Shown: in pieces, positions 1 through 64,000 of the stretch
How the letters are laid out: every line of letters starts with the position of its first letter
Numbering within the stretch: the first letter of the stretch is position 1
IMG/VR virus record: IMGVR_UViG_3300033146_002768
Coordinates: 143,112 to 207,111 of that record
Direction: 5' to 3' (one strand)
DNA length: 64,000 bases
The notes under the pieces: generated by a model
What the model was told of the DNA's origin: nothing
Database searches by the model: none
The model's input: the letters and a program-made list of their open reading frames with translations, nothing else
Made by a program: the position numbers and the translations under genes

Positions 1-657
1 ATCATTATTAGGCATAAATATTAAACCATTATTTGGTTCAGTTATATCATCTACTAAATCAATTATGCCATCACCAGCTGCTGGTATAACCATGTATCCA
101 CCATACAAATTATAATTAGTATTAGTACCAGAAACTATATTAGTAACTCTTGGTACAATTTCAACAGTTAATGAATCCATCTCACAATCTTTCCATGTCA
201 AATAACCTTCATGTAACCAAGTTTCATTATTAACTATATTAAAATCAATATATTGTGATTCAGGATCACCTTCATTTAAATCATGTTGAATATCAAATGG
301 GATGCCGCCACCTACTGTATGAACATTTGAGGTATCATCACCTACTCCAGTCCACATTATTCTTAAACCTAATTTTCTAGATGTTTGATGTACTCTTTGT
401 TTTCCTGATATATCAGTAATAGCAGAAATAGTATGTTCTGTTATATGTCTAATACCATTTGATTTAGTTAAATCTTTATCACCATCATTAACAGTTAAGA
501 TATCTAAAGCAATTTTATTTACAACATTATCTGATTTTGCTAATTCTATATTATTACAAAAATCAATAGTATTAATAGATTCATCTGGAGGAATTGTTAT
601 TCCTAAATCATCAATAGTTACAATTGTGTTAGTATTATTTTTAAGATATATAGTCAT
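1..657 (-). CDS. Virion structural protein (runs off window start; not in ORF track)
   Basis: Manual translation from ATG at 657: MTIYLKNNTNTIVTIDDLGITIPPDESINTIDF..., open to position 1. The N-terminus is paralogous to those of 994..3150 and 3154..4596. Confidence 0.75.
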   Translation of the reverse strand, partial: MTIYLKNNTNTIVTIDDLGITIPPDESINTIDFCNNIELAKSDNVVNKIALDILTVNDGDKDLTKSNGIRHITEHTISAITDISGKQRVHQTSRKLGLRIMWTGVGDDTSNVHTVGGGIPFDIQHDLNEGDPESQYIDFNIVNNETWLHEGYLTWKDCEMDSLTVEIVPRVTNIVSGTNTNYNLYGGYMVIPAAGDGIIDLVDDITEPNNGLIFMPNND

Positions 658-659
658 TA

Positions 660-992
660 TTACTCCTTACTATCATCAGTATCAATAGAACCAGAATATG
701 TATTCATAGTTTTTAACCATTCGTAGCTTTGAGAAATCATATTATTATCAACATTATTTAATATAGAAAGAGAAAAAAATAATGAGAAATTAGGGTCAGT
801 ACATTTATAAATAAATTTAGCTACTTCAGGTTTTCCATCTAATCTTGCCTGTTGATCTTTAAATATATTTACTTCAATTTTTGCATAACTATTATCACCA
901 GCTTTATTATAAAATTTAAATGTTTCTATTTTAATATAAGCCTCAGATAAAATTATACCATTTTCCAATTCTATTTGTTTTATTAAAGCCAT
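660..992 (-). CDS. Small tail-associated hypothetical protein (possible fibre assembly protein)
   Basis: 110 aa ORF tightly packed between fibre genes. Confidence 0.45.
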   Translation of the reverse strand: MALIKQIELENGIILSEAYIKIETFKFYNKAGDNSYAKIEVNIFKDQQARLDGKPEVAKFIYKCTDPNFSLFFSLSILNNVDNNMISQSYEWLKTMNTYSGSIDTDDSKE

Positions 993-993
993 T

Positions 994-3150
994 TTAATCC
1001 TCTCTTATTAATTCTAATATTAACCAACATTCGTCTGTTATTGAATATGCATTACCTGACGAACCTTCTCTTACATTCATTAATTCAATATATATTCCAG
1101 AATCTAAATGAATTATTGTTTCAATTGAATTAGTTGCTTTATCATCAGTACTATTTCTTGAATAAGCATAACAGCTAGTTAAAATTAAATTATTACTTCC
1201 ATTAGATCTTATATATGAATGAACATTTCTTCTATTTGATTCTCCATCATAATTTACAACATATGTTAGTTTATAATATCCACTTTTAGAAGTATATATT
1301 CTTGAATTATTTGTTGTTTTATTATGTGTAAAGATACTATCAACAATTTGTTGTTCATTAAAAGGTAATGCAACTGGCGTAGAATTATTTACATTTATAG
1401 AATTTGAATGATGATATACAGAACATAAATTTTTAGATGCAATATTAACATTTACTTTTGATCCAGAACTTGTATCAACTTCTACATCACCTTCAAAGTT
1501 AATAATAGCAACATTAGTCATAATAGTACTATCATCTTTCTGTACTGTTACAAAATTTCCATCATCACCATCATTACCTTGTATACCTTGAGGTCCGCTT
1601 AAATTACCTATACTACTCCATGAACCAGATATTTTTTTAAATATTTCACCACTTGTTGTATTTAAATAATGATCATCGTTTTCATATAAACCACTAGTTG
1701 GATCTATAGAACCTGAAAACCAACCATGACCATCATTCCCATCATTACCTGCAACACCAGTAAATTGTCCAAAATCATACCAAGAAGAACCATCATACAT
1801 TAATATATGTCCTGTCATATCTCCAGTAATACTAGATGGTAAATTCTGATTAGATCTATTATCATCAACAACTACTATAAAATAAACATCAGATGAAGAA
1901 GCTCCAGAATTATCTTGTATATCAGTAACCTTAGCTTCATCTAAATCATTATATTCATCTATTGAAAATGATTCACCTCTTGGTCCTGTTGCACCAATTG
2001 AACCAGTATCACCTTTTGCTCCTTGAAGTTTTGTTATAGTTACATGCGATAATTCTATATGTGTATTTGAAGATTCACCTTTTACTTGAACAGTAATAAA
2101 ATCATTATCATTTTCTATATGAACTATTGTGTTATTATAAATTCCACCTTCATCACTTGAAGAAGGATCATTATATGAATAACTACCATCAACTTCATCA
2201 ATATTATTTATTAATATTTTAGTTTCAACTTTTCCATCATCAAGTACTAAATTATTTGTTACTAAATAATATCCACTTTCTTTACATATAATTCTGTCAT
2301 TATTAGAATTATCATGTTCTAAAATATTAGAATGACTTTCAATATCAGTATAAATATATGGAATATTAGACCATGATGTTCCAGTATAAATATGATCATC
2401 AGATCTTATTTCAGCACCTGTTGATCCAGCTTCACCACTATCTCCTTTAACACCATCCATTTTAAATATATTTAAAACAAAATCTGCATAAGCAGTTATT
2501 GGAGTAGAACCAGATGCTACTTGAAGTGTTATATAGTCACCATCATTTAAAGATATTGAAAGTGAAGTATCTTGTTGATGAGTTTCATTTTTATATAAAT
2601 TTTGTAAAACATATGAACCATCTGCAATATAATCATCATTTACTCTTATTCTTGATAAACAATCTCTGGTAGCATTGAATGATCTAGCTGTGAATGAATA
2701 AGATATAAAATAAACACCATTCGATTTAATTAATATTCTATCTGTATTAGTATTATCATGCTCTATAACAATTGAATTATTTTCTAAATTAGTTAAATTA
2801 AAAGTAACATCTTGCCAAGATGTGGATAAAGAAATATCAGTAGTTCTTCTAACTTGTATAGCAGATAAATCACTTCCTACACCTGACCCTCCACCATCTT
2901 CAAAGGAATCTTCATAAACAGTTTGATGATAAATATGTAACAAACTATTGGATTTTGATAAATCAGAAGTTCCATCATTAATAATAAAAGTATCATTATT
3001 AACTAAATCTTTTAAATCATTAGAACCACTTATATCTTCAAATTCAAAAAGTTCTGATAAAATTAATTGATCATTTCCAAGAACTTCAATACCAAGGTCT
3101 TCTATAAAAATAGAAGACCCTGTAATATTTTTAACAATGACTGTTGCCAT
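994..3150 (-). CDS. Collagen-like tail fibre/spike with three C1q/BclA-CTD-like domains
   Basis: G-X-Y runs (GVKGDSGEAGSTG, GAKGDTGSIGATGPRG, GPQGIQGNDGDDG) separate three repeats of the pattern F/Y...HD/HN..N..RI....GYY/GVY. Confidence 0.7.
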   Translation of the reverse strand: MATVIVKNITGSSIFIEDLGIEVLGNDQLILSELFEFEDISGSNDLKDLVNNDTFIINDGTSDLSKSNSLLHIYHQTVYEDSFEDGGGSGVGSDLSAIQVRRTTDISLSTSWQDVTFNLTNLENNSIVIEHDNTNTDRILIKSNGVYFISYSFTARSFNATRDCLSRIRVNDDYIADGSYVLQNLYKNETHQQDTSLSISLNDGDYITLQVASGSTPITAYADFVLNIFKMDGVKGDSGEAGSTGAEIRSDDHIYTGTSWSNIPYIYTDIESHSNILEHDNSNNDRIICKESGYYLVTNNLVLDDGKVETKILINNIDEVDGSYSYNDPSSSDEGGIYNNTIVHIENDNDFITVQVKGESSNTHIELSHVTITKLQGAKGDTGSIGATGPRGESFSIDEYNDLDEAKVTDIQDNSGASSSDVYFIVVVDDNRSNQNLPSSITGDMTGHILMYDGSSWYDFGQFTGVAGNDGNDGHGWFSGSIDPTSGLYENDDHYLNTTSGEIFKKISGSWSSIGNLSGPQGIQGNDGDDGNFVTVQKDDSTIMTNVAIINFEGDVEVDTSSGSKVNVNIASKNLCSVYHHSNSINVNNSTPVALPFNEQQIVDSIFTHNKTTNNSRIYTSKSGYYKLTYVVNYDGESNRRNVHSYIRSNGSNNLILTSCYAYSRNSTDDKATNSIETIIHLDSGIYIELMNVREGSSGNAYSITDECWLILELIRED

Positions 3151-3153
3151 TTA

Positions 3154-4596
3154 TTATAATCTCCATGCAATTTCAATAACAATAATTGGATCATTAACTG
3201 CTGTTGTAGCACCAATTTGACATTGAATATAATCACCACTATTTAAATCAGTATTTTTAGAAATATCTTCATTACCTATTGCTGCGGTTATAGTAAGATT
3301 TTCAATATTAGTTGCAGTATCATTTCTTCTAACATTAAATGTACATGTTCCAGAAGCATCTATTTGTCCAGCCATTGAAACAATAGTTGCTGCTCTTGCT
3401 AATCTAAGACCAGAATTATTTGAAACTAATCTAGAACCATAAAAACCTAAATATTGATTTCTTGAATTTCCTCTTCTACCGAATACTAAAAACTGTCTTT
3501 GAACAGATAGCCATTTTGATCTATTAGAATCATAAATACAAAGTATACCGTCTTTAATATCTAGTTGACCATCAGATAAACCTGTAGTTGGTAAATTAGA
3601 TTTTGGAACAATCTCAAATGAAGCTCCAGTAGATGCGCCTCTATCAATTTTAACAGAACCATCTGTTGCATTAATAAGTCTACCAGCACCAGCACCACCT
3701 TGATCATATGCACCATCTAATGTTGTATTTCCAATATCATCTTGTAAATCACCAATAGCTGTATCAATTGCATCAACCACATTTTCTAGATCAGTTGGTG
3801 TTCCAGGTATATTAGCATATGTACCTTCAATATCTATTTCAGAACCATCATGTTTACTAGATCCACCATCAAAATGAGAAGCAAAATCAACATCACCAAT
3901 TTTAAACCATTTACTTGCTGTTGTATCATAAACATATTGTGCTGGATTTCCATCACCATCATCATTAACCATAACAGCATCATTATCAGTTGATACACCC
4001 TCATCTGTCCATGTTTCTGTTCCTAATGTAAATGTATGAATATCTTCTGTACCATCAGCTAAATTAATAACTTTTTTACCATCAGCTATAGCACCAAGAT
4101 CAACCCATGTTGTTCCATTATATTTATAAAGTTTATCTGGACTATCATCTGTATCAATACACATATCATCAGATACAGGAGTAGCAGGTTTACCAGAACC
4201 AATAGTAGTAACTCTTGCTAATACAGGAGACCCCCAATTTACAGATCCAAATGATGGAGCATTTACAACATTTGTCCAATCAACTTCTGCACCACTAGAA
4301 GGTGTTGTTAATTCAGATTTAGAATAATAATCAGTTTCAAGATCATATAAATTTTCTAAACTAAGAAATTTAACACCATTTGCTGGAGATAAATAAGTTC
4401 CTGGATTTTCAGGATCATCAACTCTTAAATCAGCAGAAGCAACTAAAGCTCTAAGATCATCTGATCCAGCTATTTCTTCATAATCAAATTGATTACTAAA
4501 AACAATTGAATCTCCATTAGCCATTTCTACACCAAGATCTTCAATTGTTTGAATTGATCCTGAATTATTATTTATTAAAACTGTCCACATTGCCAT
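3154..4596 (-). CDS. Tail fibre/virion structural protein
   Basis: Shared IEDLG N-terminal module, Gly/Asp/Thr-rich body, and a C-terminal beta domain paralogous to 4619..5089. Confidence 0.65.
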   Translation of the reverse strand: MAMWTVLINNNSGSIQTIEDLGVEMANGDSIVFSNQFDYEEIAGSDDLRALVASADLRVDDPENPGTYLSPANGVKFLSLENLYDLETDYYSKSELTTPSSGAEVDWTNVVNAPSFGSVNWGSPVLARVTTIGSGKPATPVSDDMCIDTDDSPDKLYKYNGTTWVDLGAIADGKKVINLADGTEDIHTFTLGTETWTDEGVSTDNDAVMVNDDGDGNPAQYVYDTTASKWFKIGDVDFASHFDGGSSKHDGSEIDIEGTYANIPGTPTDLENVVDAIDTAIGDLQDDIGNTTLDGAYDQGGAGAGRLINATDGSVKIDRGASTGASFEIVPKSNLPTTGLSDGQLDIKDGILCIYDSNRSKWLSVQRQFLVFGRRGNSRNQYLGFYGSRLVSNNSGLRLARAATIVSMAGQIDASGTCTFNVRRNDTATNIENLTITAAIGNEDISKNTDLNSGDYIQCQIGATTAVNDPIIVIEIAWRL

Positions 4597-4618
4597 TTTT
4601 TAAATCCTCCTAATTAAA

Positions 4619-5089
4619 TTATCTACAAGCATATTCTATTAGTACTATTGGATAATCAACATTACCTGTTAATACTGATAAGAACAACTGTATATAATCA
4701 CCTTTATTTATATCATAATTTAAATTATCTTCTATTATATTAGATCCACCAATTAAATTTACTGTATGTAAATTAGATGTTGAATTATTTATTCTTATAT
4801 TGAATCTTGAATTTATAACAGTATTTTGTGTTTGTATTGAAATAGCCGTTATAGTAGAATTTCTTAAAACTTTATAACCATGTACATTTGAATTAATTTT
4901 ACTAGTTAATCTTAGCCATCTTTTTCCAGTTATATTTTTATGGTTAATACCAAAAGATAAATTCTCTCTAGTTACACTAAGAGTTTTACTTCTAGTACTA
5001 TCTTCAAACAAAATAATTCCATCACTATTTTGTGTTAAATTAATACCAGTAGGAGAACTTGTATTTGGTCTTATAATATCTCTTAACAT
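4619..5089 (-). CDS. Structural protein, stand-alone paralog of the C-terminal domain of 3154..4596
   Basis: Shared motifs FG....N, FN(I/V)R.N, D(I/L)N.GDYIQ, P(I)(V/I).IE.A.R. Confidence 0.6.
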   Translation of the reverse strand: MLRDIIRPNTSSPTGINLTQNSDGIILFEDSTRSKTLSVTRENLSFGINHKNITGKRWLRLTSKINSNVHGYKVLRNSTITAISIQTQNTVINSRFNIRINNSTSNLHTVNLIGGSNIIEDNLNYDINKGDYIQLFLSVLTGNVDYPIVLIEYACR

Positions 5090-5099
5090 TTATTATCCT

Positions 5100-5975
5100 T
5101 TATACAACATTTTTTAAAGCTTTTAAAGTAGTCTCATCTTTATCCAAAACATGTTTCCAATATGATCTAATTGAATCTATATCATCAGATGCAGAAACTT
5201 TTCTATTGTAAGGAATCCCAATACTAAATGTATATATTTGTCCATTTCTAATTCTTGAATTAAACCATTTAACATTTATAGTAGACCCAGTTCTAGTTAC
5301 AATTTTATTAGTTACTTCTCTTAAAAACTTTTGATATTTTTCAGTATCATTAACTACATTTTTATGAACTATATCTAGTTTAGTAATATCTTTTTCTTTT
5401 AAGAATTGTTTCCAATTTAATCCAATCATATCTTCTTCTGAATTATATCCAAGATCTTTTCCTAATTTATAACTACATGATTTTACTTTCATATCATCAT
5501 CAAGTATTAACATATAAATATTAGTATAATCAAAAAGTTCTTTTAAACTCAACTGAAGTTTTGTTTGTTCTATTTTATGTCGTTTATAAGCTTTGGAAAC
5601 TTTTAATAAAACTTTAATTCTGTTTACTAATTTATCTGTATTGAAAGGTTTTAGAATAAAATCATAAGTATATTCATATTTTTCAAAACATTCATATTCA
5701 TAGTTTTTTCCAGACATAAATAAATAAGGAATATTAAATTCATTTTTAAATAATTCATCGGCTATTTCATTTCCTTTTAATTCTGAATTTAATTCTATAT
5801 CAATAATAAATAAATTAGCTTCTGTAATTGCTGAATGCATCATCATATCATTACAACGATTAAAACTATAAATATCTACATTGGGAATTTTTTTTTCTAT
5901 CATCTCTTTCAACATAGTAGTTATTTCTTTATTGTCGTCTAATATAAATATTACTTGTTTTATAACATCACTCAT
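5100..5975 (-). CDS. Response-regulator receiver (REC) plus PAS domain protein
   Basis: IFILDD...FIIDIEL...FMSG...DFILKPF gives a complete REC active-site set. It is followed by PAS-like YMLILDDDMKV...LGY..EEDMIG.NWKQFL. Confidence 0.8.
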   Translation of the reverse strand: MSDVIKQVIFILDDNKEITTMLKEMIEKKIPNVDIYSFNRCNDMMMHSAITEANLFIIDIELNSELKGNEIADELFKNEFNIPYLFMSGKNYEYECFEKYEYTYDFILKPFNTDKLVNRIKVLLKVSKAYKRHKIEQTKLQLSLKELFDYTNIYMLILDDDMKVKSCSYKLGKDLGYNSEEDMIGLNWKQFLKEKDITKLDIVHKNVVNDTEKYQKFLREVTNKIVTRTGSTINVKWFNSRIRNGQIYTFSIGIPYNRKVSASDDIDSIRSYWKHVLDKDETTLKALKNVV

Positions 5976-6004
5976 GATATACTCCTAATTTTTATTCACT
6001 ATAT

Positions 6005-6427
6005 TTATGAAACTCCTATATATTTTGCAACCGCATCTATAATATCACTTTTTGACCACATTTGTTCTAGAGCAGCAATGAGAGTGATAACAATAACTAT
6101 TAGACCACCTGAGATTCCGATTAAATGATATCTTAATTTACTATGTTCTTTAACATTATTAATACGACTTTCAGTTATAGATTTACTAATATCTGTAACT
6201 CCAGTATTACATAATGAATTATGATTAGTTAATGTTTTTATTAATGTTTCTAATTGTAAATTTACTTTTTGTTGTTCTACTGTAATATTCTTTAGATTAT
6301 CAATTACTTTCTCTTGTTCTTTTACTAATACTTCCTGTCTATCATATAACTGAGTATTGTATTTGACATTATTCTCATAAGATTTCATCATTAAGAATAC
6401 ATCTTCTTTACTTAAAAGTTCTGCCAT
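6005..6427 (-). CDS. Putative holin-like membrane protein
   Basis: Coiled coil plus one C-terminal hydrophobic helix (LIGISGGLIVIVITLIAAL), directly downstream of the endolysin. Confidence 0.4.
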   Translation of the reverse strand: MAELLSKEDVFLMMKSYENNVKYNTQLYDRQEVLVKEQEKVIDNLKNITVEQQKVNLQLETLIKTLTNHNSLCNTGVTDISKSITESRINNVKEHSKLRYHLIGISGGLIVIVITLIAALEQMWSKSDIIDAVAKYIGVS

Positions 6428-6439
6428 GATAAAATTCCT

Positions 6440-6934
6440 TTATGATTGATCGTAAATGTTTAGTATATATGGCATAGAAACACTTGCATAACTATGTCTT
6501 TTATCTTTAAGTTTTAATTTTCTAACATTTTTATTTAAACGATATGCAGCATGTACCCAACCACCAGGAAAATACTCAGCAATCAATTCTCGATAATCTA
6601 AGTTAGTATGAATCCATTTAATAATATCAACTAACCTAATGTTTGAACTAACCGGTTCAAAATCGAGAGCTTCACCTCTAGTATGATTTGATTTTGGCGA
6701 ACTACCAATAGCTTGACATAATTCTACTGATCTAAACCCTGAAGTAATTCTTATCATACCAAATTTTTCTCTTACTGGTTGAATAATATTTCCAGCGACT
6801 CTTTCAATGGATTGCCATTGTTGTTCATTAGGTATATTTCTGATACCTAATCTCATTGCAGTATCTGATTTTACAAATTCTCTATATTTAAAATTAGGTG
6901 CCATTGGAAGTTTTTTATTTAAATCGCGTAACAT
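6440..6934 (-). CDS. Peptidase M15A-family endolysin
   Basis: NF...EF..S.TA.R.GI.N.P, ITSGFRS..L..AIG....S.H..GEALD, WVH motifs. Confidence 0.85.
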   Translation of the reverse strand: MLRDLNKKLPMAPNFKYREFVKSDTAMRLGIRNIPNEQQWQSIERVAGNIIQPVREKFGMIRITSGFRSVELCQAIGSSPKSNHTRGEALDFEPVSSNIRLVDIIKWIHTNLDYRELIAEYFPGGWVHAAYRLNKNVRKLKLKDKRHSYASVSMPYILNIYDQS

Positions 6935-6945
6935 AATATATCTCC

Positions 6946-7134
6946 TTAATCTAAACTACACCCAACATCTTTACCTAGTTTTGTTATTGTATAATTTTCT
7001 GACGCAACATCGACATGAACTGGAGATATATGTTTTTTATATGTGTATAATGAACATACAAATTCCATTGGATCTGGAACAGGAATTCTATGAAATAATA
7101 CTTCGTCAGTTGATGTTATTTGAATTTTTAACAT
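6946..7134 (-). CDS. Small hypothetical protein
   Basis: 62 aa ORF with an upstream GGAG Shine-Dalgarno. Confidence 0.55.
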   Translation of the reverse strand: MLKIQITSTDEVLFHRIPVPDPMEFVCSLYTYKKHISPVHVDVASENYTITKLGKDVGCSLD

Positions 7135-7154
7135 GATTTGTCTCCTTTAAAAAA

Positions 7155-8168
7155 TTATTTTTTTAACATTTCTTTGGTTACACTAAGATCTTTAATCTCC
7201 CAGGCATCCCAACAGAAATCTTTAATATAGTTATAAGGTAAATATCCATACCCATCTTGTCCCCAATTAGTTCCCCAAGAATTTTTAAATTTAAACATTC
7301 TTGTTTCTGGGTTCCATCCTACTAAACAAATAGCATGTCCACCATAACATTGATTAGGATCTTTTGGATATGGCACTACCCCATTATTTGTTGTATAAAA
7401 TATTTCTAAATAACAACCAACACCAACAGGTAAAGGTCCATTATTTTTTAAAGAATTTATTATGTTTTCCGGAGTTTCAAGTCTTAAATATTCACCACCT
7501 AATGCCCATTTGGAAACTAGAGTTGCCCAACGTTTTGGTTCACCAACATATGATTCATTGTACGGCCAAGCATTTTCAACTGGAACTCCAACTGTATTTA
7601 AAATTTTCATTGCAAATCTAATTGAGGTGCCTTCTTCATTTGGCCAGTAATCAATATCTTTACATTTGTAATACATCCATTGTTCAGATAGATCATAGTT
7701 TTTCTTTTTTCTTTTATATTTTTTACCTTTAGAAATTTCTTCTAAATGCTCTTGTTGTTCTTGCCATTCTTTCATAGCTACAACAGCAAACCCAACACAA
7801 GACCCTAACGAACCTTGATTCTTTACTGGACTCATTTGTAAGGTATAATCAGTTGCATTAACATTAACAACTTCTCTTAAAATAGTTGAATTTAACTTTG
7901 GTGATTTATGGTCTCTGTCATCTAAATTATCTTTTACATAATTTAATATAAACCCTTCTGGAATTGATAGAATCTCTTTTTGAAAATCATCAGCTTGTTT
8001 CGCTGGATGTTTGGATATAATAGAATAATCTTTAATACCTAAAGCATCTAATTGTAAAGTTATATATTTTACTTGATTTTCAAAACATATAAATTCAGTA
8101 GGGGTTCTTACTAATTTTTGATTAATAACTACTAAAAAACCAGCATCATTTATTTTTATTTGTATCAT
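7155..8168 (-). CDS. Papain-like C1A cysteine protease with N-terminal extension
   Basis: PVKNQGSLGSCVGFA (Q, catalytic C), GHAICLVG (H), KNSWGTNWGQDGY (N). Confidence 0.9.
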   Translation of the reverse strand: MIQIKINDAGFLVVINQKLVRTPTEFICFENQVKYITLQLDALGIKDYSIISKHPAKQADDFQKEILSIPEGFILNYVKDNLDDRDHKSPKLNSTILREVVNVNATDYTLQMSPVKNQGSLGSCVGFAVVAMKEWQEQQEHLEEISKGKKYKRKKKNYDLSEQWMYYKCKDIDYWPNEEGTSIRFAMKILNTVGVPVENAWPYNESYVGEPKRWATLVSKWALGGEYLRLETPENIINSLKNNGPLPVGVGCYLEIFYTTNNGVVPYPKDPNQCYGGHAICLVGWNPETRMFKFKNSWGTNWGQDGYGYLPYNYIKDFCWDAWEIKDLSVTKEMLKK

Positions 8169-8205
8169 ATTATCACCTCTTATAAACGCTACTATTTATA
8201 AAATA

Positions 8206-8496
8206 TTAATCTCTATATATACTTCCCTTATATGATATAGATTCGTAAAGCTTAGATAGTTTAGACCCAATATCATTTTTAGATTCTTTGGCATAACTAC
8301 CAAGATTTCCTTCCAAAATATTTAACCTTTCTATAAAAGAATAAATATTATGGACTAAATTAATTTCAACTGGATCAGGATCTGGTTTACTTTCTAGTTC
8401 TTGTACTAAAGAAATCAGATGTTCAAAGGCACCTTTTGTGCCTGTTTGGTGCAGTCCTTCCAGAAACATTTTAGCTTTGTTATGGGAAGCTGACAT
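8206..8496 (-). CDS. Hypothetical protein
   Basis: 96 aa ORF with GGAG RBS and upstream late-promoter-like motif. Confidence 0.6.
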   Translation of the reverse strand: MSASHNKAKMFLEGLHQTGTKGAFEHLISLVQELESKPDPDPVEINLVHNIYSFIERLNILEGNLGSYAKESKNDIGSKLSKLYESISYKGSIYRD

Positions 8497-8544
8497 AATT
8501 CATAATCTCCTAATTAAATCTTTATTTGTAAAATAGTAGCAGCA

Positions 8545-8561
8545 TTTTATATTTGTTCTAA
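8545..8561 (-). promoter_or_regulatory. Putative late promoter AGAACAWA-(W)TAWWAA
   Basis: Minus-strand TAGAACAAATATAAAA upstream of 8496. Confidence 0.55.
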
Positions 8562-8582
8562 ACTTTCGTTTATATTATACAC

Positions 8583-9413
8583 TCACTTTATATCGTTTAT
8601 TAATAAACCAAAGTTGTGAAAACATGCTTGACAAATGTTATTATTTTTTTCACAAGGAAATATATTATGTGTAAATAATATTTTTAAAACTAATTTATGT
8701 AAAGGCGAAGAATCAATATCATTTGTATTACCAGCACAACAACGATATATTTTATTTTCAATTAAATCAAGCCTTGGTACTAATATAGATGAATTACAAA
8801 TTCTTTGTGATTTTTTAATTAAATCTTTATTTAAAATATTACTAAAATGTTTTATTTTATCTTTACTATTTGAATCGATATTTAAATTAATAATTTCATA
8901 TAATAATTTAATGTCACTTATAGTTAATATTAAATCTTTATCATTTCCCACATAAAATTTAATAGTAAAATTAATATGATCATTTGTTTTTATGAATGAT
9001 TTTATATATTTTAAATTTTGTTTATGAACTATAATAATATAATCAATCGGAATATCATTATCTTTTATTACATTAATTTTTGTTGGTTCATTTATTTCTG
9101 AAATTACATGGTATGAAATATTATTAATATATGATCTAAATATTTCATGATAATTATTTTCTAAAAATGTACCATTTGTTGCTATCTCACAAGGATGATT
9201 TAATTCATTGAATATTTCTTGTAAATAATCTTTAGATAATAAACCTGGTTCACCTCCAGATAATGAGATTAATATATTAGGATTATATGTTTGAAGTAAA
9301 TTAATATAGTTTTTAACTTTTTCAATTGGAGATGTTTTATTATCAACATTATCGCAATAGTTACATGACCAGTTACATTTATTTGTTATTTTTAATACTA
9401 CTGATTCTATCAT
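8583..9413 (-). CDS. Radical SAM protein (paralog family A)
   Basis: CNWSCNYC, SGGEPG, TNG motifs. Confidence 0.9.
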   Translation of the reverse strand: MIESVVLKITNKCNWSCNYCDNVDNKTSPIEKVKNYINLLQTYNPNILISLSGGEPGLLSKDYLQEIFNELNHPCEIATNGTFLENNYHEIFRSYINNISYHVISEINEPTKINVIKDNDIPIDYIIIVHKQNLKYIKSFIKTNDHINFTIKFYVGNDKDLILTISDIKLLYEIINLNIDSNSKDKIKHFSNILNKDLIKKSQRICNSSILVPRLDLIENKIYRCCAGNTNDIDSSPLHKLVLKILFTHNIFPCEKNNNICQACFHNFGLLINDIK

Positions 9414-10246
9414 ATTTTAGACCTACAATTCCATGCTCCATTGTAACATGAAGAGCATATTATATTAGTTTTATTTTTATGTGTAAACAAATCGTTTTTA
9501 ATAAGTAATCTTAAATTTATTTTGTTAAATGTTATATTATCAATTGTATTAGAAAGTCCAGCACAACATCTAAATATCTTTTCTTTTATTAAATCTAATC
9601 TAGGCATGTATGATATAGTATTGCAATATTCTTGAGCTTTAATAATATTATTATAATTATCTATATTACTAAAGTATTTTATTCTTTCTTTATAATCATC
9701 AATAATATTCATATCACATATACCTTCATAATATAAAGTTGCAATACGTGATTGTGTTAATACATAATTTTGATCTGCTCCAATATAAAATCTCGGACTA
9801 AATTGTATATGACTATTTCTTTGAATGAATGGAATCACTTGGTTTATGTTTCTATTATGGATGACAAAAATATATTGTATTGGGAGATCAGTTTCTATAT
9901 TATCATATATTGTATTGTCATCATTTATCTCAGGAGTTACATGATACCAAAATTCTTTTAGTTTCGATTTAAATAAGTTATGATAATCTTTTTCAAAAAA
10001 TGTACCATTCGTTGCTATCTCACAAGGATTATTAATATGTTTAAATACTTGTTCTAAATACTTCTCAGATAACATACCTGGCTCACCACCTGATAATGAA
10101 ATTGTTATATATGGATTTAATGATTGTAATGAATTAATACATTCTATTAATTTATCAAGTTCTACATTTTGAGAATCAACATTATCACAATATGAACAAT
10201 CCCAATTACATTGATTTGTTACTTTTATTACCATAGTATTAATCAT
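9410..10246 (-). CDS. Radical SAM protein (family A, tandem duplicate of 8583..9413)
   Basis: CNWDCSYC, SGGEPG, EIATNGTF, PRLDLI...RCCAG shared with its neighbour. Start moved to the ATGA overlap at 10246. Confidence 0.9.
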   Translation of the reverse strand: MINTMVIKVTNQCNWDCSYCDNVDSQNVELDKLIECINSLQSLNPYITISLSGGEPGMLSEKYLEQVFKHINNPCEIATNGTFFEKDYHNLFKSKLKEFWYHVTPEINDDNTIYDNIETDLPIQYIFVIHNRNINQVIPFIQRNSHIQFSPRFYIGADQNYVLTQSRIATLYYEGICDMNIIDDYKERIKYFSNIDNYNNIIKAQEYCNTISYMPRLDLIKEKIFRCCAGLSNTIDNITFNKINLRLLIKNDLFTHKNKTNIICSSCYNGAWNCRSKI

Positions 10247-11265
10247 AAATTTTCTTGTCTCCATTCATAAATTTTTGTTAGTGTAATAGGATCAGCATTA
10301 GTAATATCCTTAGAGCTAACATCTTCATAACTATTACAGACTTTACAATGTTCATGATCAGATAAATTTAAATAAGCATTAGAACTATATACTTCATCTA
10401 ATTTCTGAATATTTAAATTTCCTATCTTTGTTTTAAAATATATATCACCAGAGCATCCACACCCTATCATAATACCTGTTGATGAAATAAAATTTTTAGT
10501 AAGAAAGTATTGACACATCTTAGGTCTTTCTTTAACATTAGCAGTTAATTTAAAATTTTCAGACTCTAATACTTCATTACTAATTAATGATCTACGACTA
10601 CAAAAATCATCTCTTGGAAATAACATAGAATTTGTCATTCGACTAATCTGAAATAATAACTTATAAGTTTCAGATGTTATTAGTAATTTATGATGTATTT
10701 TTGTTTTTGTATAAATAGGAATGTTTAAGTTTATATTTATATTATTATCAATTAAATATTTTAAATTATTTTTGAAATTTAAATAAAAGGTTTTTGTACT
10801 TCTGGCAAACCTTTCAAATTCAGAAAAATGTAAACCATAACAACTAATGCCTAACCAACTTATTTTTTTTAATGACAAGAGTTTATCTAAATATTTATTA
10901 TTATCAATTGTTAAATTTGTATAAAAATGATATCCATCAACATTGGGATGATTTTCTAATATATCTAATTTCTCAATAAATGTTTTATCTAAAAAAACTT
11001 CGCCATTCATTGGAGTTAATGAAAAATAAGTAAATCCAAAATCACAACATTGATTCAATATATCTTTAAACATATCAATTGACATACTCATTGACTTCTC
11101 TGTTTTCTTTTCACCTCTTTCTTTTTGATTACAATGGATACAATTTAAATTACATATATTGATAGATTCGATTGCAATATAGTTATAAAACATATTTCCA
11201 TTTTTAGTAAATGATTTATATCTAATATTCTTTTCTATATTAGGAAATTTTGAGAATGTAATCAT
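10243..11265 (-). CDS. Radical SAM protein with Twitch/SPASM-like C-terminus
   Basis: CNLNCIHC, MNGEVFL, C-terminal C...GCGC...IGNL...C..C. Confidence 0.85.
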   Translation of the reverse strand: MITFSKFPNIEKNIRYKSFTKNGNMFYNYIAIESINICNLNCIHCNQKERGEKKTEKSMSMSIDMFKDILNQCCDFGFTYFSLTPMNGEVFLDKTFIEKLDILENHPNVDGYHFYTNLTIDNNKYLDKLLSLKKISWLGISCYGLHFSEFERFARSTKTFYLNFKNNLKYLIDNNININLNIPIYTKTKIHHKLLITSETYKLLFQISRMTNSMLFPRDDFCSRRSLISNEVLESENFKLTANVKERPKMCQYFLTKNFISSTGIMIGCGCSGDIYFKTKIGNLNIQKLDEVYSSNAYLNLSDHEHCKVCNSYEDVSSKDITNADPITLTKIYEWRQENL

Positions 11266-12809
11266 TAGTCTTCCTTGTAGTAAGTATTTTTATTTATTAC
11301 TAATAAATCTATTTTATTATTATCTAACATTTCAAATGCATCTTCATACCAGTTAATAATTGTCTGTCCTTTTATATTAAAGCTTGTATTTAATAAACAA
11401 GGGATACCAGTTCTTTCTTTGAATTTTTTTAATAACTTATATATAAAAATATTATCTTTTGTAATTGTTTGGATTCGTGTTGTATTGTCTATATGTTTAA
11501 CTGCTTTAAAAAGATCAGTTTTATTATACCCCACAATATTCATATAAGGAAAATCTCCTTCTATATCAAAATATTTTGAAAGGTCATCTTTCAAAATCAT
11601 AATACCAAACGGTCTAAATTCTTCTCTATGTTTTACTCTTTTATTTAAAATATCTTTCATTTCTTTATTTCTTGGATCACATATTATAGATCTATTACCT
11701 AAAGATCTTGGTCCAATTTCTATTTCACCTTGAATTAAACCAACTATTTTTTTGTTAATTAATTCATCAATAAGTTTATCTAAGTTTAATGGTTCATTAG
11801 GTTTATTTGAATTTCCATTTAATTCTGGGCCAGTTATTGGAATAGAAATTTTATTCTTATAACAATTTAGTGCAGCACCTAAACATTGTCCAACATCACT
11901 TGGATAAGGAGTAAAATGATAATGTTCAAACATACCAGATTTTATTAATTTATAATTTAACATAACATTCAAAAAAGAACCTCCGGATAAACATATGTTA
12001 TTACTTAAGTATGAATATTTTTTAATTAAAAGAATAATCCTTTTAATCCATTCAACTTGAAATGTATAAGAAAAATCTTTTAAGTTTTTAACACGTTTAA
12101 CAATATAAGTATCAACTATATCGATTATTCTTTTATTTATTTTATCACCCATTATAAAAGGATTACTATTTAATATTAAATTAATTATATTTAAATATTT
12201 ATCATTATATTTTCCATAAGAACAATATGCCATAAATTTACCAGCTACATGTCCCTTATGATTAATCCCTTCAACATATTCTGGATTTATTTTTTCTAAA
12301 ACTTTAAATGATACTTTGGAAAAATGATTACCTAAAGGAAATTCAATTTTATCAATTTCTTTAATATTATTATCTTTACCATGAAAAATTCCACCATGAT
12401 TAAATTCTATTGAACCATCACTTCCTCCGTCTAAACTAATAATTAAAGAATCATTAAAATTGCTTGTATAGTATGAACTAGCTCCATGACATAAATGGTG
12501 AGAATAATATTTAACTTCTTTATATTTAATTTTTCCATTTAAAAAATATTTATCAAATAAATGTTTACTAAAAAATCTTTTTTCTTTTGCCATTAAATAA
12601 TTTGGAGAAACACAAATATAATCAAAATCATTTTCTACTTCTATTATTTTTTCAATGAATTTATTTATTATATCTTCTGTCCAATGTTTAACTTCAAAGT
12701 ATTTAATCTTAAAATATTTTTCTGCCTCAAAAAAATATTTGACTTTATTATCATTTATAATAACAAACCCACAATCATGAGGAACTAAATGTACGCCTAA
12801 TATTTTCAT
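11265..12809 (-). CDS. Carbamoyltransferase, CmcH/NodU/TobZ family (copy 1)
   Basis: HD, HHLCHGASSY, SLDGG, GKFMA, LSGGSFLNV, PYPSDVGQCLGA, EIGPRSLGNRSI, KHREEFRPF, NTSFN. Confidence 0.92.
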   Translation of the reverse strand: MKILGVHLVPHDCGFVIINDNKVKYFFEAEKYFKIKYFEVKHWTEDIINKFIEKIIEVENDFDYICVSPNYLMAKEKRFFSKHLFDKYFLNGKIKYKEVKYYSHHLCHGASSYYTSNFNDSLIISLDGGSDGSIEFNHGGIFHGKDNNIKEIDKIEFPLGNHFSKVSFKVLEKINPEYVEGINHKGHVAGKFMAYCSYGKYNDKYLNIINLILNSNPFIMGDKINKRIIDIVDTYIVKRVKNLKDFSYTFQVEWIKRIILLIKKYSYLSNNICLSGGSFLNVMLNYKLIKSGMFEHYHFTPYPSDVGQCLGAALNCYKNKISIPITGPELNGNSNKPNEPLNLDKLIDELINKKIVGLIQGEIEIGPRSLGNRSIICDPRNKEMKDILNKRVKHREEFRPFGIMILKDDLSKYFDIEGDFPYMNIVGYNKTDLFKAVKHIDNTTRIQTITKDNIFIYKLLKKFKERTGIPCLLNTSFNIKGQTIINWYEDAFEMLDNNKIDLLVINKNTYYKED

Positions 12810-13687
12810 ATATATCCTCGTTCTCTTATATTACACCAGTAACTATTAAAATATCTTAAACAATCATTACATCTTATACAACTCAAATCATTAGCCGCAG
12901 AAGGGAATAAAATAAAATTCATCATCTTTAGCATATTACTTTCATTCAATTTAGCTCTATCAGAATATGTCCAACTAATAGGACATCTTAATATCTCTTC
13001 ATTTACAAAATCAAGTGTGGGGTGTATTTGAGAATTACCACATGCTTGTCTATGTAATGATAATGTTTTTTCGCTTGAACTAAATGCTTTCTTTAACATA
13101 TCAAAGGTATCAGGTAATACATTATCTAACTTATAAACAGAATCATATAATTCTTTAAACTGAGATCTAGTTATTATATAATCTAAATCTCCATCAAACT
13201 CTCCCTTTTGTAAAAATGGAATTAAGTTAAATTTCATTAAAGGATATCTCTGACATTTATTTAAAACATCTTTATAATTCTTTGCATGAACTGGTTGAAA
13301 TATTTGTATTTTTTCATCGCAAATATCATGTGGTATATCTTCCTTAACTTCTATATTAGGATGATACCCAACCCAATCAATTTTATCATACCATCTATCA
13401 AAATAACCTTTATCAATAAATAGTCCATTAGTGTTAACTCTTATTTTATGACAATCACATACTTCTTCAAATATGTATTCAAGAATATCAATATCAACTA
13501 ATCCAGGTTCTCCGCCTGTTAATGTAAACACAGGAAATAGATCATCTCTACCATTAACCATTGGAAAATATTTTTCAATTAATGATTTATTAGCTTGTTT
13601 TGGATTTACTAATTGTCCTATATCACAATAGAAGCAATCCTTATCACATTCTTCAGTTAGAAATAAAACTAGTCTATGAGCTTTCAT
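12806..13687 (-). CDS. Radical SAM protein (family A-like)
   Basis: CDKDCFYCD, TGGEPGL, VNTNGLF. Confidence 0.88.
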   Translation of the reverse strand: MKAHRLVLFLTEECDKDCFYCDIGQLVNPKQANKSLIEKYFPMVNGRDDLFPVFTLTGGEPGLVDIDILEYIFEEVCDCHKIRVNTNGLFIDKGYFDRWYDKIDWVGYHPNIEVKEDIPHDICDEKIQIFQPVHAKNYKDVLNKCQRYPLMKFNLIPFLQKGEFDGDLDYIITRSQFKELYDSVYKLDNVLPDTFDMLKKAFSSSEKTLSLHRQACGNSQIHPTLDFVNEEILRCPISWTYSDRAKLNESNMLKMMNFILFPSAANDLSCIRCNDCLRYFNSYWCNIRERGYI

Positions 13688-14654
13688 TTATCCATCCTGG
13701 TATAAAATTAAATACTTTTATACACTTTTCTTTATTTGTTAATAAATCTAAATGACTCCAGAAAAATTTAGGTGTCGAATGTTCATATGCACAATGTTTT
13801 GAAGTGCATAAAATTTTATCTGTTTTATTTATTATATCTTTATATGAATAATCTAAATTATAATTTCTATTTCTTATACTAAAACAAGGATTTATAGAAC
13901 CATCAACTTCAATTAATAAACTTCTAGTATAGGCTAAACATATAAACCCTTTAAAATTTCTATTATAAATTCTTTTATGTTTTAAAATGTATTTATCATT
14001 TTTAAAATAAACACTCTTAATAAAATCAGTTCTTAATTCTACATCATCTTTTATATCAGGATCTATTTTAGTACTTTCATATAGATTATCTCTAACAGTT
14101 TTATATACTAATAAAAAATCTGAATCATCCTTAAAAATATCTTTCATTTTATTATACTCTGAAATACATTCTTTTGATTCAATCATAAATGCTAATTCTA
14201 TTGGGATATTTAAATCTCTTAATTGTTTACATTTATATATAAACTTATTAAAATTAATAAATTTTTTATGATAACTAACATACATATTAAAATCTATATC
14301 ATTCATTATATGAGCAAGTGTTTTATAAGTATGTAAATTAGCAGTAGCATTAGTTAGTAAACATAACGATGCTTTTTTAAATTTTAATACAGAGGATAAA
14401 TTTTTCATGAATGGTATAAAATAAGGATATATAGTAGGTTCACCACCTGTAATTAAAATATCTAATTCTATATTGTTATCAATATCTTCAATAAAATTTA
14501 AAAATTTATTAGTTATATCATAGTCGGTTTTAATTGAGTTATCTCTTATACCACAATAATCACATTTATAATTACAATTCAATGTAAGGTGATATGTTAT
14601 TCTTAACTTTTTAGATTCTGCATCACCATAGTATATTAAATTATCAGTTCTCAC
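13674..14654 (-). CDS. Radical SAM protein with Twitch-like C-terminus
   Basis: CNYKCDYC, TGGEPT, C.A....L.I..DG.I.PC, C....C. Confidence 0.88.
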   Translation of the reverse strand: MRTDNLIYYGDAESKKLRITYHLTLNCNYKCDYCGIRDNSIKTDYDITNKFLNFIEDIDNNIELDILITGGEPTIYPYFIPFMKNLSSVLKFKKASLCLLTNATANLHTYKTLAHIMNDIDFNMYVSYHKKFINFNKFIYKCKQLRDLNIPIELAFMIESKECISEYNKMKDIFKDDSDFLLVYKTVRDNLYESTKIDPDIKDDVELRTDFIKSVYFKNDKYILKHKRIYNRNFKGFICLAYTRSLLIEVDGSINPCFSIRNRNYNLDYSYKDIINKTDKILCTSKHCAYEHSTPKFFWSHLDLLTNKEKCIKVFNFIPGWINESS

Positions 14655-14664
14655 AATATCTTCC

Positions 14665-15384
14665 TTAATATAAATTTAGAATAGGTTTTTCTTTTTTATA
14701 ATTTCCAAGAGCTTCTTTCCAAGTTTTAGATATATGATGTTTTGTTGTTATTACTTTATTCTTTTTAGAGTTATCTAATATGCCACAAAATTTACATATC
14801 TTTTTTTTCTGTTGTAATATAGTTGATTGATTAATATCTTTCATTCTTTTAATTCCTATATCAAATCCAAATACTCTATCAATTGTTGCAGCAACTCCAC
14901 AAACATAAAATCCATATCTATTAAATCCTAGTCCACAATCAATTTCATTTATACATATTTCTTTATAATTATTTTTGATTTTAGAATATTCATCGTTATC
15001 AACAGGCGCTTCAAAGAAATTAAAAAAAGGATCGGGTCCTAATTTCTTATTAGTATTTTCTAAAATAATATTTTTAGAACGATGTAATATATTTAATCTA
15101 CTTGATTCTTTTACTCCATTTGTTATAACTGTAATATTTGAAGATGTATCGTTTAACATTGTTATGATATATATTAAATCATTTCTCAATGTAGGTTCGC
15201 CACCCAATAAATTTATATTAGTCCATTTAAAATTTAAATCATACGTTTCAATAACAAACTTCTCTAATTGTTTTATTGACATCTCTTCATCACTCGGAGC
15301 TAAATCTTTACTACATGCTCTATTACAATTAAAGCAAGATAAATTACATTTTATTAATAATTCTATTTCAATATTAGTTAACAT
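14665..15384 (-). CDS. Radical SAM protein
   Basis: CNLSCFNCNR, LGGEPTL, ITNG, CGLG....GFYVC, C..C. Confidence 0.88.
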   Translation of the reverse strand: MLTNIEIELLIKCNLSCFNCNRACSKDLAPSDEEMSIKQLEKFVIETYDLNFKWTNINLLGGEPTLRNDLIYIITMLNDTSSNITVITNGVKESSRLNILHRSKNIILENTNKKLGPDPFFNFFEAPVDNDEYSKIKNNYKEICINEIDCGLGFNRYGFYVCGVAATIDRVFGFDIGIKRMKDINQSTILQQKKKICKFCGILDNSKKNKVITTKHHISKTWKEALGNYKKEKPILNLY

Positions 15385-15387
15385 TAT

Positions 15388-16188
15388 TTATACCTTTATA
15401 TTATTAATAAAATGAAAGCAGGTGTTACATACATCACTATTATCAAATTTTATTTTTAACATGTCATTTAAATTATTGATTGTTAAATCTATACTTGCTG
15501 AATTTGTATGACTACAAACACATTTTTTAATTTTACCATAAACTAAATCTATAGAAAAATCATTACTTTTCTCTCGACAAATTTTTCGATATTTTTCTTG
15601 TTTATTCCATATCATTAAAATTTTAAAAAATAAGTTTTTAGAATAAATAGTCGCATTTTTATTTTTTATAATTTTATAAATAGTTTGATAATCATCATGA
15701 TTCAATTCAAATTTAGATTGTTTTAATTTAGAATCATATGGAGATATTTCAAAAGTTATATCTTTATATCTATTTAAAAAATCATCTAACAAATAAATAT
15801 TTTGTTTATGAACTGGAAAATGATAATTTATATTTTTAATATCATATGGATTAAATTCTTCATTTATTTCAGATACTGGATGACACATTATAGTGTTGAT
15901 GTATTCTTTATATTTCTTATAATATCTTTGAATAAATAATCCATTTGTATTAACATGTATATTTTTAGTTTGTAATATTTCAAATATATAATCTAAAATA
16001 GTTTCACTTAATAATCCTATTTCTCCACCAGTTAAAACAACTTTATCTATACTAGATTTATCTCTAATAATTGGTAGGTATTTTTTTAAATATATTAACG
16101 GAGGTTTATTGCGTTTCTTTAAATTTCCTATATCACAATATTTACATTTTCTATTACATTGTTCAGTTAAGAAAAGTGTTAGTTTCAT
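15388..16188 (-). CDS. Radical SAM protein (family A-like)
   Basis: CNRKCKYCD, TGGEIGLL, VNTNGLF. Confidence 0.88.
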   Translation of the reverse strand: MKLTLFLTEQCNRKCKYCDIGNLKKRNKPPLIYLKKYLPIIRDKSSIDKVVLTGGEIGLLSETILDYIFEILQTKNIHVNTNGLFIQRYYKKYKEYINTIMCHPVSEINEEFNPYDIKNINYHFPVHKQNIYLLDDFLNRYKDITFEISPYDSKLKQSKFELNHDDYQTIYKIIKNKNATIYSKNLFFKILMIWNKQEKYRKICREKSNDFSIDLVYGKIKKCVCSHTNSASIDLTINNLNDMLKIKFDNSDVCNTCFHFINNIKV

Positions 16189-16835
16189 AATAAATTTACC
16201 TTTTTCATTTCATCATATATTACATTTGCCCAATAATAATGACCTTCTTCAAGAGGATGATCCCACGGTGCCTTTGGAAATTTTCTTAATCTATAAAACA
16301 TATCACAATTTTTTTTATTAAAATCTAAGTAAAATTTTAAATTAATATTCTTCATAAAAATATTATCATCTTCTATATTATTAGATAAAGCATTAAAGAA
16401 AAAATATTTTATATTTCTAGACTTTAAAAATTCTTGAAATAAAAATAATTTATAACTAAATTCAATATCGGTAGTTTTTTTATCATATATATATTTATAA
16501 AATGATTTAGCTTTTAATTTAATTATTGAATCATTGGTACTTGTTTCATGAGAGTTATGAAGTATTTGTTTAAATTTACCTTTATACATTATTTCAAATC
16601 TATCTGGGTTTGACCAACCAATTATAATAATTAATTTTTTAGGATTATTATTTAAAATCCATTCAGTTGTTGTTCTTATTATTCTATTATTACTACTCCC
16701 AGATTTAGCATCATTCAATATTATTGTATTTATTTTTTTTGATAAAATACCTGGCCAGCAAAATTTTTCTCTATGAAGATTTTCTTCTTTTAATTCTTCA
16801 CCATAAGTAAAACTACAACCATTAACATATATCAT
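16185..16835 (-). CDS. SGNH/GDSL-like esterase or acyltransferase
   Basis: NGCSFTYG block I, SGSSN..I, C-terminal DHP...GH. Confidence 0.7.
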   Translation of the reverse strand: MIYVNGCSFTYGEELKEENLHREKFCWPGILSKKINTIILNDAKSGSSNNRIIRTTTEWILNNNPKKLIIIIGWSNPDRFEIMYKGKFKQILHNSHETSTNDSIIKLKAKSFYKYIYDKKTTDIEFSYKLFLFQEFLKSRNIKYFFFNALSNNIEDDNIFMKNINLKFYLDFNKKNCDMFYRLRKFPKAPWDHPLEEGHYYWANVIYDEMKKVNLL

Positions 16836-16943
16836 TATTAAATTCCTTATTTATAAATAAATGGATCTTTTTTTTTAGATTTTCTTTTTTTAATTATATA
16901 TTTAATTTCTAAAATAAAGTCTATCCATAATTCTATTATTTTT

Positions 16944-18401
16944 TTAATCATGATTAAATACCTTTATATTGTGGTCTATTCCAAATTGGATTGCATCCGA
17001 TGAATTATTTACTAATGGTTGTCCTTTAACATTTAAACTAGTATTTAATAACATTGGGCATCCAGTCTTTTTATAAAATTCATTTATTAAATTCCAATAA
17101 CCAGGACTTTCTTTTTTATTAACTGTATGAACTCTTGATGTATTATCAACATGAACTATAGCAGGAAATTTATCAGGATACTTACATGTCATTACATATT
17201 GCATGTAAGGACTTTTAGAAATAATCATATTAAAATATTCAGCGGCATATTCCTCTAATATAGATGGTGAAAAAGGTCGAAACTTTTGACGATGTTTAAT
17301 GTCGTTAATTTTATCTTTTATATTATTCCCACGAGGATCAGCTAATAAAGATCTATTACCAAATGCTCTTGGTCCAAATTCTGCTCGACCATTTGCAACT
17401 CCAACAATATTACCTTTTAACAATTCTTCTAATAAAGATTTAACTGGATAATCACCTTTAATATTATGACCAAGATAAGGTCCTTTCCAATTTAATCTTC
17501 CATTAATTAATGAAGCGGCTCCTATAGAAGACCCCGAATCACCTGGATTAGGCATTATCCAAATGTCATTAAAATATTTAGGTATTAATCTATTAGCTAA
17601 ACAATTTAAAGCAACTCCGCCACAATAAACTAAATTTTTTGAATTAGATATATGTTTAGATTGTTTAATAATATTTTCAATTACTTCTTCTGTAACTTGT
17701 TGAATTGAAGCTGCTATATCTTTTAGATAAGCTCCTTGTAGATAATCATTTGGAATTCCTTTATGACAATTTATTTTAAGTTTAAAAAATTTATCTTTAA
17801 TAAAATCCTTTTTAATTTTATCAGCATAAGATGGATACCCCCAACCAGCCATTCCCATTAAAATATATTCATCTTCATTTGGTTTTAAACCACATCGTTG
17901 AGAAAATGCTGAATATAATATTCCTAATGAATGAGGATAATTAACTTTTTTCAATAATTTTAAATCATCTTTATTTCCTTCCCATATACTTAAAGTAGAC
18001 CATTCACCAATAGAATCTATACAAACAATAACAGCATTATCAAATGGAGAAGTAAAATAACTTGCAGCAGCATGACATTTATGATGATCCAAATATTTAA
18101 TTGGAGTTTTAGGAAAATCAAATTGTTTAAAATAATTATGAAATATATTTTTAGTTTGAAATACTTCATTATATTGACCAGCAAATAACTGTCTTGTTTT
18201 CTTTAAATATGGTTTTTCATAAAAAGCTATAACATCAGGAGTACCAAATCTTAAAGATTCATTTAATATTTCTTGGTTTAAATATAGATCATTTTTTATA
18301 CCAGAATATCGTTCTGAATGAGCAGCAAATAATATTTCATTGTCGTCTATTAATGCAATTGATGCATCATGACTTAGTGCATTTATTCCTAATACTTTCA
18401 T
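16944..18401 (-). CDS. Carbamoyltransferase, CmcH/NodU/TobZ family (copy 2)
   Basis: HDASIA, HHKCHAA, DSIGE, EYILMGMA, YCGGVALNC, PGDSGSSIGA, EFGPRAFGNRS, RQKFRPF, NTSLN. Confidence 0.93.
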   Translation of the reverse strand: MKVLGINALSHDASIALIDDNEILFAAHSERYSGIKNDLYLNQEILNESLRFGTPDVIAFYEKPYLKKTRQLFAGQYNEVFQTKNIFHNYFKQFDFPKTPIKYLDHHKCHAAASYFTSPFDNAVIVCIDSIGEWSTLSIWEGNKDDLKLLKKVNYPHSLGILYSAFSQRCGLKPNEDEYILMGMAGWGYPSYADKIKKDFIKDKFFKLKINCHKGIPNDYLQGAYLKDIAASIQQVTEEVIENIIKQSKHISNSKNLVYCGGVALNCLANRLIPKYFNDIWIMPNPGDSGSSIGAASLINGRLNWKGPYLGHNIKGDYPVKSLLEELLKGNIVGVANGRAEFGPRAFGNRSLLADPRGNNIKDKINDIKHRQKFRPFSPSILEEYAAEYFNMIISKSPYMQYVMTCKYPDKFPAIVHVDNTSRVHTVNKKESPGYWNLINEFYKKTGCPMLLNTSLNVKGQPLVNNSSDAIQFGIDHNIKVFNHD

Positions 18402-19321
18402 AATATATCCATTATTAATTCATGTTCATTATAAACTAATTTATCGAGTATATCTTCTTGAGATAAATTTATGATTTGTTCTTTGTTATCATCAATGTTA
18501 AACAGTTTTAAATAGTAATGGAGTCCATCATTAAACGTTTTATTTTTTGGAGAGTAATATACAGGTTTATTTAAATAACAAAACTCAAATATTAACTTAC
18601 CTATATTCTCCACAAAAATTCCTGTACATACTTCGATCCATCTTTGATATATGTATGAATTACAACCATGAGGTAATAACTTATCATTACTAATATTTAA
18701 ATGAGTTAAGTCACACCAGCTTATAATTTTTTGTTCATTAAAATAACTTTTGAATGTCCCCATATGTGCTTGTTTATTTTCATTTATATCTCTACTAGTA
18801 ACTAAATCTTTATCAATACTAGTTAATGACTTTTCAATATGATTTAATCTATTAATACTAAATTTATGATAATGAATAATAAACTTATCTACATATTGTT
18901 CGAATCGTTTATTGCTTGGGTTACCTAGAAGTGTTATTTGATCACAAAATATATGATTCTTAATATCAAACATATCATCAATATAATTATTATGATATGA
19001 AATATATAATTGAGAAGTATCTAATAATATTAAGTGGTTACAATATATTTTAAAATTTGTCTTCTTTAAAAATCTTAATGTATTTGTTGTTGTGATAATA
19101 GTATCCGATCTCACTTCATCAGTTACTAATCTATCAACAAATTTTTGTGGAGAATCTTGAAGATTCTTTTTAATTTGATTCATCAATGATTTAAAATCTG
19201 TGTTATATAATTTTAATACAAATTCTACATTAATCTGTTTTCTTAAACATAAATATAAATCTATAATTGTAGTATCAGATCCAGATATAGATCCTTTAAA
19301 AAATTCAAATATAGTTATCAT
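18398..19321 (-). CDS. Hypothetical protein, possibly degenerate GT-B glycosyltransferase-like
   Basis: Paralog of 19318..20208 (HGC.S..YQRW....N.F(V/I)ENIGKLIFEF.Y...VYY); fold is inferred only. Confidence 0.4.
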   Translation of the reverse strand: MITIFEFFKGSISGSDTTIIDLYLCLRKQINVEFVLKLYNTDFKSLMNQIKKNLQDSPQKFVDRLVTDEVRSDTIITTTNTLRFLKKTNFKIYCNHLILLDTSQLYISYHNNYIDDMFDIKNHIFCDQITLLGNPSNKRFEQYVDKFIIHYHKFSINRLNHIEKSLTSIDKDLVTSRDINENKQAHMGTFKSYFNEQKIISWCDLTHLNISNDKLLPHGCNSYIYQRWIEVCTGIFVENIGKLIFEFCYLNKPVYYSPKNKTFNDGLHYYLKLFNIDDNKEQIINLSQEDILDKLVYNEHELIMDIL

Positions 19322-20208
19322 AATAACTCCAATATAAAATCATCATTATTATATACCAGTTTTTGTTCTATATCATATGGAGATATATTTAAAGATTGAT
19401 CTATTGAGTCATCAATATTAAATAAACTTAAGTAATGATGAAGTCCGTCATCAATGGATTTATTCTTACATGAATAATAAACAAATTTATTAAAATATAG
19501 AAATTCAAAAATTAACTTCCCAATATTTTCTATAAAAACATTTGGTTGTATTTCATACCATCGTTGATATAAGAATGATGAACACCCGTGAGGATATGTA
19601 GTATAACTATTTTTTAAATGACTAAAATCATAATTATTTATACTCTTATTATATTTATTAAAATATTTTTTAAATTGAACAACATGACAATAATCTTCTT
19701 CATCAAAATTTAATTTAGTTGTTAATGATTTACTAATAGGAGTAAACTTATCCATTATATATTCTAATCGGTCACTGCTAAATTTATGATAATATTCAAC
19801 AAAATCAATATCTTCAAATAAATCATTACTAGGATTTCCAAAGAAAATTATTTTGTTAGCATAAATATTCTCCATAGGAAATTCTTTATAATTCATAACA
19901 CCTGCTGAATCTAGAATGATTAATTTATCGCAATATAATTTAATATCAGTTTGAGTTAATGTATAGAAATTAGTTATAATAGTATTTGTATTATCAATTC
20001 TACTTTTTACAAATTCATTTATTATTCCTAAATGAGATTCACAAAAATTTTTATGAAAGTCATCTAATAAATTTCTAAAGTCATTTGGTGTTGATAGTTT
20101 ATATGCCAACTTCACATCAAACTTATCTCTAAGAAAGAAGTATAAATCTATCATAGAAGTATTAGTTCCATTAATACCTCCAGAGTATAAATCAAATATT
20201 GTAATCAT
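19318..20208 (-). CDS. Hypothetical protein, tandem paralog of 18398..19321
   Basis: Near-identical start MITIF and C-terminal block ENIGKLIFEF...DGLH.YL.LFNIDD. Confidence 0.4.
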   Translation of the reverse strand: MITIFDLYSGGINGTNTSMIDLYFFLRDKFDVKLAYKLSTPNDFRNLLDDFHKNFCESHLGIINEFVKSRIDNTNTIITNFYTLTQTDIKLYCDKLIILDSAGVMNYKEFPMENIYANKIIFFGNPSNDLFEDIDFVEYYHKFSSDRLEYIMDKFTPISKSLTTKLNFDEEDYCHVVQFKKYFNKYNKSINNYDFSHLKNSYTTYPHGCSSFLYQRWYEIQPNVFIENIGKLIFEFLYFNKFVYYSCKNKSIDDGLHHYLSLFNIDDSIDQSLNISPYDIEQKLVYNNDDFILELL

Positions 20209-20777
20209 AATAACACCTCAATATCTATTCTTTCTCCACCTTGAAATTCAGTAATTCCAAAATTAGTTTCTAATATACCTTTATAAAATCTATCAGAAAC
20301 ATTATATGGAAAAGTAAATATACTTGGAGATATTTGTAAATGTTTTTCAAATTCTTTAAACATTTTCTCTGAATCATTATTTATATATTCGCATTTGTAT
20401 CTTAAATTATTTATTAATCTAAGGTCTGTATGACTGTGACTATGTCCACTTATAATAGTATTGTCTAAAGAATTAATAAATTTTATCTGACTCCAATTCA
20501 TATAATTTTCATAGTTTCCTGATTTAGCTTTTAACATAGCATCTTGACAAGTTATAAAGTCCCAACTTTGTGGTTCGCCTGTTGAGTTAACTACCCCTGT
20601 AGGTATATTAAAAATAAGTGTAGTATCTAAATCATATAAATCAGGAAGAAATAAATATTGAGTCATTAATGCATCATCAAAACTAAGAATATAATCCTCT
20701 AAAGACAAACATAAATATTCTTCTTTAAATTCATGTATCATTAATACTGGTTTATCTATATTCTTTTTTGTATACAT
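20205..20777 (-). CDS. Polysaccharide deacetylase (NodB/CE4-like)
   Basis: LSFDD, MNWSQI, GHSHSH, FTFPY motifs. Confidence 0.8.
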   Translation of the reverse strand: MYTKKNIDKPVLMIHEFKEEYLCLSLEDYILSFDDALMTQYLFLPDLYDLDTTLIFNIPTGVVNSTGEPQSWDFITCQDAMLKAKSGNYENYMNWSQIKFINSLDNTIISGHSHSHTDLRLINNLRYKCEYINNDSEKMFKEFEKHLQISPSIFTFPYNVSDRFYKGILETNFGITEFQGGERIDIEVLL

Positions 20778-21324
20778 ACCATAACCCCGATTTATTTCCT
20801 TGATCTAAAAAAATTTTATTATAATTAATAAATAAACTATTTAATGTTTTAATTATATCTTTTGGATTTTTTAATCCAATCGGTCCACATATTATAGACT
20901 CTTTAGATTTTAATTTTGGTTTACTTAATATCAATAATTTAGATAATCTTTTAAAATCATAAAATGAATCAACCATAATTAAATCTATACTCTTATCACT
21001 AAAATTATTTATTGAGTTTAATACATCATCTTTTATTGTTTTTACATATTTATTAATTTTATATTTTTTGATATTTTTTTTCAAAGTATTTTTCATATTA
21101 TATTCATCTATATCTATACAATAAACTTCTAATTTCTTATAAATAATATATGGAGATATACTACAAATTGATCTACCTTTATAATTGCCACATTCTACTA
21201 ATGTTGAATTATCTGGGATCAAATCTAATAGCGCCCAATATCCTAATACTGATGTATAATCAAACCACCCTTCTGGCAATCCTTCATATAATATTTTTGG
21301 ATATATATTGCGAGCTTGAATCAT
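20752..21324 (-). CDS. Class I SAM-dependent methyltransferase (Methyltransf_24-like)
   Basis: VECGNYKGRS motif I, YCID, DLIMVDS. Confidence 0.7.
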   Translation of the reverse strand: MIQARNIYPKILYEGLPEGWFDYTSVLGYWALLDLIPDNSTLVECGNYKGRSICSISPYIIYKKLEVYCIDIDEYNMKNTLKKNIKKYKINKYVKTIKDDVLNSINNFSDKSIDLIMVDSFYDFKRLSKLLILSKPKLKSKESIICGPIGLKNPKDIIKTLNSLFINYNKIFLDQGNKSGLWYVYKKEYR

Positions 21325-22145
21325 ATAAATTGCCTCACTATTTCATCGTCTTTATTTAAGTATCTATTTTTTAATCCGTTCATATTTAAATCAATATTTC
21401 TATAATAACTTCCATCCTTCCATATCGGTATATTATTATAGATTATATTTTTTTCATAAAAATAAGATTCATGCATTAATCTTGGTCTTGGATCCCACCA
21501 TTTAGCTGCATGGTAATACCAAAAAATATCAAACAATTCAAATAAATTATTTTTATGTTTATGAGTTTTAAATATACATTGTTTTTTAGAAATTCCCCAT
21601 TCTTTTAAAAAACTATAATCATCGCTTTCAGGAGAATGTATAAAAAATTTATCGTCAGATTTTCTTAATGGTTTATATCTATCAAATAAAAATTTCATAT
21701 TATATTGAAAATCTTTATAAACGAATGGCATTTCCCCATAATAATTTACACAACCTTCTGGATATAAATTTTTATTAATTAAATACTTTTTATCCTCAGT
21801 ATGTAAATCTGATAAAATAAAAATTTTTGATTTATTATCTTTGATATTAATAAGACCTTGAACTGCATTTATAGTTCCATAATCTAAAATTAACAATTTA
21901 TTGAATTTAAATTTTAATAGATCTTTTTTCTTTATAGAAATAATGTTAATCTCCCAATCTAAATCATCTAAGTAATATCTTTCTTTAATAATACTAATGA
22001 GTTCTTTTTGAAAAATTGAATTATAATTAATAATTAATAATTTAAAATCTTTATTAAATTCTAAAATACTTAAATAATATTCAACAAGATCTATTACGGC
22101 ACCATGTATATTATTTATATAATTATTAAATAAAATAGCATTCAT
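21321..22145 (-). CDS. Glycosyltransferase-like hypothetical protein
   Basis: N-terminal HGAVIDL, similar to the 18398/19318 pair; C-terminal DPRPRLMHE resembles a GT-B nucleotide-sugar motif. Confidence 0.4.
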   Translation of the reverse strand: MNAILFNNYINNIHGAVIDLVEYYLSILEFNKDFKLLIINYNSIFQKELISIIKERYYLDDLDWEINIISIKKKDLLKFKFNKLLILDYGTINAVQGLINIKDNKSKIFILSDLHTEDKKYLINKNLYPEGCVNYYGEMPFVYKDFQYNMKFLFDRYKPLRKSDDKFFIHSPESDDYSFLKEWGISKKQCIFKTHKHKNNLFELFDIFWYYHAAKWWDPRPRLMHESYFYEKNIIYNNIPIWKDGSYYRNIDLNMNGLKNRYLNKDDEIVRQFI

Positions 22146-22163
22146 TATAGTTCCTTATATTCT

Positions 22164-23063
22164 TCATAATACTTCTCCCTCAATCCAATCTGAGAAATAT
22201 TTATATTTAGTTCTATCTAAAATATGTTCAAAATTATTATCAAATACTTTTAAAAAGAATTTTTTAAAAACCTTACTACTAAAAATTGTATTTATATTAT
22301 CTAATTTATAATCTAATATTAATTTATTGTGATGTCTTGTAACTTCACATATATCATCAATACCATCTTTATGATTTCTGCCAAAAACTTCAGGACAAAT
22401 AATTTGACAATCGGACTGGATAGCTTCTATTAAAGTATGAGGAAATGGGTCTTGGAATTGTTTTGATTTAGGATAAATATAATGAGTTACTTTTTTAAAA
22501 AACTCAATATTATTAAAGGTATGAGTATATTGTTTAATATGCTTATTAGAAATGTTTAAAGAACCGATATTATTTCCCATAGTATAAATATTAACATCTT
22601 GTTTTATATCTTTTAAAATATCAGTTATACATTTAAAACTATCTGGCGTTAACCAGTTTCTTATATAGAATCCAACACAAGGAATGTTAGATGAATTTTT
22701 TTTATTTATTTTAAAATCTGTTATGAAAGGAATGTAATGTTTTATTTTTCTTGCTGACGTATAGTAAAAACCATTATTACATGTATCATATAAAATAGAA
22801 TGATCTCTAGAATACATTAAATAATTTAAGTTTCTTAAACTAATTATATTCAATGGAAATGAATAATTAGAAGCATCTTGTGTATTAAATATAATTCTTT
22901 GATATTGCTCATTCAATTCTCTTAAATGAGCAATATCTCGAATTTGTTTACAATGAATAGTATCTATATAATCACTATGTTCTTCAGCTAATCTTTGAGA
23001 TGCAGTAAATGCTCCTCTTTTTAAATTGTCGTACTTCACGGATATAACTAAATATTTTTTCAT
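22164..23063 (-). CDS. GT4-like glycosyltransferase
   Basis: HYIYPKS..FQDPFPHTLIEAIQSDC resembles the GT4 E/D-x7-E motif. Confidence 0.55.
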   Translation of the reverse strand: MKKYLVISVKYDNLKRGAFTASQRLAEEHSDYIDTIHCKQIRDIAHLRELNEQYQRIIFNTQDASNYSFPLNIISLRNLNYLMYSRDHSILYDTCNNGFYYTSARKIKHYIPFITDFKINKKNSSNIPCVGFYIRNWLTPDSFKCITDILKDIKQDVNIYTMGNNIGSLNISNKHIKQYTHTFNNIEFFKKVTHYIYPKSKQFQDPFPHTLIEAIQSDCQIICPEVFGRNHKDGIDDICEVTRHHNKLILDYKLDNINTIFSSKVFKKFFLKVFDNNFEHILDRTKYKYFSDWIEGEVL

Positions 23064-23087
23064 TTATATTCTGGTGAAACCTTCTTT

Positions 23088-23681
23088 TTAATTAAATGCT
23101 GAATAGAATGTAGCTAACCTTGCTTCAATATCTTCAACAGTTGTTAGTAATATAACTTCATCTGAGAAAATTTTGTAAATATCATAAGTTGATTTTCTCT
23201 CATCTAATTTATCTCTAAGATCTAAATAAATATCTAAAGCATCAATTATTGCTTGATCCCCTGCATTTATTATTTCAAGATATTTAGCTTCTCTATTTTC
23301 ATCAGTAATTACATAACCAAGATCAATCAATCTATTATTTATAATAGTAAATCCATAAAAATCAAACATTGAAAGACTACCAACTCTGTTTGATGTAAAT
23401 TGTCTAGCTTGATTTCTTGCACCAAGAGCTGCTGCAACAATTGCATCTTCTGCTGCCTGAATTATTAGATCACCTTCGACTAATGGATTGATTAAATTTT
23501 TAGCAAAGAATACTGATTGATTAGCTTCTAAAGAAGTTTCAATTGCGTTATAGCATTCAATTGATGAAATTTCATATAGTCTAACTCCGCCAAATTCAAA
23601 GATAGTTTCTTCATCCCCTTGAAATACAGATACTATTTGGTAATTAACACCAACATCATTAATACCAGCTATAAGTTTCAT
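23088..23681 (-). CDS. Hypothetical protein heading the glycan-enzyme block
   Basis: 197 aa ORF with GGAGG RBS and late-promoter-like motif at 23778. Confidence 0.6.
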   Translation of the reverse strand: MKLIAGINDVGVNYQIVSVFQGDEETIFEFGGVRLYEISSIECYNAIETSLEANQSVFFAKNLINPLVEGDLIIQAAEDAIVAAALGARNQARQFTSNRVGSLSMFDFYGFTIINNRLIDLGYVITDENREAKYLEIINAGDQAIIDALDIYLDLRDKLDERKSTYDIYKIFSDEVILLTTVEDIEARLATFYSAFN

Positions 23682-23765
23682 AACTACGCCTCCGTTTATT
23701 ATTTTTAGAATTAATTTGATTATTTAAATGAATTTTTTTACATTAGTTAATAACTAACACTTTCT

Positions 23766-23785
23766 TATTTATAAATATGTTCTAT
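23766..23785 (-). promoter_or_regulatory. Putative late promoter
   Basis: TAGAACATATTTATAAATA upstream of 23681. Confidence 0.6.
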
Positions 23786-23808
23786 ATTTTTTAATAATCT
23801 AACCTTAA

Positions 23809-24921
23809 TTATTTTCTATCAAAAACTCCATTTATTTTTCCCCAAATAGGAGACAAACCTTCATGATATGATTCTTTTGGATTTGACATTCTCCATTTAT
23901 AAAGAGGACCGCTTACACAATGAGTCTCTGTTGAATTATTTAAATATTTTGTATTAACAACCATACTTCCATATTTAATCGCTTCTTCAACAATTGTAGT
24001 TCTCCACATAGGTAATATGGCTGTTACTATATTACCTGTATCAGGATTATCTGTTTTATCAAATCTTAAAATTGATAAACACTGTTGATGAAATCTAGCA
24101 TTATCTAAATAATAACTTTTATCTAAATCTCTTGATTTACAAATAAATTTTATTAATTGAGATAACATTGGAAAATATGTTCCATGCAACTGATCTGAAA
24201 TTCCTCTATACCTAATTTCTTGAGGTTTATATTCTCTACATACTTTATCAAGTTTTAACATTGGCTCTGTAGTATCACAACTTAATAATACTCCATAAGA
24301 ATATTCTTGATTAGGTTTTAAAGTTATAATATTTTCAGTTATATCTCTAATGTATTTAGGATCAGTTTCACTATCTACACTTAACGCCCAATTAACTTGA
24401 TTACTATCTGGAAATTTATTTATATAAGTATGATCTAATAATTTAATACCATTAGTATAAATATGTATTTTATTATTTGTATTTTCACAAATCCAATGAA
24501 CTAATTTATCAAGATCTTTAAACATAGTTGGTTCTCCACCAACCATTCTAATCACTGGATGATATCCATCATAATGATATTCTTTATATGGTCTTGAACC
24601 ATAACCTCTTAGATCATTAGGAACAAATTCTTTTATATTACTTATAAAATCTTCAAGGGTATTGTTACCAGGATGTTTAACAATCAAATCTTTTTCATAA
24701 CAATATTTACAATTTTTATTACAATCATTTGTCATATGAAAAAATGATGTGAAGTAACCTCCTGCTGTTTCTTCGGGATGAAATTGTTTTTCCCAAATAC
24801 TAAAATCTTCTTCTAATAATACTTTATCATCTTCTGATACTAACCATACTCCATTCATATCATAAACAATTTTCTTTTCTATTATATCTCTAAATTTATT
24901 TAAACCATGTATATTAGTCAT
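23809..24921 (-). CDS. Radical SAM protein
   Basis: CNKNCKYC, VGGEPT, YTNG. Confidence 0.88.
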   Translation of the reverse strand: MTNIHGLNKFRDIIEKKIVYDMNGVWLVSEDDKVLLEEDFSIWEKQFHPEETAGGYFTSFFHMTNDCNKNCKYCYEKDLIVKHPGNNTLEDFISNIKEFVPNDLRGYGSRPYKEYHYDGYHPVIRMVGGEPTMFKDLDKLVHWICENTNNKIHIYTNGIKLLDHTYINKFPDSNQVNWALSVDSETDPKYIRDITENIITLKPNQEYSYGVLLSCDTTEPMLKLDKVCREYKPQEIRYRGISDQLHGTYFPMLSQLIKFICKSRDLDKSYYLDNARFHQQCLSILRFDKTDNPDTGNIVTAILPMWRTTIVEEAIKYGSMVVNTKYLNNSTETHCVSGPLYKWRMSNPKESYHEGLSPIWGKINGVFDRK

Positions 24922-25951
24922 TACTAATTTCTCCTGTATGAAAATTCTGATTATAATAATATGTTATTGGACATATATCATAAATACTATTTTTAATATT
25001 ATCTATTAAATATCGTTGAATTAAAAACAACTTAGACTGGTATATATCGTCTATGCTGGTGTATAATTCTGGATCTATATTAAGGTCATCATTAAATTTA
25101 TATGGCGCAAAAAACGGACATTGGACTATTGTATTGTTATAAGTATAGATAGCCTTTAATGGAAATCTATGACAACCATTAACATGATAAGATACATCAA
25201 CATTATCTAATTTTATAATATCTTGAAATTCAGAGTATGTTTTTTGTATTGTATTAAAATTATTACAAGGGTTTTCTAATTCTTCATAATCCTTTAATAA
25301 TTGCAAGACATAAGTTAAATTTAATGGTTTATACTTTTCCATTATATATAATAATTCATCTCTATTTTTTATTACAGTATTAGCTATAACTTTAATTCCT
25401 ATGTCTTGTAATCGTTTTATATTTTTATAATGCTCTTCAAAGAAACCTTTATCAAAATGATAGTAATCTATTGAAGTATAAAAAGTAAATTCCTTACCAA
25501 CAGCATCACATATATCTTTACATAAAATAAAAAACATTAAATTATTTCCAATGTTTTTTAAGTTAGAATTAATTCTAAAACTTAATTTCATTTTATGTCT
25601 TGTATAAATATTTAAACAACGATCTAAAAATTTTAATAAATCATTTGCTGGCAATAAGGTTAACTCACCACAATTGAAATGAAGTTTTAAAGAATCATGA
25701 CCGTCATTTTTAAATTCAATTAAATACTTTTCTAAAAAAATATAAAATTTTTCATAATCAAATTCTTCATCTTGATTTAAATATTCTTTGAAGCAACAAT
25801 GTTCGCAATTCATATTACATTTACTAGTTAAATTCACCCCAAGGTTAGGAGTGAATTTAACTATATTATTTTCTTGTAATATAATTTTATTACACCAACT
25901 TTGAAAATCATTGCTATTCTCTATATGTCTAAACAATTCTTTTATATGCAT
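24914..25951 (-). CDS. Radical SAM protein
   Basis: CNMNCEHCC, NCGELT, INSN, C-terminal CHRF...CPF. Confidence 0.85.
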   Translation of the reverse strand: MHIKELFRHIENSNDFQSWCNKIILQENNIVKFTPNLGVNLTSKCNMNCEHCCFKEYLNQDEEFDYEKFYIFLEKYLIEFKNDGHDSLKLHFNCGELTLLPANDLLKFLDRCLNIYTRHKMKLSFRINSNLKNIGNNLMFFILCKDICDAVGKEFTFYTSIDYYHFDKGFFEEHYKNIKRLQDIGIKVIANTVIKNRDELLYIMEKYKPLNLTYVLQLLKDYEELENPCNNFNTIQKTYSEFQDIIKLDNVDVSYHVNGCHRFPLKAIYTYNNTIVQCPFFAPYKFNDDLNIDPELYTSIDDIYQSKLFLIQRYLIDNIKNSIYDICPITYYYNQNFHTGEISND

Positions 25952-25958
25952 ATGTTTC

Positions 25959-26519
25959 CTATAGATATTCTATATCATATTTTAATCTAATATCACTTTT
26001 AGCTGAATAGTTACAGTTACATGTGCAAGCATAATTACAATTACATGTACAAGCATAATTACATTGACATGTACATGCATAATTACATTGACATGTACAT
26101 GCATAATTACAATTACATGTACAAGAATAATTACAATCACAAACACATATTGCTTCTATAACATTAACTCTATCTCTCATTGCATTATATTGTTGAGCTT
26201 CAATTTCATCATCTGTACCAGTATCAGTATCAGCTAAATATGACGGCCATGTCCATGCAGTAGCAGCATTGATGCCATCACGAAGTCTTCTAACATGTAA
26301 ACTACTAGCATTAGTTGCAGTAGTAACAGCACCTGGATCTGCTGGCCAGCTAGCACTTCTTCTTGTTAATTCTGCAGCAATAGCTGTTCTTAATTCATTA
26401 TGATAAATAGCTTTAATTGAGTTAGTTGTTAATGGATCGTCGCTCCAAGTAGTAGGAGTTATACCTGGTATATACCCTCCATGTGCTGGGCAACTATTTG
26501 TGTGTCCTCCGCAAGCCAT
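25959..26519 (-). CDS. Cys-rich repeat fibre-like protein A (candidate radical SAM substrate)
   Basis: Six C-x-C-x-C-N-Y units, three internal W..D...H/Y..(L/M)R..(I/V) repeats, and terminal SDIRLKYDI. Confidence 0.85.
   Translation of the reverse strand: MACGGHTNSCPAHGGYIPGITPTTWSDDPLTTNSIKAIYHNELRTAIAAELTRRSASWPADPGAVTTATNASSLHVRRLRDGINAATAWTWPSYLADTDTGTDDEIEAQQYNAMRDRVNVIEAICVCDCNYSCTCNCNYACTCQCNYACTCQCNYACTCNCNYACTCNCNYSAKSDIRLKYDIEYL
26007..26147 (-). repeat. 24-bp-period coding tandem repeat encoding (x)CTCxCNY
   Basis: Plus-strand units such as gcataattacaattacatgtacaa repeated without spacers. Confidence 0.95.
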
Positions 26520-26531
26520 AGTATTATCTCC

Positions 26532-27107
26532 TTATTTAGTGCCTGAATAGTTACAATCACATGTACATGAATAATTACAATTACATGTGCAATAGTTACA
26601 ATTACAAGTACAATAGTTACAATTACAAGTACAAGCATAATTACAATCACAAGTACAATTATAATTACATTGACATGTACAAGCATAATTACAATCACAA
26701 ACACATTCAGTTTCCATTGTATTGACTTGCGATCTAATAGCATTATATTGATCTACTTGAATTAGATCTCCAACTTCTGTATCTGGATCGTCTAAATAAG
26801 ATGGCCATGTCCATGCTTTAGCAGCATTTACTCCATTTCTTAATTGTCTTACATGATTACTTTCAATTATATTTGTAGTAGCTACTGTTCCTGGGTCAGT
26901 TGGCCAACTTTGACTACGTCTAATTAATTCATCATCAATAGCATTTCTAAGTTCGTTATGATGTGTTGTTATAAACTTAGTAGATGTGGTTAACGGTTGT
27001 GTAGTCCACACAGTAGGAGATTCTGGGTATATTCCCTGAACATTAGATAGACAAGTGTTACTATGGTCTTCGCATGAAGATGGTGTTGTATGTCCTGTAC
27101 ATGCCAT
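26532..27107 (-). CDS. Cys-rich repeat fibre-like protein B (paralog of A)
   Basis: Seven C-x-C-x-C-N-Y units; shares HNELR.AI..EL.RRS.SWP.DPG and AWTWPSYL.D with A. Confidence 0.85.
   Translation of the reverse strand: MACTGHTTPSSCEDHSNTCLSNVQGIYPESPTVWTTQPLTTSTKFITTHHNELRNAIDDELIRRSQSWPTDPGTVATTNIIESNHVRQLRNGVNAAKAWTWPSYLDDPDTEVGDLIQVDQYNAIRSQVNTMETECVCDCNYACTCQCNYNCTCDCNYACTCNCNYCTCNCNYCTCNCNYSCTCDCNYSGTK
26547..26705 (-). repeat. 21/24-bp-period coding tandem repeat encoding CTCxCNY
   Basis: Seven units, directly readable. Confidence 0.95.
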
Positions 27108-27110
27108 AAT

Positions 27111-28259
27111 TTATCCTCCGTTTTGTTGCAATAATTTTCTTATCGCAAAAACTATTTTTCCATTTATTTTATAAAAATTGCATAATCTTGGTTGTGTAGT
27201 ATAATCTCTCCATTTCTCAAAATAGTCTTTCTTTTCACTTCGGTCAAATTTAACCGGATTACATCTTAAACAAAATGTCGCTAAGCAATTTTTACATTCC
27301 TCAGGTTCCCAACCAAAATTATTATTATGTAACTTATTAGTTATATCTAAATTTGTTATAAAGGATTCATTTTTAATATCAATAATTAAATGTTCACCTT
27401 TTTTATCATCGTACATACTTCCATGACATTTGAAAATATTACCATCCCAATTAACACAAACCATATCTCGACCTGCGCAACATAAAGCTTTATTAGGATT
27501 AAACCAACTAAAGAAGAATTTATTATTTGTTTTGAAAAATTCTATTTCTTCCTTAGCAATTTTAATTAAAGACTCATTCAGTTCTTTATTGAATACTTCT
27601 ATTTCTTTATTATTATATTTTTCTAAGTTATAATAATCTATTGTTGGAAAATAATTATCACTTCTAAAGAAATTATTTTCAGGCATTTCTTTATAAAGAT
27701 TTAATACATCTTCTCTTGCTTCAGGAAGATATTTAAATGCTTCAGGTGATATAGTAGATTTTATAACTGATGGTATTTTTCTTTTCCATAAGTCTTTAAT
27801 AACATTTCTTATTTTAGTACCAGTTAATTTATTCTTTTTAGTTTTTCTAAAGATATCATGAACTGGCATACCATCATATGATACTTGAACACAAAACTTT
27901 GGATGACCAAACAAAGATTTATTTTTAGATTCTTCAAATATATCCATATAACGATCTAATAAATATCCATTGCTATAAATAAAAAACTTTACTCTATCAT
28001 CTGTTTTAAAAGCAGTGTATATTTTTCTAATTGCTTTTTCATTAAGAGTAGGTTCCCCACCCCAAAATCCAATATTAAGTAAATCATAATTCTTTTTAAA
28101 GAAATCAGAATTTAAAAGTTGATTCATTTTTATAATAAACAATTCATGATCTTTAAATTCTTTATGTTCAAAAAATTCATGTTCAAAACAATAGGTACAA
28201 TTGAAATTACAATTTGCTGTAACCGTTAAGTCGATATTATATATTCTTATATTTTGCAT
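27111..28259 (-). CDS. Radical SAM/SPASM peptide-maturase-like protein
   Basis: CNFNCTYC, GGEPTL, SPASM-like CCAG...V...DGNIFKCHG...CKNC.ATFCLRC. Confidence 0.9.
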   Translation of the reverse strand: MQNIRIYNIDLTVTANCNFNCTYCFEHEFFEHKEFKDHELFIIKMNQLLNSDFFKKNYDLLNIGFWGGEPTLNEKAIRKIYTAFKTDDRVKFFIYSNGYLLDRYMDIFEESKNKSLFGHPKFCVQVSYDGMPVHDIFRKTKKNKLTGTKIRNVIKDLWKRKIPSVIKSTISPEAFKYLPEAREDVLNLYKEMPENNFFRSDNYFPTIDYYNLEKYNNKEIEVFNKELNESLIKIAKEEIEFFKTNNKFFFSWFNPNKALCCAGRDMVCVNWDGNIFKCHGSMYDDKKGEHLIIDIKNESFITNLDITNKLHNNNFGWEPEECKNCLATFCLRCNPVKFDRSEKKDYFEKWRDYTTQPRLCNFYKINGKIVFAIRKLLQQNGG

Positions 28260-28269
28260 TATTCACCTT

Positions 28270-29265
28270 TTAGAATTGTCTAAATTCATGCTTTGTTTCT
28301 TTTTCATCATATGTAATTCCTGTTGTAGGAGATAAATATGAATTACCTATAAAATTATCTTTTTCACATATTCTGCATATATCACATACATGTCCACAAA
28401 TAGGAATTTTATATCTTTCAAAAATAGATTTTAAATATGGAAGATTTTTTTCTTTAATTGTTTTGCCTACATGTGATTGTTTTAAAGTATCATCAAGTTC
28501 TTGATAAGCATATCCAATAGTAATCCTACTTAAATAATCACTATTAAATTTTTCTAATATATAAATAGTATCGTCAATTACTTTATCATAATTACCAGAA
28601 TGAACTGTATAACTAATTTTAAAAGGAATTTTATATTTAGATAATGTTTTAATAGATTCTTCAACTATATCTTTACTATTAGTTCCATCTGGAAATTTTC
28701 TTTTGAATTGTCCAGAACCATCATAACTTATTTCCAAATTAAAACTTATATTATAGTGTTTACCATATTCTATTAAACTTTTTAAAGCATTTAATTTGAT
28801 AGAATTAAATAAGGTAGCATTAGTTATTAAACTTAATCCAAATCCTTTTGCTTTACCTTGAGAAACTAATTCTATTGTTTTAGCTATTGTATATTGTATT
28901 AAATCAAATTTTAAAAAGGGTTCTCCGCCCATAATAACAATAGTTGATATACAGTCTTTTTCTCTTACGCAAATTTCATTTAAAAAATCATCAATCATTT
29001 TAGGAGTACAATTAGCTTGATCTTCAAGACCATTCTTACTACTAGATTCATAGCAATATGTACATCTTAAATTACAATCAGTATTTAAATAAATAACATT
29101 AGTTCTTTGACTATTATTCATTTTAATTTTATTTGTTGGCAGATTGATACAAGTGTCAAATTCACAAGAGTTACATTCACCATTACATTTTTGAGATTCA
29201 TTCTTTGATAATATATCACTCATATCATTAAAGAATGAATCTATATGTTTATCTATTTGATACAT
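28270..29265 (-). CDS. Radical SAM protein with Cys-rich N-terminal extension
   Basis: CNLRCTYC, MGGEPFL, ITNA; N-terminal CNGECNSCEFDTC; C-terminal C...CD.C..C. Confidence 0.88.
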   Translation of the reverse strand: MYQIDKHIDSFFNDMSDILSKNESQKCNGECNSCEFDTCINLPTNKIKMNNSQRTNVIYLNTDCNLRCTYCYESSSKNGLEDQANCTPKMIDDFLNEICVREKDCISTIVIMGGEPFLKFDLIQYTIAKTIELVSQGKAKGFGLSLITNATLFNSIKLNALKSLIEYGKHYNISFNLEISYDGSGQFKRKFPDGTNSKDIVEESIKTLSKYKIPFKISYTVHSGNYDKVIDDTIYILEKFNSDYLSRITIGYAYQELDDTLKQSHVGKTIKEKNLPYLKSIFERYKIPICGHVCDICRICEKDNFIGNSYLSPTTGITYDEKETKHEFRQF

Positions 29266-29693
29266 TAGTTTCCAATACTTTGTCTAATTTTATCTACTAA
29301 AGATGTAATTTCATCATCAATGTTTTCTTGTACTATTGGCGGTGTAGTTCCATCTGGAATATTTGAATGTCCATGACAATTAAATGCCGGGTCTTCATTG
29401 TTTTCTATATTAGTAACTGGACGTTTAAATAATTCTGAGGCTTCTTGAACAGGGTGATTAGAAACTGGGTGTTTAAATAGTTCTGAGGATTCTTGAATAG
29501 GTTGACTAAAAATTTCTGGTTCATTACATTTACAATTGTCATCTTCTAATAATTTCAATACTTTATCACTTAATTGCAAAGCTTCAAAACTAACTTCATC
29601 ATTAATTTCTTTCATTGCATGTGTGATTTTTAAAAGACCTTTAGCACAATTAAAAATAATTTCATTTTGTTCTGGTGTATTATTACAACTCAT
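29265..29693 (-). CDS. Hypothetical protein with short internal duplication
   Basis: PIQESSELFKHPVSN / PVQEASELFKRPVTN. Confidence 0.6.
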   Translation of the reverse strand: MSCNNTPEQNEIIFNCAKGLLKITHAMKEINDEVSFEALQLSDKVLKLLEDDNCKCNEPEIFSQPIQESSELFKHPVSNHPVQEASELFKRPVTNIENNEDPAFNCHGHSNIPDGTTPPIVQENIDDEITSLVDKIRQSIGN

Positions 29694-29708
29694 TTTCGTT
29701 TCTCCTTC

Positions 29709-30824
29709 TTAACCTACATTTTTTATTGAATTAATTAATGTTTCTTTAAACATTTTATTTTCTTTTAGTTCTTTGGTAATTCTCATTGTATTTTTATAAG
29801 TAATTTTTAATATCTTACATAAATTATCAATCGGTTCTGCATACTCTTCTGGTGATGATGAATTTTTTAATTGACTATTCATACACCCACCATTACAGTA
29901 TTTATATAATTCACATTCTAAACATTTTTTAAATGTCTTAGGATTTATTAGATTTGGATTTCTAAGTAATTGAATTTCTTTAGTAAATTCTTGATTAAAT
30001 GAATTTCCTATTTTCTTTTCTTTACAGCTACCAAATCTTGCACATGGATATATATCTCCATTAGGCATAAACCCAGCTCCACCAGTTCCAGCAAAACAAC
30101 CAAAAGGTCTTTTACCAAAACTCTTACCAAATAAAAGGTCTAAAGTATATAGTTGAAAGAATCCAACATTAGCATTAATGCCTTCGTTATAATATTTGAT
30201 TACTTGGTTAGCTAATAAATGACATTCAATTTCATAATTAGCAACATCATAATCTGTCCATATATCATCTCGAACTAATGTAAAATCAGGGTTGTTGACA
30301 TTTAATTCTTCAACAAACCATTTAAAATTATCAACCATTGTAGGAACACAATCAGGTGATACCATTACTTTACACCCACCACCACGTCCAAAGAAATATG
30401 ATTTTAATGGTTCAGTTAAATATAAATCTAAACTAGAACCACCATGTTTCAATTTACGATTTTTTTCATTCCACAATCCATCAAATGATAAAGACAATGC
30501 AATCTGATTATCATCAATGTATTGTCTTTTATAATCATCTTGTAATACTAAACCATTTGTCATTGCTATAATAAATTTACAATGAGAATCATTTTTTAAA
30601 ATTGGAATTATATATTCAATAAGCTCCCAATTTAATAATGGTTCACCACCAAACAATGCAGCAGTATATTCATGTTGTCCATAAAAGTCCATTATCTTTG
30701 GGAGCATCTTAAAATGTTTATCAAATATTTCGTTTGTCATATTATTCGGTTGTTGATTAATATAACAATATTCACAAGCTAAATTACAATCTTCAGTCGT
30801 TACTATCTGAAATTCAAATCCCAT
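29709..30824 (-). CDS. Radical SAM/SPASM (anSME-like) maturase
   Basis: CNLACEYC, FGGEPLLN, SFDG, full SPASM-like CFAG...G.IYPC...CLECELYKYCNGGC...C. Confidence 0.92.
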   Translation of the reverse strand: MGFEFQIVTTEDCNLACEYCYINQQPNNMTNEIFDKHFKMLPKIMDFYGQHEYTAALFGGEPLLNWELIEYIIPILKNDSHCKFIIAMTNGLVLQDDYKRQYIDDNQIALSLSFDGLWNEKNRKLKHGGSSLDLYLTEPLKSYFFGRGGGCKVMVSPDCVPTMVDNFKWFVEELNVNNPDFTLVRDDIWTDYDVANYEIECHLLANQVIKYYNEGINANVGFFQLYTLDLLFGKSFGKRPFGCFAGTGGAGFMPNGDIYPCARFGSCKEKKIGNSFNQEFTKEIQLLRNPNLINPKTFKKCLECELYKYCNGGCMNSQLKNSSSPEEYAEPIDNLCKILKITYKNTMRITKELKENKMFKETLINSIKNVG

Positions 30825-30834
30825 TATATTTCCT

Positions 30835-31359
30835 TTATTTCACGAATCCTAATACTAATTTTTCATCTGGATTATCATTAGTTTCTAATGCAATAGCCAC
30901 TTTAAATATATGTTCTAATACATTAGTTGCTGATCTTAAACAACCATTACCTGCAGAAATAAGAATATCTTTTTTATAAACTGGTCCGATTGTTCTAACT
31001 GGAACTCTACCAACTAAACCAACAACTGCTCCATCTTCCATTTTTGTATTCATTTCGAAACCAGGTGCTTTAGAAATAATACCAACTACAAATTCAGATG
31101 CATCTTTATCACAAATCTCTGCATCAAATTCACTATCAGATATTTCCATTACTGTCCCAATAGGAAGAGAAATATCTGGATTAACAGAATATCTCTCAGC
31201 AAGGTCACCGTAATATGCTCCAGTTGTATCACCTTGAAATGTAGCACAAAAAATATTATTAAATCTATCAGTTAGACCGCTACCTATATTGTATGCTCCA
31301 TTGCCAACATCAGTAGTAGTTTCATCTTTACCAATTTTTTGTCTTATTTTATAATTCAT
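30835..31359 (-). CDS. Stand-alone tail-spike chaperone-like domain (Peptidase G2/IMC-like)
   Basis: GDLAERY...GTV.....VGIIS..P...VGLVGRVPV...G.V.K.D.L. Confidence 0.6.
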   Translation of the reverse strand: MNYKIRQKIGKDETTTDVGNGAYNIGSGLTDRFNNIFCATFQGDTTGAYYGDLAERYSVNPDISLPIGTVMEISDSEFDAEICDKDASEFVVGIISKAPGFEMNTKMEDGAVVGLVGRVPVRTIGPVYKKDILISAGNGCLRSATNVLEHIFKVAIALETNDNPDEKLVLGFVK

Positions 31360-31370
31360 AATATATCTCC

Positions 31371-32195
31371 TTATACCTCAATCCAAACGTTACCAGCAGA
31401 ATAAGGTGCTAAAGAAACAACGTCAAATTGATTAGCTAAAGTAACAGTTGTATTTCCTTCAATAGTATCACTACCTTGTCTTTGAACAGTTACAGTGTTG
31501 GCATCAGAAGAAAGTTTCATTATTCTAATAACTCTATCTGATGTAGATGCTAAAGGTAATTCAACTATAGTGTTTCCAGCAGCAGTACTTACAACTACAG
31601 TATCATCTTCTGATGTAGCGGTATATGTTCCACCGCCAGTAACCTCAGAATAAACTACAGATGTTCCTGCTCCACCACCACCAGCTGTTGATGTTCCAAT
31701 GCTTGGATTTTCTGGATCATAATTAAATACTGCATCAACTTGTTCAACTCCACCTGGAGCACTTACTTCTATAGCACCAAGGAAAAGGTGTGTACCTGGA
31801 TTATAAACAGATGCTCTTTGTGAAGGTTTAATAATCTTAACAGATGCTTCTGGTGGAGGAGATATCTTTGCATATTCATAATGAAGGACTAGATAATAAT
31901 ATCCAACCTCATTCCAAACACCACCTGCTCCATCTACATAAAAATCGACATCTGTCATATCAACATTAATGTTTTCAATTTCAATTAATACATCATCCAT
32001 TATTGCTTTGCCAGCATTTGCTCTTGAAGTAGTATTGTTAACTATTTCTACAGTTATAGGAGATGGCATTAATAATACATTTGCACCATCTGATATAATT
32101 CTAGTAAGTTTATTTACTACATCTGAGTTGTAGCTTGAATAAGGATCAACACTTCTGACTTGTGTAGGAATTGGGTTCCCCATAATTTCCTCCAA
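31371..32195 (-). CDS. Tail/baseplate-associated structural protein
   Basis: C-terminal T4 fibre-type beta module (VVSTAAGN.I.LP....R.I.I.K....N.VTV...G.DTIEG). Confidence 0.55.
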   Translation of the reverse strand: MEEIMGNPIPTQVRSVDPYSSYNSDVVNKLTRIISDGANVLLMPSPITVEIVNNTTSRANAGKAIMDDVLIEIENINVDMTDVDFYVDGAGGVWNEVGYYYLVLHYEYAKISPPPEASVKIIKPSQRASVYNPGTHLFLGAIEVSAPGGVEQVDAVFNYDPENPSIGTSTAGGGGAGTSVVYSEVTGGGTYTATSEDDTVVVSTAAGNTIVELPLASTSDRVIRIMKLSSDANTVTVQRQGSDTIEGNTTVTLANQFDVVSLAPYSAGNVWIEV

Positions 32196-32267
32196 TTTAT
32201 TTTACTTTCTAAGTGAACTTTAATCTTATGAGTTTCTAAAGTGGCAAAAACCACTAAAATCGACAAA

Positions 32268-32286
32268 TATTTATAATATGTTCTAT
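32268..32286 (-). promoter_or_regulatory. Putative late promoter
   Basis: TAGAACATATTATAAATA upstream of tail gene 32195. Confidence 0.6.
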
Positions 32287-32326
32287 TTCAATTTACATGC
32301 TAGATTTATATTTTAATAGTATGATT

Positions 32327-32342
32327 CTATATATATTAATAA
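32327..32342 (+). promoter_or_regulatory. CTATATATATTAATAA motif (putative early/host-RNAP promoter), copy 1
   Basis: Same 16-mer at 49658..49673 and a one-mismatch copy at 49418..49433. Confidence 0.5.
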
Positions 32343-32359
32343 ACATAATATAACACAAA

Positions 32360-32453
32360 GCAATTGTACCGACGGAATATTTGGGATAATGCAAGGTGTT
32401 TGACATCTTACATTATCCCAAAAGTAACATCATCCGTATTTAGTAAATTGTGC
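32360..32453. ncRNA. Candidate structured non-coding RNA (long hairpin)
   Basis: TTGGGATAATG (32381-91) pairs with CATTATCCCAA (32411-21); inner AAGGTGT/ACATCTT; outer ACGGA/TCCGT; no ORF. Confidence 0.4.
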
Positions 32454-32501
32454 AAAATAACTGATTAGTAATTTATAATATGTTCTATATGTTTGGTTAA
32501 C

Positions 32502-33125
32502 TTAGTCACTTATTATATCAGTGTCCTCAAATACATCTTGAACAGTAGGATAGTGTTTATCTACTGTTACAATTATCCAGCCATCATCTTTTAATTTTTG
32601 ATTTTTATGTGGATCAGGAAATGGATCTTCATTATGCCAAAAAGAATTAGGAAAGTCAAATGCTACTTTCTTAATAGGGTCAGCCATATCAGTAATATAT
32701 TTCCATAATAATGCATCATCATGAAAATGTCTTTTCTCTATACTATAATTATTTTCTAAGTAAGGATAAGCATCATGAAGGAATGTTAGAATATCAGCTT
32801 TATTTTTTGATACTCCTTCTAAGTTTATATGTGAAAACTTATCATTCAATAAAGGATTATCAATATCTATTTCTTCATCTAATGGTTCAGATGGTATTCC
32901 TTCTGTATCTTGAAATAGAATACTATCTTTGAATTTATATCTTGTCGCTTGATATTGTGTGCTAGATATAGGACAATCTGGATACTTTAATTTATACTCA
33001 GCGAAGGTCATTCCATCATGTTTCTTTTTTAAATGTTTAGGTGTTATAAGTCTGAATGCTTCGCCACACTCTTGGCATATAACTTTACCATTTATACCTT
33101 TAGGATATTGCAACTCAATAGTCAT
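32502..33125 (-). CDS. Zn-finger plus degenerate DUF559/Vsr-like endonuclease
   Basis: CQEC...HLKKKH finger; YITDMADPIKKVAFDFPNSFWH where active enzymes have D....IE.DG..WH. Confidence 0.6.
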   Translation of the reverse strand: MTIELQYPKGINGKVICQECGEAFRLITPKHLKKKHDGMTFAEYKLKYPDCPISSTQYQATRYKFKDSILFQDTEGIPSEPLDEEIDIDNPLLNDKFSHINLEGVSKNKADILTFLHDAYPYLENNYSIEKRHFHDDALLWKYITDMADPIKKVAFDFPNSFWHNEDPFPDPHKNQKLKDDGWIIVTVDKHYPTVQDVFEDTDIISD

Positions 33126-33244
33126 TAATTTTCCCCTTAATCAAATCATTACATTTATTTAATTATATGTTCTATATTTGGAACATTATTACATATAAAA
33201 GAACAAATCTAAAATATAAACATATAATATATAAGGAGTTTAAA

Positions 33245-33787
33245 TTGAATACTTTTTTCACATCAGATCAACATTTTGAACACAGAGCTATTATAGATCA
33301 TTGTCAACGACCATTTGTTAGTACCAAACATATGAAAAACATTATTAAAAAATGTTGGAATAGAGTTGTTAAAGAAGAAGATAAGGTATATGTGGTTGGA
33401 GATTTTTCTTTACAATCTCCAAAATTAAGACAAATATTTAAACAAATTTTAGACAATCTAAATGGAAGAAAAATATTAGTTGTTGGCAATCATGAAGTTG
33501 ATAAAATATTCTTTTATGCTGGAGATCATGGAATAGGATTTGAACAAGTAGTATATCCTTATTTAGAAGTTGAGGAATTTGTGCTTTGTCATGATCCAAC
33601 ATTATCAATAGTATTGCCTGATAGACCTTTCATAGTTGGTCATGTTCATCAAATGTGGCATACATTAAGAAATTGTTATAATGTCGGAGTTGATGTAAAT
33701 GACTTCACTCCAGTTTCAATTGAAACTATAAGAGAACATTTTAGAAACAATACAGACATTAAAGTGGAGGCAAAAATTGAAACTTGA
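33245..33787 (+). CDS. Calcineurin-like metallophosphoesterase
   Basis: SDQHFEH, VGDF, GNHE, CHDP, GHVH. Probable TTG start after AAGGAG. Confidence 0.85.
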   Translation: MNTFFTSDQHFEHRAIIDHCQRPFVSTKHMKNIIKKCWNRVVKEEDKVYVVGDFSLQSPKLRQIFKQILDNLNGRKILVVGNHEVDKIFFYAGDHGIGFEQVVYPYLEVEEFVLCHDPTLSIVLPDRPFIVGHVHQMWHTLRNCYNVGVDVNDFTPVSIETIREHFRNNTDIKVEAKIET

Positions 33788-34154
33788 ATTGAAACAAAAG
33801 TTAGTAGATAACTATCCTGAAATAATTGATAATGTAGATCATATTATTTATTGTGGAGATGGATGGTACTGGTTGATTGATCACATTTGTGATTGTATTC
33901 AAAGTTATCTTGATAACAATCCACAGGAGCAAATTAAAGCTTTACAAATTAAATCAAAATTTGGTGAGTTAAGTTTTTATATAAATAGTAAGAATGAAAT
34001 TGTAAAAGGAATGATCTGGTTTGCTTCATTTTTATCAAGTCATATGTGTGAGAATTGTGGAACAAGAAAAGATGTATCCAGAGCTAAAGGTAATTGGGTT
34101 ATATACTTATGTCCATCATGTCAAATTATAAGGGAGAAATTAAAAAATGAATGA
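33777..34154 (+). CDS. Phage hypothetical protein with C-terminal CxxC pairs
   Basis: GDGW..LI, QIK.KFG.L.FY, CENCG, CPSC. Confidence 0.6.
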   Translation: MKLELKQKLVDNYPEIIDNVDHIIYCGDGWYWLIDHICDCIQSYLDNNPQEQIKALQIKSKFGELSFYINSKNEIVKGMIWFASFLSSHMCENCGTRKDVSRAKGNWVIYLCPSCQIIREKLKNE

Positions 34155-34635
34155 TTCAAAAACTATTGATTCATTTTCAGGCGAGTATGATTGGCTAAGT
34201 AATTTTTATCCAGTTAGTATTTACTATAAAGGATTATACTGGCAAACATCTGAACATGCTTATCAAGCTTCTAAAACAATGATTCCTGGTGAAATGGATT
34301 GGGTTAGAAATTGTAGAACGCCAGGTCAAGCTAAACGAATGGCATCAAAGAAAAAAGGAAAGATTACTTTAAGACCTGGTTGGGATTCTATGAGATATGA
34401 TGTTATGGTTGAAGTACTTAGAGAGAAATTTAAAAATCCTACTCTTTGGGAAAAACTTTGTTTAACTTTTGGGAAAGTTTTAATTGAAGGTAATCAATGG
34501 CATGATAATTATTGGGGTAATTGTTACTGTCCAGAGTGTGAAAATATAGAAGGATTGAATATGTTAGGTATGGCTTTAACACAAGTTAGGGGTGAACTAT
34601 TTGGTTCAAATGTAAAGAATAAATATGAAACGTAA
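34147..34635 (+). CDS. NADAR (YbiA-like) family protein
   Basis: F....DWLSNFYP, SEHAYQA.K, LIEGN.WHD.YWG, N.LG..L..VR. Confidence 0.92.
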   Translation: MNDSKTIDSFSGEYDWLSNFYPVSIYYKGLYWQTSEHAYQASKTMIPGEMDWVRNCRTPGQAKRMASKKKGKITLRPGWDSMRYDVMVEVLREKFKNPTLWEKLCLTFGKVLIEGNQWHDNYWGNCYCPECENIEGLNMLGMALTQVRGELFGSNVKNKYET

Positions 34636-34804
34636 AGTGGACTTTGTAACTAATAGTTCATCGTGTAGTTATATACTTGGGGTTACAATAAAACAAGTAT
34701 GTAAAAAATATAAACCTGACTGTATAGTTTTTGCAATATGTACACAACCATGCAAAGGAGCTATAAAATATGCTAGAGACCATGGAGAGGAAATAGGATT
34801 ATGA
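34625..34804 (+). CDS. Small protein with MKxxxDFVTNSSS N-terminal motif (not in ORF track)
   Basis: Manual translation MKRKVDFVTNSSSCSYILG...GEEIGL; overlaps both neighbours in typical operon fashion. Confidence 0.65.
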   Translation: MKRKVDFVTNSSSCSYILGVTIKQVCKKYKPDCIVFAICTQPCKGAIKYARDHGEEIGL

Positions 34805-35631
34805 AAGTTTTATATGCAACCGACCTACATGGTCAAACAAATAAGTTCGAAGCAGTATTAAAAGTTATTGATAACCATGATATTTTAATTCTTGGAGCTG
34901 ACATACTCCCAAAAGGTGAAGGAGCTACAGAAAAAAAGATACAAGATTTTATGCACAATTATCTTTTTAATTTCTTTCTAACAGTTAAAATTCCTATTAT
35001 TATAGATTTTGGAAATGATGATTGGGTAATGTATTATAAAAATTTCAAAAAAGTTATTGATATATTTCCTAATGTTCATATATCTCATTTAAATGAGATT
35101 AAAATAGATGAGTATATCTTTATAGGAATGCATTATGTTCCTGATTATCCATTTGGTATTAAAGACTGGTGTAGAATTGATGGTCCGAAAATATGTGACG
35201 ATATTCAATTCGGTGCTCCTTATACTTCAGAGAGTGGTGAGATTAAAATGATTAATGGATTGAGAAAATACTTTCTTGAGAAAAAATCAATCTATGATGT
35301 ATTGAATAGTCTTTCAAAACCAACTGATAAAACAGTTTATTTAATTCATTCACCGCCAAAGTTTTCAGGGTTGGATGTTTGTTTTAGATCAGGTCCAGTT
35401 GGATCAAATGATGTATTTAAATGGATAGAAAAAGAACAACCGTTCTTAACTCTTCATGGTCATATACATGAAAGTTATGAAATGACAAATACAGCAATAA
35501 CAAACATCGGTAAGTCTATTTGTATTAATCCTGGTCAAAAAGGAGGATATGGTTTCACTAATTTTGTATGGTGTGAATTTGATTTGGATGATGTTCAAGA
35601 AACATTCATAAGAAAGGAAATAAAAGAATGA
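34801..35631 (+). CDS. Icc/CpdA-like metallophosphoesterase
   Basis: TDLHG, GAD, GNDD, HSPP, LHGHIHE. Confidence 0.85.
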   Translation: MKVLYATDLHGQTNKFEAVLKVIDNHDILILGADILPKGEGATEKKIQDFMHNYLFNFFLTVKIPIIIDFGNDDWVMYYKNFKKVIDIFPNVHISHLNEIKIDEYIFIGMHYVPDYPFGIKDWCRIDGPKICDDIQFGAPYTSESGEIKMINGLRKYFLEKKSIYDVLNSLSKPTDKTVYLIHSPPKFSGLDVCFRSGPVGSNDVFKWIEKEQPFLTLHGHIHESYEMTNTAITNIGKSICINPGQKGGYGFTNFVWCEFDLDDVQETFIRKEIKE

Positions 35632-36095
35632 ATAAAATGTATTTAGTATTAGGTGACTGGTCAGATGATGGTCATGGTAAGTCTGAGAAGGTTTTAGTTG
35701 AAGTTAATAAAACAGTTGAAGAAGTTCAGAATGCTTATAAAGATTCTTGTAAATTGACTGGTATTTCTTTTAATGGAAATGAAGATTATACTGAAACTGG
35801 AAGACATTGGGAAATAGCTAACAAATATAGAATCGCAGTTGAATATGAAGATTATAAACTATCCGATGCAGTTCTTGAAGTATTAGAAAAGTTTAAATGC
35901 CCAAAAGAAATAATTGAAAATTACAATGAAGAAGCATATGAAGGAAATTATATTCCTTTATGGTTTTGGTTTATTGGACTTTATCTTCCAGATCTTGATT
36001 ACAAAATAATTAAAGAGGGTGATGGAATACCTTGTATAAATGGTTATTGGGATAAAAATTTGAATGTGGGGTTTGGATACGGATTATATCAATAA
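35628..36095 (+). CDS. Hypothetical protein
   Basis: 155 aa ORF in operon. Confidence 0.65.
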   Translation: MNKMYLVLGDWSDDGHGKSEKVLVEVNKTVEEVQNAYKDSCKLTGISFNGNEDYTETGRHWEIANKYRIAVEYEDYKLSDAVLEVLEKFKCPKEIIENYNEEAYEGNYIPLWFWFIGLYLPDLDYKIIKEGDGIPCINGYWDKNLNVGFGYGLYQ

Positions 36096-36105
36096 AGGAG
36101 AAAGG

Positions 36106-36354
36106 ATGGATAAAGATAAAGTACAAAAGATTATAGATTTTTATAACCAAGATGATGTTATAATAATGTATCTTTTAAGAAATGATGATTACCAAGGTTT
36201 GATCGAGGTTGATATCGAAGAAGATGATAGCGGAGATGAACCTATATTTCTTTCACGATCCTCTCACCCAAGAGCTAAAGAATATAATTATTTACATGAA
36301 TGTAATATAGAAGATTTTAGATTTTATAAAAGAGTTGATCTTGAAGGAGATTAA
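36106..36354 (+). CDS. Hypothetical protein
   Basis: Start adjusted to the ATG after an AAGGAG/AGGA RBS. Confidence 0.6.
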   Translation: MDKDKVQKIIDFYNQDDVIIMYLLRNDDYQGLIEVDIEEDDSGDEPIFLSRSSHPRAKEYNYLHECNIEDFRFYKRVDLEGD

Positions 36355-36765
36355 ATGCATTCTAGAGTGAGAGGAGTTAATTGTAAACAACAACAATTGT
36401 TAATGTTAAAACCAGGTATGTTACATTCTCATGCTGTTAGAATAAGAACCCATCGAGGTGAATCTATTTGGTCTTTATTGAAAAATTATATTAATAAAAT
36501 AGACATTAATACTATATTCAATAGAACTGAATTGTTGTCGTGTGTATATGTTCATGAAGTTGTTATAGGCGGAATAACTGCATGCCAAACTACAGTTGAT
36601 CAATATAAAAGATATTTAGTATTAGCTGAGATAGTAGAATCAGCAGGTTGGGGTAAATATAAAAAACTTAAAAACATACCCGAACATTTATCAATAAAAA
36701 AATTACAAAAACATGTATATAATTACGACTGGAGAAGTTGGTTTATATTAATAGAAGATTTATAA
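36355..36765 (+). CDS. Hypothetical protein
   Basis: 136 aa ORF. Confidence 0.55.
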   Translation: MHSRVRGVNCKQQQLLMLKPGMLHSHAVRIRTHRGESIWSLLKNYINKIDINTIFNRTELLSCVYVHEVVIGGITACQTTVDQYKRYLVLAEIVESAGWGKYKKLKNIPEHLSIKKLQKHVYNYDWRSWFILIEDL

Positions 36766-36775
36766 AGGAGAAAAA

Positions 36776-38611
36776 ATGGCTACACAAAGAACAGCGGAAG
36801 CAATTCAGTTAGAGAATGAAGTTAAAACTCATGATCAAGCATACTGGGTTAAAAACAAACCTCTTGTTAATGATGATATTTATGATCAGATTGTCAGGAG
36901 ACTTTTAAAAATCGAACCGGATAATGTATACCTTAATAAACCAAAAGCTCCAAAGGTTGATTCCCAAGGTAAGGTAACTCATTCAATCCCTATGTTAAGT
37001 CTTGATAAAGAATATGACTTTGATGGTATTCTAAAATTCTGTAAAAGAGTATGTAGAAGTTTGGATGAAAAACTTAAAGTAATGTTTAAGTTTGATGGAG
37101 TATCTGGTCAACTTATGTTTGATATTCTTGCCTCAAGAGGTGACGGTGATATCGGAGAAGACATTACACATAAACTTCCTTTTATGAATATTCTTACAAA
37201 AGGAGATCCAAACTTTGTACGAGGAGAAATTCTTTTCACCAAATCAAAGTTTAAAGAGATCAAAGGTGTCGTTACCAGAAAGAATGGTGAAGATTATAAG
37301 AATGAAAGAAACGCCGTTGGTGGTGTATTGAGTCGGGATGATATGGAACCTGTTCAAGTCCTTACCTTTGTTGACTTTGAATATATTTGCAAAGAGTTTA
37401 CTCATGCTGAAATTATTGAACTTGGTGCTTATGGATGGCAAGGTATTGTTGAAGAAGCAAAGGAATCAAATTTTCCAACTGATGGACTTGTTATAAAAGT
37501 TGCTGATGAAGAATATGCAAAAACTCTCGGTGAAACAAGACATCATTCAAAATCTGCTACTGCATTTAAATTTGCTAATCCTGGTGCCTGGTCTGTATTA
37601 AGAAGTGTTTTATTCAGTCCTGGTAAACATGATATAACTCCAGTTGGTAAGATTGATCCTGTTGAAATAACAGGTGTATCAGTTGCTAGTCCATCTCTCC
37701 ATAACTGGAAAAATATTCTTGACCGTGATTTACAAATTGGAGATGAGATTTGGGTTGAAAGAGCAGGTGATGTTATACCTTATATTTCAGCATCTAAACC
37801 AGGTAAAGAAAGAACTCCAATTGAGATACCTCCATGTCCTGTATGTGGTGGAGATGTTGCATATGTAGACCCTCAGTTGGTTTGTGTTAATGATGATTGC
37901 CCGGGTAAACTCTTAAATAAATTATCTGATGCAGTTATTAGAATTGGGATTGACCGTCTTGGTAAACCCACTATTCAAAAGATGATTGATACACATAACA
38001 TTGAAAACTTGGTTGATATATTCTCATTATCAATGGATGATCTTTTAAAGATGGAAAGATTTGGAAAAACATCTGCTGCTAATCTTTATAATGAAATTGA
38101 TAAGGTTAGACAAGGTGGAGCATATGAATGGCAGTTCCTTGCATGTTTAAATATTCAAGGAATCGGAAGAAGTTTAAGTAAAGATCTTTTGGTTGATAGA
38201 TCAATTTCTGATCTTGCTAAAATGACTGACGATATGTTAACTAAACTTCCAAATATTGGGGATGAGCGAGCTCATGTTTTAATTGAAGGAATTAGAAATA
38301 ACTGGGAGTATCTCAAAATATTAAATCAGATAATTCCTTTAAAAGTTGCTGAGGTTAAAGAAGATATTAATGAAGATGCTATAAAGATTTGTTTCACTGG
38401 TCGATTCCCTGAAAATAAAAAAGTTTATTATGATCTCTTAGAAGAGAAAGGTGGATATGATATTATGAATAAAGTTACAACTCTTACTGAAGTTTTAGTT
38501 GTTGCTGATCCATCTAAGGAATCAAATAAAACAAAATCAGCAAAGAAGAAAGGGATTAAAATTATTGGGATTGATGAATTGTTTGGAGGTGTAGATATTG
38601 GATCAGCTTAG
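36776..38611 (+). CDS. ligA: NAD-dependent DNA ligase
   Basis: H..PMLSL, KFDG adenylation motif, SRGDG..GEDIT, DGLVIK, A.K, ERAGDVIP, C..C zinc finger, HhH, BRCT. Confidence 0.96.
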   Translation: MATQRTAEAIQLENEVKTHDQAYWVKNKPLVNDDIYDQIVRRLLKIEPDNVYLNKPKAPKVDSQGKVTHSIPMLSLDKEYDFDGILKFCKRVCRSLDEKLKVMFKFDGVSGQLMFDILASRGDGDIGEDITHKLPFMNILTKGDPNFVRGEILFTKSKFKEIKGVVTRKNGEDYKNERNAVGGVLSRDDMEPVQVLTFVDFEYICKEFTHAEIIELGAYGWQGIVEEAKESNFPTDGLVIKVADEEYAKTLGETRHHSKSATAFKFANPGAWSVLRSVLFSPGKHDITPVGKIDPVEITGVSVASPSLHNWKNILDRDLQIGDEIWVERAGDVIPYISASKPGKERTPIEIPPCPVCGGDVAYVDPQLVCVNDDCPGKLLNKLSDAVIRIGIDRLGKPTIQKMIDTHNIENLVDIFSLSMDDLLKMERFGKTSAANLYNEIDKVRQGGAYEWQFLACLNIQGIGRSLSKDLLVDRSISDLAKMTDDMLTKLPNIGDERAHVLIEGIRNNWEYLKILNQIIPLKVAEVKEDINEDAIKICFTGRFPENKKVYYDLLEEKGGYDIMNKVTTLTEVLVVADPSKESNKTKSAKKKGIKIIGIDELFGGVDIGSA

Positions 38612-38621
38612 GAGGAATTAA

Positions 38622-38750
38622 GTGGATAGTATAATTATTACTTGGAATCAAATAGCTATAGCTATGACAGTAAGCTATTTGTTAGGATTATCAACTTTCT
38701 ATATTTCATGGAAATGGATTGATAGAAAAATTAAAAATAGAGTTAATTAA
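38622..38750 (+). CDS. Small membrane protein (GTG start, not in track)
   Basis: AGGAGG RBS; 42 aa with one hydrophobic helix. Confidence 0.5.
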   Translation: MDSIIITWNQIAIAMTVSYLLGLSTFYISWKWIDRKIKNRVN

Positions 38751-38763
38751 AGGAGAGTAAAAA

Positions 38764-39588
38764 ATGGACGTTAGATTACTAGTTATTGATGCACAAGTAG
38801 ATTTTTGTGAACCAGGTGATGTTGATAAAGGAATACCACCAGGAGCACTTTATGTTACTGGAGCAGAAGATGATTGTGAAAGAACTGCTTTAATGATTGA
38901 TAGACTTGGTAAACGGATCAATATGATTTATGCTACATATGATAGCCATAGTCAATTTCAGATTTTTCATCCTATGTTCTGGATGCGAAAAGATGGACAG
39001 TCAGTTAATCCGTTTGATCTTATTACATATGCTGATATTGAGTCCGGTGATATCAGTCCGGTGAATCCTGCTTTAAGAGACTGGTGTTTGTTTTATACTA
39101 AATCTCTTGAAGATGGTGGAAGATATCCTCTTGTAATTTGGCCATACCATTGTCTAATTGGAACACCTGGCTGGAACATGAATAAACAAATTATGGCTTC
39201 TATCCATCAGTGGGAAAGAGATACTTATCGTATCTACAAACCGATTACCAAAGGATCCAACTTTAAAACTGAACATTATTCAGCAGTTAAAGCTGAGGTT
39301 GAAGTACCTGAAGATGTTACAACTCAGTTGAATGATAAAGGTCTTATTAAACCTTTGGAACAAGCAGATGTTATTGCAATTTGTGGTCAGGCGCGTAGTC
39401 ATTGTGTTGCTAATACTGTTCGTGATATTATGGCAAACTTTTCCGATCCTTCTTATATCAAGAAGCTTTATATTCTTGAAGATGCAATGTCTGATGTTGC
39501 TACGTTTGAACATCTCGGTGATACCTTCTTTGAAGATTTTTTGAAGGCTGGCGGAAATATTACAACAACAAAGAAATTTCTTGTATAG
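38764..39588 (+). CDS. pncA: Nicotinamidase/isochorismatase-family hydrolase
   Basis: LLVIDAQVDFC, GALYV, DSH, WPYHC..GT.G, KG, SHCV catalytic set. Confidence 0.8.
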   Translation: MDVRLLVIDAQVDFCEPGDVDKGIPPGALYVTGAEDDCERTALMIDRLGKRINMIYATYDSHSQFQIFHPMFWMRKDGQSVNPFDLITYADIESGDISPVNPALRDWCLFYTKSLEDGGRYPLVIWPYHCLIGTPGWNMNKQIMASIHQWERDTYRIYKPITKGSNFKTEHYSAVKAEVEVPEDVTTQLNDKGLIKPLEQADVIAICGQARSHCVANTVRDIMANFSDPSYIKKLYILEDAMSDVATFEHLGDTFFEDFLKAGGNITTTKKFLV

Positions 39589-39597
39589 GAGAAAAAA

Positions 39598-40335
39598 ATG
39601 GAATTTGAAATACCTGAAAATACTGCGTTTACTTTTTCTGGAGATGACCCAGAAGATATTAAAGATCCTTCTGATGAATATACACTGGTTTCAATTGCAG
39701 AAGATGTAAGTCCTTCAACCAGTGGTGTAAGACAATTGATGTGTGATGGAAAAAAGATTGTTAACCAGGCATGTAAGAAAAATCCAAGAGTTGATAAATT
39801 GATGATTCATTACACAAAGTTTGGATCCAGCATTGAAGAAGATCATGGATTTAAACCAGTTTCTGAAATTGATGAAAATGATTATCAACCTTCCATGACT
39901 ATCGGTGGATCAACTTGTCTTTATGATGCTACATATAATTCTCTTGCAGCACTTCAAAGATATGCAGAGATCCTTGATAAATCTGATATCGGTTGTAATG
40001 GTATTGCTTTTGTTTATACTGACGGGATGGATAATGCTTCAACCCTTGGTCCTCAGTCAATTGTTGATAAACTTGAGGAAATCAAAATGAAGGAAATCAT
40101 GGAATCCGTGAAAATTATTGTTATTGGATTTTATGATTCAAATGCATCTTATGCTGCAGAGATTAAACAATATCTTGAAGACTTTGTACATGATATTGGG
40201 CTTGATCAATTTGTTGATATTGGAAGTTTGACTCCAGCTCAGGCAGCCAAAACATTTGGATTTGTCAGTCAATCAATCTCTTCTCAAAGTCAACATCTTG
40301 GTACAGGCGGTCCTTCACAGAACCTAACATTTTAA
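39598..40335 (+). CDS. vWA domain protein (TerY-like)
   Basis: DVSPS (MIDAS-like), GG.T.LYDA, TDGMDN.S. Confidence 0.8.
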   Translation: MEFEIPENTAFTFSGDDPEDIKDPSDEYTLVSIAEDVSPSTSGVRQLMCDGKKIVNQACKKNPRVDKLMIHYTKFGSSIEEDHGFKPVSEIDENDYQPSMTIGGSTCLYDATYNSLAALQRYAEILDKSDIGCNGIAFVYTDGMDNASTLGPQSIVDKLEEIKMKEIMESVKIIVIGFYDSNASYAAEIKQYLEDFVHDIGLDQFVDIGSLTPAQAAKTFGFVSQSISSQSQHLGTGGPSQNLTF

Positions 40336-40345
40336 TTAAACATTT

Positions 40346-40381
40346 GGGGAGTCTTAGAGGATTAGAGACTCCCCATTTTTC
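40346..40381 (+). terminator. Rho-independent terminator
   Basis: GGGGAGTCT...AGACTCCCC followed by ATTTTTT. Confidence 0.75.
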
Positions 40382-40392
40382 CGGAGGTAGAA

Positions 40393-40842
40393 ATGAAAAT
40401 AATTGTTAAAAAACCGATTCCAACAAAAGAACTCCCAACTGATACATATCAAATTCATATTAAAAGTATGCATGGCGATGCTGATGCATATACCGAGCAA
40501 ACAAGATTACTTTCAACTATTGATGATGTCATTCAGTATATTAAATTCTTATCAACTGTTTGGACAATGACTGGTGATGAATATAATGATAGTGAAGTTA
40601 GAAAAGCAGTAAAGGAATCCGCAGAAGAATTGGACATACCTGGACATGGTGAAGATATGTGGATGGATTTAGTTGATTTTGATCAGACACGTAATAGCTC
40701 ATATGCTGCTGTAGATGAAATTTGGGTAACTTACTTTAATAGTCGTGGTGTGGAATTTACTGTTGAAATAGAACTTGGTGATAAAGTTCATGATAAGATA
40801 TGTGATTATAAATATAAGGAATATTTTAAAAATGAACATTGA
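40393..40842 (+). CDS. Hypothetical protein
   Basis: 149 aa with GGAGG RBS. Confidence 0.65.
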   Translation: MKIIVKKPIPTKELPTDTYQIHIKSMHGDADAYTEQTRLLSTIDDVIQYIKFLSTVWTMTGDEYNDSEVRKAVKESAEELDIPGHGEDMWMDLVDFDQTRNSSYAAVDEIWVTYFNSRGVEFTVEIELGDKVHDKICDYKYKEYFKNEH

Positions 40843-41716
40843 TACTTTTTTAAAAATAGGACATAGTCATACTATATGTCAGGATTATATCTTGTCTGGT
40901 GATGACCCTTGTCCTTATATCATTCTCGCTGATGGTTGTTCACAAGCAAAGGATAGTGATATAGGAGCAAGGATTTTATGTCATTCAGCTTTAGAAGTTT
41001 TAACAACAATTCAAAGTTATATGGCTTCTGTTGATCCTGTTGAATTAGGTCAATGGATTATTAATCGAGCTATGAATGTTAAAAAATATTTTCATACTAA
41101 AGTTGATTGTCTTGATGCGACTTTGATTATAGCATATCAATTTAATAAAGATTATTATGTTTATATGTATGGAGATGGAGTAATATATACTATTGATCAC
41201 GATGGTAATAGTAGAGCATACAGAAGATATTACAAACCAAATGCTCCAGCGTATCTTAGATATAGAGTTGCTGGTTATGGTAATTACAAAAACTCTAATA
41301 TTGCTTCATTTATGGAAATATCTGGAATATGTGATCAAGTTGAAGATGATATTATGACTCCATACTTCCATAAGTTTTATAAAGGTGATGTGAAAGATTT
41401 AATGATAGCAAGTGATGGTGTTGAATCGTTTGTGTATAAAGAGAAAGTTAGATATAAAACTCTTTATTTTGAATTATTGAAAGCAATGAAAGATAGTAAT
41501 CCTCATTTGATTAGTGGAGTTGATATTCCAAATATTTATAGACCCGACACTTTGGAAATGGATTATCAAAAAGTTATAAGTGACATGTCAACTTTCAAAT
41601 TGACTAAAGGTACCTTCTTAAGTAGACGAGTAAAGAAGGTTATGAGAAATTATCTAAAAGAAGGTTTTATAAATGATGATGACCTTTCGATAGGTTGTTT
41701 TCATGAGGAAAATTAA
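40832..41716 (+). CDS. PP2C-like protein phosphatase
   Basis: G.SH..CQDY, ILADGCS, D.GA, YGDG, IASDG, DDLS. Start adjusted to 40832. Confidence 0.85.
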   Translation: MNIDTFLKIGHSHTICQDYILSGDDPCPYIILADGCSQAKDSDIGARILCHSALEVLTTIQSYMASVDPVELGQWIINRAMNVKKYFHTKVDCLDATLIIAYQFNKDYYVYMYGDGVIYTIDHDGNSRAYRRYYKPNAPAYLRYRVAGYGNYKNSNIASFMEISGICDQVEDDIMTPYFHKFYKGDVKDLMIASDGVESFVYKEKVRYKTLYFELLKAMKDSNPHLISGVDIPNIYRPDTLEMDYQKVISDMSTFKLTKGTFLSRRVKKVMRNYLKEGFINDDDLSIGCFHEEN

Positions 41717-42067
41717 ATGCAGTATAATATCAATATTAGTTATCAAACTGGTAGTAGTTTTCATACTGAAGAATGTGAGGAACTCATAGAACGTGACTGG
41801 AAAGATGTTGATAAAGTAAAAGAATGTTTACAACGAATACAAAATCATTATGAATTTTATCAAAAATATAGTAATATGTATTCAAAACCAAAAGTTAAAA
41901 TTCCAAAAGGTGTTGTATGGGACGAGGATTATAAACAAATTTCATTAGAATTAATAGATGATAATGGAAAACCTTTTCGATATTCAAATTTTTGGACTGG
42001 ATATTTTGAAAAACTTCATATTGCTGAAATTATAATATCGGATAAAGGAATGAGGTATGAACCATGA
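41717..42067 (+). CDS. Hypothetical protein
   Basis: 116 aa ORF. Confidence 0.6.
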   Translation: MQYNINISYQTGSSFHTEECEELIERDWKDVDKVKECLQRIQNHYEFYQKYSNMYSKPKVKIPKGVVWDEDYKQISLELIDDNGKPFRYSNFWTGYFEKLHIAEIIISDKGMRYEP

Positions 42068-43779
42068 AATATTCTATAAAAGGAAAACCAGATGTTAAAC
42101 TTGTTGGTAACGATTTTGTAACATCAGGTGGAGAAGCTAAGATATTTAGAAGGAACAATATTATATATAAAATATATCATACTCCTTCTGAGATGATTCC
42201 TGACGCCAAAATATATGAACTCCAAGAGATAACCGAACCTAATGTATTAATCCCTAAAGAAATAATAACTGACGTTAAGGGGGTTAGGGTAGGGTTTACA
42301 ATGGATTTCGTTGATAACGTTACCCCTTTATGTAAACTATTTACAAACGCGTTTATAAACCAAAATAACGTGTCCAATGATACAATCGTTGCTTTAGTTG
42401 CTGGGATGCAAGAAACAATTTTAAAGATTCATGAAACCAAATCCAAGTGTATTCAAGTGGATGGTAATGAATTAAATTATCTTGTAAGTGAAAGAGATTT
42501 TAAAAAATGTTATTTCATTGATGTAAATTCTTACCAAACTAAATCATTTCCTGCCACCGTTATAATGCCTTCCATTCGTGACTGGTCATCAAAAGTATTT
42601 AATGAATTAACTGACTGGTTTTCATTTGCTATAATTGCATGTCAATTGTTTGTCGGGACTCATCCGTATAAAGGAAAACACCCTGACTTTAAAAGACATG
42701 ATATGATAAATAGAATGAAAGCAAATGTTTCTATATTTAATCAATTTGTCACGACACCAAAGTCTGTTAGAAATTATGACAGAATACCAGTAAAGTATAT
42801 GGACTGGTTCCTTGATTTGTTTGAAAAAGGTAAACGGTTATTGCCTCCAAAAGATTATGGAGAATGGAACTCTAAGGTGAGTTATATAGTAGTAACATCA
42901 ACTGATAACTTTGTTATTGAAGAGATCAATACTCATATAGCATATGATGAAGCTATTATTGCTCATACTAATATAAATGGAAACCCAATAACTAGAACTA
43001 AAAAATCTATTTATGCTGGGTCTCAGAAACACAGAGTGGGTACTAATGTTGATGTAGTCCATACACCAACTTCAATGTGTCCTGTAGTAGTTAAAATAGA
43101 ACATGATATGCTTCATATTTTATCTTTAGATCCAACAAAAAATGTTGATTTAGGATCTCAGATATCTGCTGAAAAAATCATGATTGTTGATGATACTATT
43201 TATCTTAAATCAGAAGGTAATTTAGTAGAGATGAGATTTATGGATGGAACACATCTCTCTCAAATTTTATTAATTACAAAAACAGTTTGGTCTATATCTG
43301 AAAAATCATCTCAATTATTTAAAAATATAATAGTTGAAGATTTATTAGGATCGAAGCATGTTTCTATTCCATTACCAAATAAAGCTCAGAGTCAACTTAT
43401 AAGAAAACGAGTTGTTGAGCTTGATGATTATAAAGTGTTGGATGGAAAATATAGACAAGATGTTGCAATATTTTCTGTGTTCAATCAAACATCTTTGGAA
43501 TATAAATTGTTGGTATTAACTGGTATTACAACTAATCAGTATAATGTTAGAATCATAAATACTGTAGATTCAAATGCAGTTAACTTTGTTACACTTGACA
43601 ATGGTATTGTTATTTTAATTTATGATGATCAGATGGAAATCTTTAGTAATAAGCCATCATCTACAAAAGTTAAAATAATAAAAGATAAAGAATTAAATTC
43701 TGATATGACTCTTTGTAAACGAGGAGTATCAACAAGATTCTTTAGTGGTACTAAACTTTATAGTATCGGAATGAAATAA
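42064..43779 (+). CDS. Ser/Thr protein kinase-like protein (TerY-P kinase type) with long C-terminal region
   Basis: SGGEAKI, YKIYH, VDGNELNYLV, FIDVNSYQ, DWFSFAII..QLF.G.HPYKG. Confidence 0.85.
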   Translation: MKYSIKGKPDVKLVGNDFVTSGGEAKIFRRNNIIYKIYHTPSEMIPDAKIYELQEITEPNVLIPKEIITDVKGVRVGFTMDFVDNVTPLCKLFTNAFINQNNVSNDTIVALVAGMQETILKIHETKSKCIQVDGNELNYLVSERDFKKCYFIDVNSYQTKSFPATVIMPSIRDWSSKVFNELTDWFSFAIIACQLFVGTHPYKGKHPDFKRHDMINRMKANVSIFNQFVTTPKSVRNYDRIPVKYMDWFLDLFEKGKRLLPPKDYGEWNSKVSYIVVTSTDNFVIEEINTHIAYDEAIIAHTNINGNPITRTKKSIYAGSQKHRVGTNVDVVHTPTSMCPVVVKIEHDMLHILSLDPTKNVDLGSQISAEKIMIVDDTIYLKSEGNLVEMRFMDGTHLSQILLITKTVWSISEKSSQLFKNIIVEDLLGSKHVSIPLPNKAQSQLIRKRVVELDDYKVLDGKYRQDVAIFSVFNQTSLEYKLLVLTGITTNQYNVRIINTVDSNAVNFVTLDNGIVILIYDDQMEIFSNKPSSTKVKIIKDKELNSDMTLCKRGVSTRFFSGTKLYSIGMK

Positions 43780-43858
43780 ATGAAAGTTATGGATCATTGA
43801 AGAAATTCTGATACAGATGAAACTAAAAAAATTAAGAACTTGAAAAAGGAGAAAAAGA

Positions 43859-44203
43859 ATGATAACATTTATGTTAGGTGTTTTAGGAAGTGTGATGTTT
43901 TGGTGTATATTTATTCCGATTGATTTTGTTATTGCCATGATGGTTTTAAAGAATATATTTCCAAATGCTTTAAGACCTTTTACAGAAAATAAAAGAGTAT
44001 ATAATTCTTGTTGGGGAGCAAATTGTGATTCATATTTATTTGCTGCTCTTATGGTATTAGTATATACATTATTTTGGTATATAATTATTGTAGGGTTTAT
44101 ATTTTATAAACTTTGTTGTTTCATTTTCCCAGCATTTAAAACTCTTTTTATAAAATTAATAAAAGCAATTCCTGTTATTACAATTAATAAAGTGGAGGAG
44201 TAA
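43859..44203 (+). CDS. Membrane protein
   Basis: Two long hydrophobic segments. Confidence 0.65.
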   Translation: MITFMLGVLGSVMFWCIFIPIDFVIAMMVLKNIFPNALRPFTENKRVYNSCWGANCDSYLFAALMVLVYTLFWYIIIVGFIFYKLCCFIFPAFKTLFIKLIKAIPVITINKVEE

Positions 44204-44208
44204 GAAGA

Positions 44209-45381
44209 ATGATTAAATCATTATGTGATACCGACCTGTATAAATTTACAATGATGCAGGTCGTATTTGAAAAGTATACTTCTGCTCATGTTCGTTATGA
44301 TTTTAAATGTAGAAGTGGTAATATTCTGGAAAATCTTGGTAATAATAAATTTAGATTTATAGTTGATGTAACTAAGGCTATACATGAGTTATGTGAATTA
44401 AAATTCATAAAAGAAGAATTAGAATATTTTGAAAAGATTAGATTTTTCAAACCAAACTTTATTGAATTTCTTAGAACATTTCAACTCAATGAAAATTATA
44501 TTAGAATCAATGAAGAGAATGATGATTTAAGTATTATCATTGAAGGACCTTGGATTTCAACAATTCTTTTTGAGGTTCCAATTCTTGCAATTGTAAGTGA
44601 AACATATCATAAATATCATGATACAGTTGCTACTGCATTGATAACAGGTCAAGAAAAATTTAAAGAAAAAATACAATATCTTGATAATCATATTCATAGA
44701 GATTCTGATTTGAGAATTAATGACCTTGGAACCAGAAGAAGATTTTCATATGATCATCAGTTGGAAATATTGAGAAATGCATGTCATAGTAGATATATTA
44801 AAGGAACATCAAATGTTCACTTTGCAATGAAACTTGGTTTAACTCCAGTTGGTACTATGGCTCATGAGTATATTTGTGCACATCAACAATTAGGTCGTGT
44901 TGAGGATTCTCAGAAAACTGCATTTCAAGTTTGGTCAGATGTATACCGCGGAGAAAATGGTATTGCTTTATCTGATACTGTTGGGTCTAATGCTTTTTTT
45001 AGAGACTTTGATTTATATTTTGCAAAGTTATTCGATGGAGCAAGACATGATTCAGGTGATCCTTACTGGTGGTGTGAACGACTTATTAACCATTATAATA
45101 GTTTAGGAATTGACCCAAAATCTAAGATAGCAGTATTTAGTGATGGATTAACTTTTCCAATTATTGTTGATTTATTTAAAGTTTTTAATAACCAAATAAA
45201 AACATCATTTGGTATTGGGACTAATCTAACTAATGATTGTGGGGTTGACCCTTTACAAATAGTTATGAAAATGACTGAATGTAATGGGAGACCTGTGGCT
45301 AAAATATCCGACTCAGAAGGTAAAGGTATGTGTCGTGATGCTGGATTTGAAAGATATATAAAAGGAATATTTGATGTCTGA
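44209..45381 (+). CDS. pncB: Nicotinate phosphoribosyltransferase
   Basis: DTDLYKFTM, DLGTRRR, GTSN, GTMAHE, LSDT, G.RHDSGDP, FSDGL, FGIGT.L, K....NG.PVAK.SD. Confidence 0.93.
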   Translation: MIKSLCDTDLYKFTMMQVVFEKYTSAHVRYDFKCRSGNILENLGNNKFRFIVDVTKAIHELCELKFIKEELEYFEKIRFFKPNFIEFLRTFQLNENYIRINEENDDLSIIIEGPWISTILFEVPILAIVSETYHKYHDTVATALITGQEKFKEKIQYLDNHIHRDSDLRINDLGTRRRFSYDHQLEILRNACHSRYIKGTSNVHFAMKLGLTPVGTMAHEYICAHQQLGRVEDSQKTAFQVWSDVYRGENGIALSDTVGSNAFFRDFDLYFAKLFDGARHDSGDPYWWCERLINHYNSLGIDPKSKIAVFSDGLTFPIIVDLFKVFNNQIKTSFGIGTNLTNDCGVDPLQIVMKMTECNGRPVAKISDSEGKGMCRDAGFERYIKGIFDV

Positions 45382-45491
45382 AGAAAAAAAGATTGATATC
45401 ACTAAAATTAAATTGAGGGTTAGTGATATTCCAGGAACTGGAAAAGAAATATTTGCTTTCATTGATCAGCCAATAGACATAGGAGAAGACT

Positions 45492-46382
45492 ATGAACGAT
45501 TATAATTTACTTACTATTCAAAATATTGCCCGTGTAAGACATAATATTATTTTAAATACATGTGATTATCTAAAAAAATATTCAAATATTGAATGTCTTG
45601 TTTTGGGTGTTTCTGGTGGAGCTGATAGTGCTCTTGTTGCTCAACTGGCACATGAAGTTTGTGAAATGATGAAAACTGATTATTATGGTCGTAGAAACAT
45701 TCAATTAATTGGGCGAAGTTTACCTATCATGACTAATAAAGTAGATGAACTTAAAAGAGCTAATCAAGTTGGAACATTGATATGTGATGATTTTGATACT
45801 ATTAGTTTAGATGCTTCTTATGAACATTTAGCTGAAACATGTGGGTTTGAGGGTAATTCAAAAAGAGAAACTGCACGCACCAAAGCTATTCGATATGGAA
45901 ATATTAAAGCAAGAATTAGAATGGTTTATCTTTATAATCTTGCCCAACTTAATAGAGGTATGGTATTATCAACTGATAACTATACTGAATATATTCTTGG
46001 GTTTTGGACGCTTCATGGAGATGTTGGTGATTTTGGAATGATTCAAAATTTGTGGAAAACTGAAGTATATATTATGTTAGATTCTATTAGTCGTCATTAT
46101 GTTTATAGTGAGATGAAAGAACTTTCTGATACCTTGAAGTCATGTCGTGATGCTATACCAACTGATGGTCTTGGTATAACTGAATCTGATCTTGATCAGT
46201 TTGGAGGAATTAATTCTTATGAAGAAATTGATTTAATCTTTATTGAGATGATGAATAATGGTTATAGTAAGTTTATTCAACAGGGTGAAATTCCAGAAGT
46301 ATTAACTATGTTTGAAAGGACTAAATATAAAAGAGAAAATCCTTTTAACATTCCACGAAAAAATATGCTGGAGAAATTATGA
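45492..46382 (+). CDS. nadE: NH3-dependent NAD+ synthetase
   Basis: LGVSGGADS, NIKARIRM..LY, STDN.TE...GFWT..GD, L.K.EV, PTDGL. Confidence 0.93.
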   Translation: MNDYNLLTIQNIARVRHNIILNTCDYLKKYSNIECLVLGVSGGADSALVAQLAHEVCEMMKTDYYGRRNIQLIGRSLPIMTNKVDELKRANQVGTLICDDFDTISLDASYEHLAETCGFEGNSKRETARTKAIRYGNIKARIRMVYLYNLAQLNRGMVLSTDNYTEYILGFWTLHGDVGDFGMIQNLWKTEVYIMLDSISRHYVYSEMKELSDTLKSCRDAIPTDGLGITESDLDQFGGINSYEEIDLIFIEMMNNGYSKFIQQGEIPEVLTMFERTKYKRENPFNIPRKNMLEKL

Positions 46383-46813
46383 AAGTAGCATTTGATGTTC
46401 ATGGTACGATTGATGATGCCTCATTTATATCTAAATCTACCATGCGAATGATGTTGAAAATCTTTATGGATTCTGGTTTAGATATTTATATTATCTCAGG
46501 ACCGCCAGAAGAGCAAATTCATAAAGAATTAAAAAAGCTTGGGTATATTGAGGGAACTCATTTTCATTATGATAATGTATTTTCTGTTGTTGACTTTATC
46601 AGATTTAATACTGATGTTAAAATGACTCAAGATGAAAAAGGGTACTGGTGGTGTGATGAAACCTTTTGGTGGGATTCAAAGGGAATAATATGTGAAAAGT
46701 TTGGTATTGATATTATGTTTGATAATGATATTAGATATAAAAAGAATATGCCACACATAACAAAATTTATTCATTGGGAGAAATATAGTGGGAAAAAAAA
46801 TAATAACATATAA
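46379..46813 (+). CDS. HAD-superfamily-like hydrolase
   Basis: VAFDVHGTID motif I variant, ISG, MFDND. Confidence 0.6.
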   Translation: MKVAFDVHGTIDDASFISKSTMRMMLKIFMDSGLDIYIISGPPEEQIHKELKKLGYIEGTHFHYDNVFSVVDFIRFNTDVKMTQDEKGYWWCDETFWWDSKGIICEKFGIDIMFDNDIRYKKNMPHITKFIHWEKYSGKKNNNI

Positions 46814-47210
46814 CGACTATGATCATTTGCTTGATAAACTCATTGATAAAATTGATGGTCATTCTATTCATGGAGAATTAAAATATGTATACGGTCCTCC
46901 AAGAGGAGGATTGCCAATAGCAGTTCATCTTTCACATCATCTTGGTCTTGAATTTGTAACTAAACGAGATATATGTGAATGGTTAAATATGGACGAATTG
47001 CAAAAAGTATTGTTAGTTGATGATATAGCAGATACTGGTAAAACTTTACATGAAATAAAAGACGAAGAAGGAATTGATTTTATTACAGCAACTCTATATT
47101 ATAAACCAAGATCAATTATTAAACCTGACTTCTTTGTTGAAGAAACTACAGAATGGTGTTGTTTCCCTTGGGAGAGGTTAGATGAAGAACCAAATAGGGA
47201 AGGATATTAA
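46788..47210 (+). CDS. Type I phosphoribosyltransferase (Gpt/Hpt-like)
   Basis: GPPRGGL, LLVDDIADTGKTL, FPWE. Confidence 0.85.
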   Translation: MGKKIITYNDYDHLLDKLIDKIDGHSIHGELKYVYGPPRGGLPIAVHLSHHLGLEFVTKRDICEWLNMDELQKVLLVDDIADTGKTLHEIKDEEGIDFITATLYYKPRSIIKPDFFVEETTEWCCFPWERLDEEPNREGY

Positions 47211-47336
47211 TAATGACTTATTCAGAAGGATTATGGCATGCAATACTTGGTTTAGATCCTCAATATGATCATATGAAAGGTTATAATGAAATTAACAATA
47301 AAGATAAGGAGATAAAAGATAAGGAGATAAAAGATA

Positions 47337-47636
47337 ATGAATATAGTAGTTGATAATTATATGATGACAGATGTAGAAGCTTCAAAAAGGAAATGTCCAT
47401 TTATAAAAGATAGACATGGATATTCAATAAGGTGTGATCCCGCATGTATGTCTTGGATTAAAGCAAGAAAAGAAATTGTAAGAGAAAATCATTCTGGTGC
47501 TATAGATGTTATTACAAAAGAATCTAGTGAAAGAGGGTATCAAAAAATTAAAAGAAGAGGACCAAATGGTTGTCAAGGATATCTTTATTTGGAAGCTCAA
47601 GGATTTTGTTTAAGACTTTGGAGTAATGCAATATGA
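47337..47636 (+). CDS. Hypothetical protein
   Basis: 99 aa; CPF...C.P.CMSW...G.C. Confidence 0.6.
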   Translation: MNIVVDNYMMTDVEASKRKCPFIKDRHGYSIRCDPACMSWIKARKEIVRENHSGAIDVITKESSERGYQKIKRRGPNGCQGYLYLEAQGFCLRLWSNAI

Positions 47637-47824
47637 GTAAATTTAAAAGATATCCAATAACTCACTCTCAAGGTATAATTTCAATAGAGAATCTCCCAAA
47701 AGAAAGACTAATCAAAGGAGATTTAGGAATCCAAATTTCTAATAATGGTAGAGTTTGGGTTTGTATTGATGGAGTAGCATTTATAAGATTTAGACCATAC
47801 ATAAAAGGAGATAAAAGTGGATAA
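47633..47824 (+). CDS. Small hypothetical protein
   Basis: 63 aa ORF in operon. Confidence 0.55.
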   Translation: MSKFKRYPITHSQGIISIENLPKERLIKGDLGIQISNNGRVWVCIDGVAFIRFRPYIKGDKSG

Positions 47825-47996
47825 TAAAGCAAAACTATGGCTTTTTTGGATATATTCAATATTAGGTATTTTAGGTATTTCATCTGGAGTTGGTATTTTA
47901 AGTTCATGTGGTTTTGGTTGGATAACTGAAGGAATTTTATCATTGCTAGCTATTCCTGTTGGATTAGAATATAATAAAAAATTCATGGATGAATAA
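47817..47996 (+). CDS. Small two-helix membrane protein (GTG start, not in track)
   Basis: MDNKAKLWLFWIYSILGILG...; AAGGAG RBS. Confidence 0.55.
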   Translation: MDNKAKLWLFWIYSILGILGISSGVGILSSCGFGWITEGILSLLAIPVGLEYNKKFMDE

Positions 47997-48041
47997 TGTG
48001 GGAATGGGAGAAATCCCCTATATCGCACGTTAAGGAGAAAT

Positions 48042-48449
48042 ATGAACTATAAAGGATATTTTGATGGTTCATCCAAAGGTAATCCAGGACTCGCTCAATG
48101 TGGTTGGGCGATTCTGGATAGCCAGGATAATATCATTGATCATGAATCAACAACTGCTGACAAAAAACGGACTAATAATTATGCTGAGTATATGGGGTTG
48201 ATAACTCTATTTAAATATTTGATTACTGCTGATGAAATAGTTAATATAGAAATTTTCGGAGATTCAGCATTAGTAATTAATCAGGTGAATAAAAAATGGA
48301 AATGTAAATCACCTAACCTAAAACCATTATGGATGAATGCTGTTAAATTATTTGAATACTTAGCTACATTTAAATATATTAAATTAACTTGGGTTCCAAG
48401 AGAACAAAATACTATAGCCGATTCTCTTGCCCAGAAAGGAATATTATGA
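48042..48449 (+). CDS. rnhA: Ribonuclease HI
   Basis: FDGSSKGNPG, TNNYAE, GDS.LV..Q, WVPREQN..AD.LA. Confidence 0.93.
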   Translation: MNYKGYFDGSSKGNPGLAQCGWAILDSQDNIIDHESTTADKKRTNNYAEYMGLITLFKYLITADEIVNIEIFGDSALVINQVNKKWKCKSPNLKPLWMNAVKLFEYLATFKYIKLTWVPREQNTIADSLAQKGIL

Positions 48450-49108
48450 AGGATGATATCTCTGTAGATCATGAAAGTTTTGGTTTATTATCTTTTGCAA
48501 GAACTTCATCTAATATGAATAAACATCTTTTTGGTAGTTCTATTAAACATCAGAATACTATTCATTTACGAATTAATACATGTCAAGAGAATCGAGGTTT
48601 GAATAGATACTGGTATTATCCAAAAGAAACTATCATTGAGGTTGAGATGTCTTATTCTCAGTTCGCTGAAGCAATAGTTAGTATGAATACAACTGGTATT
48701 CCATGTACTATTAGAAGCGTTTTAGATAAACGGATGGAAGATTGTCCTGGCGAATCCCAAAGAGAATTATTTGAGAAAGAGTTTAAAGGTAAAGTATTAG
48801 ATATTACTGATAGACTTGTCACAATGAAAAAGATCGCTGATGATATTCTTGAAAAGAAAGGAGCTTTGAAGGTAGCTGATAAGAAAGAAATTGCACATCA
48901 ACTACATATGATGGCAATGGAAGTTAGATCTAATTTACCATTTATTCAATCTTCTTATAATGAAGCAATGGATAAAACTACAATGGAAGCTAAATCTGAA
49001 ATAGAAGCATTTGTTAACCACCAAGTTCATAGTCTTGGACTTGAAGCATTTAAAAAACAATTTGCTCAAATAGCTTCTAATGAAACAATTGAAATTGAAA
49101 AGGATTAA
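48446..49108 (+). CDS. Phage hypothetical protein
   Basis: Long ORF; start adjusted to the ATG at 48446. Confidence 0.65.
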   Translation: MKDDISVDHESFGLLSFARTSSNMNKHLFGSSIKHQNTIHLRINTCQENRGLNRYWYYPKETIIEVEMSYSQFAEAIVSMNTTGIPCTIRSVLDKRMEDCPGESQRELFEKEFKGKVLDITDRLVTMKKIADDILEKKGALKVADKKEIAHQLHMMAMEVRSNLPFIQSSYNEAMDKTTMEAKSEIEAFVNHQVHSLGLEAFKKQFAQIASNETIEIEKD

Positions 49109-49109
49109 A

Positions 49110-49307
49110 ATGGCAAAGAAATATAGAGCTCTTAAATTTGGAGGAGATGATTTATACTCTTGGGCAGTATTTCATGCAAAAGATATTAAAGGATTGAGAA
49201 GTCCAATTAGTGATCTTGGAAATATTAAACCTTTAGTATCTGGTTGTATGAGAAAGGAAGCATATGATTATGTCAAAACATTTGAAGAAGCTGATAACAA
49301 GAAGTAA
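49110..49307 (+). CDS. Small hypothetical protein
   Basis: AGGA RBS before ATG at 49110. Confidence 0.55.
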   Translation: MAKKYRALKFGGDDLYSWAVFHAKDIKGLRSPISDLGNIKPLVSGCMRKEAYDYVKTFEEADNKK

Positions 49308-49417
49308 TGTTTTTTTAATTATTCTTTTTATTGAATTTATCGTTGCTGATATATATGCAACTAAATGGTTTCTTAAAGAATACTTTCAAATTTTCTAATC
49401 CAGTTTAGGTTACTTAA

Positions 49418-49433
49418 CTATATATATTATTAA
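49418..49433 (+). promoter_or_regulatory. CTATATATATTA(T)TAA motif, copy 2
   Basis: Upstream of the 49486 mini-ORF. Confidence 0.5.
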
Positions 49434-49485
49434 GTAATATGTAAGAGATTATTGTAACTTAATTCTTAACAGAAGGGAGTCAAAG

Positions 49486-49584
49486 ATGAAAAAATTAGTA
49501 TCGTTTATTTATGAAAGATTGATTAAAGGATTTTTTACAAAAGAGTATTGGATAGCTCCATATCCATACAAAGATGATATGTAG
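49486..49584 (+). CDS. 32-aa peptide MKKLVSFIYERLIKGFFTKEYWIAPYPYKDDM
   Basis: GAAGGGAG RBS, upstream motif, downstream terminator. Confidence 0.55.
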   Translation: MKKLVSFIYERLIKGFFTKEYWIAPYPYKDDM

Positions 49585-49600
49585 AATATCACTTTGATTT

Positions 49601-49634
49601 AAAAGAGAGACCTCATTTGTTGGGGTCTTTTTTT
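49601..49634 (+). terminator. Rho-independent terminator
   Basis: AGACCTCA-TTTGT-TGGGGTCT plus T-run. Confidence 0.7.
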
Positions 49635-49657
49635 GTATTAATTTAATGAGTTACCTT

Positions 49658-49673
49658 CTATATATATTAATAA
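49658..49673 (+). promoter_or_regulatory. CTATATATATTAATAA motif, copy 3
   Basis: Exact match to 32327..32342. Confidence 0.5.
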
Positions 49674-49744
49674 GTGTTTAGGGACTTGTCCTAATTTATT
49701 ATTTAAATGTGACAAGAATTTTATTTAACCTTAGGAGGTTATCT

Positions 49745-49762
49745 ATGCTAATCGTGGTCTAA
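49745..49762 (+). CDS. Pentapeptide minigene MLIVV (tentative)
   Basis: AGGAGG then ATG CTA ATC GTG GTC TAA, then a terminator. Confidence 0.3.
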   Translation: MLIVV

Positions 49763-49773
49763 ACTCCACATTA

Positions 49774-49812
49774 AAAAGAGTCAAATATTTATTTATTTGA
49801 CTCCTTTTTTTT
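49774..49812 (+). terminator. Rho-independent terminator
   Basis: GAGTCAAATA/TATTTGACTC stem plus T-run. Confidence 0.75.
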
Positions 49813-49820
49813 GTATGTTT

Positions 49821-49840
49821 TTAGAACATATTAATAAATA
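49821..49840 (+). promoter_or_regulatory. Putative late promoter
   Basis: TAGAACATATTAATAAATA upstream of the PrsW-like gene. Confidence 0.55.
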
Positions 49841-49857
49841 TAAATAAGGATATAAAT

Positions 49858-50640
49858 ATGGATATATTAGCTGAACATTATTTACAATATTTAGAATTAA
49901 CATCTTTGAATGAACAAGAATTAATGGAACAATTTGATACTATGTTATTAGAAAGTAAATTTTCAAAAGCAAGTTTATTAAAATCTTATAAAACTAATAT
50001 AAAAGCTGCTGAGAAATTTTTAAAAAGTTATCATGTAGATATAGGATTTATTAAAAGTCAAGGAAAAAAAGCTGGAGAATATATTTCTAAAAAACATAAA
50101 GCAGGAGTACCTCCTAAGAAAGTAGCTAAAGAAATAGTCGATGTTATTGGAAAGAAAACTGTAGGAAATTCTATCGCTAAAGTAAAAAAGTATGCTGAAT
50201 CTAAAGGTATACCATTATCAGAAGCAGTGATAAAATCAATCGCTGTATTCATAGTATTGATTTGGGTGGTTTCTATATTTGGAGCATTGGGTGGTGCTAT
50301 TTTAAGTCCTACTATGGCATTAATATTTGGTGCATGTATTGTAGCTCCTTTAGCAGAAGAATACGCTAAAAGATTTGCTTTAATAGGAAAATATCCTTTT
50401 GTTTATACTGGAATTTTTGCAGGGATAGAGGCTTTATTATATATTAATATGGGCGCTGCTGTTCTACCTAGAATTATAGTTATAGGTGTTCATTTTGCAA
50501 CAACAGCAGTACAAAAATCGTTTGCTGATAAAGAAGCAGAAGAAGGTAAACCTCATCCAAGTATGACTGGTTATATTGTAGCAGTAGGTATGCATACTAT
50601 GTGGAACACAATGGCTGTTATAGCTGAACTTTCATCATAA
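49858..50640 (+). CDS. PrsW/CPBP-like intramembrane metalloprotease with soluble N-terminal region
   Basis: APLAEEYAK, GIEA, VH, MHTMWN in transmembrane helices. Confidence 0.7.
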   Translation: MDILAEHYLQYLELTSLNEQELMEQFDTMLLESKFSKASLLKSYKTNIKAAEKFLKSYHVDIGFIKSQGKKAGEYISKKHKAGVPPKKVAKEIVDVIGKKTVGNSIAKVKKYAESKGIPLSEAVIKSIAVFIVLIWVVSIFGALGGAILSPTMALIFGACIVAPLAEEYAKRFALIGKYPFVYTGIFAGIEALLYINMGAAVLPRIIVIGVHFATTAVQKSFADKEAEEGKPHPSMTGYIVAVGMHTMWNTMAVIAELSS

Positions 50641-50645
50641 ATAAT

Positions 50646-50686
50646 AAAAAGAGTCCAATGTATTAATTTGCATTGGACTCTTTTTT
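50646..50686. terminator. Bidirectional terminator at convergent genes
   Basis: AAAAAGAGTCCAATG...CATTGGACTCTTTTTT. Confidence 0.85.
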
Positions 50687-50699
50687 CCGTTTATACTAT

Positions 50700-51527
50700 T
50701 TAAGAAATTATATTTAATTTAGTTTTTAATTCATTTATAGATGGTATATAATCTTCAAATCTTAATGTAGTCCAACCTCGGGTTTTTAATAAACGATCTC
50801 TAACCTTATCTTTTTCTTTATCATGCCAGTAACTTCCATCGTATTCTATTGCTATTTTTAAATCAGGTATAGCTATATCTAAACAATAATCAAATATAGG
50901 ATACTCCATTATAGCGGTGGAATATAATTTCTTAACTAAATTAAATAATTCTTTTTGAGGACATGATATAAATGTATTAAGAGATTGACCATAAGATCCT
51001 GATGCACGAAGTTCTTTAAGACGAGACGCTGCTCTTTCTGACCCCATAATTTCAGTATAAGTTTTACCTTTTGTATGATGATCATTTTTAGCATAATATT
51101 CTTTTAATGTTTCACTTGTTCTTTTTCTAACATCAGGATTATGTTGAGGATTATTAATTCCTTCAAATTTAGATGAAACTTGTTTTGATTTCATTACATT
51201 TCTAACCCCATATTTTTTTTGAATGGTATTTCTTGTTTTATTTTCTAATTCTTTGCTAGAATAACCTACACCACCATATTTCTTATTACAAGTTTCAGCT
51301 ATTTGTTTATTACATTTAATTCTTGCATTACTTCTATTGTCAGATTCTTGTTTAGTCATAGTTGGTATATTAGGAAAATCTTTTAATATATCTTCTAATT
51401 TTTTATTATGTATTTTTTTAAGATGTGCCCAATGAAGCATTTTAAATTTTTTAGAGTTTTCACAATATGGACATAAAACATATTCAACATTTTTAATATT
51501 ATGTTTACATGGTCTTCGTTTACTCAT
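50700..51527 (-). mobile_element. Free-standing Zn-finger/DUF559 (Vsr-like) homing-endonuclease-type gene
   Basis: CPYC...HLKKIH finger; LDIAIPDLKIAIEYDGSYWH...RD..L...GW..LRF; located next to the capsid gene. Confidence 0.75.
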
Positions 51528-51575
51528 AGATATAACCTTTTTATAATATGTTCTTATAAAATATTTTGCCTACGG

Positions 51576-51617
51576 AAAAAAGAGCCACAGATTCCCCGAC
51601 AAACCTGTGGCTCTTTT
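51576..51617 (-). terminator. Terminator after major capsid gene
   Basis: AGAGCCACAG/CTGTGGCTCT stem with T-run on the minus strand. Confidence 0.8.
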
Positions 51618-51677
51618 AACGTTGCCCGACTTAAATGAGAAGAAGATTATTCAGTCAGTGGCTCGGCATATCTTTAA

Positions 51678-53129
51678 TTATGCAGTAATTGTACAAGCAC
51701 AAATACCATTACTTCTGATAAGAGCAGTTGCATATCTTGACAGGATAGTCAAGCTAGGTGTTGCTCCTAACGGATATGGGTGTAAAACTGCTGGCACATA
51801 TGGGGCATATATGTAAACAGATTTTAATTCTTCTACTGGTTTATAAACCATCAACATTGTTCCTTGAGGAATAACTGCTGAAGTCAATACTTTCCATTTT
51901 CCACCAGCAACTGTTGCACTTCTATAACCCATGTCGCCATCTACTGAAGAAGTTCCAGTATAGTTGAAGCCTTGAAGATCTTCAAGAATAGCTACGTCAA
52001 GAGGGTTAGCAGCAATAACATTTGCAGCTTCCATGTTAGTATCAGTATAAACTTGAGCTGATAGTTTATTCAATACTGGGATGATATTTTCATGCCAATA
52101 TTTGTCGCCCCAAGTATATCCAGATGGAGCTGTTCTAGCAAATGTACCAGTATGATCTGAAGTATTAAGTCTTGCATTTGCAGTAATAAGTGCATTAACA
52201 ATCTCTCTATCAATATCAAGAGCAATTTGTTGTCCAAGAACATTAACAATTTCAGCTTGCATAGAAAGATCAAAAAGAGCTCTCATGTCTTGTTCCATGT
52301 TAATAGTCCAGTTAGCACTGATCTGTCTGTCTTTAGCATATAGACGTACTTTGTCTACACTTAATTTAACAGATGGATTAATTTTATTTTCTTCTAGTGA
52401 GAAAGTTACTTTATACTTAACAAATTTGACTGTACCAGTAGTACTAGATACATCAACAACACCGTCAAGATAATTAACTTTACCAGAAATAACATCACTA
52501 GTTGAGTTTACAGTTACGCTTGAAGAAAAATGACCTTCAACAGCAGGAACAATAGATACGTTTGTCCAAGCAGTACCATCGTCAGAAACAGCTGTGATTT
52601 CAAAATCTCTTTCAAGATGTGCTTCATTAGAAGTAACACCAGCTACTGCAAGTACGTCAAATGCATCACTTGGAACTGGGAGTTGAGCTGAAACAGGAGT
52701 ACCAACAATAGGTCCATTTGAAATATCTTGACCTGTAACAGGTGCTGGATATTGAGTAGAACTATTAGATGGAGCAAAAGTTGCTTTTAAGAATGCTTTA
52801 ATTGTTTCTGGTTTGTCCATTGGAGAAACAGTAATAAGTTCTTTAGCAATAAGTTTTGGATAGAAAACTCTAAGAATAGGAAGAGTCAAAGTTTCGTAAG
52901 GATTGATCTGAAACATTGAATTTTCAAGTAAATTAACTCTTGTGTTTTCTGCTAACATTACAAATTGTTCTCTGTCTTTTTTGTTTTCAATACTTTCTGC
53001 TAGACCAGTAACATAAGCATCAAAAGCAACGTCATCGACTAAGACTTGTTTCATATTTCCAGGTTTAGATGGATCGACACCAGAAATTTTCTTAGTTGTT
53101 GCGTATACTTCTTGAAGAAGTTCTTTCAT
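51678..53129 (-). CDS. Major capsid protein (T4 gp23-like)
   Basis: IA.ELI.V.PM, W..E..QD...L..L....E....L...I...IDREI, C-terminal Y.PYVP...P..T..SRYA. Confidence 0.9.
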   Translation of the reverse strand: MKELLQEVYATTKKISGVDPSKPGNMKQVLVDDVAFDAYVTGLAESIENKKDREQFVMLAENTRVNLLENSMFQINPYETLTLPILRVFYPKLIAKELITVSPMDKPETIKAFLKATFAPSNSSTQYPAPVTGQDISNGPIVGTPVSAQLPVPSDAFDVLAVAGVTSNEAHLERDFEITAVSDDGTAWTNVSIVPAVEGHFSSSVTVNSTSDVISGKVNYLDGVVDVSSTTGTVKFVKYKVTFSLEENKINPSVKLSVDKVRLYAKDRQISANWTINMEQDMRALFDLSMQAEIVNVLGQQIALDIDREIVNALITANARLNTSDHTGTFARTAPSGYTWGDKYWHENIIPVLNKLSAQVYTDTNMEAANVIAANPLDVAILEDLQGFNYTGTSSVDGDMGYRSATVAGGKWKVLTSAVIPQGTMLMVYKPVEELKSVYIYAPYVPAVLHPYPLGATPSLTILSRYATALIRSNGICACTITA

Positions 53130-53181
53130 GATAATACCTCCTATGGTAGATATAATTATTTAACATAATATTCCGTGTAAG

Positions 53182-53200
53182 AATTTATATTATGTTCTAA
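53182..53200 (-). promoter_or_regulatory. Putative late promoter of major capsid gene
   Basis: TAGAACATAATATAAATT. Confidence 0.6.
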
Positions 53201-53241
53201 AGGAAGTTTAGACTTAGAAAGTAACAGAGTGGAAAATTTGA

Positions 53242-53280
53242 TTGGGTTTGTTTCTCAAGTAGTTTAAGAAACAAACCCAA
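53242..53280. terminator. 14-bp perfect inverted repeat upstream of the capsid promoter
   Basis: TTGGGTTTGTTTCT / AGAAACAAACCCAA. Confidence 0.55.
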
Positions 53281-53292
53281 ATTTGATAGGTT

Positions 53293-53712
53293 TTATATAT
53301 TTGTAGGAAAGCGCTTTGATATAGTATTCATAGTTTCTTTCAGATGATAGTTTAACTTTTCTATTGTCAATTTGTCTATAATTTTTAACAATACAATAGT
53401 TTCTTGTTTTCTTTGACCCTCATTCACAATACCCAAAGAAACTAACTTATCAATTCTTTCAATTAATTTTTTAACTTTTTGTTTTCTTTTATAATGTTCA
53501 AACATAGTTTCAATTTCAGATTTATTTGAAAGGACTGTTGTCTTTATTTTTTTAAATTTAGTAGCCTTAGTTTTAAACTCTTCCATTTTAATTTGACGTA
53601 AATCATCAAACAATGGATTTATATTTTGAATAATTTTATCAGCTAAAATTACTTTTGATTGATCTATATTACTAACATCTATATCGGGTATTTTTGTTTC
53701 TATTATATTCAT
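53293..53712 (-). CDS. Head-region hypothetical protein
   Basis: 139 aa, helical and Lys-rich. Confidence 0.6.
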   Translation of the reverse strand: MNIIETKIPDIDVSNIDQSKVILADKIIQNINPLFDDLRQIKMEEFKTKATKFKKIKTTVLSNKSEIETMFEHYKRKQKVKKLIERIDKLVSLGIVNEGQRKQETIVLLKIIDKLTIEKLNYHLKETMNTISKRFPTNI

Positions 53713-54005
53713 TAGTCACTTCCTAAAGTTTCGAGTATTCTACATTTAACTTTAAAACTTTCATCATCAACTCTTTTAATTTTTTCAGCTAAATCTTTTT
53801 TGATTTTTTTAGATTGAATTAATAAAGATTCTTGTTTAGTTATTTTTTTATCTACCATTAATAATTTTTCATCAACTAATCCAATATCACTTTTCACATT
53901 AAAATTTTTATCTTCTTTGCAAATAGTAAATATGTGATCAATAACAGTTGGTATTAATTCATGTTTTTTTATTCTCGTAATTTCTTCACATTCAGTTATA
54001 ATCAT
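53712..54005 (-). CDS. Head-region hypothetical protein
   Basis: 97 aa. Confidence 0.6.
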   Translation of the reverse strand: MIITECEEITRIKKHELIPTVIDHIFTICKEDKNFNVKSDIGLVDEKLLMVDKKITKQESLLIQSKKIKKDLAEKIKRVDDESFKVKCRILETLGSD

Positions 54006-54322
54006 ACTTTATTCTCCTTAGCTGCTAACTTTTTATTTCTTGCTATATTCTTTTTAAATTTTTTCATATTTCTTTTAGTTTTAGATTTTCGTCTCATTTG
54101 ATTAAATCTATTTTTAATAGAATTAGCCATTGAATTTCCGGCTGTAGACATTCCTTTTTTAATACCTCGACTAGCTTTTTTAGCTGCCCAACCACCAACT
54201 TTTCTAAACGGTTTACTTAATGTACCTGCAGTTTTATAAGCAGCATAACCAGCGGCTTTAGTATTAAGCCATGCATTACCTTCATGTAAACATTTTAAAT
54301 AGTCGTCAGTTAGCTTACTCAT
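54002..54322 (-). CDS. Basic putative internal head protein
   Basis: MSKLTDDYLKCLHE N-terminus followed by Lys/Arg-rich body. Confidence 0.5.
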   Translation of the reverse strand: MSKLTDDYLKCLHEGNAWLNTKAAGYAAYKTAGTLSKPFRKVGGWAAKKASRGIKKGMSTAGNSMANSIKNRFNQMRRKSKTKRNMKKFKKNIARNKKLAAKENKV

Positions 54323-54323
54323 T

Positions 54324-54980
54324 TTAATACCATTTATCAAAAAATGTAACTACTTTAGATTCAACTAATTTATCAAAATAGTCAGGTAAGAAGCATCTAC
54401 CATCTATACAAACTTGTCCCGCGCTCTCAGTTAACATTGAAGATTCAAATCTCATTTCATTGAAATTAACAACTGCAGCTTTATGAGAAGGTTGAGATAC
54501 AGCATCAAATGCTATAATAGTTAATGGTCCTTTAACTCGATTATACTCAGTTAATCTTTCTAATTCAGCAAGACCTCTCATAGAGAACCCAATACCAGAT
54601 TTATCCTTTAGAAGACCATAAAGAATTCCGCCATTAGGAGTTGAAGTAGTTTCCATTTCACCAACTAGATGATTACCTTTCCATTCGTAATCTCTTATAA
54701 TATGAGATACTTGACTTAATTGTACTGTAGTTTGTCTAATTTGATCAAACGTTCCACCTTGTGGAATTGGGTGATCTAACTCTGATAAAAATGCTCTTGT
54801 TTTCATTCTTGGAGTACAATTTTGCATACCATTTTCAAGAACTGACATCGGATACATTCTTTTATTAGCATTAATATCATCTGCTGTTTGAATTGTGCAT
54901 CTGAAAATTGCTTTACCAGGAGTTTCTGAAACTATCTTTGCCTCCTGCATAAGAGCATTTTCCATTATAAATGAACTCAT
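54324..54980 (-). CDS. Prohead protease (T4 gp21-like)
   Basis: N.N.R.YP, ELDHP, VSH.I, TPNG, G.S.RG, FD.VS.PSH. Confidence 0.92.
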   Translation of the reverse strand: MSSFIMENALMQEAKIVSETPGKAIFRCTIQTADDINANKRMYPMSVLENGMQNCTPRMKTRAFLSELDHPIPQGGTFDQIRQTTVQLSQVSHIIRDYEWKGNHLVGEMETTSTPNGGILYGLLKDKSGIGFSMRGLAELERLTEYNRVKGPLTIIAFDAVSQPSHKAAVVNFNEMRFESSMLTESAGQVCIDGRCFLPDYFDKLVESKVVTFFDKWY

Positions 54981-54990
54981 ATTTTATCTC

Positions 54991-55710
54991 CTATTCAACG
55001 GCTTTAACCATCCTGCCGGTATTATTATCTTTGTAATATTTAGATAGAATCATATATACATTATCAACTACTTTATAAAATATAACAATAATCTCATCTA
55101 TTCTATCTTTATATAAAGCAATATTAGAAATTAATGTTCTAAATAAATCCATAGTATTAGAGACATAATTTCTTAATTTAATTAAATTTATATCAGTTGT
55201 TCCAGCTAAATATGATTGCATAGATACTAGTCGTGAATATATTTTTTTAAGTTCATATACTCTACCAACTTCTTGAGTAGTCGAAGGACCAGGCGTTTCC
55301 ATTCCCATCCCCATCATAGAAGGATCTCCGCCTGCCATACTTGGATCCATTCCTGACATAGAAGGATCTCCACCCATACTGCCAGATGATACTTTCATAT
55401 CTGGTGTAGCCATTGAAGGTGTTTTTGGTGGTTTAGGTTTTGGTGGAGTAGCAGGTGAAGTAGTACTAACCGGATCGCCAGGTGCTTCCTTAACTACTTT
55501 AGTTCTATCAGCTCCAGGAATATTTTGAGGATCAGTTGGACCTTGAGTAAAATTATTTATTTCAGTACCTGTTCCACTTGGTCCATTATCATTCCCAACT
55601 AAATTTTCTACATCTTCTGGACTTCCTTCTGGCGCTGGAAGTGGATCATTAGTACTTAAATTGCCAGTAGACCATACTTCCAATATATCTTTTAAATCAT
55701 ATTTTTTCAT
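54991..55710 (-). CDS. Head-region protein with Pro/Gly/Met-rich low-complexity segment
   Basis: GGDPSMSGMDPSMAGGDPSMMG repeats. Confidence 0.6.
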   Translation of the reverse strand: MKKYDLKDILEVWSTGNLSTNDPLPAPEGSPEDVENLVGNDNGPSGTGTEINNFTQGPTDPQNIPGADRTKVVKEAPGDPVSTTSPATPPKPKPPKTPSMATPDMKVSSGSMGGDPSMSGMDPSMAGGDPSMMGMGMETPGPSTTQEVGRVYELKKIYSRLVSMQSYLAGTTDINLIKLRNYVSNTMDLFRTLISNIALYKDRIDEIIVIFYKVVDNVYMILSKYYKDNNTGRMVKAVE

Positions 55711-55770
55711 ATATCACCCACATGAAAATTAAGGAAGGGAGTTGTGAATAACAACCCCCGACCACCGGAT

Positions 55771-55983
55771 TTATTTTAAAGGACCTTGAACAACACCGCT
55801 GTTATAAGTTCCGCCAGTAGATTCATAAGGAACTGTTTCTGTTTCTTTAAAACCACAGTAAGGACAAGTCCATTCAGTTATTTGAGCTGCTTCTGTAGCC
55901 ATATCAAATTCTTGAATTACTTCACCTTTCATATATGGTAGAGTATTTCCTCCACCACATTTTGTACATATTTGAGTAGCCAT
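55771..55983 (-). CDS. Small zinc-ribbon protein (paralog 1)
   Basis: CTKC...WTCPYCG. Confidence 0.7.
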   Translation of the reverse strand: MATQICTKCGGGNTLPYMKGEVIQEFDMATEAAQITEWTCPYCGFKETETVPYESTGGTYNSGVVQGPLK

Positions 55984-56007
55984 ATTAATTCTCCCTATTA
56001 ATTTTGA

Positions 56008-56202
56008 TTATGATTTAGGATTATACATTCCACCTTTTTCAGTCATATAACTTTCATCTTGGTCTGTGTAACCACAAAAACCGCAAGTCCAATTAATGAT
56101 TTCAGGTGTATTTGAAGGTCCGTCATAAAGTTGAGCAACTTCGCCCTTCATTAAATTTAAACCGCCACGACTTTCACATTGTGGACATTGTTTAGTAGCC
56201 AT
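56008..56202 (-). CDS. Small zinc-ribbon protein (paralog 2)
   Basis: CPQC...WTCGFCG; MKGEV and GG.YN shared with paralog 1. Confidence 0.7.
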   Translation of the reverse strand: MATKQCPQCESRGGLNLMKGEVAQLYDGPSNTPEIINWTCGFCGYTDQDESYMTEKGGMYNPKS

Positions 56203-56253
56203 AGTAATACCCTCCTATAAAGATTTATTTATTAATTTGTTCTAGAAAATTGT

Positions 56254-58149
56254 TTAGTAACTGCCCATACCTCCACCCATTGCATCCATTCCATCTTCTT
56301 TCTCAGTACCTAATTCTTTCTCAATTTTCTCACCTACTTCATAATTCTTTAAATCTTCCCAATCAATATTAGATAAGTATTTCTTTTTAGTATATTCTCT
56401 TGGAATACCAACTCTTTCAAGAGTTTCAATAAGGTTAGCAATCTCACTCATGTATCTAGCTTCTCTTTCATATTGAAGAGATTTTGGGCTAGGTAATGCT
56501 ATTAATACATTATCAAGAATTGATAGAGCTTCATCTGGACTTATAATATCATAAACTTTTTGTATAAGTTTATTTATTTGGTGTGATATATATTTTTGAT
56601 GACTAACAATTGTTCTAGCGAATAAAATATTCTCTTCTGTAAGAGCTGCTTTATTAGATAAGTTTTCCTCAATATTAATAAAACTTGGAGGAACTCCTAA
56701 ACTAGCAACAACACTGTCTCTCAAAAATTTTAATTCTTCTACTTTATTTCTAATATCAACATTACCCTCATTGAATGTACTAATATCAACAAATGGTTTT
56801 CCATCTTTCTGAGGAATATAAACATCTTCAAATGTTGTTATCATAGAAGGAATAGTATCAACAGTACCAAAATTATCAAGAGTAATCTTTCTTTTTCTTA
56901 ATTCCTCTTTTAATTTTTCAATCATTTTTCTGGCATCTCTTGGAAGTCCAATTTCAACAGCAATTTTTCTTTTCTCTGTTGAACGTGCTAGACGTTGTAC
57001 TGCTAATGCTGTTTCCATTGCTACAAGACATTTAGCAGAAAATTGTGATGCATCAAATATAGATTCACCATAAGGTTCATACTTAGTAGATGGTCTCATA
57101 AAATGTTGAACTTTATCGGGTGGGACATATCTAATATTCATAGCTTTACTTTGGTCTTGTCCAGAAGCAACCATTTGAGCTACTATATCTTTTAATTCTT
57201 TACTATTAAATTCAGCTACTTGAGGAACTTTTTTAGAAAGATTTTTTAATATTGAATTACAAATATCATTAACCGCTTGATCTTGGACTGATAAATGAGG
57301 AACTGTATTAGCTTTAGGAAATATTAAATATCCAAAACATACTGGATATAATTCACTTTGTAATTTAACAACTCTTGAAGGATCATGAAATAATAATACA
57401 ACATCTGATTTATTTGATTTGCCATCAGTTTCTATTTCTTCATCTGCTTCACTTAATACACTTGATTCTTTTGAATCTGCGAATGATTCATAGTTCATTG
57501 TTATATTCCAAGTACCTTCATCCTTAGTAGCTACTTCAAGAGTTTCTATATATCCTTCTTCTATTATTTTTGCTTGTTCTGCTAAATAAGAAGAACTAGT
57601 TAAAGCTGTTTTTGGAGATGCTATTTCACAAAAATAATCTCCAAACAATAAAGTATTTCTTACTATTAATGATAAATGTTCTTCAAGTTTTAATTTATTA
57701 ACTAATCCTTTTACTTGAACTGTTTTTGCTTCTGTCGGAGTTTCATCTTCTAAAAACTTTTTAGGTTTAATTTCTAATGTCGTTTTTGTAATATCATCTG
57801 GCGAACAAATATTGTCTGTTAAAACATCTAATGCTCTATAACAATAATCAATAGTTCTAATAGTTCCATCATATGATTTATATCGAATCATTCTTTTTTG
57901 TTGACCGAACATAGCTGGTGAAGTATTACCTTGACCAAATATTCCTTTAGATGATGAATCAATATTAAACGAACCGGTGGATTTAGAAATTAAATTTCTT
58001 ACAAGATCAATATAACCATTTCTACCGCTCTGAGATTTATAGTTAGTAATGGATGTTACTGCATCATCTAACTTAGCATCAATGTCAGTAGTTTTAGTAC
58101 CGATTATAGTTTTCTTTAGTGCTTCGAAGTTATCTTTAAGACCAGCCAT
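56254..58149 (-). CDS. Portal protein (T4 gp20-like)
   Basis: R.L.RL.RSTE.R...V..G, ED..IP..DG, LGVP.SF, upstream of the prohead protease. Confidence 0.88.
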   Translation of the reverse strand: MAGLKDNFEALKKTIIGTKTTDIDAKLDDAVTSITNYKSQSGRNGYIDLVRNLISKSTGSFNIDSSSKGIFGQGNTSPAMFGQQKRMIRYKSYDGTIRTIDYCYRALDVLTDNICSPDDITKTTLEIKPKKFLEDETPTEAKTVQVKGLVNKLKLEEHLSLIVRNTLLFGDYFCEIASPKTALTSSSYLAEQAKIIEEGYIETLEVATKDEGTWNITMNYESFADSKESSVLSEADEEIETDGKSNKSDVVLLFHDPSRVVKLQSELYPVCFGYLIFPKANTVPHLSVQDQAVNDICNSILKNLSKKVPQVAEFNSKELKDIVAQMVASGQDQSKAMNIRYVPPDKVQHFMRPSTKYEPYGESIFDASQFSAKCLVAMETALAVQRLARSTEKRKIAVEIGLPRDARKMIEKLKEELRKRKITLDNFGTVDTIPSMITTFEDVYIPQKDGKPFVDISTFNEGNVDIRNKVEELKFLRDSVVASLGVPPSFINIEENLSNKAALTEENILFARTIVSHQKYISHQINKLIQKVYDIISPDEALSILDNVLIALPSPKSLQYEREARYMSEIANLIETLERVGIPREYTKKKYLSNIDWEDLKNYEVGEKIEKELGTEKEDGMDAMGGGMGSY

Positions 58150-58380
58150 TTATTTCCTCGCTTGTGCTTTAACTTTTGAACTATATTTATTAAGTATTTG
58201 TTGTTTATAATATTTATATTTATCTCTATGAAATTTCATTCTTTTATGCAACGAATCTTCTTTATCTCTTGAAACTTGAACTGATAGTCTTCCAACTTCC
58301 CTATCAATTTTTTTATTTCTGGTTACATAAGAAGTAGTAGGTTTTTTAACTTCTTGAAAAAATTGTTTAAACAATTTCAT
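58150..58380 (-). CDS. Basic putative internal head protein
   Basis: MKLFKQFFQE N-terminus resembles the T4 capsid targeting sequence. Confidence 0.5.
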   Translation of the reverse strand: MKLFKQFFQEVKKPTTSYVTRNKKIDREVGRLSVQVSRDKEDSLHKRMKFHRDKYKYYKQQILNKYSSKVKAQARK

Positions 58381-58813
58381 TATTTGACCCACCTTCCATT
58401 ATTTGATCTATGGATGCTTGTTTAATTTCATCATGTTCTGCTTTAGTATTAAAATATTCTACTAAAGTAAACATGAAAGTTTCTTCATCGCCATATAAAT
58501 ATTCAAACTCTTTTGTTAAAGTTGGACCTAATAATTTTAATGTTAATTTTCCAAAGTCAATTGAATTTTGTTTAATTATATCATCGTCTGGTTTAGTACC
58601 AGAAATTGAATATACTAATATTTTATCTTTATATATTATATCAAATGCTTTCTCCATATAATATTCAAGTATAGCAACATAAAGAGTATGTTTATCAACA
58701 TAAGATTGTCTTTTTTTATATTCTAAATAATTAGAAACAACTTTTAAACTTGGTATATATAGAATAAAAATTGTTAATATAATAATTCCTGTTATAATAT
58801 AAAGATTATCCAT
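58367..58813 (-). CDS. Protein with N-terminal membrane anchor
   Basis: Hydrophobic N-terminal helix. Confidence 0.6.
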   Translation of the reverse strand: MDNLYIITGIIILTIFILYIPSLKVVSNYLEYKKRQSYVDKHTLYVAILEYYMEKAFDIIYKDKILVYSISGTKPDDDIIKQNSIDFGKLTLKLLGPTLTKEFEYLYGDEETFMFTLVEYFNTKAEHDEIKQASIDQIMEGGSNNEIV

Positions 58814-59096
58814 CTGTTATAATATCCTCTGTTTTACTATCTGATTTTTTTGGTTCTTCTTTAGGAGTTCTTTTCTTATATACTCTTTTTCTTTTACCTT
58901 CCTCATTTACAACAATAGAAGTTATTTGATGTGGTCTTATAATAACATTTGAATTACTAGTTTCTAAAATAACAACATTACCAACAGATAATAATTTAGA
59001 AAGTTCCTGAGTATATTCATTAAGATTATCATCATTTTCATCTTCGATTATAAGAGGTTCAGTATTCGGTTGTAGAATTTTGATAATTTTTTTCAT
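58806..59096 (-). CDS. Hypothetical protein
   Basis: 96 aa. Confidence 0.6.
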   Translation of the reverse strand: MKKIIKILQPNTEPLIIEDENDDNLNEYTQELSKLLSVGNVVILETSNSNVIIRPHQITSIVVNEEGKRKRVYKKRTPKEEPKKSDSKTEDIITDG

Positions 59097-59115
59097 CTCT
59101 TATTCCTATAGTTTG

Positions 59116-59400
59116 TTATTCAGTTTCTTTTGATAATTTCTCAAGTATTGTTTTAGGAGTTGAAGTTTTCTTTTTTACTTTAGATGTTTTGTTAGTAGTC
59201 ATTGGCTTAACAGCAGGTTTTTTCTCAACAGGTTTATAATCTTCTATCTCAAAATTAATTGCTTGATGACTCATTGAAGCTTTTAATAGATTTAATTCAT
59301 TTTCATATGTAATAACAATTTCTAATGGAGTTCTAACTAAACGCCCTTTAAGAAAAAGCATTTTATTCGGTGTAATTACTTTTACTAATTGTGGTTTCAT
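59116..59400 (-). CDS. Hypothetical protein with LVRTP motif
   Basis: Start adjusted to MKPQ after GAGAGG. Confidence 0.6.
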   Translation of the reverse strand: MKPQLVKVITPNKMLFLKGRLVRTPLEIVITYENELNLLKASMSHQAINFEIEDYKPVEKKPAVKPMTTNKTSKVKKKTSTPKTILEKLSKETE

Positions 59401-59420
59401 AAATTCCTCTCTACGGATTA

Positions 59421-59456
59421 ATATACACACGGACACGTTAGCATCCGTGTGTATAT
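59421..59456. terminator. 13-bp perfect hairpin after the scaffold-like gene
   Basis: ATATACACACGGA / TCCGTGTGTATAT. Confidence 0.6.
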
Positions 59457-59461
59457 AATTG

Positions 59462-60370
59462 TTAGACTATAATATCGTCATCATCAAGATCAACTACATC
59501 GTCATCTTCCATAGACTCTGCGAAGATATCAAAAGCTTCTTCTAAAGCTTCTAATTCATCTGCGGTTCCTGGATTTCCAATTGGAGCACCAGATTCTTTG
59601 ATTTCTTTATCAACGTCAAGATCTTCTTCTTTATCATCATCGCCTTCTTTTTCTTCTGCTTTTTCTTCTGGAGTTTCTTTTCCGCCAGCAGTCATATCAT
59701 CTTCCATTTCAAGAAGTTCGTCGAACTCATCTAAGAGATCCATGTCTTCTTTCATAGCTGCTTTGATACCTTTACCAACACCATCAGAACCAGCAGGGAA
59801 TGTAGCAGGTTTTACTGCACCTTCTCCACCTTCATGTTTATCACCATCAATTAAACCAGATGAATCTTTTTCTGGATCTCCAGATGGTTCATGAACTTTT
59901 GTTTTACCGACAGGATCTTGCTCTATGTCTTCTTCAAGAAGTTCGTCTTCTTCCATCTCAGCAATCAATCTTTCAATGACAGCATTTTCAACATCGTCTT
60001 CTAGAAGTTCATCTTCTTCAAGTAGATCACCATCAAGATCAACATCTTCTTGTTTTACAGCATCAGCAATCTTTTTCTTTGCTGCATCTACTTCAATAGT
60101 CTCATCTGGTAATGCCGCTTTATCTTTTCCAACTTGTGGAATAGAAGCATCTTCATTAGTTACTGAAACACCTTTATCCGAATCTTGGTTAAAATAATAT
60201 CTTTCAAGAATTGATGCTGCGTCTTTATGTGTAGGTAGTTCTCCACCACCATCATAACCTAAAATTGGGTCTAAGAATGGACCATTAACATCGACAGTTT
60301 TTGTAGTATCATGACCTCGGTCACCTACTGATTCTTTTAATAGTTCCATATAATTAACTCTTTTACTCAT
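59462..60370 (-). CDS. Very acidic prohead core/scaffold-like protein
   Basis: Asp/Glu-rich with many LLEE/L-x-E sites; lies in the head module. Confidence 0.6.
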   Translation of the reverse strand: MSKRVNYMELLKESVGDRGHDTTKTVDVNGPFLDPILGYDGGGELPTHKDAASILERYYFNQDSDKGVSVTNEDASIPQVGKDKAALPDETIEVDAAKKKIADAVKQEDVDLDGDLLEEDELLEDDVENAVIERLIAEMEEDELLEEDIEQDPVGKTKVHEPSGDPEKDSSGLIDGDKHEGGEGAVKPATFPAGSDGVGKGIKAAMKEDMDLLDEFDELLEMEDDMTAGGKETPEEKAEEKEGDDDKEEDLDVDKEIKESGAPIGNPGTADELEALEEAFDIFAESMEDDDVVDLDDDDIIV

Positions 60371-60472
60371 GACAAATCCTCCTTATAAGGGTATAAATAC
60401 AAATAAATGATTTATTAGTTTAACTTTATTATTTGTTCTTATAAGGAAGGTTACTTAAAGTGAGTTTGTTTC

Positions 60473-62059
60473 TTAAAATGCTTCGCCCATACCTCCAAAG
60501 TCTTTTAGTGGCGGTGGCGGTTTAGTAACTGTAAATTTATTAGATCCAAAATCTATTTTAGTACCTTGAGGAAGTGGTTGTTGTTGTTGTGCTCCATTTG
60601 GGTTTAATGCATCAGGAGAATTTTCATTATTAACTTTTCTACAACTTATAAATCTAAAGTGAGCATAATTAACTTTAAATTCCAAGCTAACATTACTAAC
60701 CCCACTTCTATTTTTACCTACTTTAGCATATACTATAGTATCATCAACCGGATTTCTAGATAATAAAATTACAAAATCTGCATGCTCAACTTTCTTTACT
60801 GATTCTGAAATCTGATCTAAACTTAATTCACCTGCATTTTGAACTCTATATGCACCTCTACCGAGTTGTGTAGGTAACCATACAGGAATATTATATTCAA
60901 CTGCTATTGTTTTCATTGATAAAGTAATATGTCCTAACTCAAGTCTATACATATCATATTTAGTATCACATTTTAATAGATCTAAATAATCTACATATAA
61001 TCCTTTAATAGTACCAGGTCCATATTCAGAAATTGCATCATCAAGAATTCCAACTATATCAAGAGGTGATACACTCATTGCAGGAAAGTATTTCATAATA
61101 ATAGTTGAATTACAAGCTTGCATTCTATCAAGAAGTTTTTGTTTAATATTAACTCCACCTGATATATCTCTTAACACATCATTTTTATCTCTTTGAAATA
61201 AAGGTTGATATGTTCTTAATAAAGATTCTTCAATAGTATTTTCAAGAGTTATGTAAATATAAACATTCTCAACACCATCTTTTTTAGGTTTAGGTTTATC
61301 TTCTGGTGCATCAAATATATTTGGATTAGAGGTTGCGGCATTAATAATTATATTATTTAAAAATGTCGATTTACCAGAACCCGGAGCTCCACCGATAACA
61401 TATAATCTTGATGGTTCTCCACCTCCATTCAATATTTCATTATCAAGTATTTGGTATCCGGTAGGTGTAGTATTTTTTCTTTCATATTTTTTAACAATTA
61501 ATTCTAATACACTTTCATAATCATCTGCTACTAAATCAAGAGAAGCAGCTGCTTCAATAGAAACCCCTCTCTTCTCATTCATCATATTTAGATACATTGT
61601 TTGAATAACATTTTCATAATCCAGTGCTAAATCATCCAAACTATCAAATGACCCATCTCTAAATTGATTTACGAATTTACTTAAATCATCGTAATTTTCA
61701 AATAATGAATTATAAGTCTTTTTTAATCTTAATTGTTTTACTATATCGACAGCAGCACTATCTTTAATTACTTCAGTTCTTTTAAACTCTAAAAAATCTT
61801 GAAGCATATTAAATTTCTTGCTATACATTAAACTATCAATAGCATTTTGGGTAGATTTATCATCCATCTTCATTTGACATATTTTCTTTAAACAATCAAA
61901 TTTAGTCTTAACATTCATAGGAATTTCTAACTGTTCTTTAGATTCATGAAAACCTAGAACAGATAAGACATCTCTATATAAAGCTTTATTCTTTTTTATT
62001 TTAATAGACTTATTTATAACAACACTAAAACAAGAATTTAAAAAAGATTCTGTTATCAA
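60473..62059 (-). CDS. DnaB/gp41-like replicative helicase
   Basis: TPTGY..LD, GGAPGSGKST, YITLE, VDYLDL, PTQL.R, ES..K...AD, K.R.G. Confidence 0.9.
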   Translation of the reverse strand: MITESFLNSCFSVVINKSIKIKKNKALYRDVLSVLGFHESKEQLEIPMNVKTKFDCLKKICQMKMDDKSTQNAIDSLMYSKKFNMLQDFLEFKRTEVIKDSAAVDIVKQLRLKKTYNSLFENYDDLSKFVNQFRDGSFDSLDDLALDYENVIQTMYLNMMNEKRGVSIEAAASLDLVADDYESVLELIVKKYERKNTTPTGYQILDNEILNGGGEPSRLYVIGGAPGSGKSTFLNNIIINAATSNPNIFDAPEDKPKPKKDGVENVYIYITLENTIEESLLRTYQPLFQRDKNDVLRDISGGVNIKQKLLDRMQACNSTIIMKYFPAMSVSPLDIVGILDDAISEYGPGTIKGLYVDYLDLLKCDTKYDMYRLELGHITLSMKTIAVEYNIPVWLPTQLGRGAYRVQNAGELSLDQISESVKKVEHADFVILLSRNPVDDTIVYAKVGKNRSGVSNVSLEFKVNYAHFRFISCRKVNNENSPDALNPNGAQQQQPLPQGTKIDFGSNKFTVTKPPPPLKDFGGMGEAF

Positions 62060-62072
62060 AAACTACCTCCTA

Positions 62073-62444
62073 TCATCTACTAAGGTTGTATGCTATTTTT
62101 CGCTCTAATTTTTTTCTATAATCTTTATCAATACTTTGTTTAATTTCTTCACTTGATTTTTTAAATGGGACATCATCTTCTGGAAACCAACAAGACCATT
62201 CCATAAATATTTGAGAGTTAATATTCCTCTCTACTTCTTCATTTATTCTTTTACCAACAACATTTTCAATCCAATCAAGTTTTCCGTCTCCATAACATTT
62301 TTGACATGATATATGAGATGAAAAAAATCTTTGATACTTTTTATCTTTCTTAATCTCTATTTGACCAGTACCTTTACACACTTTACATTCTGATTCGCCT
62401 GTTTTTAGTTCATCATATGCTTTATAATCTTTTTTAATATCCAT
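62073..62444 (-). CDS. Protein with DnaJ-type CxxCxGxG zinc-finger pair
   Basis: CKVCKGTG and CQKCYGDG. Confidence 0.7.
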   Translation of the reverse strand: MDIKKDYKAYDELKTGESECKVCKGTGQIEIKKDKKYQRFFSSHISCQKCYGDGKLDWIENVVGKRINEEVERNINSQIFMEWSCWFPEDDVPFKKSSEEIKQSIDKDYRKKLERKIAYNLSR

Positions 62445-62446
62445 AA

Positions 62447-63820
62447 CTACACCGTTAACAATCTAGTTGTATGATCTAAATCAGAAAACTCATCTTTAGC
62501 TAAATGTTTATTAACAATATACTTACAATAATCTTCATCAAGATCAATTAACATTTTAATTGAATTAACTAATGAGTGAGTTTTGGCTTTTTGTTTTCTA
62601 GTTATTTTTCCTTGATTAACATTTTGAGTTACTAAACCACATTGTTTATTAAACTCTTCTAAGTCACCTGATTGATATATTGGGAATACTTCACTTGCTT
62701 TTTGTCTTAGTAATAATTGAGTATCAGCATATGTTCTTAACACCAAACACGCTGCATATAATCTAAAATCATCTGGAAATGTTCCTGTAACTTTATTATA
62801 AATTTCAAAAGTTTTAAGTCTTTTTAAATTATAACGATCCGACATATTATTTATTCTATCTTCAATAATATCAGTAACACTTGTTGTAGTATTAGGATGA
62901 AATCTTTTATCAAGACATGCTGTTCGTAAATCAACTTTTCTTATAATTTTATCATTATCTAATATATGTATTGTTCTACCTCTCATTAGACCTTTAAACA
63001 CACCAGAACTATCATAACTAATTCTTAATTCAACATCGTGAGTTTCTTTAACAACCTTTTGGAATATCTCATAAAAGAAAATGTCTCTAAAATTAGCTCC
63101 ACCTAATATATGAAAGTCTAATTCTTTTCGACCAGCTGCAATAGCTTTTTTAAGGACAGGAATCAAAGGAAGAACATAAATTATACAAGGTATAGCAGTA
63201 TCAGAACTCATATTAGCAACTATACCGCCAGTACCAAAATGAGTAAATGCATCTAATTCTGTATAGATATCCCACAGTTTAGGAGTTCTAAAATGATGAA
63301 TATAAATCACTTTATCTCTTACCTCTTTAGGTAACTGTCTTGCCATATTATAAGTTCGTTCATTACCATAAAAAATATCATCAAAGTTTTTAAATAATTT
63401 ACAACCAGGACCAGGAGGCAAATCTAATATAAATGCTTTATCAATACAATCATGTTCTTCTCTTAAAAATTGATGATATAATTGAATTAAGTTTTCAGTT
63501 TCATGTTCATCTATTCTTCCTATAGATGCTTGGAATCCGCCGCTATCAACTATAAAATTACAATTATCAAATATTCCTAATGATCTGCAATCTCTAAATA
63601 GAGCTGCTTCCTTTGCAACATATTTATCATATTTCTTTTTACCAGTAAAATTTTGACCAAATGAATGTAGGAAACCATGACATGTTTCGGATAGAAAATT
63701 CGACATAATATCTGGTGTGAAATTATCATCCCAATTATCCTGCATATTTTTAATCGAGAAATTTTTCACATAGGTTGCCATAGTCTCAAAACCGGCTAAC
63801 ACATAATTACTATCTGACAT
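62447..63820 (-). CDS. tRNA-guanine transglycosylase-like (DpdA-like) protein
   Basis: VDSGGFQ TGT signature, LDLPP, GGI, HILG, YDSS. Confidence 0.7.
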   Translation of the reverse strand: MSDSNYVLAGFETMATYVKNFSIKNMQDNWDDNFTPDIMSNFLSETCHGFLHSFGQNFTGKKKYDKYVAKEAALFRDCRSLGIFDNCNFIVDSGGFQASIGRIDEHETENLIQLYHQFLREEHDCIDKAFILDLPPGPGCKLFKNFDDIFYGNERTYNMARQLPKEVRDKVIYIHHFRTPKLWDIYTELDAFTHFGTGGIVANMSSDTAIPCIIYVLPLIPVLKKAIAAGRKELDFHILGGANFRDIFFYEIFQKVVKETHDVELRISYDSSGVFKGLMRGRTIHILDNDKIIRKVDLRTACLDKRFHPNTTTSVTDIIEDRINNMSDRYNLKRLKTFEIYNKVTGTFPDDFRLYAACLVLRTYADTQLLLRQKASEVFPIYQSGDLEEFNKQCGLVTQNVNQGKITRKQKAKTHSLVNSIKMLIDLDEDYCKYIVNKHLAKDEFSDLDHTTRLLTV

Positions 63821-63888
63821 AGTTTCACCTTTCGCTTATATTTAATATTTATAATATGTTACAATTGTTCATTATATTTTCTATTTCA

Positions 63889-64000
63889 TTATTCATCATC
63901 TCTTAATTCTGCAACTGTTGGAGTTTCATCATTATATGATACTCGTTTATGATAAATACTTTCAAGTTCTTTAATGAGAATTTTTTTAGTAGTATTTAAC
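63889..64000 (-). CDS. 3' end of a gene entering from outside the window
   Basis: ...LNTTKKILIKELESIYHKRVSYNDETPTVAELRDDE-stop. Confidence 0.5.
   Translation of the reverse strand, partial: LNTTKKILIKELESIYHKRVSYNDETPTVAELRDDE

What the first reader, a model, noticed from the sequence alone, without database searches (positions are those of the whole stretch)
34147..46382. Candidate Preiss-Handler-type NAD+ reconstitution pathway (PncA-PncB-NadE) with NADAR and NAD-dependent ligase
Seen: nicotinamidase, nicotinate PRTase, NH3-dependent NAD synthetase, NADAR and LigA all lie in the early block. Established: SIR2/TIR-type defences (Thoeris, DSR, SIR2-HerA) destroy NAD+ to nicotinamide plus ADPR. 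The described phage counter-pathways NARP1 (Adps/Namat) and NARP2 (Nampt/Nmnat) use different enzymes. Inference: a deamidating third route, Nam to NA to NaMN to NaAD to NAD. No NaMN adenylyltransferase is visible in this window, so it must be elsewhere or host-derived.
Basis: partly seen in the sequence, partly recalled or inferred. Interest (0 to 1): 0.72.

Follow-up and report, generated by a model that had tools for sequence, protein, structure and literature searches.

The report
Phage nicotinamide-to-NAD salvage genes with signalling triad
A large T4-like phage carries three of the four enzymes that turn nicotinamide back into NAD+; the fourth (NadD) is missing here, and its nicotinamidase belongs to a widely conserved four-gene cassette with a vWA protein, a PP2C phosphatase and a protein kinase that I found described in no paper.

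Summary
No NaMN adenylyltransferase (NadD, NadM or NadR) exists anywhere in the 207 kb record, which is about 66% complete. The closest relative has a bona fide NadD between NADAR and LigA; this phage carries a metallophosphoesterase and two small ORFs in that slot. The deamidating Nam-to-NAD reading is therefore plausible, but it needs host NadD or the unsequenced part of the genome.

The idea is not new as a kind. Preiss-Handler clusters (pncB-nadD-nadE) with LigA in jumbo phages were described computationally in 2024, and "NARP3" now names PnuC plus NadR. A counter-defence role for this route is untested.

With the nicotinamidase they form a co-oriented cassette conserved in 73-77 of 80 viral loci (reciprocally 73 of 80). 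It occurs in unrelated phage lineages and in bacterial chromosomes. PncB and NadE are frequent but optional neighbours. The triad's role is unknown.

The parts
33167..33787 (+). Phosphoesterase-family protein (206 aa), peripheral to the module
   Evidence: phrog_547 'phosphoesterase', 128 bits. No Pfam hit. A homolog lies near the cassette in 10 of 80 loci.
34147..34635 (+). NADAR-domain protein (162 aa). This is an ADP-ribose/N-glycoside-processing family, not an NAD-synthesis enzyme.
   Evidence: PF08719 74.8 bits (cut-off 35.1); TIGR02464 84.8 (cut-off 73.7). Near the cassette in only 6 of 80 and 11 of 80 loci.
34801..35631 (+). Metallophosphoesterase (276 aa). Together with the two small ORFs at 35628-36354 it occupies the slot where the closest relative has NadD plus a 226 aa ORF.
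   Evidence: phrog_1649 48 bits; Metallophos_2 27.4 bits. Synteny comparison with L020. No homolog in any of the 80 related loci.
36776..38611 (+). NAD+-dependent DNA ligase LigA (611 aa), an NAD+ consumer
   Evidence: DNA_ligase_aden, OB, HHH_5 and BRCT; Nlig-Ia listed; TIGR00575 331 bits, below its 444 cut-off; K105 'KFDG' and Cys354/357/370/375. 67% identical to the L020 ortholog.
38764..39588 (+). Divergent nicotinamidase (PncA-like, 274 aa) with a family-specific insertion of roughly residues 70-125. First gene of the conserved cassette.
   Evidence: Invariant D9/K163/C214 and D60/H62/H129, with H69 nearly invariant, in 39 sequences. These align to M. tuberculosis PncA D8/K96/C138 and H71. 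Model pLDDT 92.4. The top 18 PDB fold matches are all nicotinamidases. Family of at least 996 proteins.
39598..40335 (+). vWA-domain protein (245 aa) with an intact MIDAS motif and a conserved Ser-rich C-terminal tail. Second cassette gene.
   Evidence: ESM Atlas feature and structure matches to VWA clusters, TM 0.71-0.89. D36-x-S38-x-S40, T106, D142 and S224/S226/S228/S231 are conserved. VWA_2 hits 10 and VWA hits 8 of 24 family members. Next to PncA-like in 77 of 80 loci.
40393..40842 (+). Small ORF (149 aa) of unknown function, a variable insert within the cassette
   Evidence: phrog_8562, unknown function. Conserved only in the closest relative, at 35% identity.
40832..41716 (+). PP2C-type protein phosphatase (294 aa as called by JGI; a TTG at 40775 would give 313 aa). 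Third cassette gene.
   Evidence: PF13672 PP2C_2 53.6 bits (cut-off 24). In 73 of 80 and 78 of 80 loci.
41717..42067 (+). Small ORF (116 aa), a variable insert, possibly an HNH-type nuclease
   Evidence: phrog_10176 73 bits; weak PtuB (HNH) hit, E 7e-4. Absent from all 80 related loci.
42064..43779 (+). Ser/Thr protein kinase (residues 1-255) fused to a C-terminal beta-propeller (273-571). Fourth cassette gene.
   Evidence: Invariant G22, G23, K36, D133, N138 and D153, with E52 nearly invariant. The family profile hits only kinases in the PDB. Pkinase hits 16 of 22 family members. Model pLDDT 88.6. Best fold matches are LRRK2 (kinase plus WD40), kinases and propellers. ESM Atlas agrees. In 73 of 80 loci.
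44209..45381 (+). Nicotinate phosphoribosyltransferase PncB (390 aa)
   Evidence: NF003704 495 bits (cut-off 379); TIGR01514 420 (cut-off 270). NAPRTase_N plus NAPRTase. 'GTMAHE' motif. It is the only NAPRTase-family gene in the record.
45492..46382 (+). NH3-type NAD synthetase NadE (296 aa, single domain)
   Evidence: TIGR00552 102.7 (cut-off 63.65). PP-loop SGGADS. Best PDB matches are NH3-dependent NAD synthetases. No CN-hydrolase domain.
46379..47210 (+). Two small ORFs downstream of NadE: 144 aa of unknown function, and a 140 aa type-I phosphoribosyltransferase-fold protein. Role unknown.
   Evidence: Pribosyltran 43.5 bits; phrog_8995 'phosphoribosyl transferase' and phrog_13623. Both are conserved in the closest relative only.
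49602..49803 (+). Two intrinsic-terminator-like hairpins that close the + strand block
   Evidence: a 14-pair and a 10-pair stem, each followed by a T-run. Between 33 and 49.6 kb the only + strand hit is one weak 6-pair site at 40097. The total number of hits equals the shuffle expectation, so this is weak evidence.

Best explanation
The block is a phage-borne, incomplete Preiss-Handler (deamidating) NAD+ salvage module.

Proposed steps:
1. The phage nicotinamidase converts nicotinamide to nicotinate. Nicotinamide is released by NAD-consuming enzymes and by host NADase defences.
2. PncB converts nicotinate plus PRPP and ATP to NaMN.
3. NaMN is adenylylated to NaAD by an enzyme this record does not encode. 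The most likely source is host NadD; otherwise a gene in the missing third of the genome.
4. The phage's NH3-type NadE amidates NaAD to NAD+.

The product supplies the phage's own NAD+-dependent ligase and buffers the NAD+ pool during infection. That buffering could also blunt NAD-depleting defences.

The nicotinamidase is not a free-standing gene. It is the first gene of a conserved four-gene cassette with a vWA/MIDAS protein, a PP2C phosphatase and a Ser/Thr kinase fused to a beta-propeller. I infer that this triad is a phosphorylation switch that controls or accompanies nicotinamide salvage. PncB, NadE and NadD are optional add-ons that different phages have gained or lost.

Shown here: gene identities, conserved catalytic residues, folds, synteny, co-occurrence, and the absence of NadD.
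Inferred: every enzymatic activity, the dependence on host NadD, the physiological purpose, and any role of the triad.
For: - Gene identities: PncB and NadE score above curated equivalog cut-offs.
- Nicotinamidase: complete triad and metal site across 39 sequences; nicotinamidase fold, model pLDDT 92.4, top 18 PDB matches all nicotinamidases.
- LigA has the NAD-specific Ia domain and the KxDG motif.
- The closest relative (67-81% identity for LigA, PncA, vWA, kinase and PncB; 47-57% for NADAR, PP2C and NadE; same gene order) has NadD (TIGR00482 121.3, cut-off 112.45) between NADAR and LigA. It therefore encodes the complete four-step set in one block.
- Enrichment: among 36 viral records with the cassette, a NAPRTase-family gene occurs in 20 and NadE in 22; in near-complete records, 11 and 13 of 18. 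By comparison, PncB hits 13 of 50,697 phage records.
- PncB is often inserted inside the cassette. It directly follows the cassette in Capsulimonadaceae chromosomes.
- Cassette conservation: vWA 77, PP2C 73 and kinase 73 of 80 loci, against 5-10 of 80 for the flanking genes. The reciprocal test gives 73 of 80.
- The cassette spans T4-like and non-T4 phages and bacterial chromosomes.
- Prior computational description of phage Preiss-Handler clusters with LigA: PMC11662467.
Against: - No adenylyltransferase is present in 207 kb, so the phage cannot run the route alone.
- The nicotinamidase scores below the Pfam and NCBIfam cut-offs, and no activity has been measured.
- About 40% of near-complete cassette-bearing phages lack PncB, so the cassette does not need a phage PncB.
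- NadE is absent from the bacterial cassette loci within 10 kb.
- NADAR and LigA are rarely adjacent to the cassette elsewhere.
- No physical link between the nicotinamidase and the vWA protein could be shown; the complex prediction gave no answer.
- A four-step, ATP-costly route is a slow way to counter acute NAD+ depletion compared with NARP1 or NARP2.
Confidence: 0.6

Rival explanations
1. Dedicated counter-defence. The module exists specifically to rebuild NAD+ from the nicotinamide released by SIR2, TIR or SEFIR NADase defences, as a functional analogue of NARP1-3.
For: NAD+ reconstitution by phages is an established counter-defence for NARP1/2 (paper) and NARP3. The route starts from nicotinamide, which is the product of those NADases. 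NADAR, a family with anti-ADP-ribosylation roles, and two phosphoesterases sit in the same block.
Against: No experiment exists, and no paper links PncA, PncB and NadE to defence escape. The same cassette plus PncB sits among ordinary genes in bacterial chromosomes, which a pure anti-defence device would not explain. The route needs four steps and host NadD. The published view of such clusters is general NAD+ supply for phage enzymes.
Confidence: 0.3
2. The nicotinamidase-vWA-PP2C-kinase cassette is a signalling or conflict system in its own right, similar in architecture to TerY-P. In this reading the nicotinamidase acts as sensor or effector by removing nicotinamide. That could relieve product inhibition of NAD-consuming enzymes, or deny nicotinamide to a competitor's Nampt- or Namat-based pathway. 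PncB and NadE would be secondary neighbours.
For: The four genes are linked far more tightly to each other than to PncB or NadE: 73-77 of 80 against 24 and 12 of 80. About 40% of near-complete cassette phages have no PncB. vWA plus PP2C plus kinase is the TerY-P architecture, for which stand-alone anti-phage activity has been reported. The cassette moves between phage lineages and bacteria.
Against: The PADLOC TerY-P models do not hit any of the three proteins. The kinase carries a beta-propeller, not the zinc ribbon or OB fold of TerY-P. PncB is strongly enriched and is sometimes inserted inside the cassette, which argues for metabolic continuity. The enzyme keeps a full catalytic site, so it is not a mere sensor.
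Confidence: 0.25
3. Francisella-type variant. The divergent NadE amidates NaMN directly to NMN (NMN synthetase), and NMN is then adenylylated by a host NMN adenylyltransferase (NadR, NadM or NadD).
For: This NadE is divergent: 102.7 bits, against 189-224 for some relatives. Entry 3fiu is among its PDB matches; that this entry is the Francisella NMN synthetase is from my memory, since the PDB title says only NH3-dependent NAD synthetase. LigA itself releases NMN (established enzymology), so an NMN-centred economy is conceivable.
Against: The best PDB matches are ordinary NaAD-using NAD synthetases: 4xfd at 68.8 bits and 3p52 at 63.1, against 52.4 for 3fiu. The closest relative pairs the orthologous NadE with a NadD-type enzyme, which fits the classical order. 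Substrate choice cannot be read from these data.
Confidence: 0.1
4. No functional unit. The NAD genes are independently acquired auxiliary metabolic genes that merely sit together in a variable region of a large phage.
For: The region is mosaic: the NadD slot has been swapped, and small ORFs (149 and 116 aa) are inserted in the cassette. NADAR and LigA adjacency is rarely conserved.
Against: PncB is extremely rare in phages overall but frequent near this nicotinamidase. PncB and NadE co-occur in 11 of the 12 NadE-containing loci. The gene order is conserved down to 39% identity and across phage lineages and bacteria.
Confidence: 0.05

Closest known systems
Preiss-Handler gene clusters of 'NAD-jumbo phages' (pncB-nadD-nadE, e.g. 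Kuafu_71; Microbiome 2024, PMC11662467)
   Same: Large phage; PncB and NadE clustered; NAD-dependent ligase in the same genome. The proposed purpose is also the same: phage-controlled NAD+ supply. Both descriptions are computational only.
   Different: This record lacks NadD, which defines a 'complete' pathway in that paper. It adds the nicotinamide entry step through a phage-type PncA. That PncA is embedded in a vWA-PP2C-kinase cassette, which my term search of the paper and reading of its section 17 did not turn up.
Bacterial Preiss-Handler / nicotinamide salvage pathway (PncA, PncB, NadD, NadE)
   Same: Same enzyme families for steps 1, 2 and 4. PncB and NadE pass NCBI's equivalog cut-offs. 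The nicotinamidase keeps the triad, the metal site and the fold.
   Different: Step 3 is missing. The nicotinamidase is about 80 residues longer than classical PncA, with an inserted segment, and falls below the family HMM cut-offs.
NARP2 (Nampt + Nmnat) and NARP1 (Adps + Namat), phage NAD+ reconstitution pathways
   Same: They start from nicotinamide and end in NAD+. They are phage-encoded.
   Different: Different enzymes and intermediates, since this route is deamidating. No Nampt, Nmnat or PRPP-synthetase-like gene is found. NARP1 and NARP2 are experimentally shown to be counter-defences; this route is not.
NARP3 (PnuC + NadR; Sci Adv 2026, PMC13464706)
   Same: A phage-encoded route that restores NAD+ using classical bacterial salvage families.
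   Different: NARP3 imports nicotinamide riboside. This record has no PnuC and no NadR-type nucleotidyltransferase.
TerY-P triad (TerY-like vWA + PP2C + Ser/Thr kinase; Anantharaman et al. 2012 and Gao et al. 2020, as summarised in PMC11090510)
   Same: The same three domain types in one co-oriented unit. The vWA protein has an intact MIDAS motif. The unit is found in mobile contexts.
   Different: The kinase is fused to a beta-propeller rather than a zinc ribbon or OB fold. There are no hits to the PADLOC TerY-P models. The unit is always joined to a nicotinamidase and often to PncB.

Membership tests
Nicotinamidase (PncA/Pnc1; isochorismatase-like hydrolases) | Catalytic triad Asp-Lys-Cys | tested here: met
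   D9, K163 and C214 are invariant in 39 family members. They align to D8, K96 and C138 of M. tuberculosis PncA.
Nicotinamidase (PncA/Pnc1; isochorismatase-like hydrolases) | Metal site (Asp plus His residues) that binds the pyridine nitrogen. This site distinguishes nicotinamidases from other isochorismatase-fold enzymes. | tested here: met
   D60, H62 and H129 (in the 'WPxHC' motif) are invariant and H69 is nearly invariant. The alignment directly covers H129, matching M. tuberculosis H71. The other three are assigned from motif spacing.
Nicotinamidase (PncA/Pnc1; isochorismatase-like hydrolases) | Fold | tested here: met
   Model pLDDT 92.4. The 18 best Foldseek PDB matches are all nicotinamidases, with TM by target 0.71-0.77 except 0.49 for the longer Drosophila entry.
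Nicotinamidase (PncA/Pnc1; isochorismatase-like hydrolases) | Score above the curated family HMM cut-off | tested here: not met
   PF00857 20.3 bits (cut-off 27); NF008623 25.2 (cut-off 174). This is a divergent subfamily with an insertion.
Nicotinamidase (PncA/Pnc1; isochorismatase-like hydrolases) | Deamidation of nicotinamide to nicotinate | not testable with these tools
   Needs an enzyme assay.
Nicotinate phosphoribosyltransferase PncB | Equivalog HMM score; N-terminal plus catalytic domains | tested here: met
   NF003704 495.4 (cut-off 379); TIGR01514 419.7 (cut-off 269.55); PF17767 plus PF04095.
NH3-dependent NAD synthetase NadE | NAD_synthase domain above cut-off, PP-loop SGGxDS, no glutaminase domain | tested here: met
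   TIGR00552 102.7 (cut-off 63.65). SGGADS is present in a 296 aa single-domain protein. Preference for NaAD over NaMN was not testable.
NAD+-dependent DNA ligase LigA | Ia domain, adenylation domain with KxDG, OB, Zn finger, HhH, BRCT | tested here: met
   The equivalog score (331) is below the cut-off (444), so this is a divergent LigA.
Complete Preiss-Handler pathway ('NAD-jumbo phage' criterion of PMC11662467) | NaMN adenylyltransferase (NadD, NadM or NadR) encoded by the phage | tested here: not met
   The only PF01467 hit in the record is RfaE-domain-II-like. It is orthologous to the relative's HldE-like gene. No hit with phage NMNAT-like or NadD proteins. The record is about 66% complete, so absence from the whole virus is not proven.
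NARP1 | Adps (PRPP-synthetase-like) plus Namat | tested here: not met
   No Pribosyltran_N match. The single NAPRTase-family gene is a PncB equivalog.
NARP2 | Nampt plus Nmnat | tested here: not met
NARP3 | PnuC transporter plus NadR | tested here: not met
   No PF04973 match and no NadR-type nucleotidyltransferase.
TerY-P triad | vWA plus PP2C plus Ser/Thr kinase in one unit | tested here: met
TerY-P triad | Kinase fused C-terminally to a zinc ribbon or OB fold; sequence membership in TerY-P models | tested here: not met
   The C-terminal domain is a beta-propeller. There are no PADLOC hits at E <= 0.01.

The most novel reading that the evidence does not exclude
The nicotinamidase-vWA-PP2C-kinase(beta-propeller) cassette is a previously undescribed, phosphorylation-gated nicotinamide-processing system shared by large phages and bacteria.

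In phages it would be the regulated entry point of a fourth NAD+ reconstitution route: Nam to NA to NaMN to NaAD to NAD, with PncB, NadD and NadE as modular add-ons, switched on when NADase defences release nicotinamide.

In bacteria the same unit could instead drain nicotinamide away from phage Nampt- or Namat-based pathways.
Probability: 0.25. Interest if true: 0.85.

Novelty: new variant of a known kind. Interest (0 to 1): 0.6.

Why it matters
NAD+ is a central battleground between bacteria and phages. Three phage NAD+ reconstitution pathways have been shown experimentally, and none of them uses the deamidating route.

This locus and its relatives show that many large phages carry that route in modular form. 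They also show that its nicotinamide-entry enzyme is almost never alone: it travels with a kinase, a phosphatase and a vWA protein, in hundreds of viral and bacterial genomes.

If the triad gates nicotinamide salvage, it would be the first example of phospho-signalling control of NAD+ recycling in phage-host conflict. It would also give a concrete four-gene unit to test.

If the triad does not do this, the locus is one more NAD-jumbo-phage-type gene set. Its distinguishing feature would be that it depends on host NadD.

Tried and rejected
- Megablast of the block against 50,697 phage records: no match.
- Single-sequence locus search in viral contigs: nothing. An alignment was needed.
- RfaE-domain-II-like nucleotidyltransferase (G000:136119-136403) as the missing NaMN adenylyltransferase: rejected. 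Its best model is heptose-1-P adenylyltransferase. It is orthologous to the C-terminal half of the relative's HldE-like gene, and that relative also has a separate NadD.
- Search of all own ORFs with divergent phage NMNAT-like proteins, with five bona fide phage NadDs, and with an HxGH-type motif: nothing significant.
- PADLOC TerY-P models on the triad: no hits.
- vWA family profile against PDB sequences: no hits. The assignment rests on the Atlas matches, the MIDAS motif and Pfam hits of family members.
- Predicted nicotinamidase-vWA complex: no answer, so it is not used as evidence either way.
- Promoter and terminator scan: counts equal the shuffle expectation, so operon structure and 'early' timing remain unverified.
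- Whole-record searches of the ENA contigs behind L016 and L018: those records are not held.
- Major capsid protein tblastn against phages at E <= 1e-20: no match, so the lineage and host remain unassigned. No tRNAs in the window.
- Idea that the flanking phosphoesterases parallel the phage phosphatase that counters aRES: not pursued. [quoted passage not shown]

Full report
**Where the window lies.** The window is the last 64 kb of a 207,111 bp linear viral contig from a JGI metagenome (Ga0366841_1000030). CheckV estimates 66% completeness. GC content is about 28%. The phage has a T4-type major capsid protein (Gp23) and a prohead protease just downstream of the block. Its capsid protein has no close relative among 50,697 deposited phage genomes, and the block has no nucleotide match there.

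**The observation.**
- NADAR (34147-34635) passes both the Pfam and NCBIfam cut-offs.
- LigA (36776-38611) has the Ia, adenylation, OB, HhH and BRCT domains, the KxDG lysine (K105) and a four-cysteine cluster. It is divergent: TIGR00575 scores 331 against a cut-off of 444.
- PncB (44209-45381) passes two NCBI models above their curated cut-offs: the subfamily model NF003704 (495 against 379) and the equivalog TIGR01514 (420 against 270).
- NadE (45492-46382) passes TIGR00552 (102.7 against 63.65). It has the SGGADS PP-loop and is a single-domain, hence NH3-type, enzyme.

The weak point was 'PncA' (38764-39588), which scores only 20-25 bits to family models. I tested it in three ways.
1. A search of 5.8 billion proteins found at least 996 relatives of about 266 aa.
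2. In an alignment of 39 of them, the residues matching the catalytic triad of M. tuberculosis PncA (D9, K163, C214) and its metal site (D60, H62, H129) are invariant, and H69 is nearly so.
3. An AlphaFold model (pLDDT 92.4) has nicotinamidases from eight organisms as its 18 best PDB matches.

It is therefore a divergent nicotinamidase with a family-specific insertion. Its activity remains inferred.

**The missing step.** The only cytidylyltransferase-superfamily gene in the whole record lies 7 kb upstream of the window. Its best match is RfaE domain II, heptose-1-phosphate adenylyltransferase, at 172.9 bits. It is 41% identical to the C-terminal half of an HldE-like gene in the closest relative. 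It stands among small unknown genes.

Searches with divergent phage NMNAT-like proteins, with five bona fide phage NadDs and with a motif found nothing. The record also has no PRPP synthetase-like gene, no Nudix, no PnuC and no second NAPRTase-family gene. That excludes NARP1, NARP2 and NARP3.

**What the closest relative shows.** A 202.7 kb IMG/VR contig (L020, G001) has the same gene order. Identity is 67-81% for LigA, PncA, the vWA protein, the kinase and PncB, and 47-57% for NADAR, PP2C and NadE. Between NADAR and LigA it carries a 230 aa protein that passes the NadD equivalog model (TIGR00482 121.3 against 112.45).

That relative therefore encodes all four steps in one 16 kb block. In the window the same slot holds a metallophosphoesterase (34801-35631) and two small ORFs that have no counterpart in any related locus. 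NadD has been swapped out here, or it lies in the missing third of the genome. Host NadD is the most likely supplier of this step; that statement rests on general knowledge that NadD is near-universal in bacteria.

**The unexpected part.**
- The 245 aa protein is a vWA domain with an intact MIDAS motif and a conserved serine-rich tail.
- The 294 aa protein is a PP2C phosphatase.
- The 571 aa protein is a Ser/Thr kinase with all catalytic residues, fused to a beta-propeller.

Using the nicotinamidase alignment as a probe, I fetched 80 viral loci with identity down to 39%.

| Gene within 10 kb of PncA-like | Loci (of 80), |
|---|---|
| vWA | 77 |
| PP2C | 73 |
| Kinase | 73 |
| PncB | 24 |
| NadE | 12 |
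| NADAR | 6 |
| LigA | 5 |

The vWA, PP2C and kinase genes are co-oriented with PncA-like and mostly in the same order. The low counts for NADAR and LigA serve as an internal control showing that this is not general genome collinearity.

The reciprocal probe with the kinase gave PncA-like in 73 of 80 loci. Of the 7 exceptions, 4 are truncated loci and 2 are records where one search placed the gene just beyond the flank. Only 12 of 36 cassette-bearing records have a T4-type capsid.

The cassette also occurs in bacterial genomes, with at least 582 hits. In Capsulimonadaceae chromosomes it is followed directly by PncB and is flanked by ordinary genes. It is therefore a mobile four-gene unit shared by cells and viruses.

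**Link to NAD salvage.** Genome-wide, 20 of 36 cassette-bearing viral records have a NAPRTase-family gene and 22 have NadE. Among near-complete records the counts are 11 and 13 of 18. At least five have an enzyme passing the NadD model and a sixth scores just below its cut-off. By comparison, PncB hits only 13 of 50,697 deposited phage records. PncB is inserted inside the cassette in several loci. This supports a metabolic connection between the nicotinamidase and the Preiss-Handler enzymes. It also shows that PncB, NadE and NadD are optional.

**Most likely function.** The block is a modular, here incomplete, deamidating NAD+ salvage set. It feeds the phage's NAD-dependent ligase and buffers NAD+ during infection. 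It depends on host NadD or on an unsequenced phage gene. The role of the triad is unknown. I favour a phosphorylation switch tied to nicotinamide salvage, but the evidence for that is only genomic linkage. A predicted nicotinamidase-vWA complex gave no answer.

No paper in the library links PncA, PncB and NadE to defence escape. The presence of the cassette in ordinary bacterial chromosomal contexts argues against a purely anti-defence role.

**Comparison with what is known.** A 2024 Microbiome paper described 174 'NAD-jumbo phages' that encode complete salvage or Preiss-Handler pathways. These include pncB-nadD-nadE clusters, and more than half of the phages have an NAD-dependent ligase. That work is computational only. 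NARP3 (2026) is PnuC plus NadR.

Three things differ here:
- the nicotinamide entry step uses a phage-type PncA;
- that PncA is obligately linked to a TerY-P-like triad, which fails the TerY-P membership tests on the kinase fusion and on sequence models;
- NadD is absent.

I found no paper describing this cassette.

**Verdict.** I classify the finding as a new variant of a known kind. The pathway idea on its own is of modest interest. The conserved nicotinamidase-signalling cassette makes the locus worth an experiment.

Noticed in passing
G000:C1:136119-136403 (-), outside the window (locus L001:1411-1854): Stand-alone 147 aa RfaE-domain-II-like (heptose-1-phosphate adenylyltransferase-type) nucleotidyltransferase, with no kinase domain and no heptose-pathway genes nearby. 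The closest relative has a full 462 aa HldE-like bifunctional gene instead. This may point to ADP-heptose or another nucleotide-sugar chemistry in these phages.
   Followed up: partly
window 34801-36354: A metallophosphoesterase (276 aa) plus two small ORFs replace the NadD plus 226 aa pair of the closest relative, between NADAR and LigA. None of the three has a homolog in the 80 related loci. A second phosphoesterase (phrog_547) lies at 33167-33787. Their substrates are unknown; ADP-ribose-type nucleotides are one possibility.
   Followed up: partly
window 46379-47210: Downstream of NadE lie a 144 aa ORF of unknown function and a 140 aa truncated type-I phosphoribosyltransferase-fold protein (phrog_8995). 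Both are conserved only in the closest relative. Function unknown.
   Followed up: no
window 40393-40842 and 41717-42067: Two small ORFs interrupt the otherwise conserved cassette. The 116 aa ORF has a weak HNH/PtuB-like hit and is absent from all related loci, which suggests a homing-endonuclease-type insertion.
   Followed up: no
Loci L102, L103, L105, L106, L110, L112-L114, L124, L127 (relatives): Many cassette-bearing huge phages encode nucleotidyltransferases with a CoaD-type 'DPxTxGH' motif (L112's motif is 'DPFHNGH'). L112 passes the phosphopantetheine adenylyltransferase model (TIGR01510 131.7, cut-off 103.3) and L124 scores just below it (96.8). The others are judged by motif alone. 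This hints at phage-encoded CoA metabolism.
   Followed up: no
L263:6286-9288 (-), Capsulimonadaceae chromosome, directly upstream of the bacterial cassette: A 1000 aa protein with a WGR domain and an ATP-dependent DNA ligase domain sits divergently next to the bacterial PncA-vWA-PP2C-kinase-PncB unit. WGR domains occur in PARP-type NAD-consuming enzymes (from my knowledge). The adjacency was not tested in other genomes.
   Followed up: no
G000:C1:120429-120758 (-), outside the window: A 152 aa ORF with a sub-threshold Macro-domain match (19.6 bits, cut-off 22). It may be another ADP-ribose-processing gene in this phage.
   Followed up: no
window 1-32000 and 50000-64000: Genes run on the - strand on both sides of the + strand block. 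GC content is very low (21-25%) between 8 and 26 kb, and GC skew switches sign at about 32 kb and about 52 kb. There are no tRNA genes in the window.
   Followed up: no

What the first reader, a model, noticed from the sequence alone, without database searches (positions are those of the whole stretch)
62447..63820. TGT/DpdA-like transglycosylase suggests 7-deazaguanine DNA modification
Seen: DSGGFQ, LD.PP, H.LG and DSS motifs, with the gene upstream of the helicase. Established: phage DpdA enzymes swap guanine in DNA for preQ0/preQ1 derivatives to evade restriction. No FolE/QueD/QueE/QueC is seen in this window. This is also the main alternative explanation for some island enzymes (further decoration of a deazaguanine).
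Basis: partly seen in the sequence, partly recalled or inferred. Interest (0 to 1): 0.6.

Follow-up and report, generated by a model that had tools for sequence, protein, structure and literature searches.

The report
New phage DpdA-like DNA transglycosylase family
This gene of an uncultivated T4-like jumbo phage encodes a very divergent relative of the enzymes that swap guanine in phage DNA for 7-deazaguanine bases, which protects the DNA from host restriction. It belongs to a large subfamily that has apparently not been described.

Summary
Window 62447-63820 (-) is a 457-aa ORF carrying DSGGFQ, LDLPPGPGC, HILGG and YDSSG. D92, D133, H237, L239 and D270 are invariant in 69 homologues down to 19% identity.

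Pfam and NCBIfam find nothing. The AlphaFold model nevertheless matches tRNA-guanine transglycosylases (Z 19-20) and bacterial DpdA (Z 15.9), well above other TIM barrels (Z 11.7 or less). The best viral match is the validated preQ0 DNA insertase DpdA2 of Vibrio phage nt-1. A profile comparison with the DpdA2 family gives 97.7% probability and E 1.6e-12, with all four motifs in register.

The family has at least 329 clusters at 50% identity, all metagenomic. It sits in a conserved module, PolB - QueE - ... - DpdA-like - Zn-finger - DnaB, in 28 of 30 related loci, and co-occurs with QueC and QueD. This contig ends 180 bp upstream of the gene, inside the neighbouring HD-protein gene. In the closest relative, QueE and QueC lie in the stretch this contig lacks. 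QueD is present elsewhere on the contig.

The best reading is a new DpdA subfamily that inserts preQ0 or a close 7-deazaguanine into phage DNA. Substrate and target are inferred, not shown. The radical-SAM island is not co-distributed with the gene.

The parts
62447..63820 (-). DpdA-like guanine transglycosylase gene, 457 aa (P0001). TIM-barrel core about residues 1-300, helical C-terminal part about 310-440.
   Evidence: ORF. AF2 model pLDDT 85.7, pTM 0.88. TGT Z 19-20, bacterial DpdA 7ui4 Z 15.9, other TIM barrels 11.7 or less. BFVD top hit is nt-1 DpdA2. hhalign against the DpdA2 family: probability 97.7, E 1.6e-12.
63530..63547 (-). DSGGFQ motif (D92-Q97). D92 corresponds to E. coli TGT D89 and DpdA2 D76.
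   Evidence: Invariant D92; S93, G95 and Q97 at 90% or more. Aligned to E. coli TGT DSGGFQ and to DpdA2 DSGGLQ.
63401..63427 (-). LDLPPGPGC motif. D133 corresponds to DpdA2 D112 (FDEIP), the position of the base-recognising Asp of TGTs.
   Evidence: D133 invariant. Aligned to the invariant D112 of the DpdA2 family.
63098..63115 (-). FHILGG motif (H237, L239, G240). Corresponds to DpdA2 H235-x-L-G and to TGT YLMGVG.
   Evidence: H237 and L239 invariant. Aligned to DpdA2 and to E. coli TGT.
63002..63016 (-). YDSSG motif. D270 is the candidate catalytic nucleophile and corresponds to DpdA2 D266.
   Evidence: D270 invariant. Aligned to the invariant D266-S267 of DpdA2. Lies at the end of strand 264-271.
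63889..64000 (-). 3' end (last 36 codons plus stop) of an HD-domain phosphohydrolase gene, cut by the contig end.
   Evidence: tblastn with the HD protein of the closest relative: 83% identity over 36 aa at the contig end. Translation. That relative's protein matches HDIG TIGR00277, E 1.8e-16.
62073..62444 (-). 123-aa protein with two CxxCxGxG zinc-finger repeats, between the DpdA-like gene and the helicase.
   Evidence: PF00684 DnaJ_CXXCXGXG, E 8.8e-07. Found between DpdA-like and DnaB in 18 of the 26 related loci that hold both genes.
60473..62059 (-). DnaB-like replicative helicase, 528 aa.
   Evidence: PF03796 E 3.8e-18; phrog_19 E 6.6e-46. Downstream of the DpdA-like gene in every related locus that extends that far.

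Best explanation
The gene encodes a DNA guanine transglycosylase of the TGT/DpdA superfamily. It belongs to a subfamily distinct from bDpdA and DpdA1-4 and closest to DpdA2.

Proposed mechanism, by analogy with TGT and DpdA:
1. The phage makes a 7-deazaguanine base from host-derived H2NTP, using its own QueD, QueE and a short QueC. The base is most likely preQ0, because no QueF is found.
2. The enzyme flips out a guanine in double-stranded phage DNA.
3. D270 attacks C1' to form a covalent enzyme-DNA intermediate and guanine leaves.
4. The deazaguanine, positioned by D133 and the H237-L-G loop with D92 acting as acid/base, is joined to the sugar.

The gene is packed with the replication genes (PolB, QueE, HD protein, Zn-finger, DnaB), so modification probably acts on newly replicated DNA and shields it from host restriction.

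Shown here: the fold, the conserved residues, homology to DpdA2, the gene linkage and the co-occurrence.
Inferred: catalysis, DNA rather than tRNA as target, the identity of the base, and the protective role.
For: Fold:
- VIA-align gives Z 19-20 over about 305-320 residues to bacterial, archaeal and eukaryotic TGTs. All 50 top rows are TGTs.
- One search gives ArcTGT 19.9, bacterial TGT 17.6, QTRT2 16.6, DpdA 7ui4 15.9, Cap10 13.6, then unrelated TIM barrels at 11.7 or less.
- In BFVD the 25 best hits are phage TGT/DpdA-type or unnamed proteins. Rank 1 is R9TGF0 of Vibrio phage nt-1 (E 6.4e-9). It has the same length (464 aa) and organism as DpdA2 YP_008125322; sequence identity was not checked.

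Known function of the closest relative: nt-1 DpdA2 inserts preQ0 into DNA in E. coli (PMC10516641, Table 3; PMC6884629).

Sequence:
- hhalign of the family (A2) against the DpdA2 family (A3): probability 97.7%, E 1.6e-12, 255 columns. D92/D76, D133/D112, H237/H235 and D270/D266 are in register and invariant in both families.
- Weak direct hit to phrog_887, queuine tRNA-ribosyltransferase (E 4e-4).
- Bridging member L064: phrog_887 E 1e-50, A2 HMM E 1e-7.

Context:
- A QueE-like gene lies upstream on the same strand in 28 of 30 loci; the start-to-start distance is 0.8-5.3 kb in 16 of the 17 close-family records with a QueE hit. It has CxxxCxxC and QGEG motifs, and its five best NCBIfam hits include four QueE models.
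- At E 0.01 or better, QueC is found in 19 of 29 related records, QueD in 14 of 29 and QueE-like in 25 of 29.
- Distant family members sit in phages with FolE, QueD, QueE and QueC, two of them in complete genomes.
- L048 has Gat-QueC, radical SAM, QueE, dNMP kinase, DpdA-like and DnaB within 6.4 kb.
- The own contig holds QueD with the CxxxHGH motif.
- No QueF is found.
- No tRNA genes are found in 207 kb.
Against: - No biochemical or nucleoside data exist for any member of this family.
- Pfam TGT, NCBIfam and the DpdA2 PHROG (phrog_10773) do not recognise the protein. HMM-to-sequence scores against nt-1 DpdA2 and E. coli TGT are at noise level.
- By structural Z-score the model is nearer to the tRNA enzymes (19-20) than to the single solved bacterial DpdA (15.9).
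- Co-occurrence with QueC/D/E would also fit a tRNA-modifying enzyme.
- QueE and QueC are not on this contig. Their presence in this phage is inferred from synteny with a relative whose DpdA-like protein is 79% identical.
- FolE is absent from all close relatives.
- The clade's QueC is short and lacks the C-terminal Cys cluster, so the base made may not be preQ0.
- The comparison with a TGT profile (E 4e-4) used a shallow TGT alignment (Neff 2.2), so the margin in favour of DpdA2 is overstated.
Confidence: 0.72

Rival explanations
1. It is a phage-encoded tRNA-guanine transglycosylase that puts preQ0 or preQ1 into host tRNAs to tune translation, not into DNA.
For: The highest structural Z-scores are to tRNA TGTs. 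QueC/D/E co-occurrence fits either target.
Against: - The profile comparison is much closer to the DNA enzyme DpdA2 (E 1.6e-12) than to a bacterial TGT profile (E 4e-4, 58 columns).
- No conserved Cys/His zinc site is present, and no PUA or other RNA-binding domain was detected.
- There are no phage tRNA genes on 207 kb.
- The gene is fixed in the replisome module between PolB/QueE and DnaB.
- No QueF is found, which bacterial-type tRNA insertion of preQ1 would need.
- All phage TGT homologues tested so far act on DNA (PMC6884629, PMC10516641).
Confidence: 0.08
2. It is a DpdA-type DNA transglycosylase whose substrate is not preQ0 but another 7-deazaguanine (CDG, ADG or a further derivative), as proposed for DpdA3. 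In this phage the base may be decorated further by the radical SAM / carbamoyltransferase island.
For: - The clade's QueC is truncated (182-215 aa, PF06508 positions 1-186) and lacks the Zn-binding Cys cluster.
- DpdA subfamilies differ in substrate, and DpdA2 is promiscuous (PMC10516641).
- G000 carries 17 radical SAM hits, two carbamoyltransferases and a methyltransferase.
Against: - The island is not co-distributed with the gene. Relatives have 0-7 radical SAM hits and no carbamoyltransferase.
- The short QueC keeps the SGGxDS PP-loop, and its best NCBIfam hit is the QueC equivalog (E 8e-27).
- Nothing links any island enzyme to purine chemistry.
Confidence: 0.13
3. It is a TGT-fold protein with another role, for example a non-catalytic partner like QTRT2, a Cap10-like protein-modifying enzyme, or another glycosylase.
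For: QTRT2 (Z 16.6) and Cap10 (Z 13.6) are among the structural matches. No family HMM recognises the protein.
Against: - All three catalytic-type Asp residues and the base-pocket loop are invariant across at least 69 divergent members.
- No CD-NTase or CBASS genes were seen among the genes annotated next to the DpdA-like gene.
- The gene is linked to QueE.
Confidence: 0.05

Closest known systems
DpdA2 (Vibrio phage nt-1 YP_008125322; phrog_10773)
   Same: - Similar length (464 against 457 aa) and the same TIM-barrel core.
- Four collinear invariant motifs: DSGG(L/F)Q, (F/L)D..P, H.LG and YDS(S/T).
- No Pfam TGT hit for either protein and no conserved zinc site.
- Both are encoded by large T4-like phages next to preQ0 genes.
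- hhalign probability 97.7%, E 1.6e-12; best BFVD structural match.
   Different: - About 13-16% identity.
- Not a member of phrog_10773, and HMM searches do not cross between the two families.
- The C-terminal 170 residues do not align.
- The nt-1 gene sits inside a FolE/QueD/ArcS/QueC cluster. This family sits in the replisome module between PolB/QueE and DnaB.
- Close clade members lack FolE.
Bacterial DpdA (Salmonella dpd system, PDB 7ui4)
   Same: TGT-fold DNA preQ0 insertase. Structural match Z 15.9, 298 residues aligned.
   Different: 8% identity. The DpdB ATPase partner and the rest of a dpd cluster were not searched for; none appears among the genes annotated around the DpdA-like gene. 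No conserved Cys/His zinc site here.
tRNA-guanine transglycosylases (bacterial TGT, archaeal ArcTGT, eukaryotic QTRT1; PF01702)
   Same: Same fold (Z 19-20, about 305-320 residues, rmsd about 4 A). DSGGFQ and the GG / (H/Y)-L-M/I-G segments align locally to E. coli TGT.
   Different: No PF01702 match at E 1 or better. No CxCxxC...H zinc site and no PUA domain. Replication-module context. About 10-12% identity.
DpdA1 (phage 9g / CAjan type), DpdA3 (Cellulophaga phiST, Campylobacter CP220) and DpdA4 (HVTV-1; PF20314)
   Same: All are phage or viral TGT-superfamily proteins tied to 7-deazaguanine genes. DpdA3 and DpdA4 were likewise defined by remote homology plus context (PMC10516641).
   Different: No PF01702 or PF20314 hit. 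A 259-aa phiST protein appears only at BFVD rank 35, E 0.017. Direct profile comparison with DpdA1, DpdA3 and DpdA4 was not done.

Membership tests
TGT/DpdA superfamily | TGT-type (beta/alpha)8 barrel fold | tested here: met
   AF2 model pLDDT 85.7. Z 19-20 to TGTs and 15.9 to DpdA, against 11.7 or less for other TIM barrels. Foldseek top PDB hit is TGT 2ash, E 1.7e-4.
TGT/DpdA superfamily | Conserved Asp in DSGGFQ (E. coli D89 / Z. mobilis D102) | tested here: met
   D92 is invariant in 69 sequences and aligned to E. coli TGT D89.
TGT/DpdA superfamily | Base-recognising Asp (Z. mobilis D156) and catalytic nucleophile Asp (Z. mobilis D280) | tested here: inconclusive
   D133 and D270 are invariant and align to the invariant D112 and D266 of DpdA2. 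Direct alignment to the TGT residues stops 5 residues short of D270. No residue-level structural superposition was available.
TGT/DpdA superfamily | Zinc site CxCxxC...H in the C-terminal subdomain | tested here: not met
   No Cys or His is invariant or nearly invariant after residue 240 in A2. The DpdA2 family also has no invariant Cys.
TGT/DpdA superfamily | Match to Pfam PF01702 | tested here: not met
   No Pfam family at E 1 or better for P0001. None of 69 members hits PF01702 at E 0.01 or better. No match in the whole genome.
DpdA2 | Membership of the nt-1 DpdA2 sequence family (phrog_10773) | tested here: not met
   nt-1 DpdA2 hits phrog_10773 at E 1.5e-211. P0001 has no such hit at E 0.01 or better. 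The A1 profile finds nothing in the nt-1 genome. The A2 HMM scores E 0.019 at Z=1000.
DpdA2 | Profile-level homology with shared active-site motifs | tested here: met
   hhalign A2 against A3: probability 97.7, E 1.6e-12, 255 columns, four motifs in register.
DpdA (functional class) | Genomic association with 7-deazaguanine synthesis genes | tested here: met
   QueE is adjacent in 28 of 30 loci. QueC in 19 of 29 records, QueD in 14 of 29. The full pathway is present in distant members. QueD is on the own contig.
DpdA (functional class) | Exchange of guanine in DNA for a 7-deazaguanine | not testable with these tools
   Needs expression plus LC-MS/MS of DNA nucleosides.
DpdA4 | Match to PF20314 (DUF6610) | tested here: not met
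   No Pfam hit.
DpdA3 | Sequence or profile similarity to phiST CGPG_00065 / CP220 homologues | not tested
   Only indirect evidence: a 259-aa phiST protein at BFVD rank 35, E 0.017.

The most novel reading that the evidence does not exclude
This is a sixth DpdA subfamily, confined so far to uncultivated T4-like jumbo phages, that works at the replication fork. It inserts a base other than preQ0, for example ADG or CDG made by the zinc-less short QueC. In this particular phage the base is further elaborated by the radical-SAM / carbamoyltransferase island into a new hypermodified 7-deazaguanine.
Probability: 0.1. Interest if true: 0.8.

Novelty: new variant of a known kind. Interest (0 to 1): 0.5.

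Why it matters
7-Deazaguanine DNA modification is a major phage counter-defence against restriction enzymes, and in one study against Cas9 in vitro. Five transglycosylase subfamilies are known (bDpdA and DpdA1-4).

This family is invisible to Pfam, NCBIfam and the DpdA2 PHROG, and it has no tblastn match in 50,697 GenBank phage records. Yet it has at least 329 clusters at 50% identity in metagenomes. Deazaguanine modification in environmental jumbo phages may therefore be substantially under-counted by current annotation.

The family's fixed position inside the replisome module, its FolE-less pathway and its truncated QueC give concrete hypotheses about when and with what base the DNA is modified. 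The protein is a tractable target for expression in E. coli.

Tried and rejected
Searches that found nothing useful:
- Pfam and NCBIfam scans of the protein: no hit.
- phmmer against PDB: only a spurious repeat-driven hemocyanin hit.
- A1 and A2 profiles against PDB: nothing significant. Sub-threshold Z. mobilis TGT hits at E 0.45-1.2 are one protein in many entries.
- tblastn of P0001 and two distant members against 50,697 phage records: no match.
- A1 profile and phrog_887 against the nt-1 genome: nothing.
- hhalign against single sequences (E. coli TGT, nt-1 DpdA2): only low-probability local alignments. A family alignment on the target side was needed.

Ideas considered and rejected:
- The QueE-like gene is an NrdG activase. 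Rejected because its large upstream neighbour is a UDG-fused family B DNA polymerase, not NrdD. It carries the QGEG motif, and QueE models score 54-60 bits against 30 for NrdG.
- QueC and QueE are truly absent from this phage. Rejected as unproven. The contig is 66% complete, and the 115 kb of the closest relative that holds them has no counterpart on the contig.
- The radical SAM island belongs to the system. Not supported.

- The genome search cannot centre on a locus of another tool.
- The TGT profile from genome contigs held only gammaproteobacterial sequences, so it is shallow.

Full report
**The object**

The window is the last 64 kb of a 207,111-bp IMG/VR virus record that CheckV estimates to be 66% complete. 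On the minus strand, 62447-63820 is a single 457-aa ORF (P0001). It is followed, after 2 and 13 bases, by two genes:
- a 123-aa protein with two CxxCxGxG zinc-finger repeats (PF00684, E 8.8e-07);
- a 528-aa DnaB-like helicase (PF03796, E 3.8e-18; phrog_19, E 6.6e-46).

The phage is T4-like: it has a gp20-type portal at 56254-58149 and a gp23-type capsid protein at 51678-53129. It is AT-rich, with GC 0.21-0.33.

DSGGFQ (residues 92-97), LDLPPGPGC (132-140), FHILGG (236-241) and YDSSG (269-273) are all present. The word search found 552 homologues of about 460 aa. None has a Pfam domain, all named ones are called hypothetical, and many lie on contigs of 200-308 kb.

In 32 homologues the motifs are invariant. 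A profile search of 1.84 billion cluster representatives found 329 clusters at E 0.001 or better. In an alignment of 69 full-length representatives down to 19% identity, the only invariant columns besides the start Met are D92, D133, H237, L239 and D270. S93, G95, Q97, G198, G199 and G240 are conserved at 90% or more. The four strings are therefore the functional core of a large family, not chance matches.

**What it is**

Family libraries fail. Pfam and NCBIfam give nothing. PHROGs gives only a weak hit to phrog_887, queuine tRNA-ribosyltransferase (E 4e-4, residues 84-178).

Structure gives a clear answer. The AlphaFold2 model (pLDDT 85.7, pTM 0.88) is a TIM barrel followed by a helical C-terminal part. 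In an exhaustive VIA-align search of 48,161 PDB representatives, the top five are all TGT-superfamily proteins:

| Protein | PDB | Z |
|---|---|---|
| Archaeosine TGT | 1iq8 | 19.9 |
| Bacterial TGT | 3unt | 17.6 |
| QTRT2 | 6fv5 | 16.6 |
| DNA preQ0 insertase DpdA | 7ui4 | 15.9 |
| Cap10 | 9ntn | 13.6 |
| Unrelated TIM barrels | - | 11.7 or less |

In the second-look search all 50 rows are TGTs, at Z 18.8-20.0 with about 300-324 aligned residues.

Against predicted viral structures, the 25 best hits are phage TGT/DpdA-type or unnamed proteins. Rank 1 is R9TGF0 of Vibrio phage nt-1 (464 aa, E 6.4e-9). It matches in length and organism the gene VPFG_00171 / YP_008125322, which lies between the FolE and QueC genes of nt-1; I did not check sequence identity. 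That protein is DpdA2. It was defined in PMC6884629 and shown in PMC10516641 (Table 3) to insert preQ0 into DNA when expressed in E. coli.

**Homology to DpdA2**

nt-1 DpdA2 also has no Pfam hit and belongs to phrog_10773, which P0001 does not match. HMM-to-sequence searches do not connect the two families.

Profile against profile does connect them. The family alignment A2, compared with an alignment of 44 DpdA2 homologues (A3), gives probability 97.7% and E 1.6e-12 over 255 columns. The following residue pairs are in register, and each is invariant in its own family:
- D92 with D76
- D133 with D112
- H237 with H235
- D270 with D266

The C-terminal 170 residues do not align.

The same family alignment against a bacterial TGT profile gives only a 58-column local match (probability 35%, E 4e-4). 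That TGT profile is shallow (Neff 2.2), so the contrast is indicative only. Local alignments do place DSGGFQ on E. coli TGT D89-Q94 and the GG / HILG segments on the TGT GGL / YLMGVG segments.

Neither this family nor DpdA2 has the conserved Cys/His zinc site of TGTs.

**Genomic context**

I fetched 43 related IMG/VR loci. The 12 distant loci scored (L048, L052-L054, L056, L059-L064; L055, L057 and L058 encode the same protein as L056) are members of the same broad family by HMM (E 1e-37 to 1e-148), apart from L064. L064 is a phrog_887 member (E 1e-50) that still scores E 1e-7 against A2 and so bridges the two families.

Across 29 related records, at E 0.01 or better:

| Gene | Records |
|---|---|
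| QueC | 19 of 29 |
| QueD | 14 of 29 |
| QueE-like | 25 of 29 |
| FolE | 7 of 29, distant members only |
| QueF | 0 of 18 searched |

Two of the FolE-carrying records are 100% complete, and there QueD, QueE and FolE lie about 5-7 kb from the transglycosylase gene.

The close clade has a conserved order: UDG-fused family B DNA polymerase, then QueE, then 0.3-3 kb of variable genes (ThyX and an HD protein in the nearest relative), then the DpdA-like gene, an optional zinc-finger gene, DnaB, and further downstream the portal. PolB plus QueE lie upstream in 28 of 30 loci.

The QueE assignment rests on three points:
- Four of its five best NCBIfam hits are QueE equivalogs (E 3e-16 to 2e-8), all below their curated cut-offs; the fifth is NrdG2 (E 3.7e-7).
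- It has a CxxxCxxC cluster and the QGEG motif.
- Its large neighbour is a polymerase, not NrdD.

One 33%-identity member (L048) has Gat-QueC, radical SAM, QueE, dNMP kinase, DpdA-like and DnaB within 6.4 kb. That layout is reminiscent of phages that make archaeosine.

**Why this window shows no que genes**

The contig ends 180 bp upstream of the gene. Its last 108 bases encode the C-terminal 36 residues of the HD protein that precedes the DpdA-like gene in the closest relative, at 83% identity. The contig therefore breaks inside the conserved module.

That relative is G001, whose DpdA-like protein is 79% identical. Gene-by-gene comparison shows:
- G001 1-46 kb corresponds to G000 51-1.6 kb.
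- G001 161-203 kb corresponds to G000 207-169 kb.
- G001 46-160 kb has no counterpart on G000.

That missing stretch holds QueE (157.5 kb) and QueC (96.3 kb; TIGR00364, E 8e-27). The two contigs are complementary fragments of genomes of roughly 320 kb.

G000 itself carries QueD at 26867-27292, outside the window (PF01242, E 7.5e-26; TIGR03367, E 1.5e-22; CxxxHGH motif). It has no detectable QueC, FolE or QueF.

**Interpretation**

The most likely function is a DpdA-type exchange of guanine in phage DNA for preQ0 or a close 7-deazaguanine. It would be supplied by phage QueD, QueE and QueC acting on host H2NTP.

Four things favour DNA over tRNA as the target:
- the much closer profile relationship to DpdA2;
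- the absence of a zinc site and of any detected RNA-binding domain;
- the absence of tRNA genes on 207 kb;
- the fixed place in the replisome module.

None of these is proof. The base is uncertain because the clade's QueC is short (182-215 aa) and lacks the C-terminal Cys cluster.

That island (window 8.5-32 kb) has 11 radical SAM proteins among 27 ORFs, plus two carbamoyltransferases and a methyltransferase. The suggestion finds no support. Thirteen relatives carrying the gene have 0-7 radical SAM hits, and none has a carbamoyltransferase.

**Novelty**

The searchable literature knows bDpdA and DpdA1-4. No DpdA5 or DpdA6 turned up. This family fails the recognisers of DpdA1 (PF01702), DpdA2 (phrog_10773) and DpdA4 (PF20314). 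DpdA3 was not compared directly. No isolated phage in GenBank carries a tblastn-detectable member. I therefore rate it a new variant (subfamily) of a known kind of enzyme. The biology is expected, but the family is large and unannotated.

**Limits**

- I had no residue-level structural superposition.
- There are no experimental data for any member.
- The TGT comparison profile was shallow.
- The presence of QueE and QueC in this phage is inferred from synteny.

Noticed in passing
window 8583-32195 (-): Low-GC island (0.21-0.25) of 27 co-oriented ORFs. 11 are radical SAM proteins (4 with Fer4_12, 2 with SPASM). There are also two carbamoyltransferases (11265-12809, 16944-18401), one methyltransferase and one DUF6071 protein. 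The whole contig has 17 radical SAM hits. Relatives have 0-7 and no carbamoyltransferase; only the closest relative shares part of the island at its contig end.
   Followed up: partly
window 63889-64000 (-): The contig ends inside an HD-domain phosphohydrolase gene, of which only the last 36 codons are present. The assembly therefore breaks within the conserved PolB-QueE-HD-DpdA-DnaB module.
   Followed up: yes
L022:2755-6030 (+), closest relative: The family B DNA polymerase of this phage clade carries an N-terminal uracil-DNA-glycosylase-superfamily domain (PF03167, E 1.7e-17), fused to the exonuclease and polymerase domains.
   Followed up: no
L065:6323-6871 (+), closest relative: The clade's QueC is only 182-215 aa. 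It keeps the SGGxDS PP-loop but lacks the C-terminal cysteine cluster of canonical QueC. It lies next to a dCMP-deaminase-like gene and a nucleotide-sugar dehydrogenase.
   Followed up: partly
L068:2478-3503 (-), closest relative: QueD there is the C-terminal third (residues 214-326) of a 341-aa protein with a Cys/His-rich N-terminal extension. In G000 QueD is a stand-alone 141-aa protein (G000 26867-27292), next to a protein with a type IV pilin N-methylation motif.
   Followed up: no
L048:5023-11413 (+): A 33%-identity family member sits in a compact cluster: Gat-QueC fusion (557 aa), radical SAM, a 252-aa ORF, QueE, dNMP kinase, DpdA-like, DnaB. The Gat-QueC suggests an archaeosine-type (dG+) product.
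   Followed up: partly
whole contig G000 (window plus L011-L018): ARAGORN finds no tRNA genes in 207 kb, which is unusual for a jumbo T4-like phage. About a third of the genome is missing, however.
   Followed up: no
G000 against G001: The two contigs are complementary, oppositely oriented fragments of related genomes of about 320 kb. Each lacks roughly the 115 kb that the other has.
   Followed up: yes
window about 32000-33200 and about 50600: GC skew flips sign at both points, and the gene strand switches with it (minus, then plus, then minus). This marks divergent and convergent transcription blocks.
   Followed up: no
L015:12133-14595 (+) = G000 92133-94595: An 820-aa protein has a weak match to a DNA phosphorothioation-system restriction enzyme domain (TIGR04095, E 5.6e-6). 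It is followed by a PA0069-family radical SAM protein.
   Followed up: no
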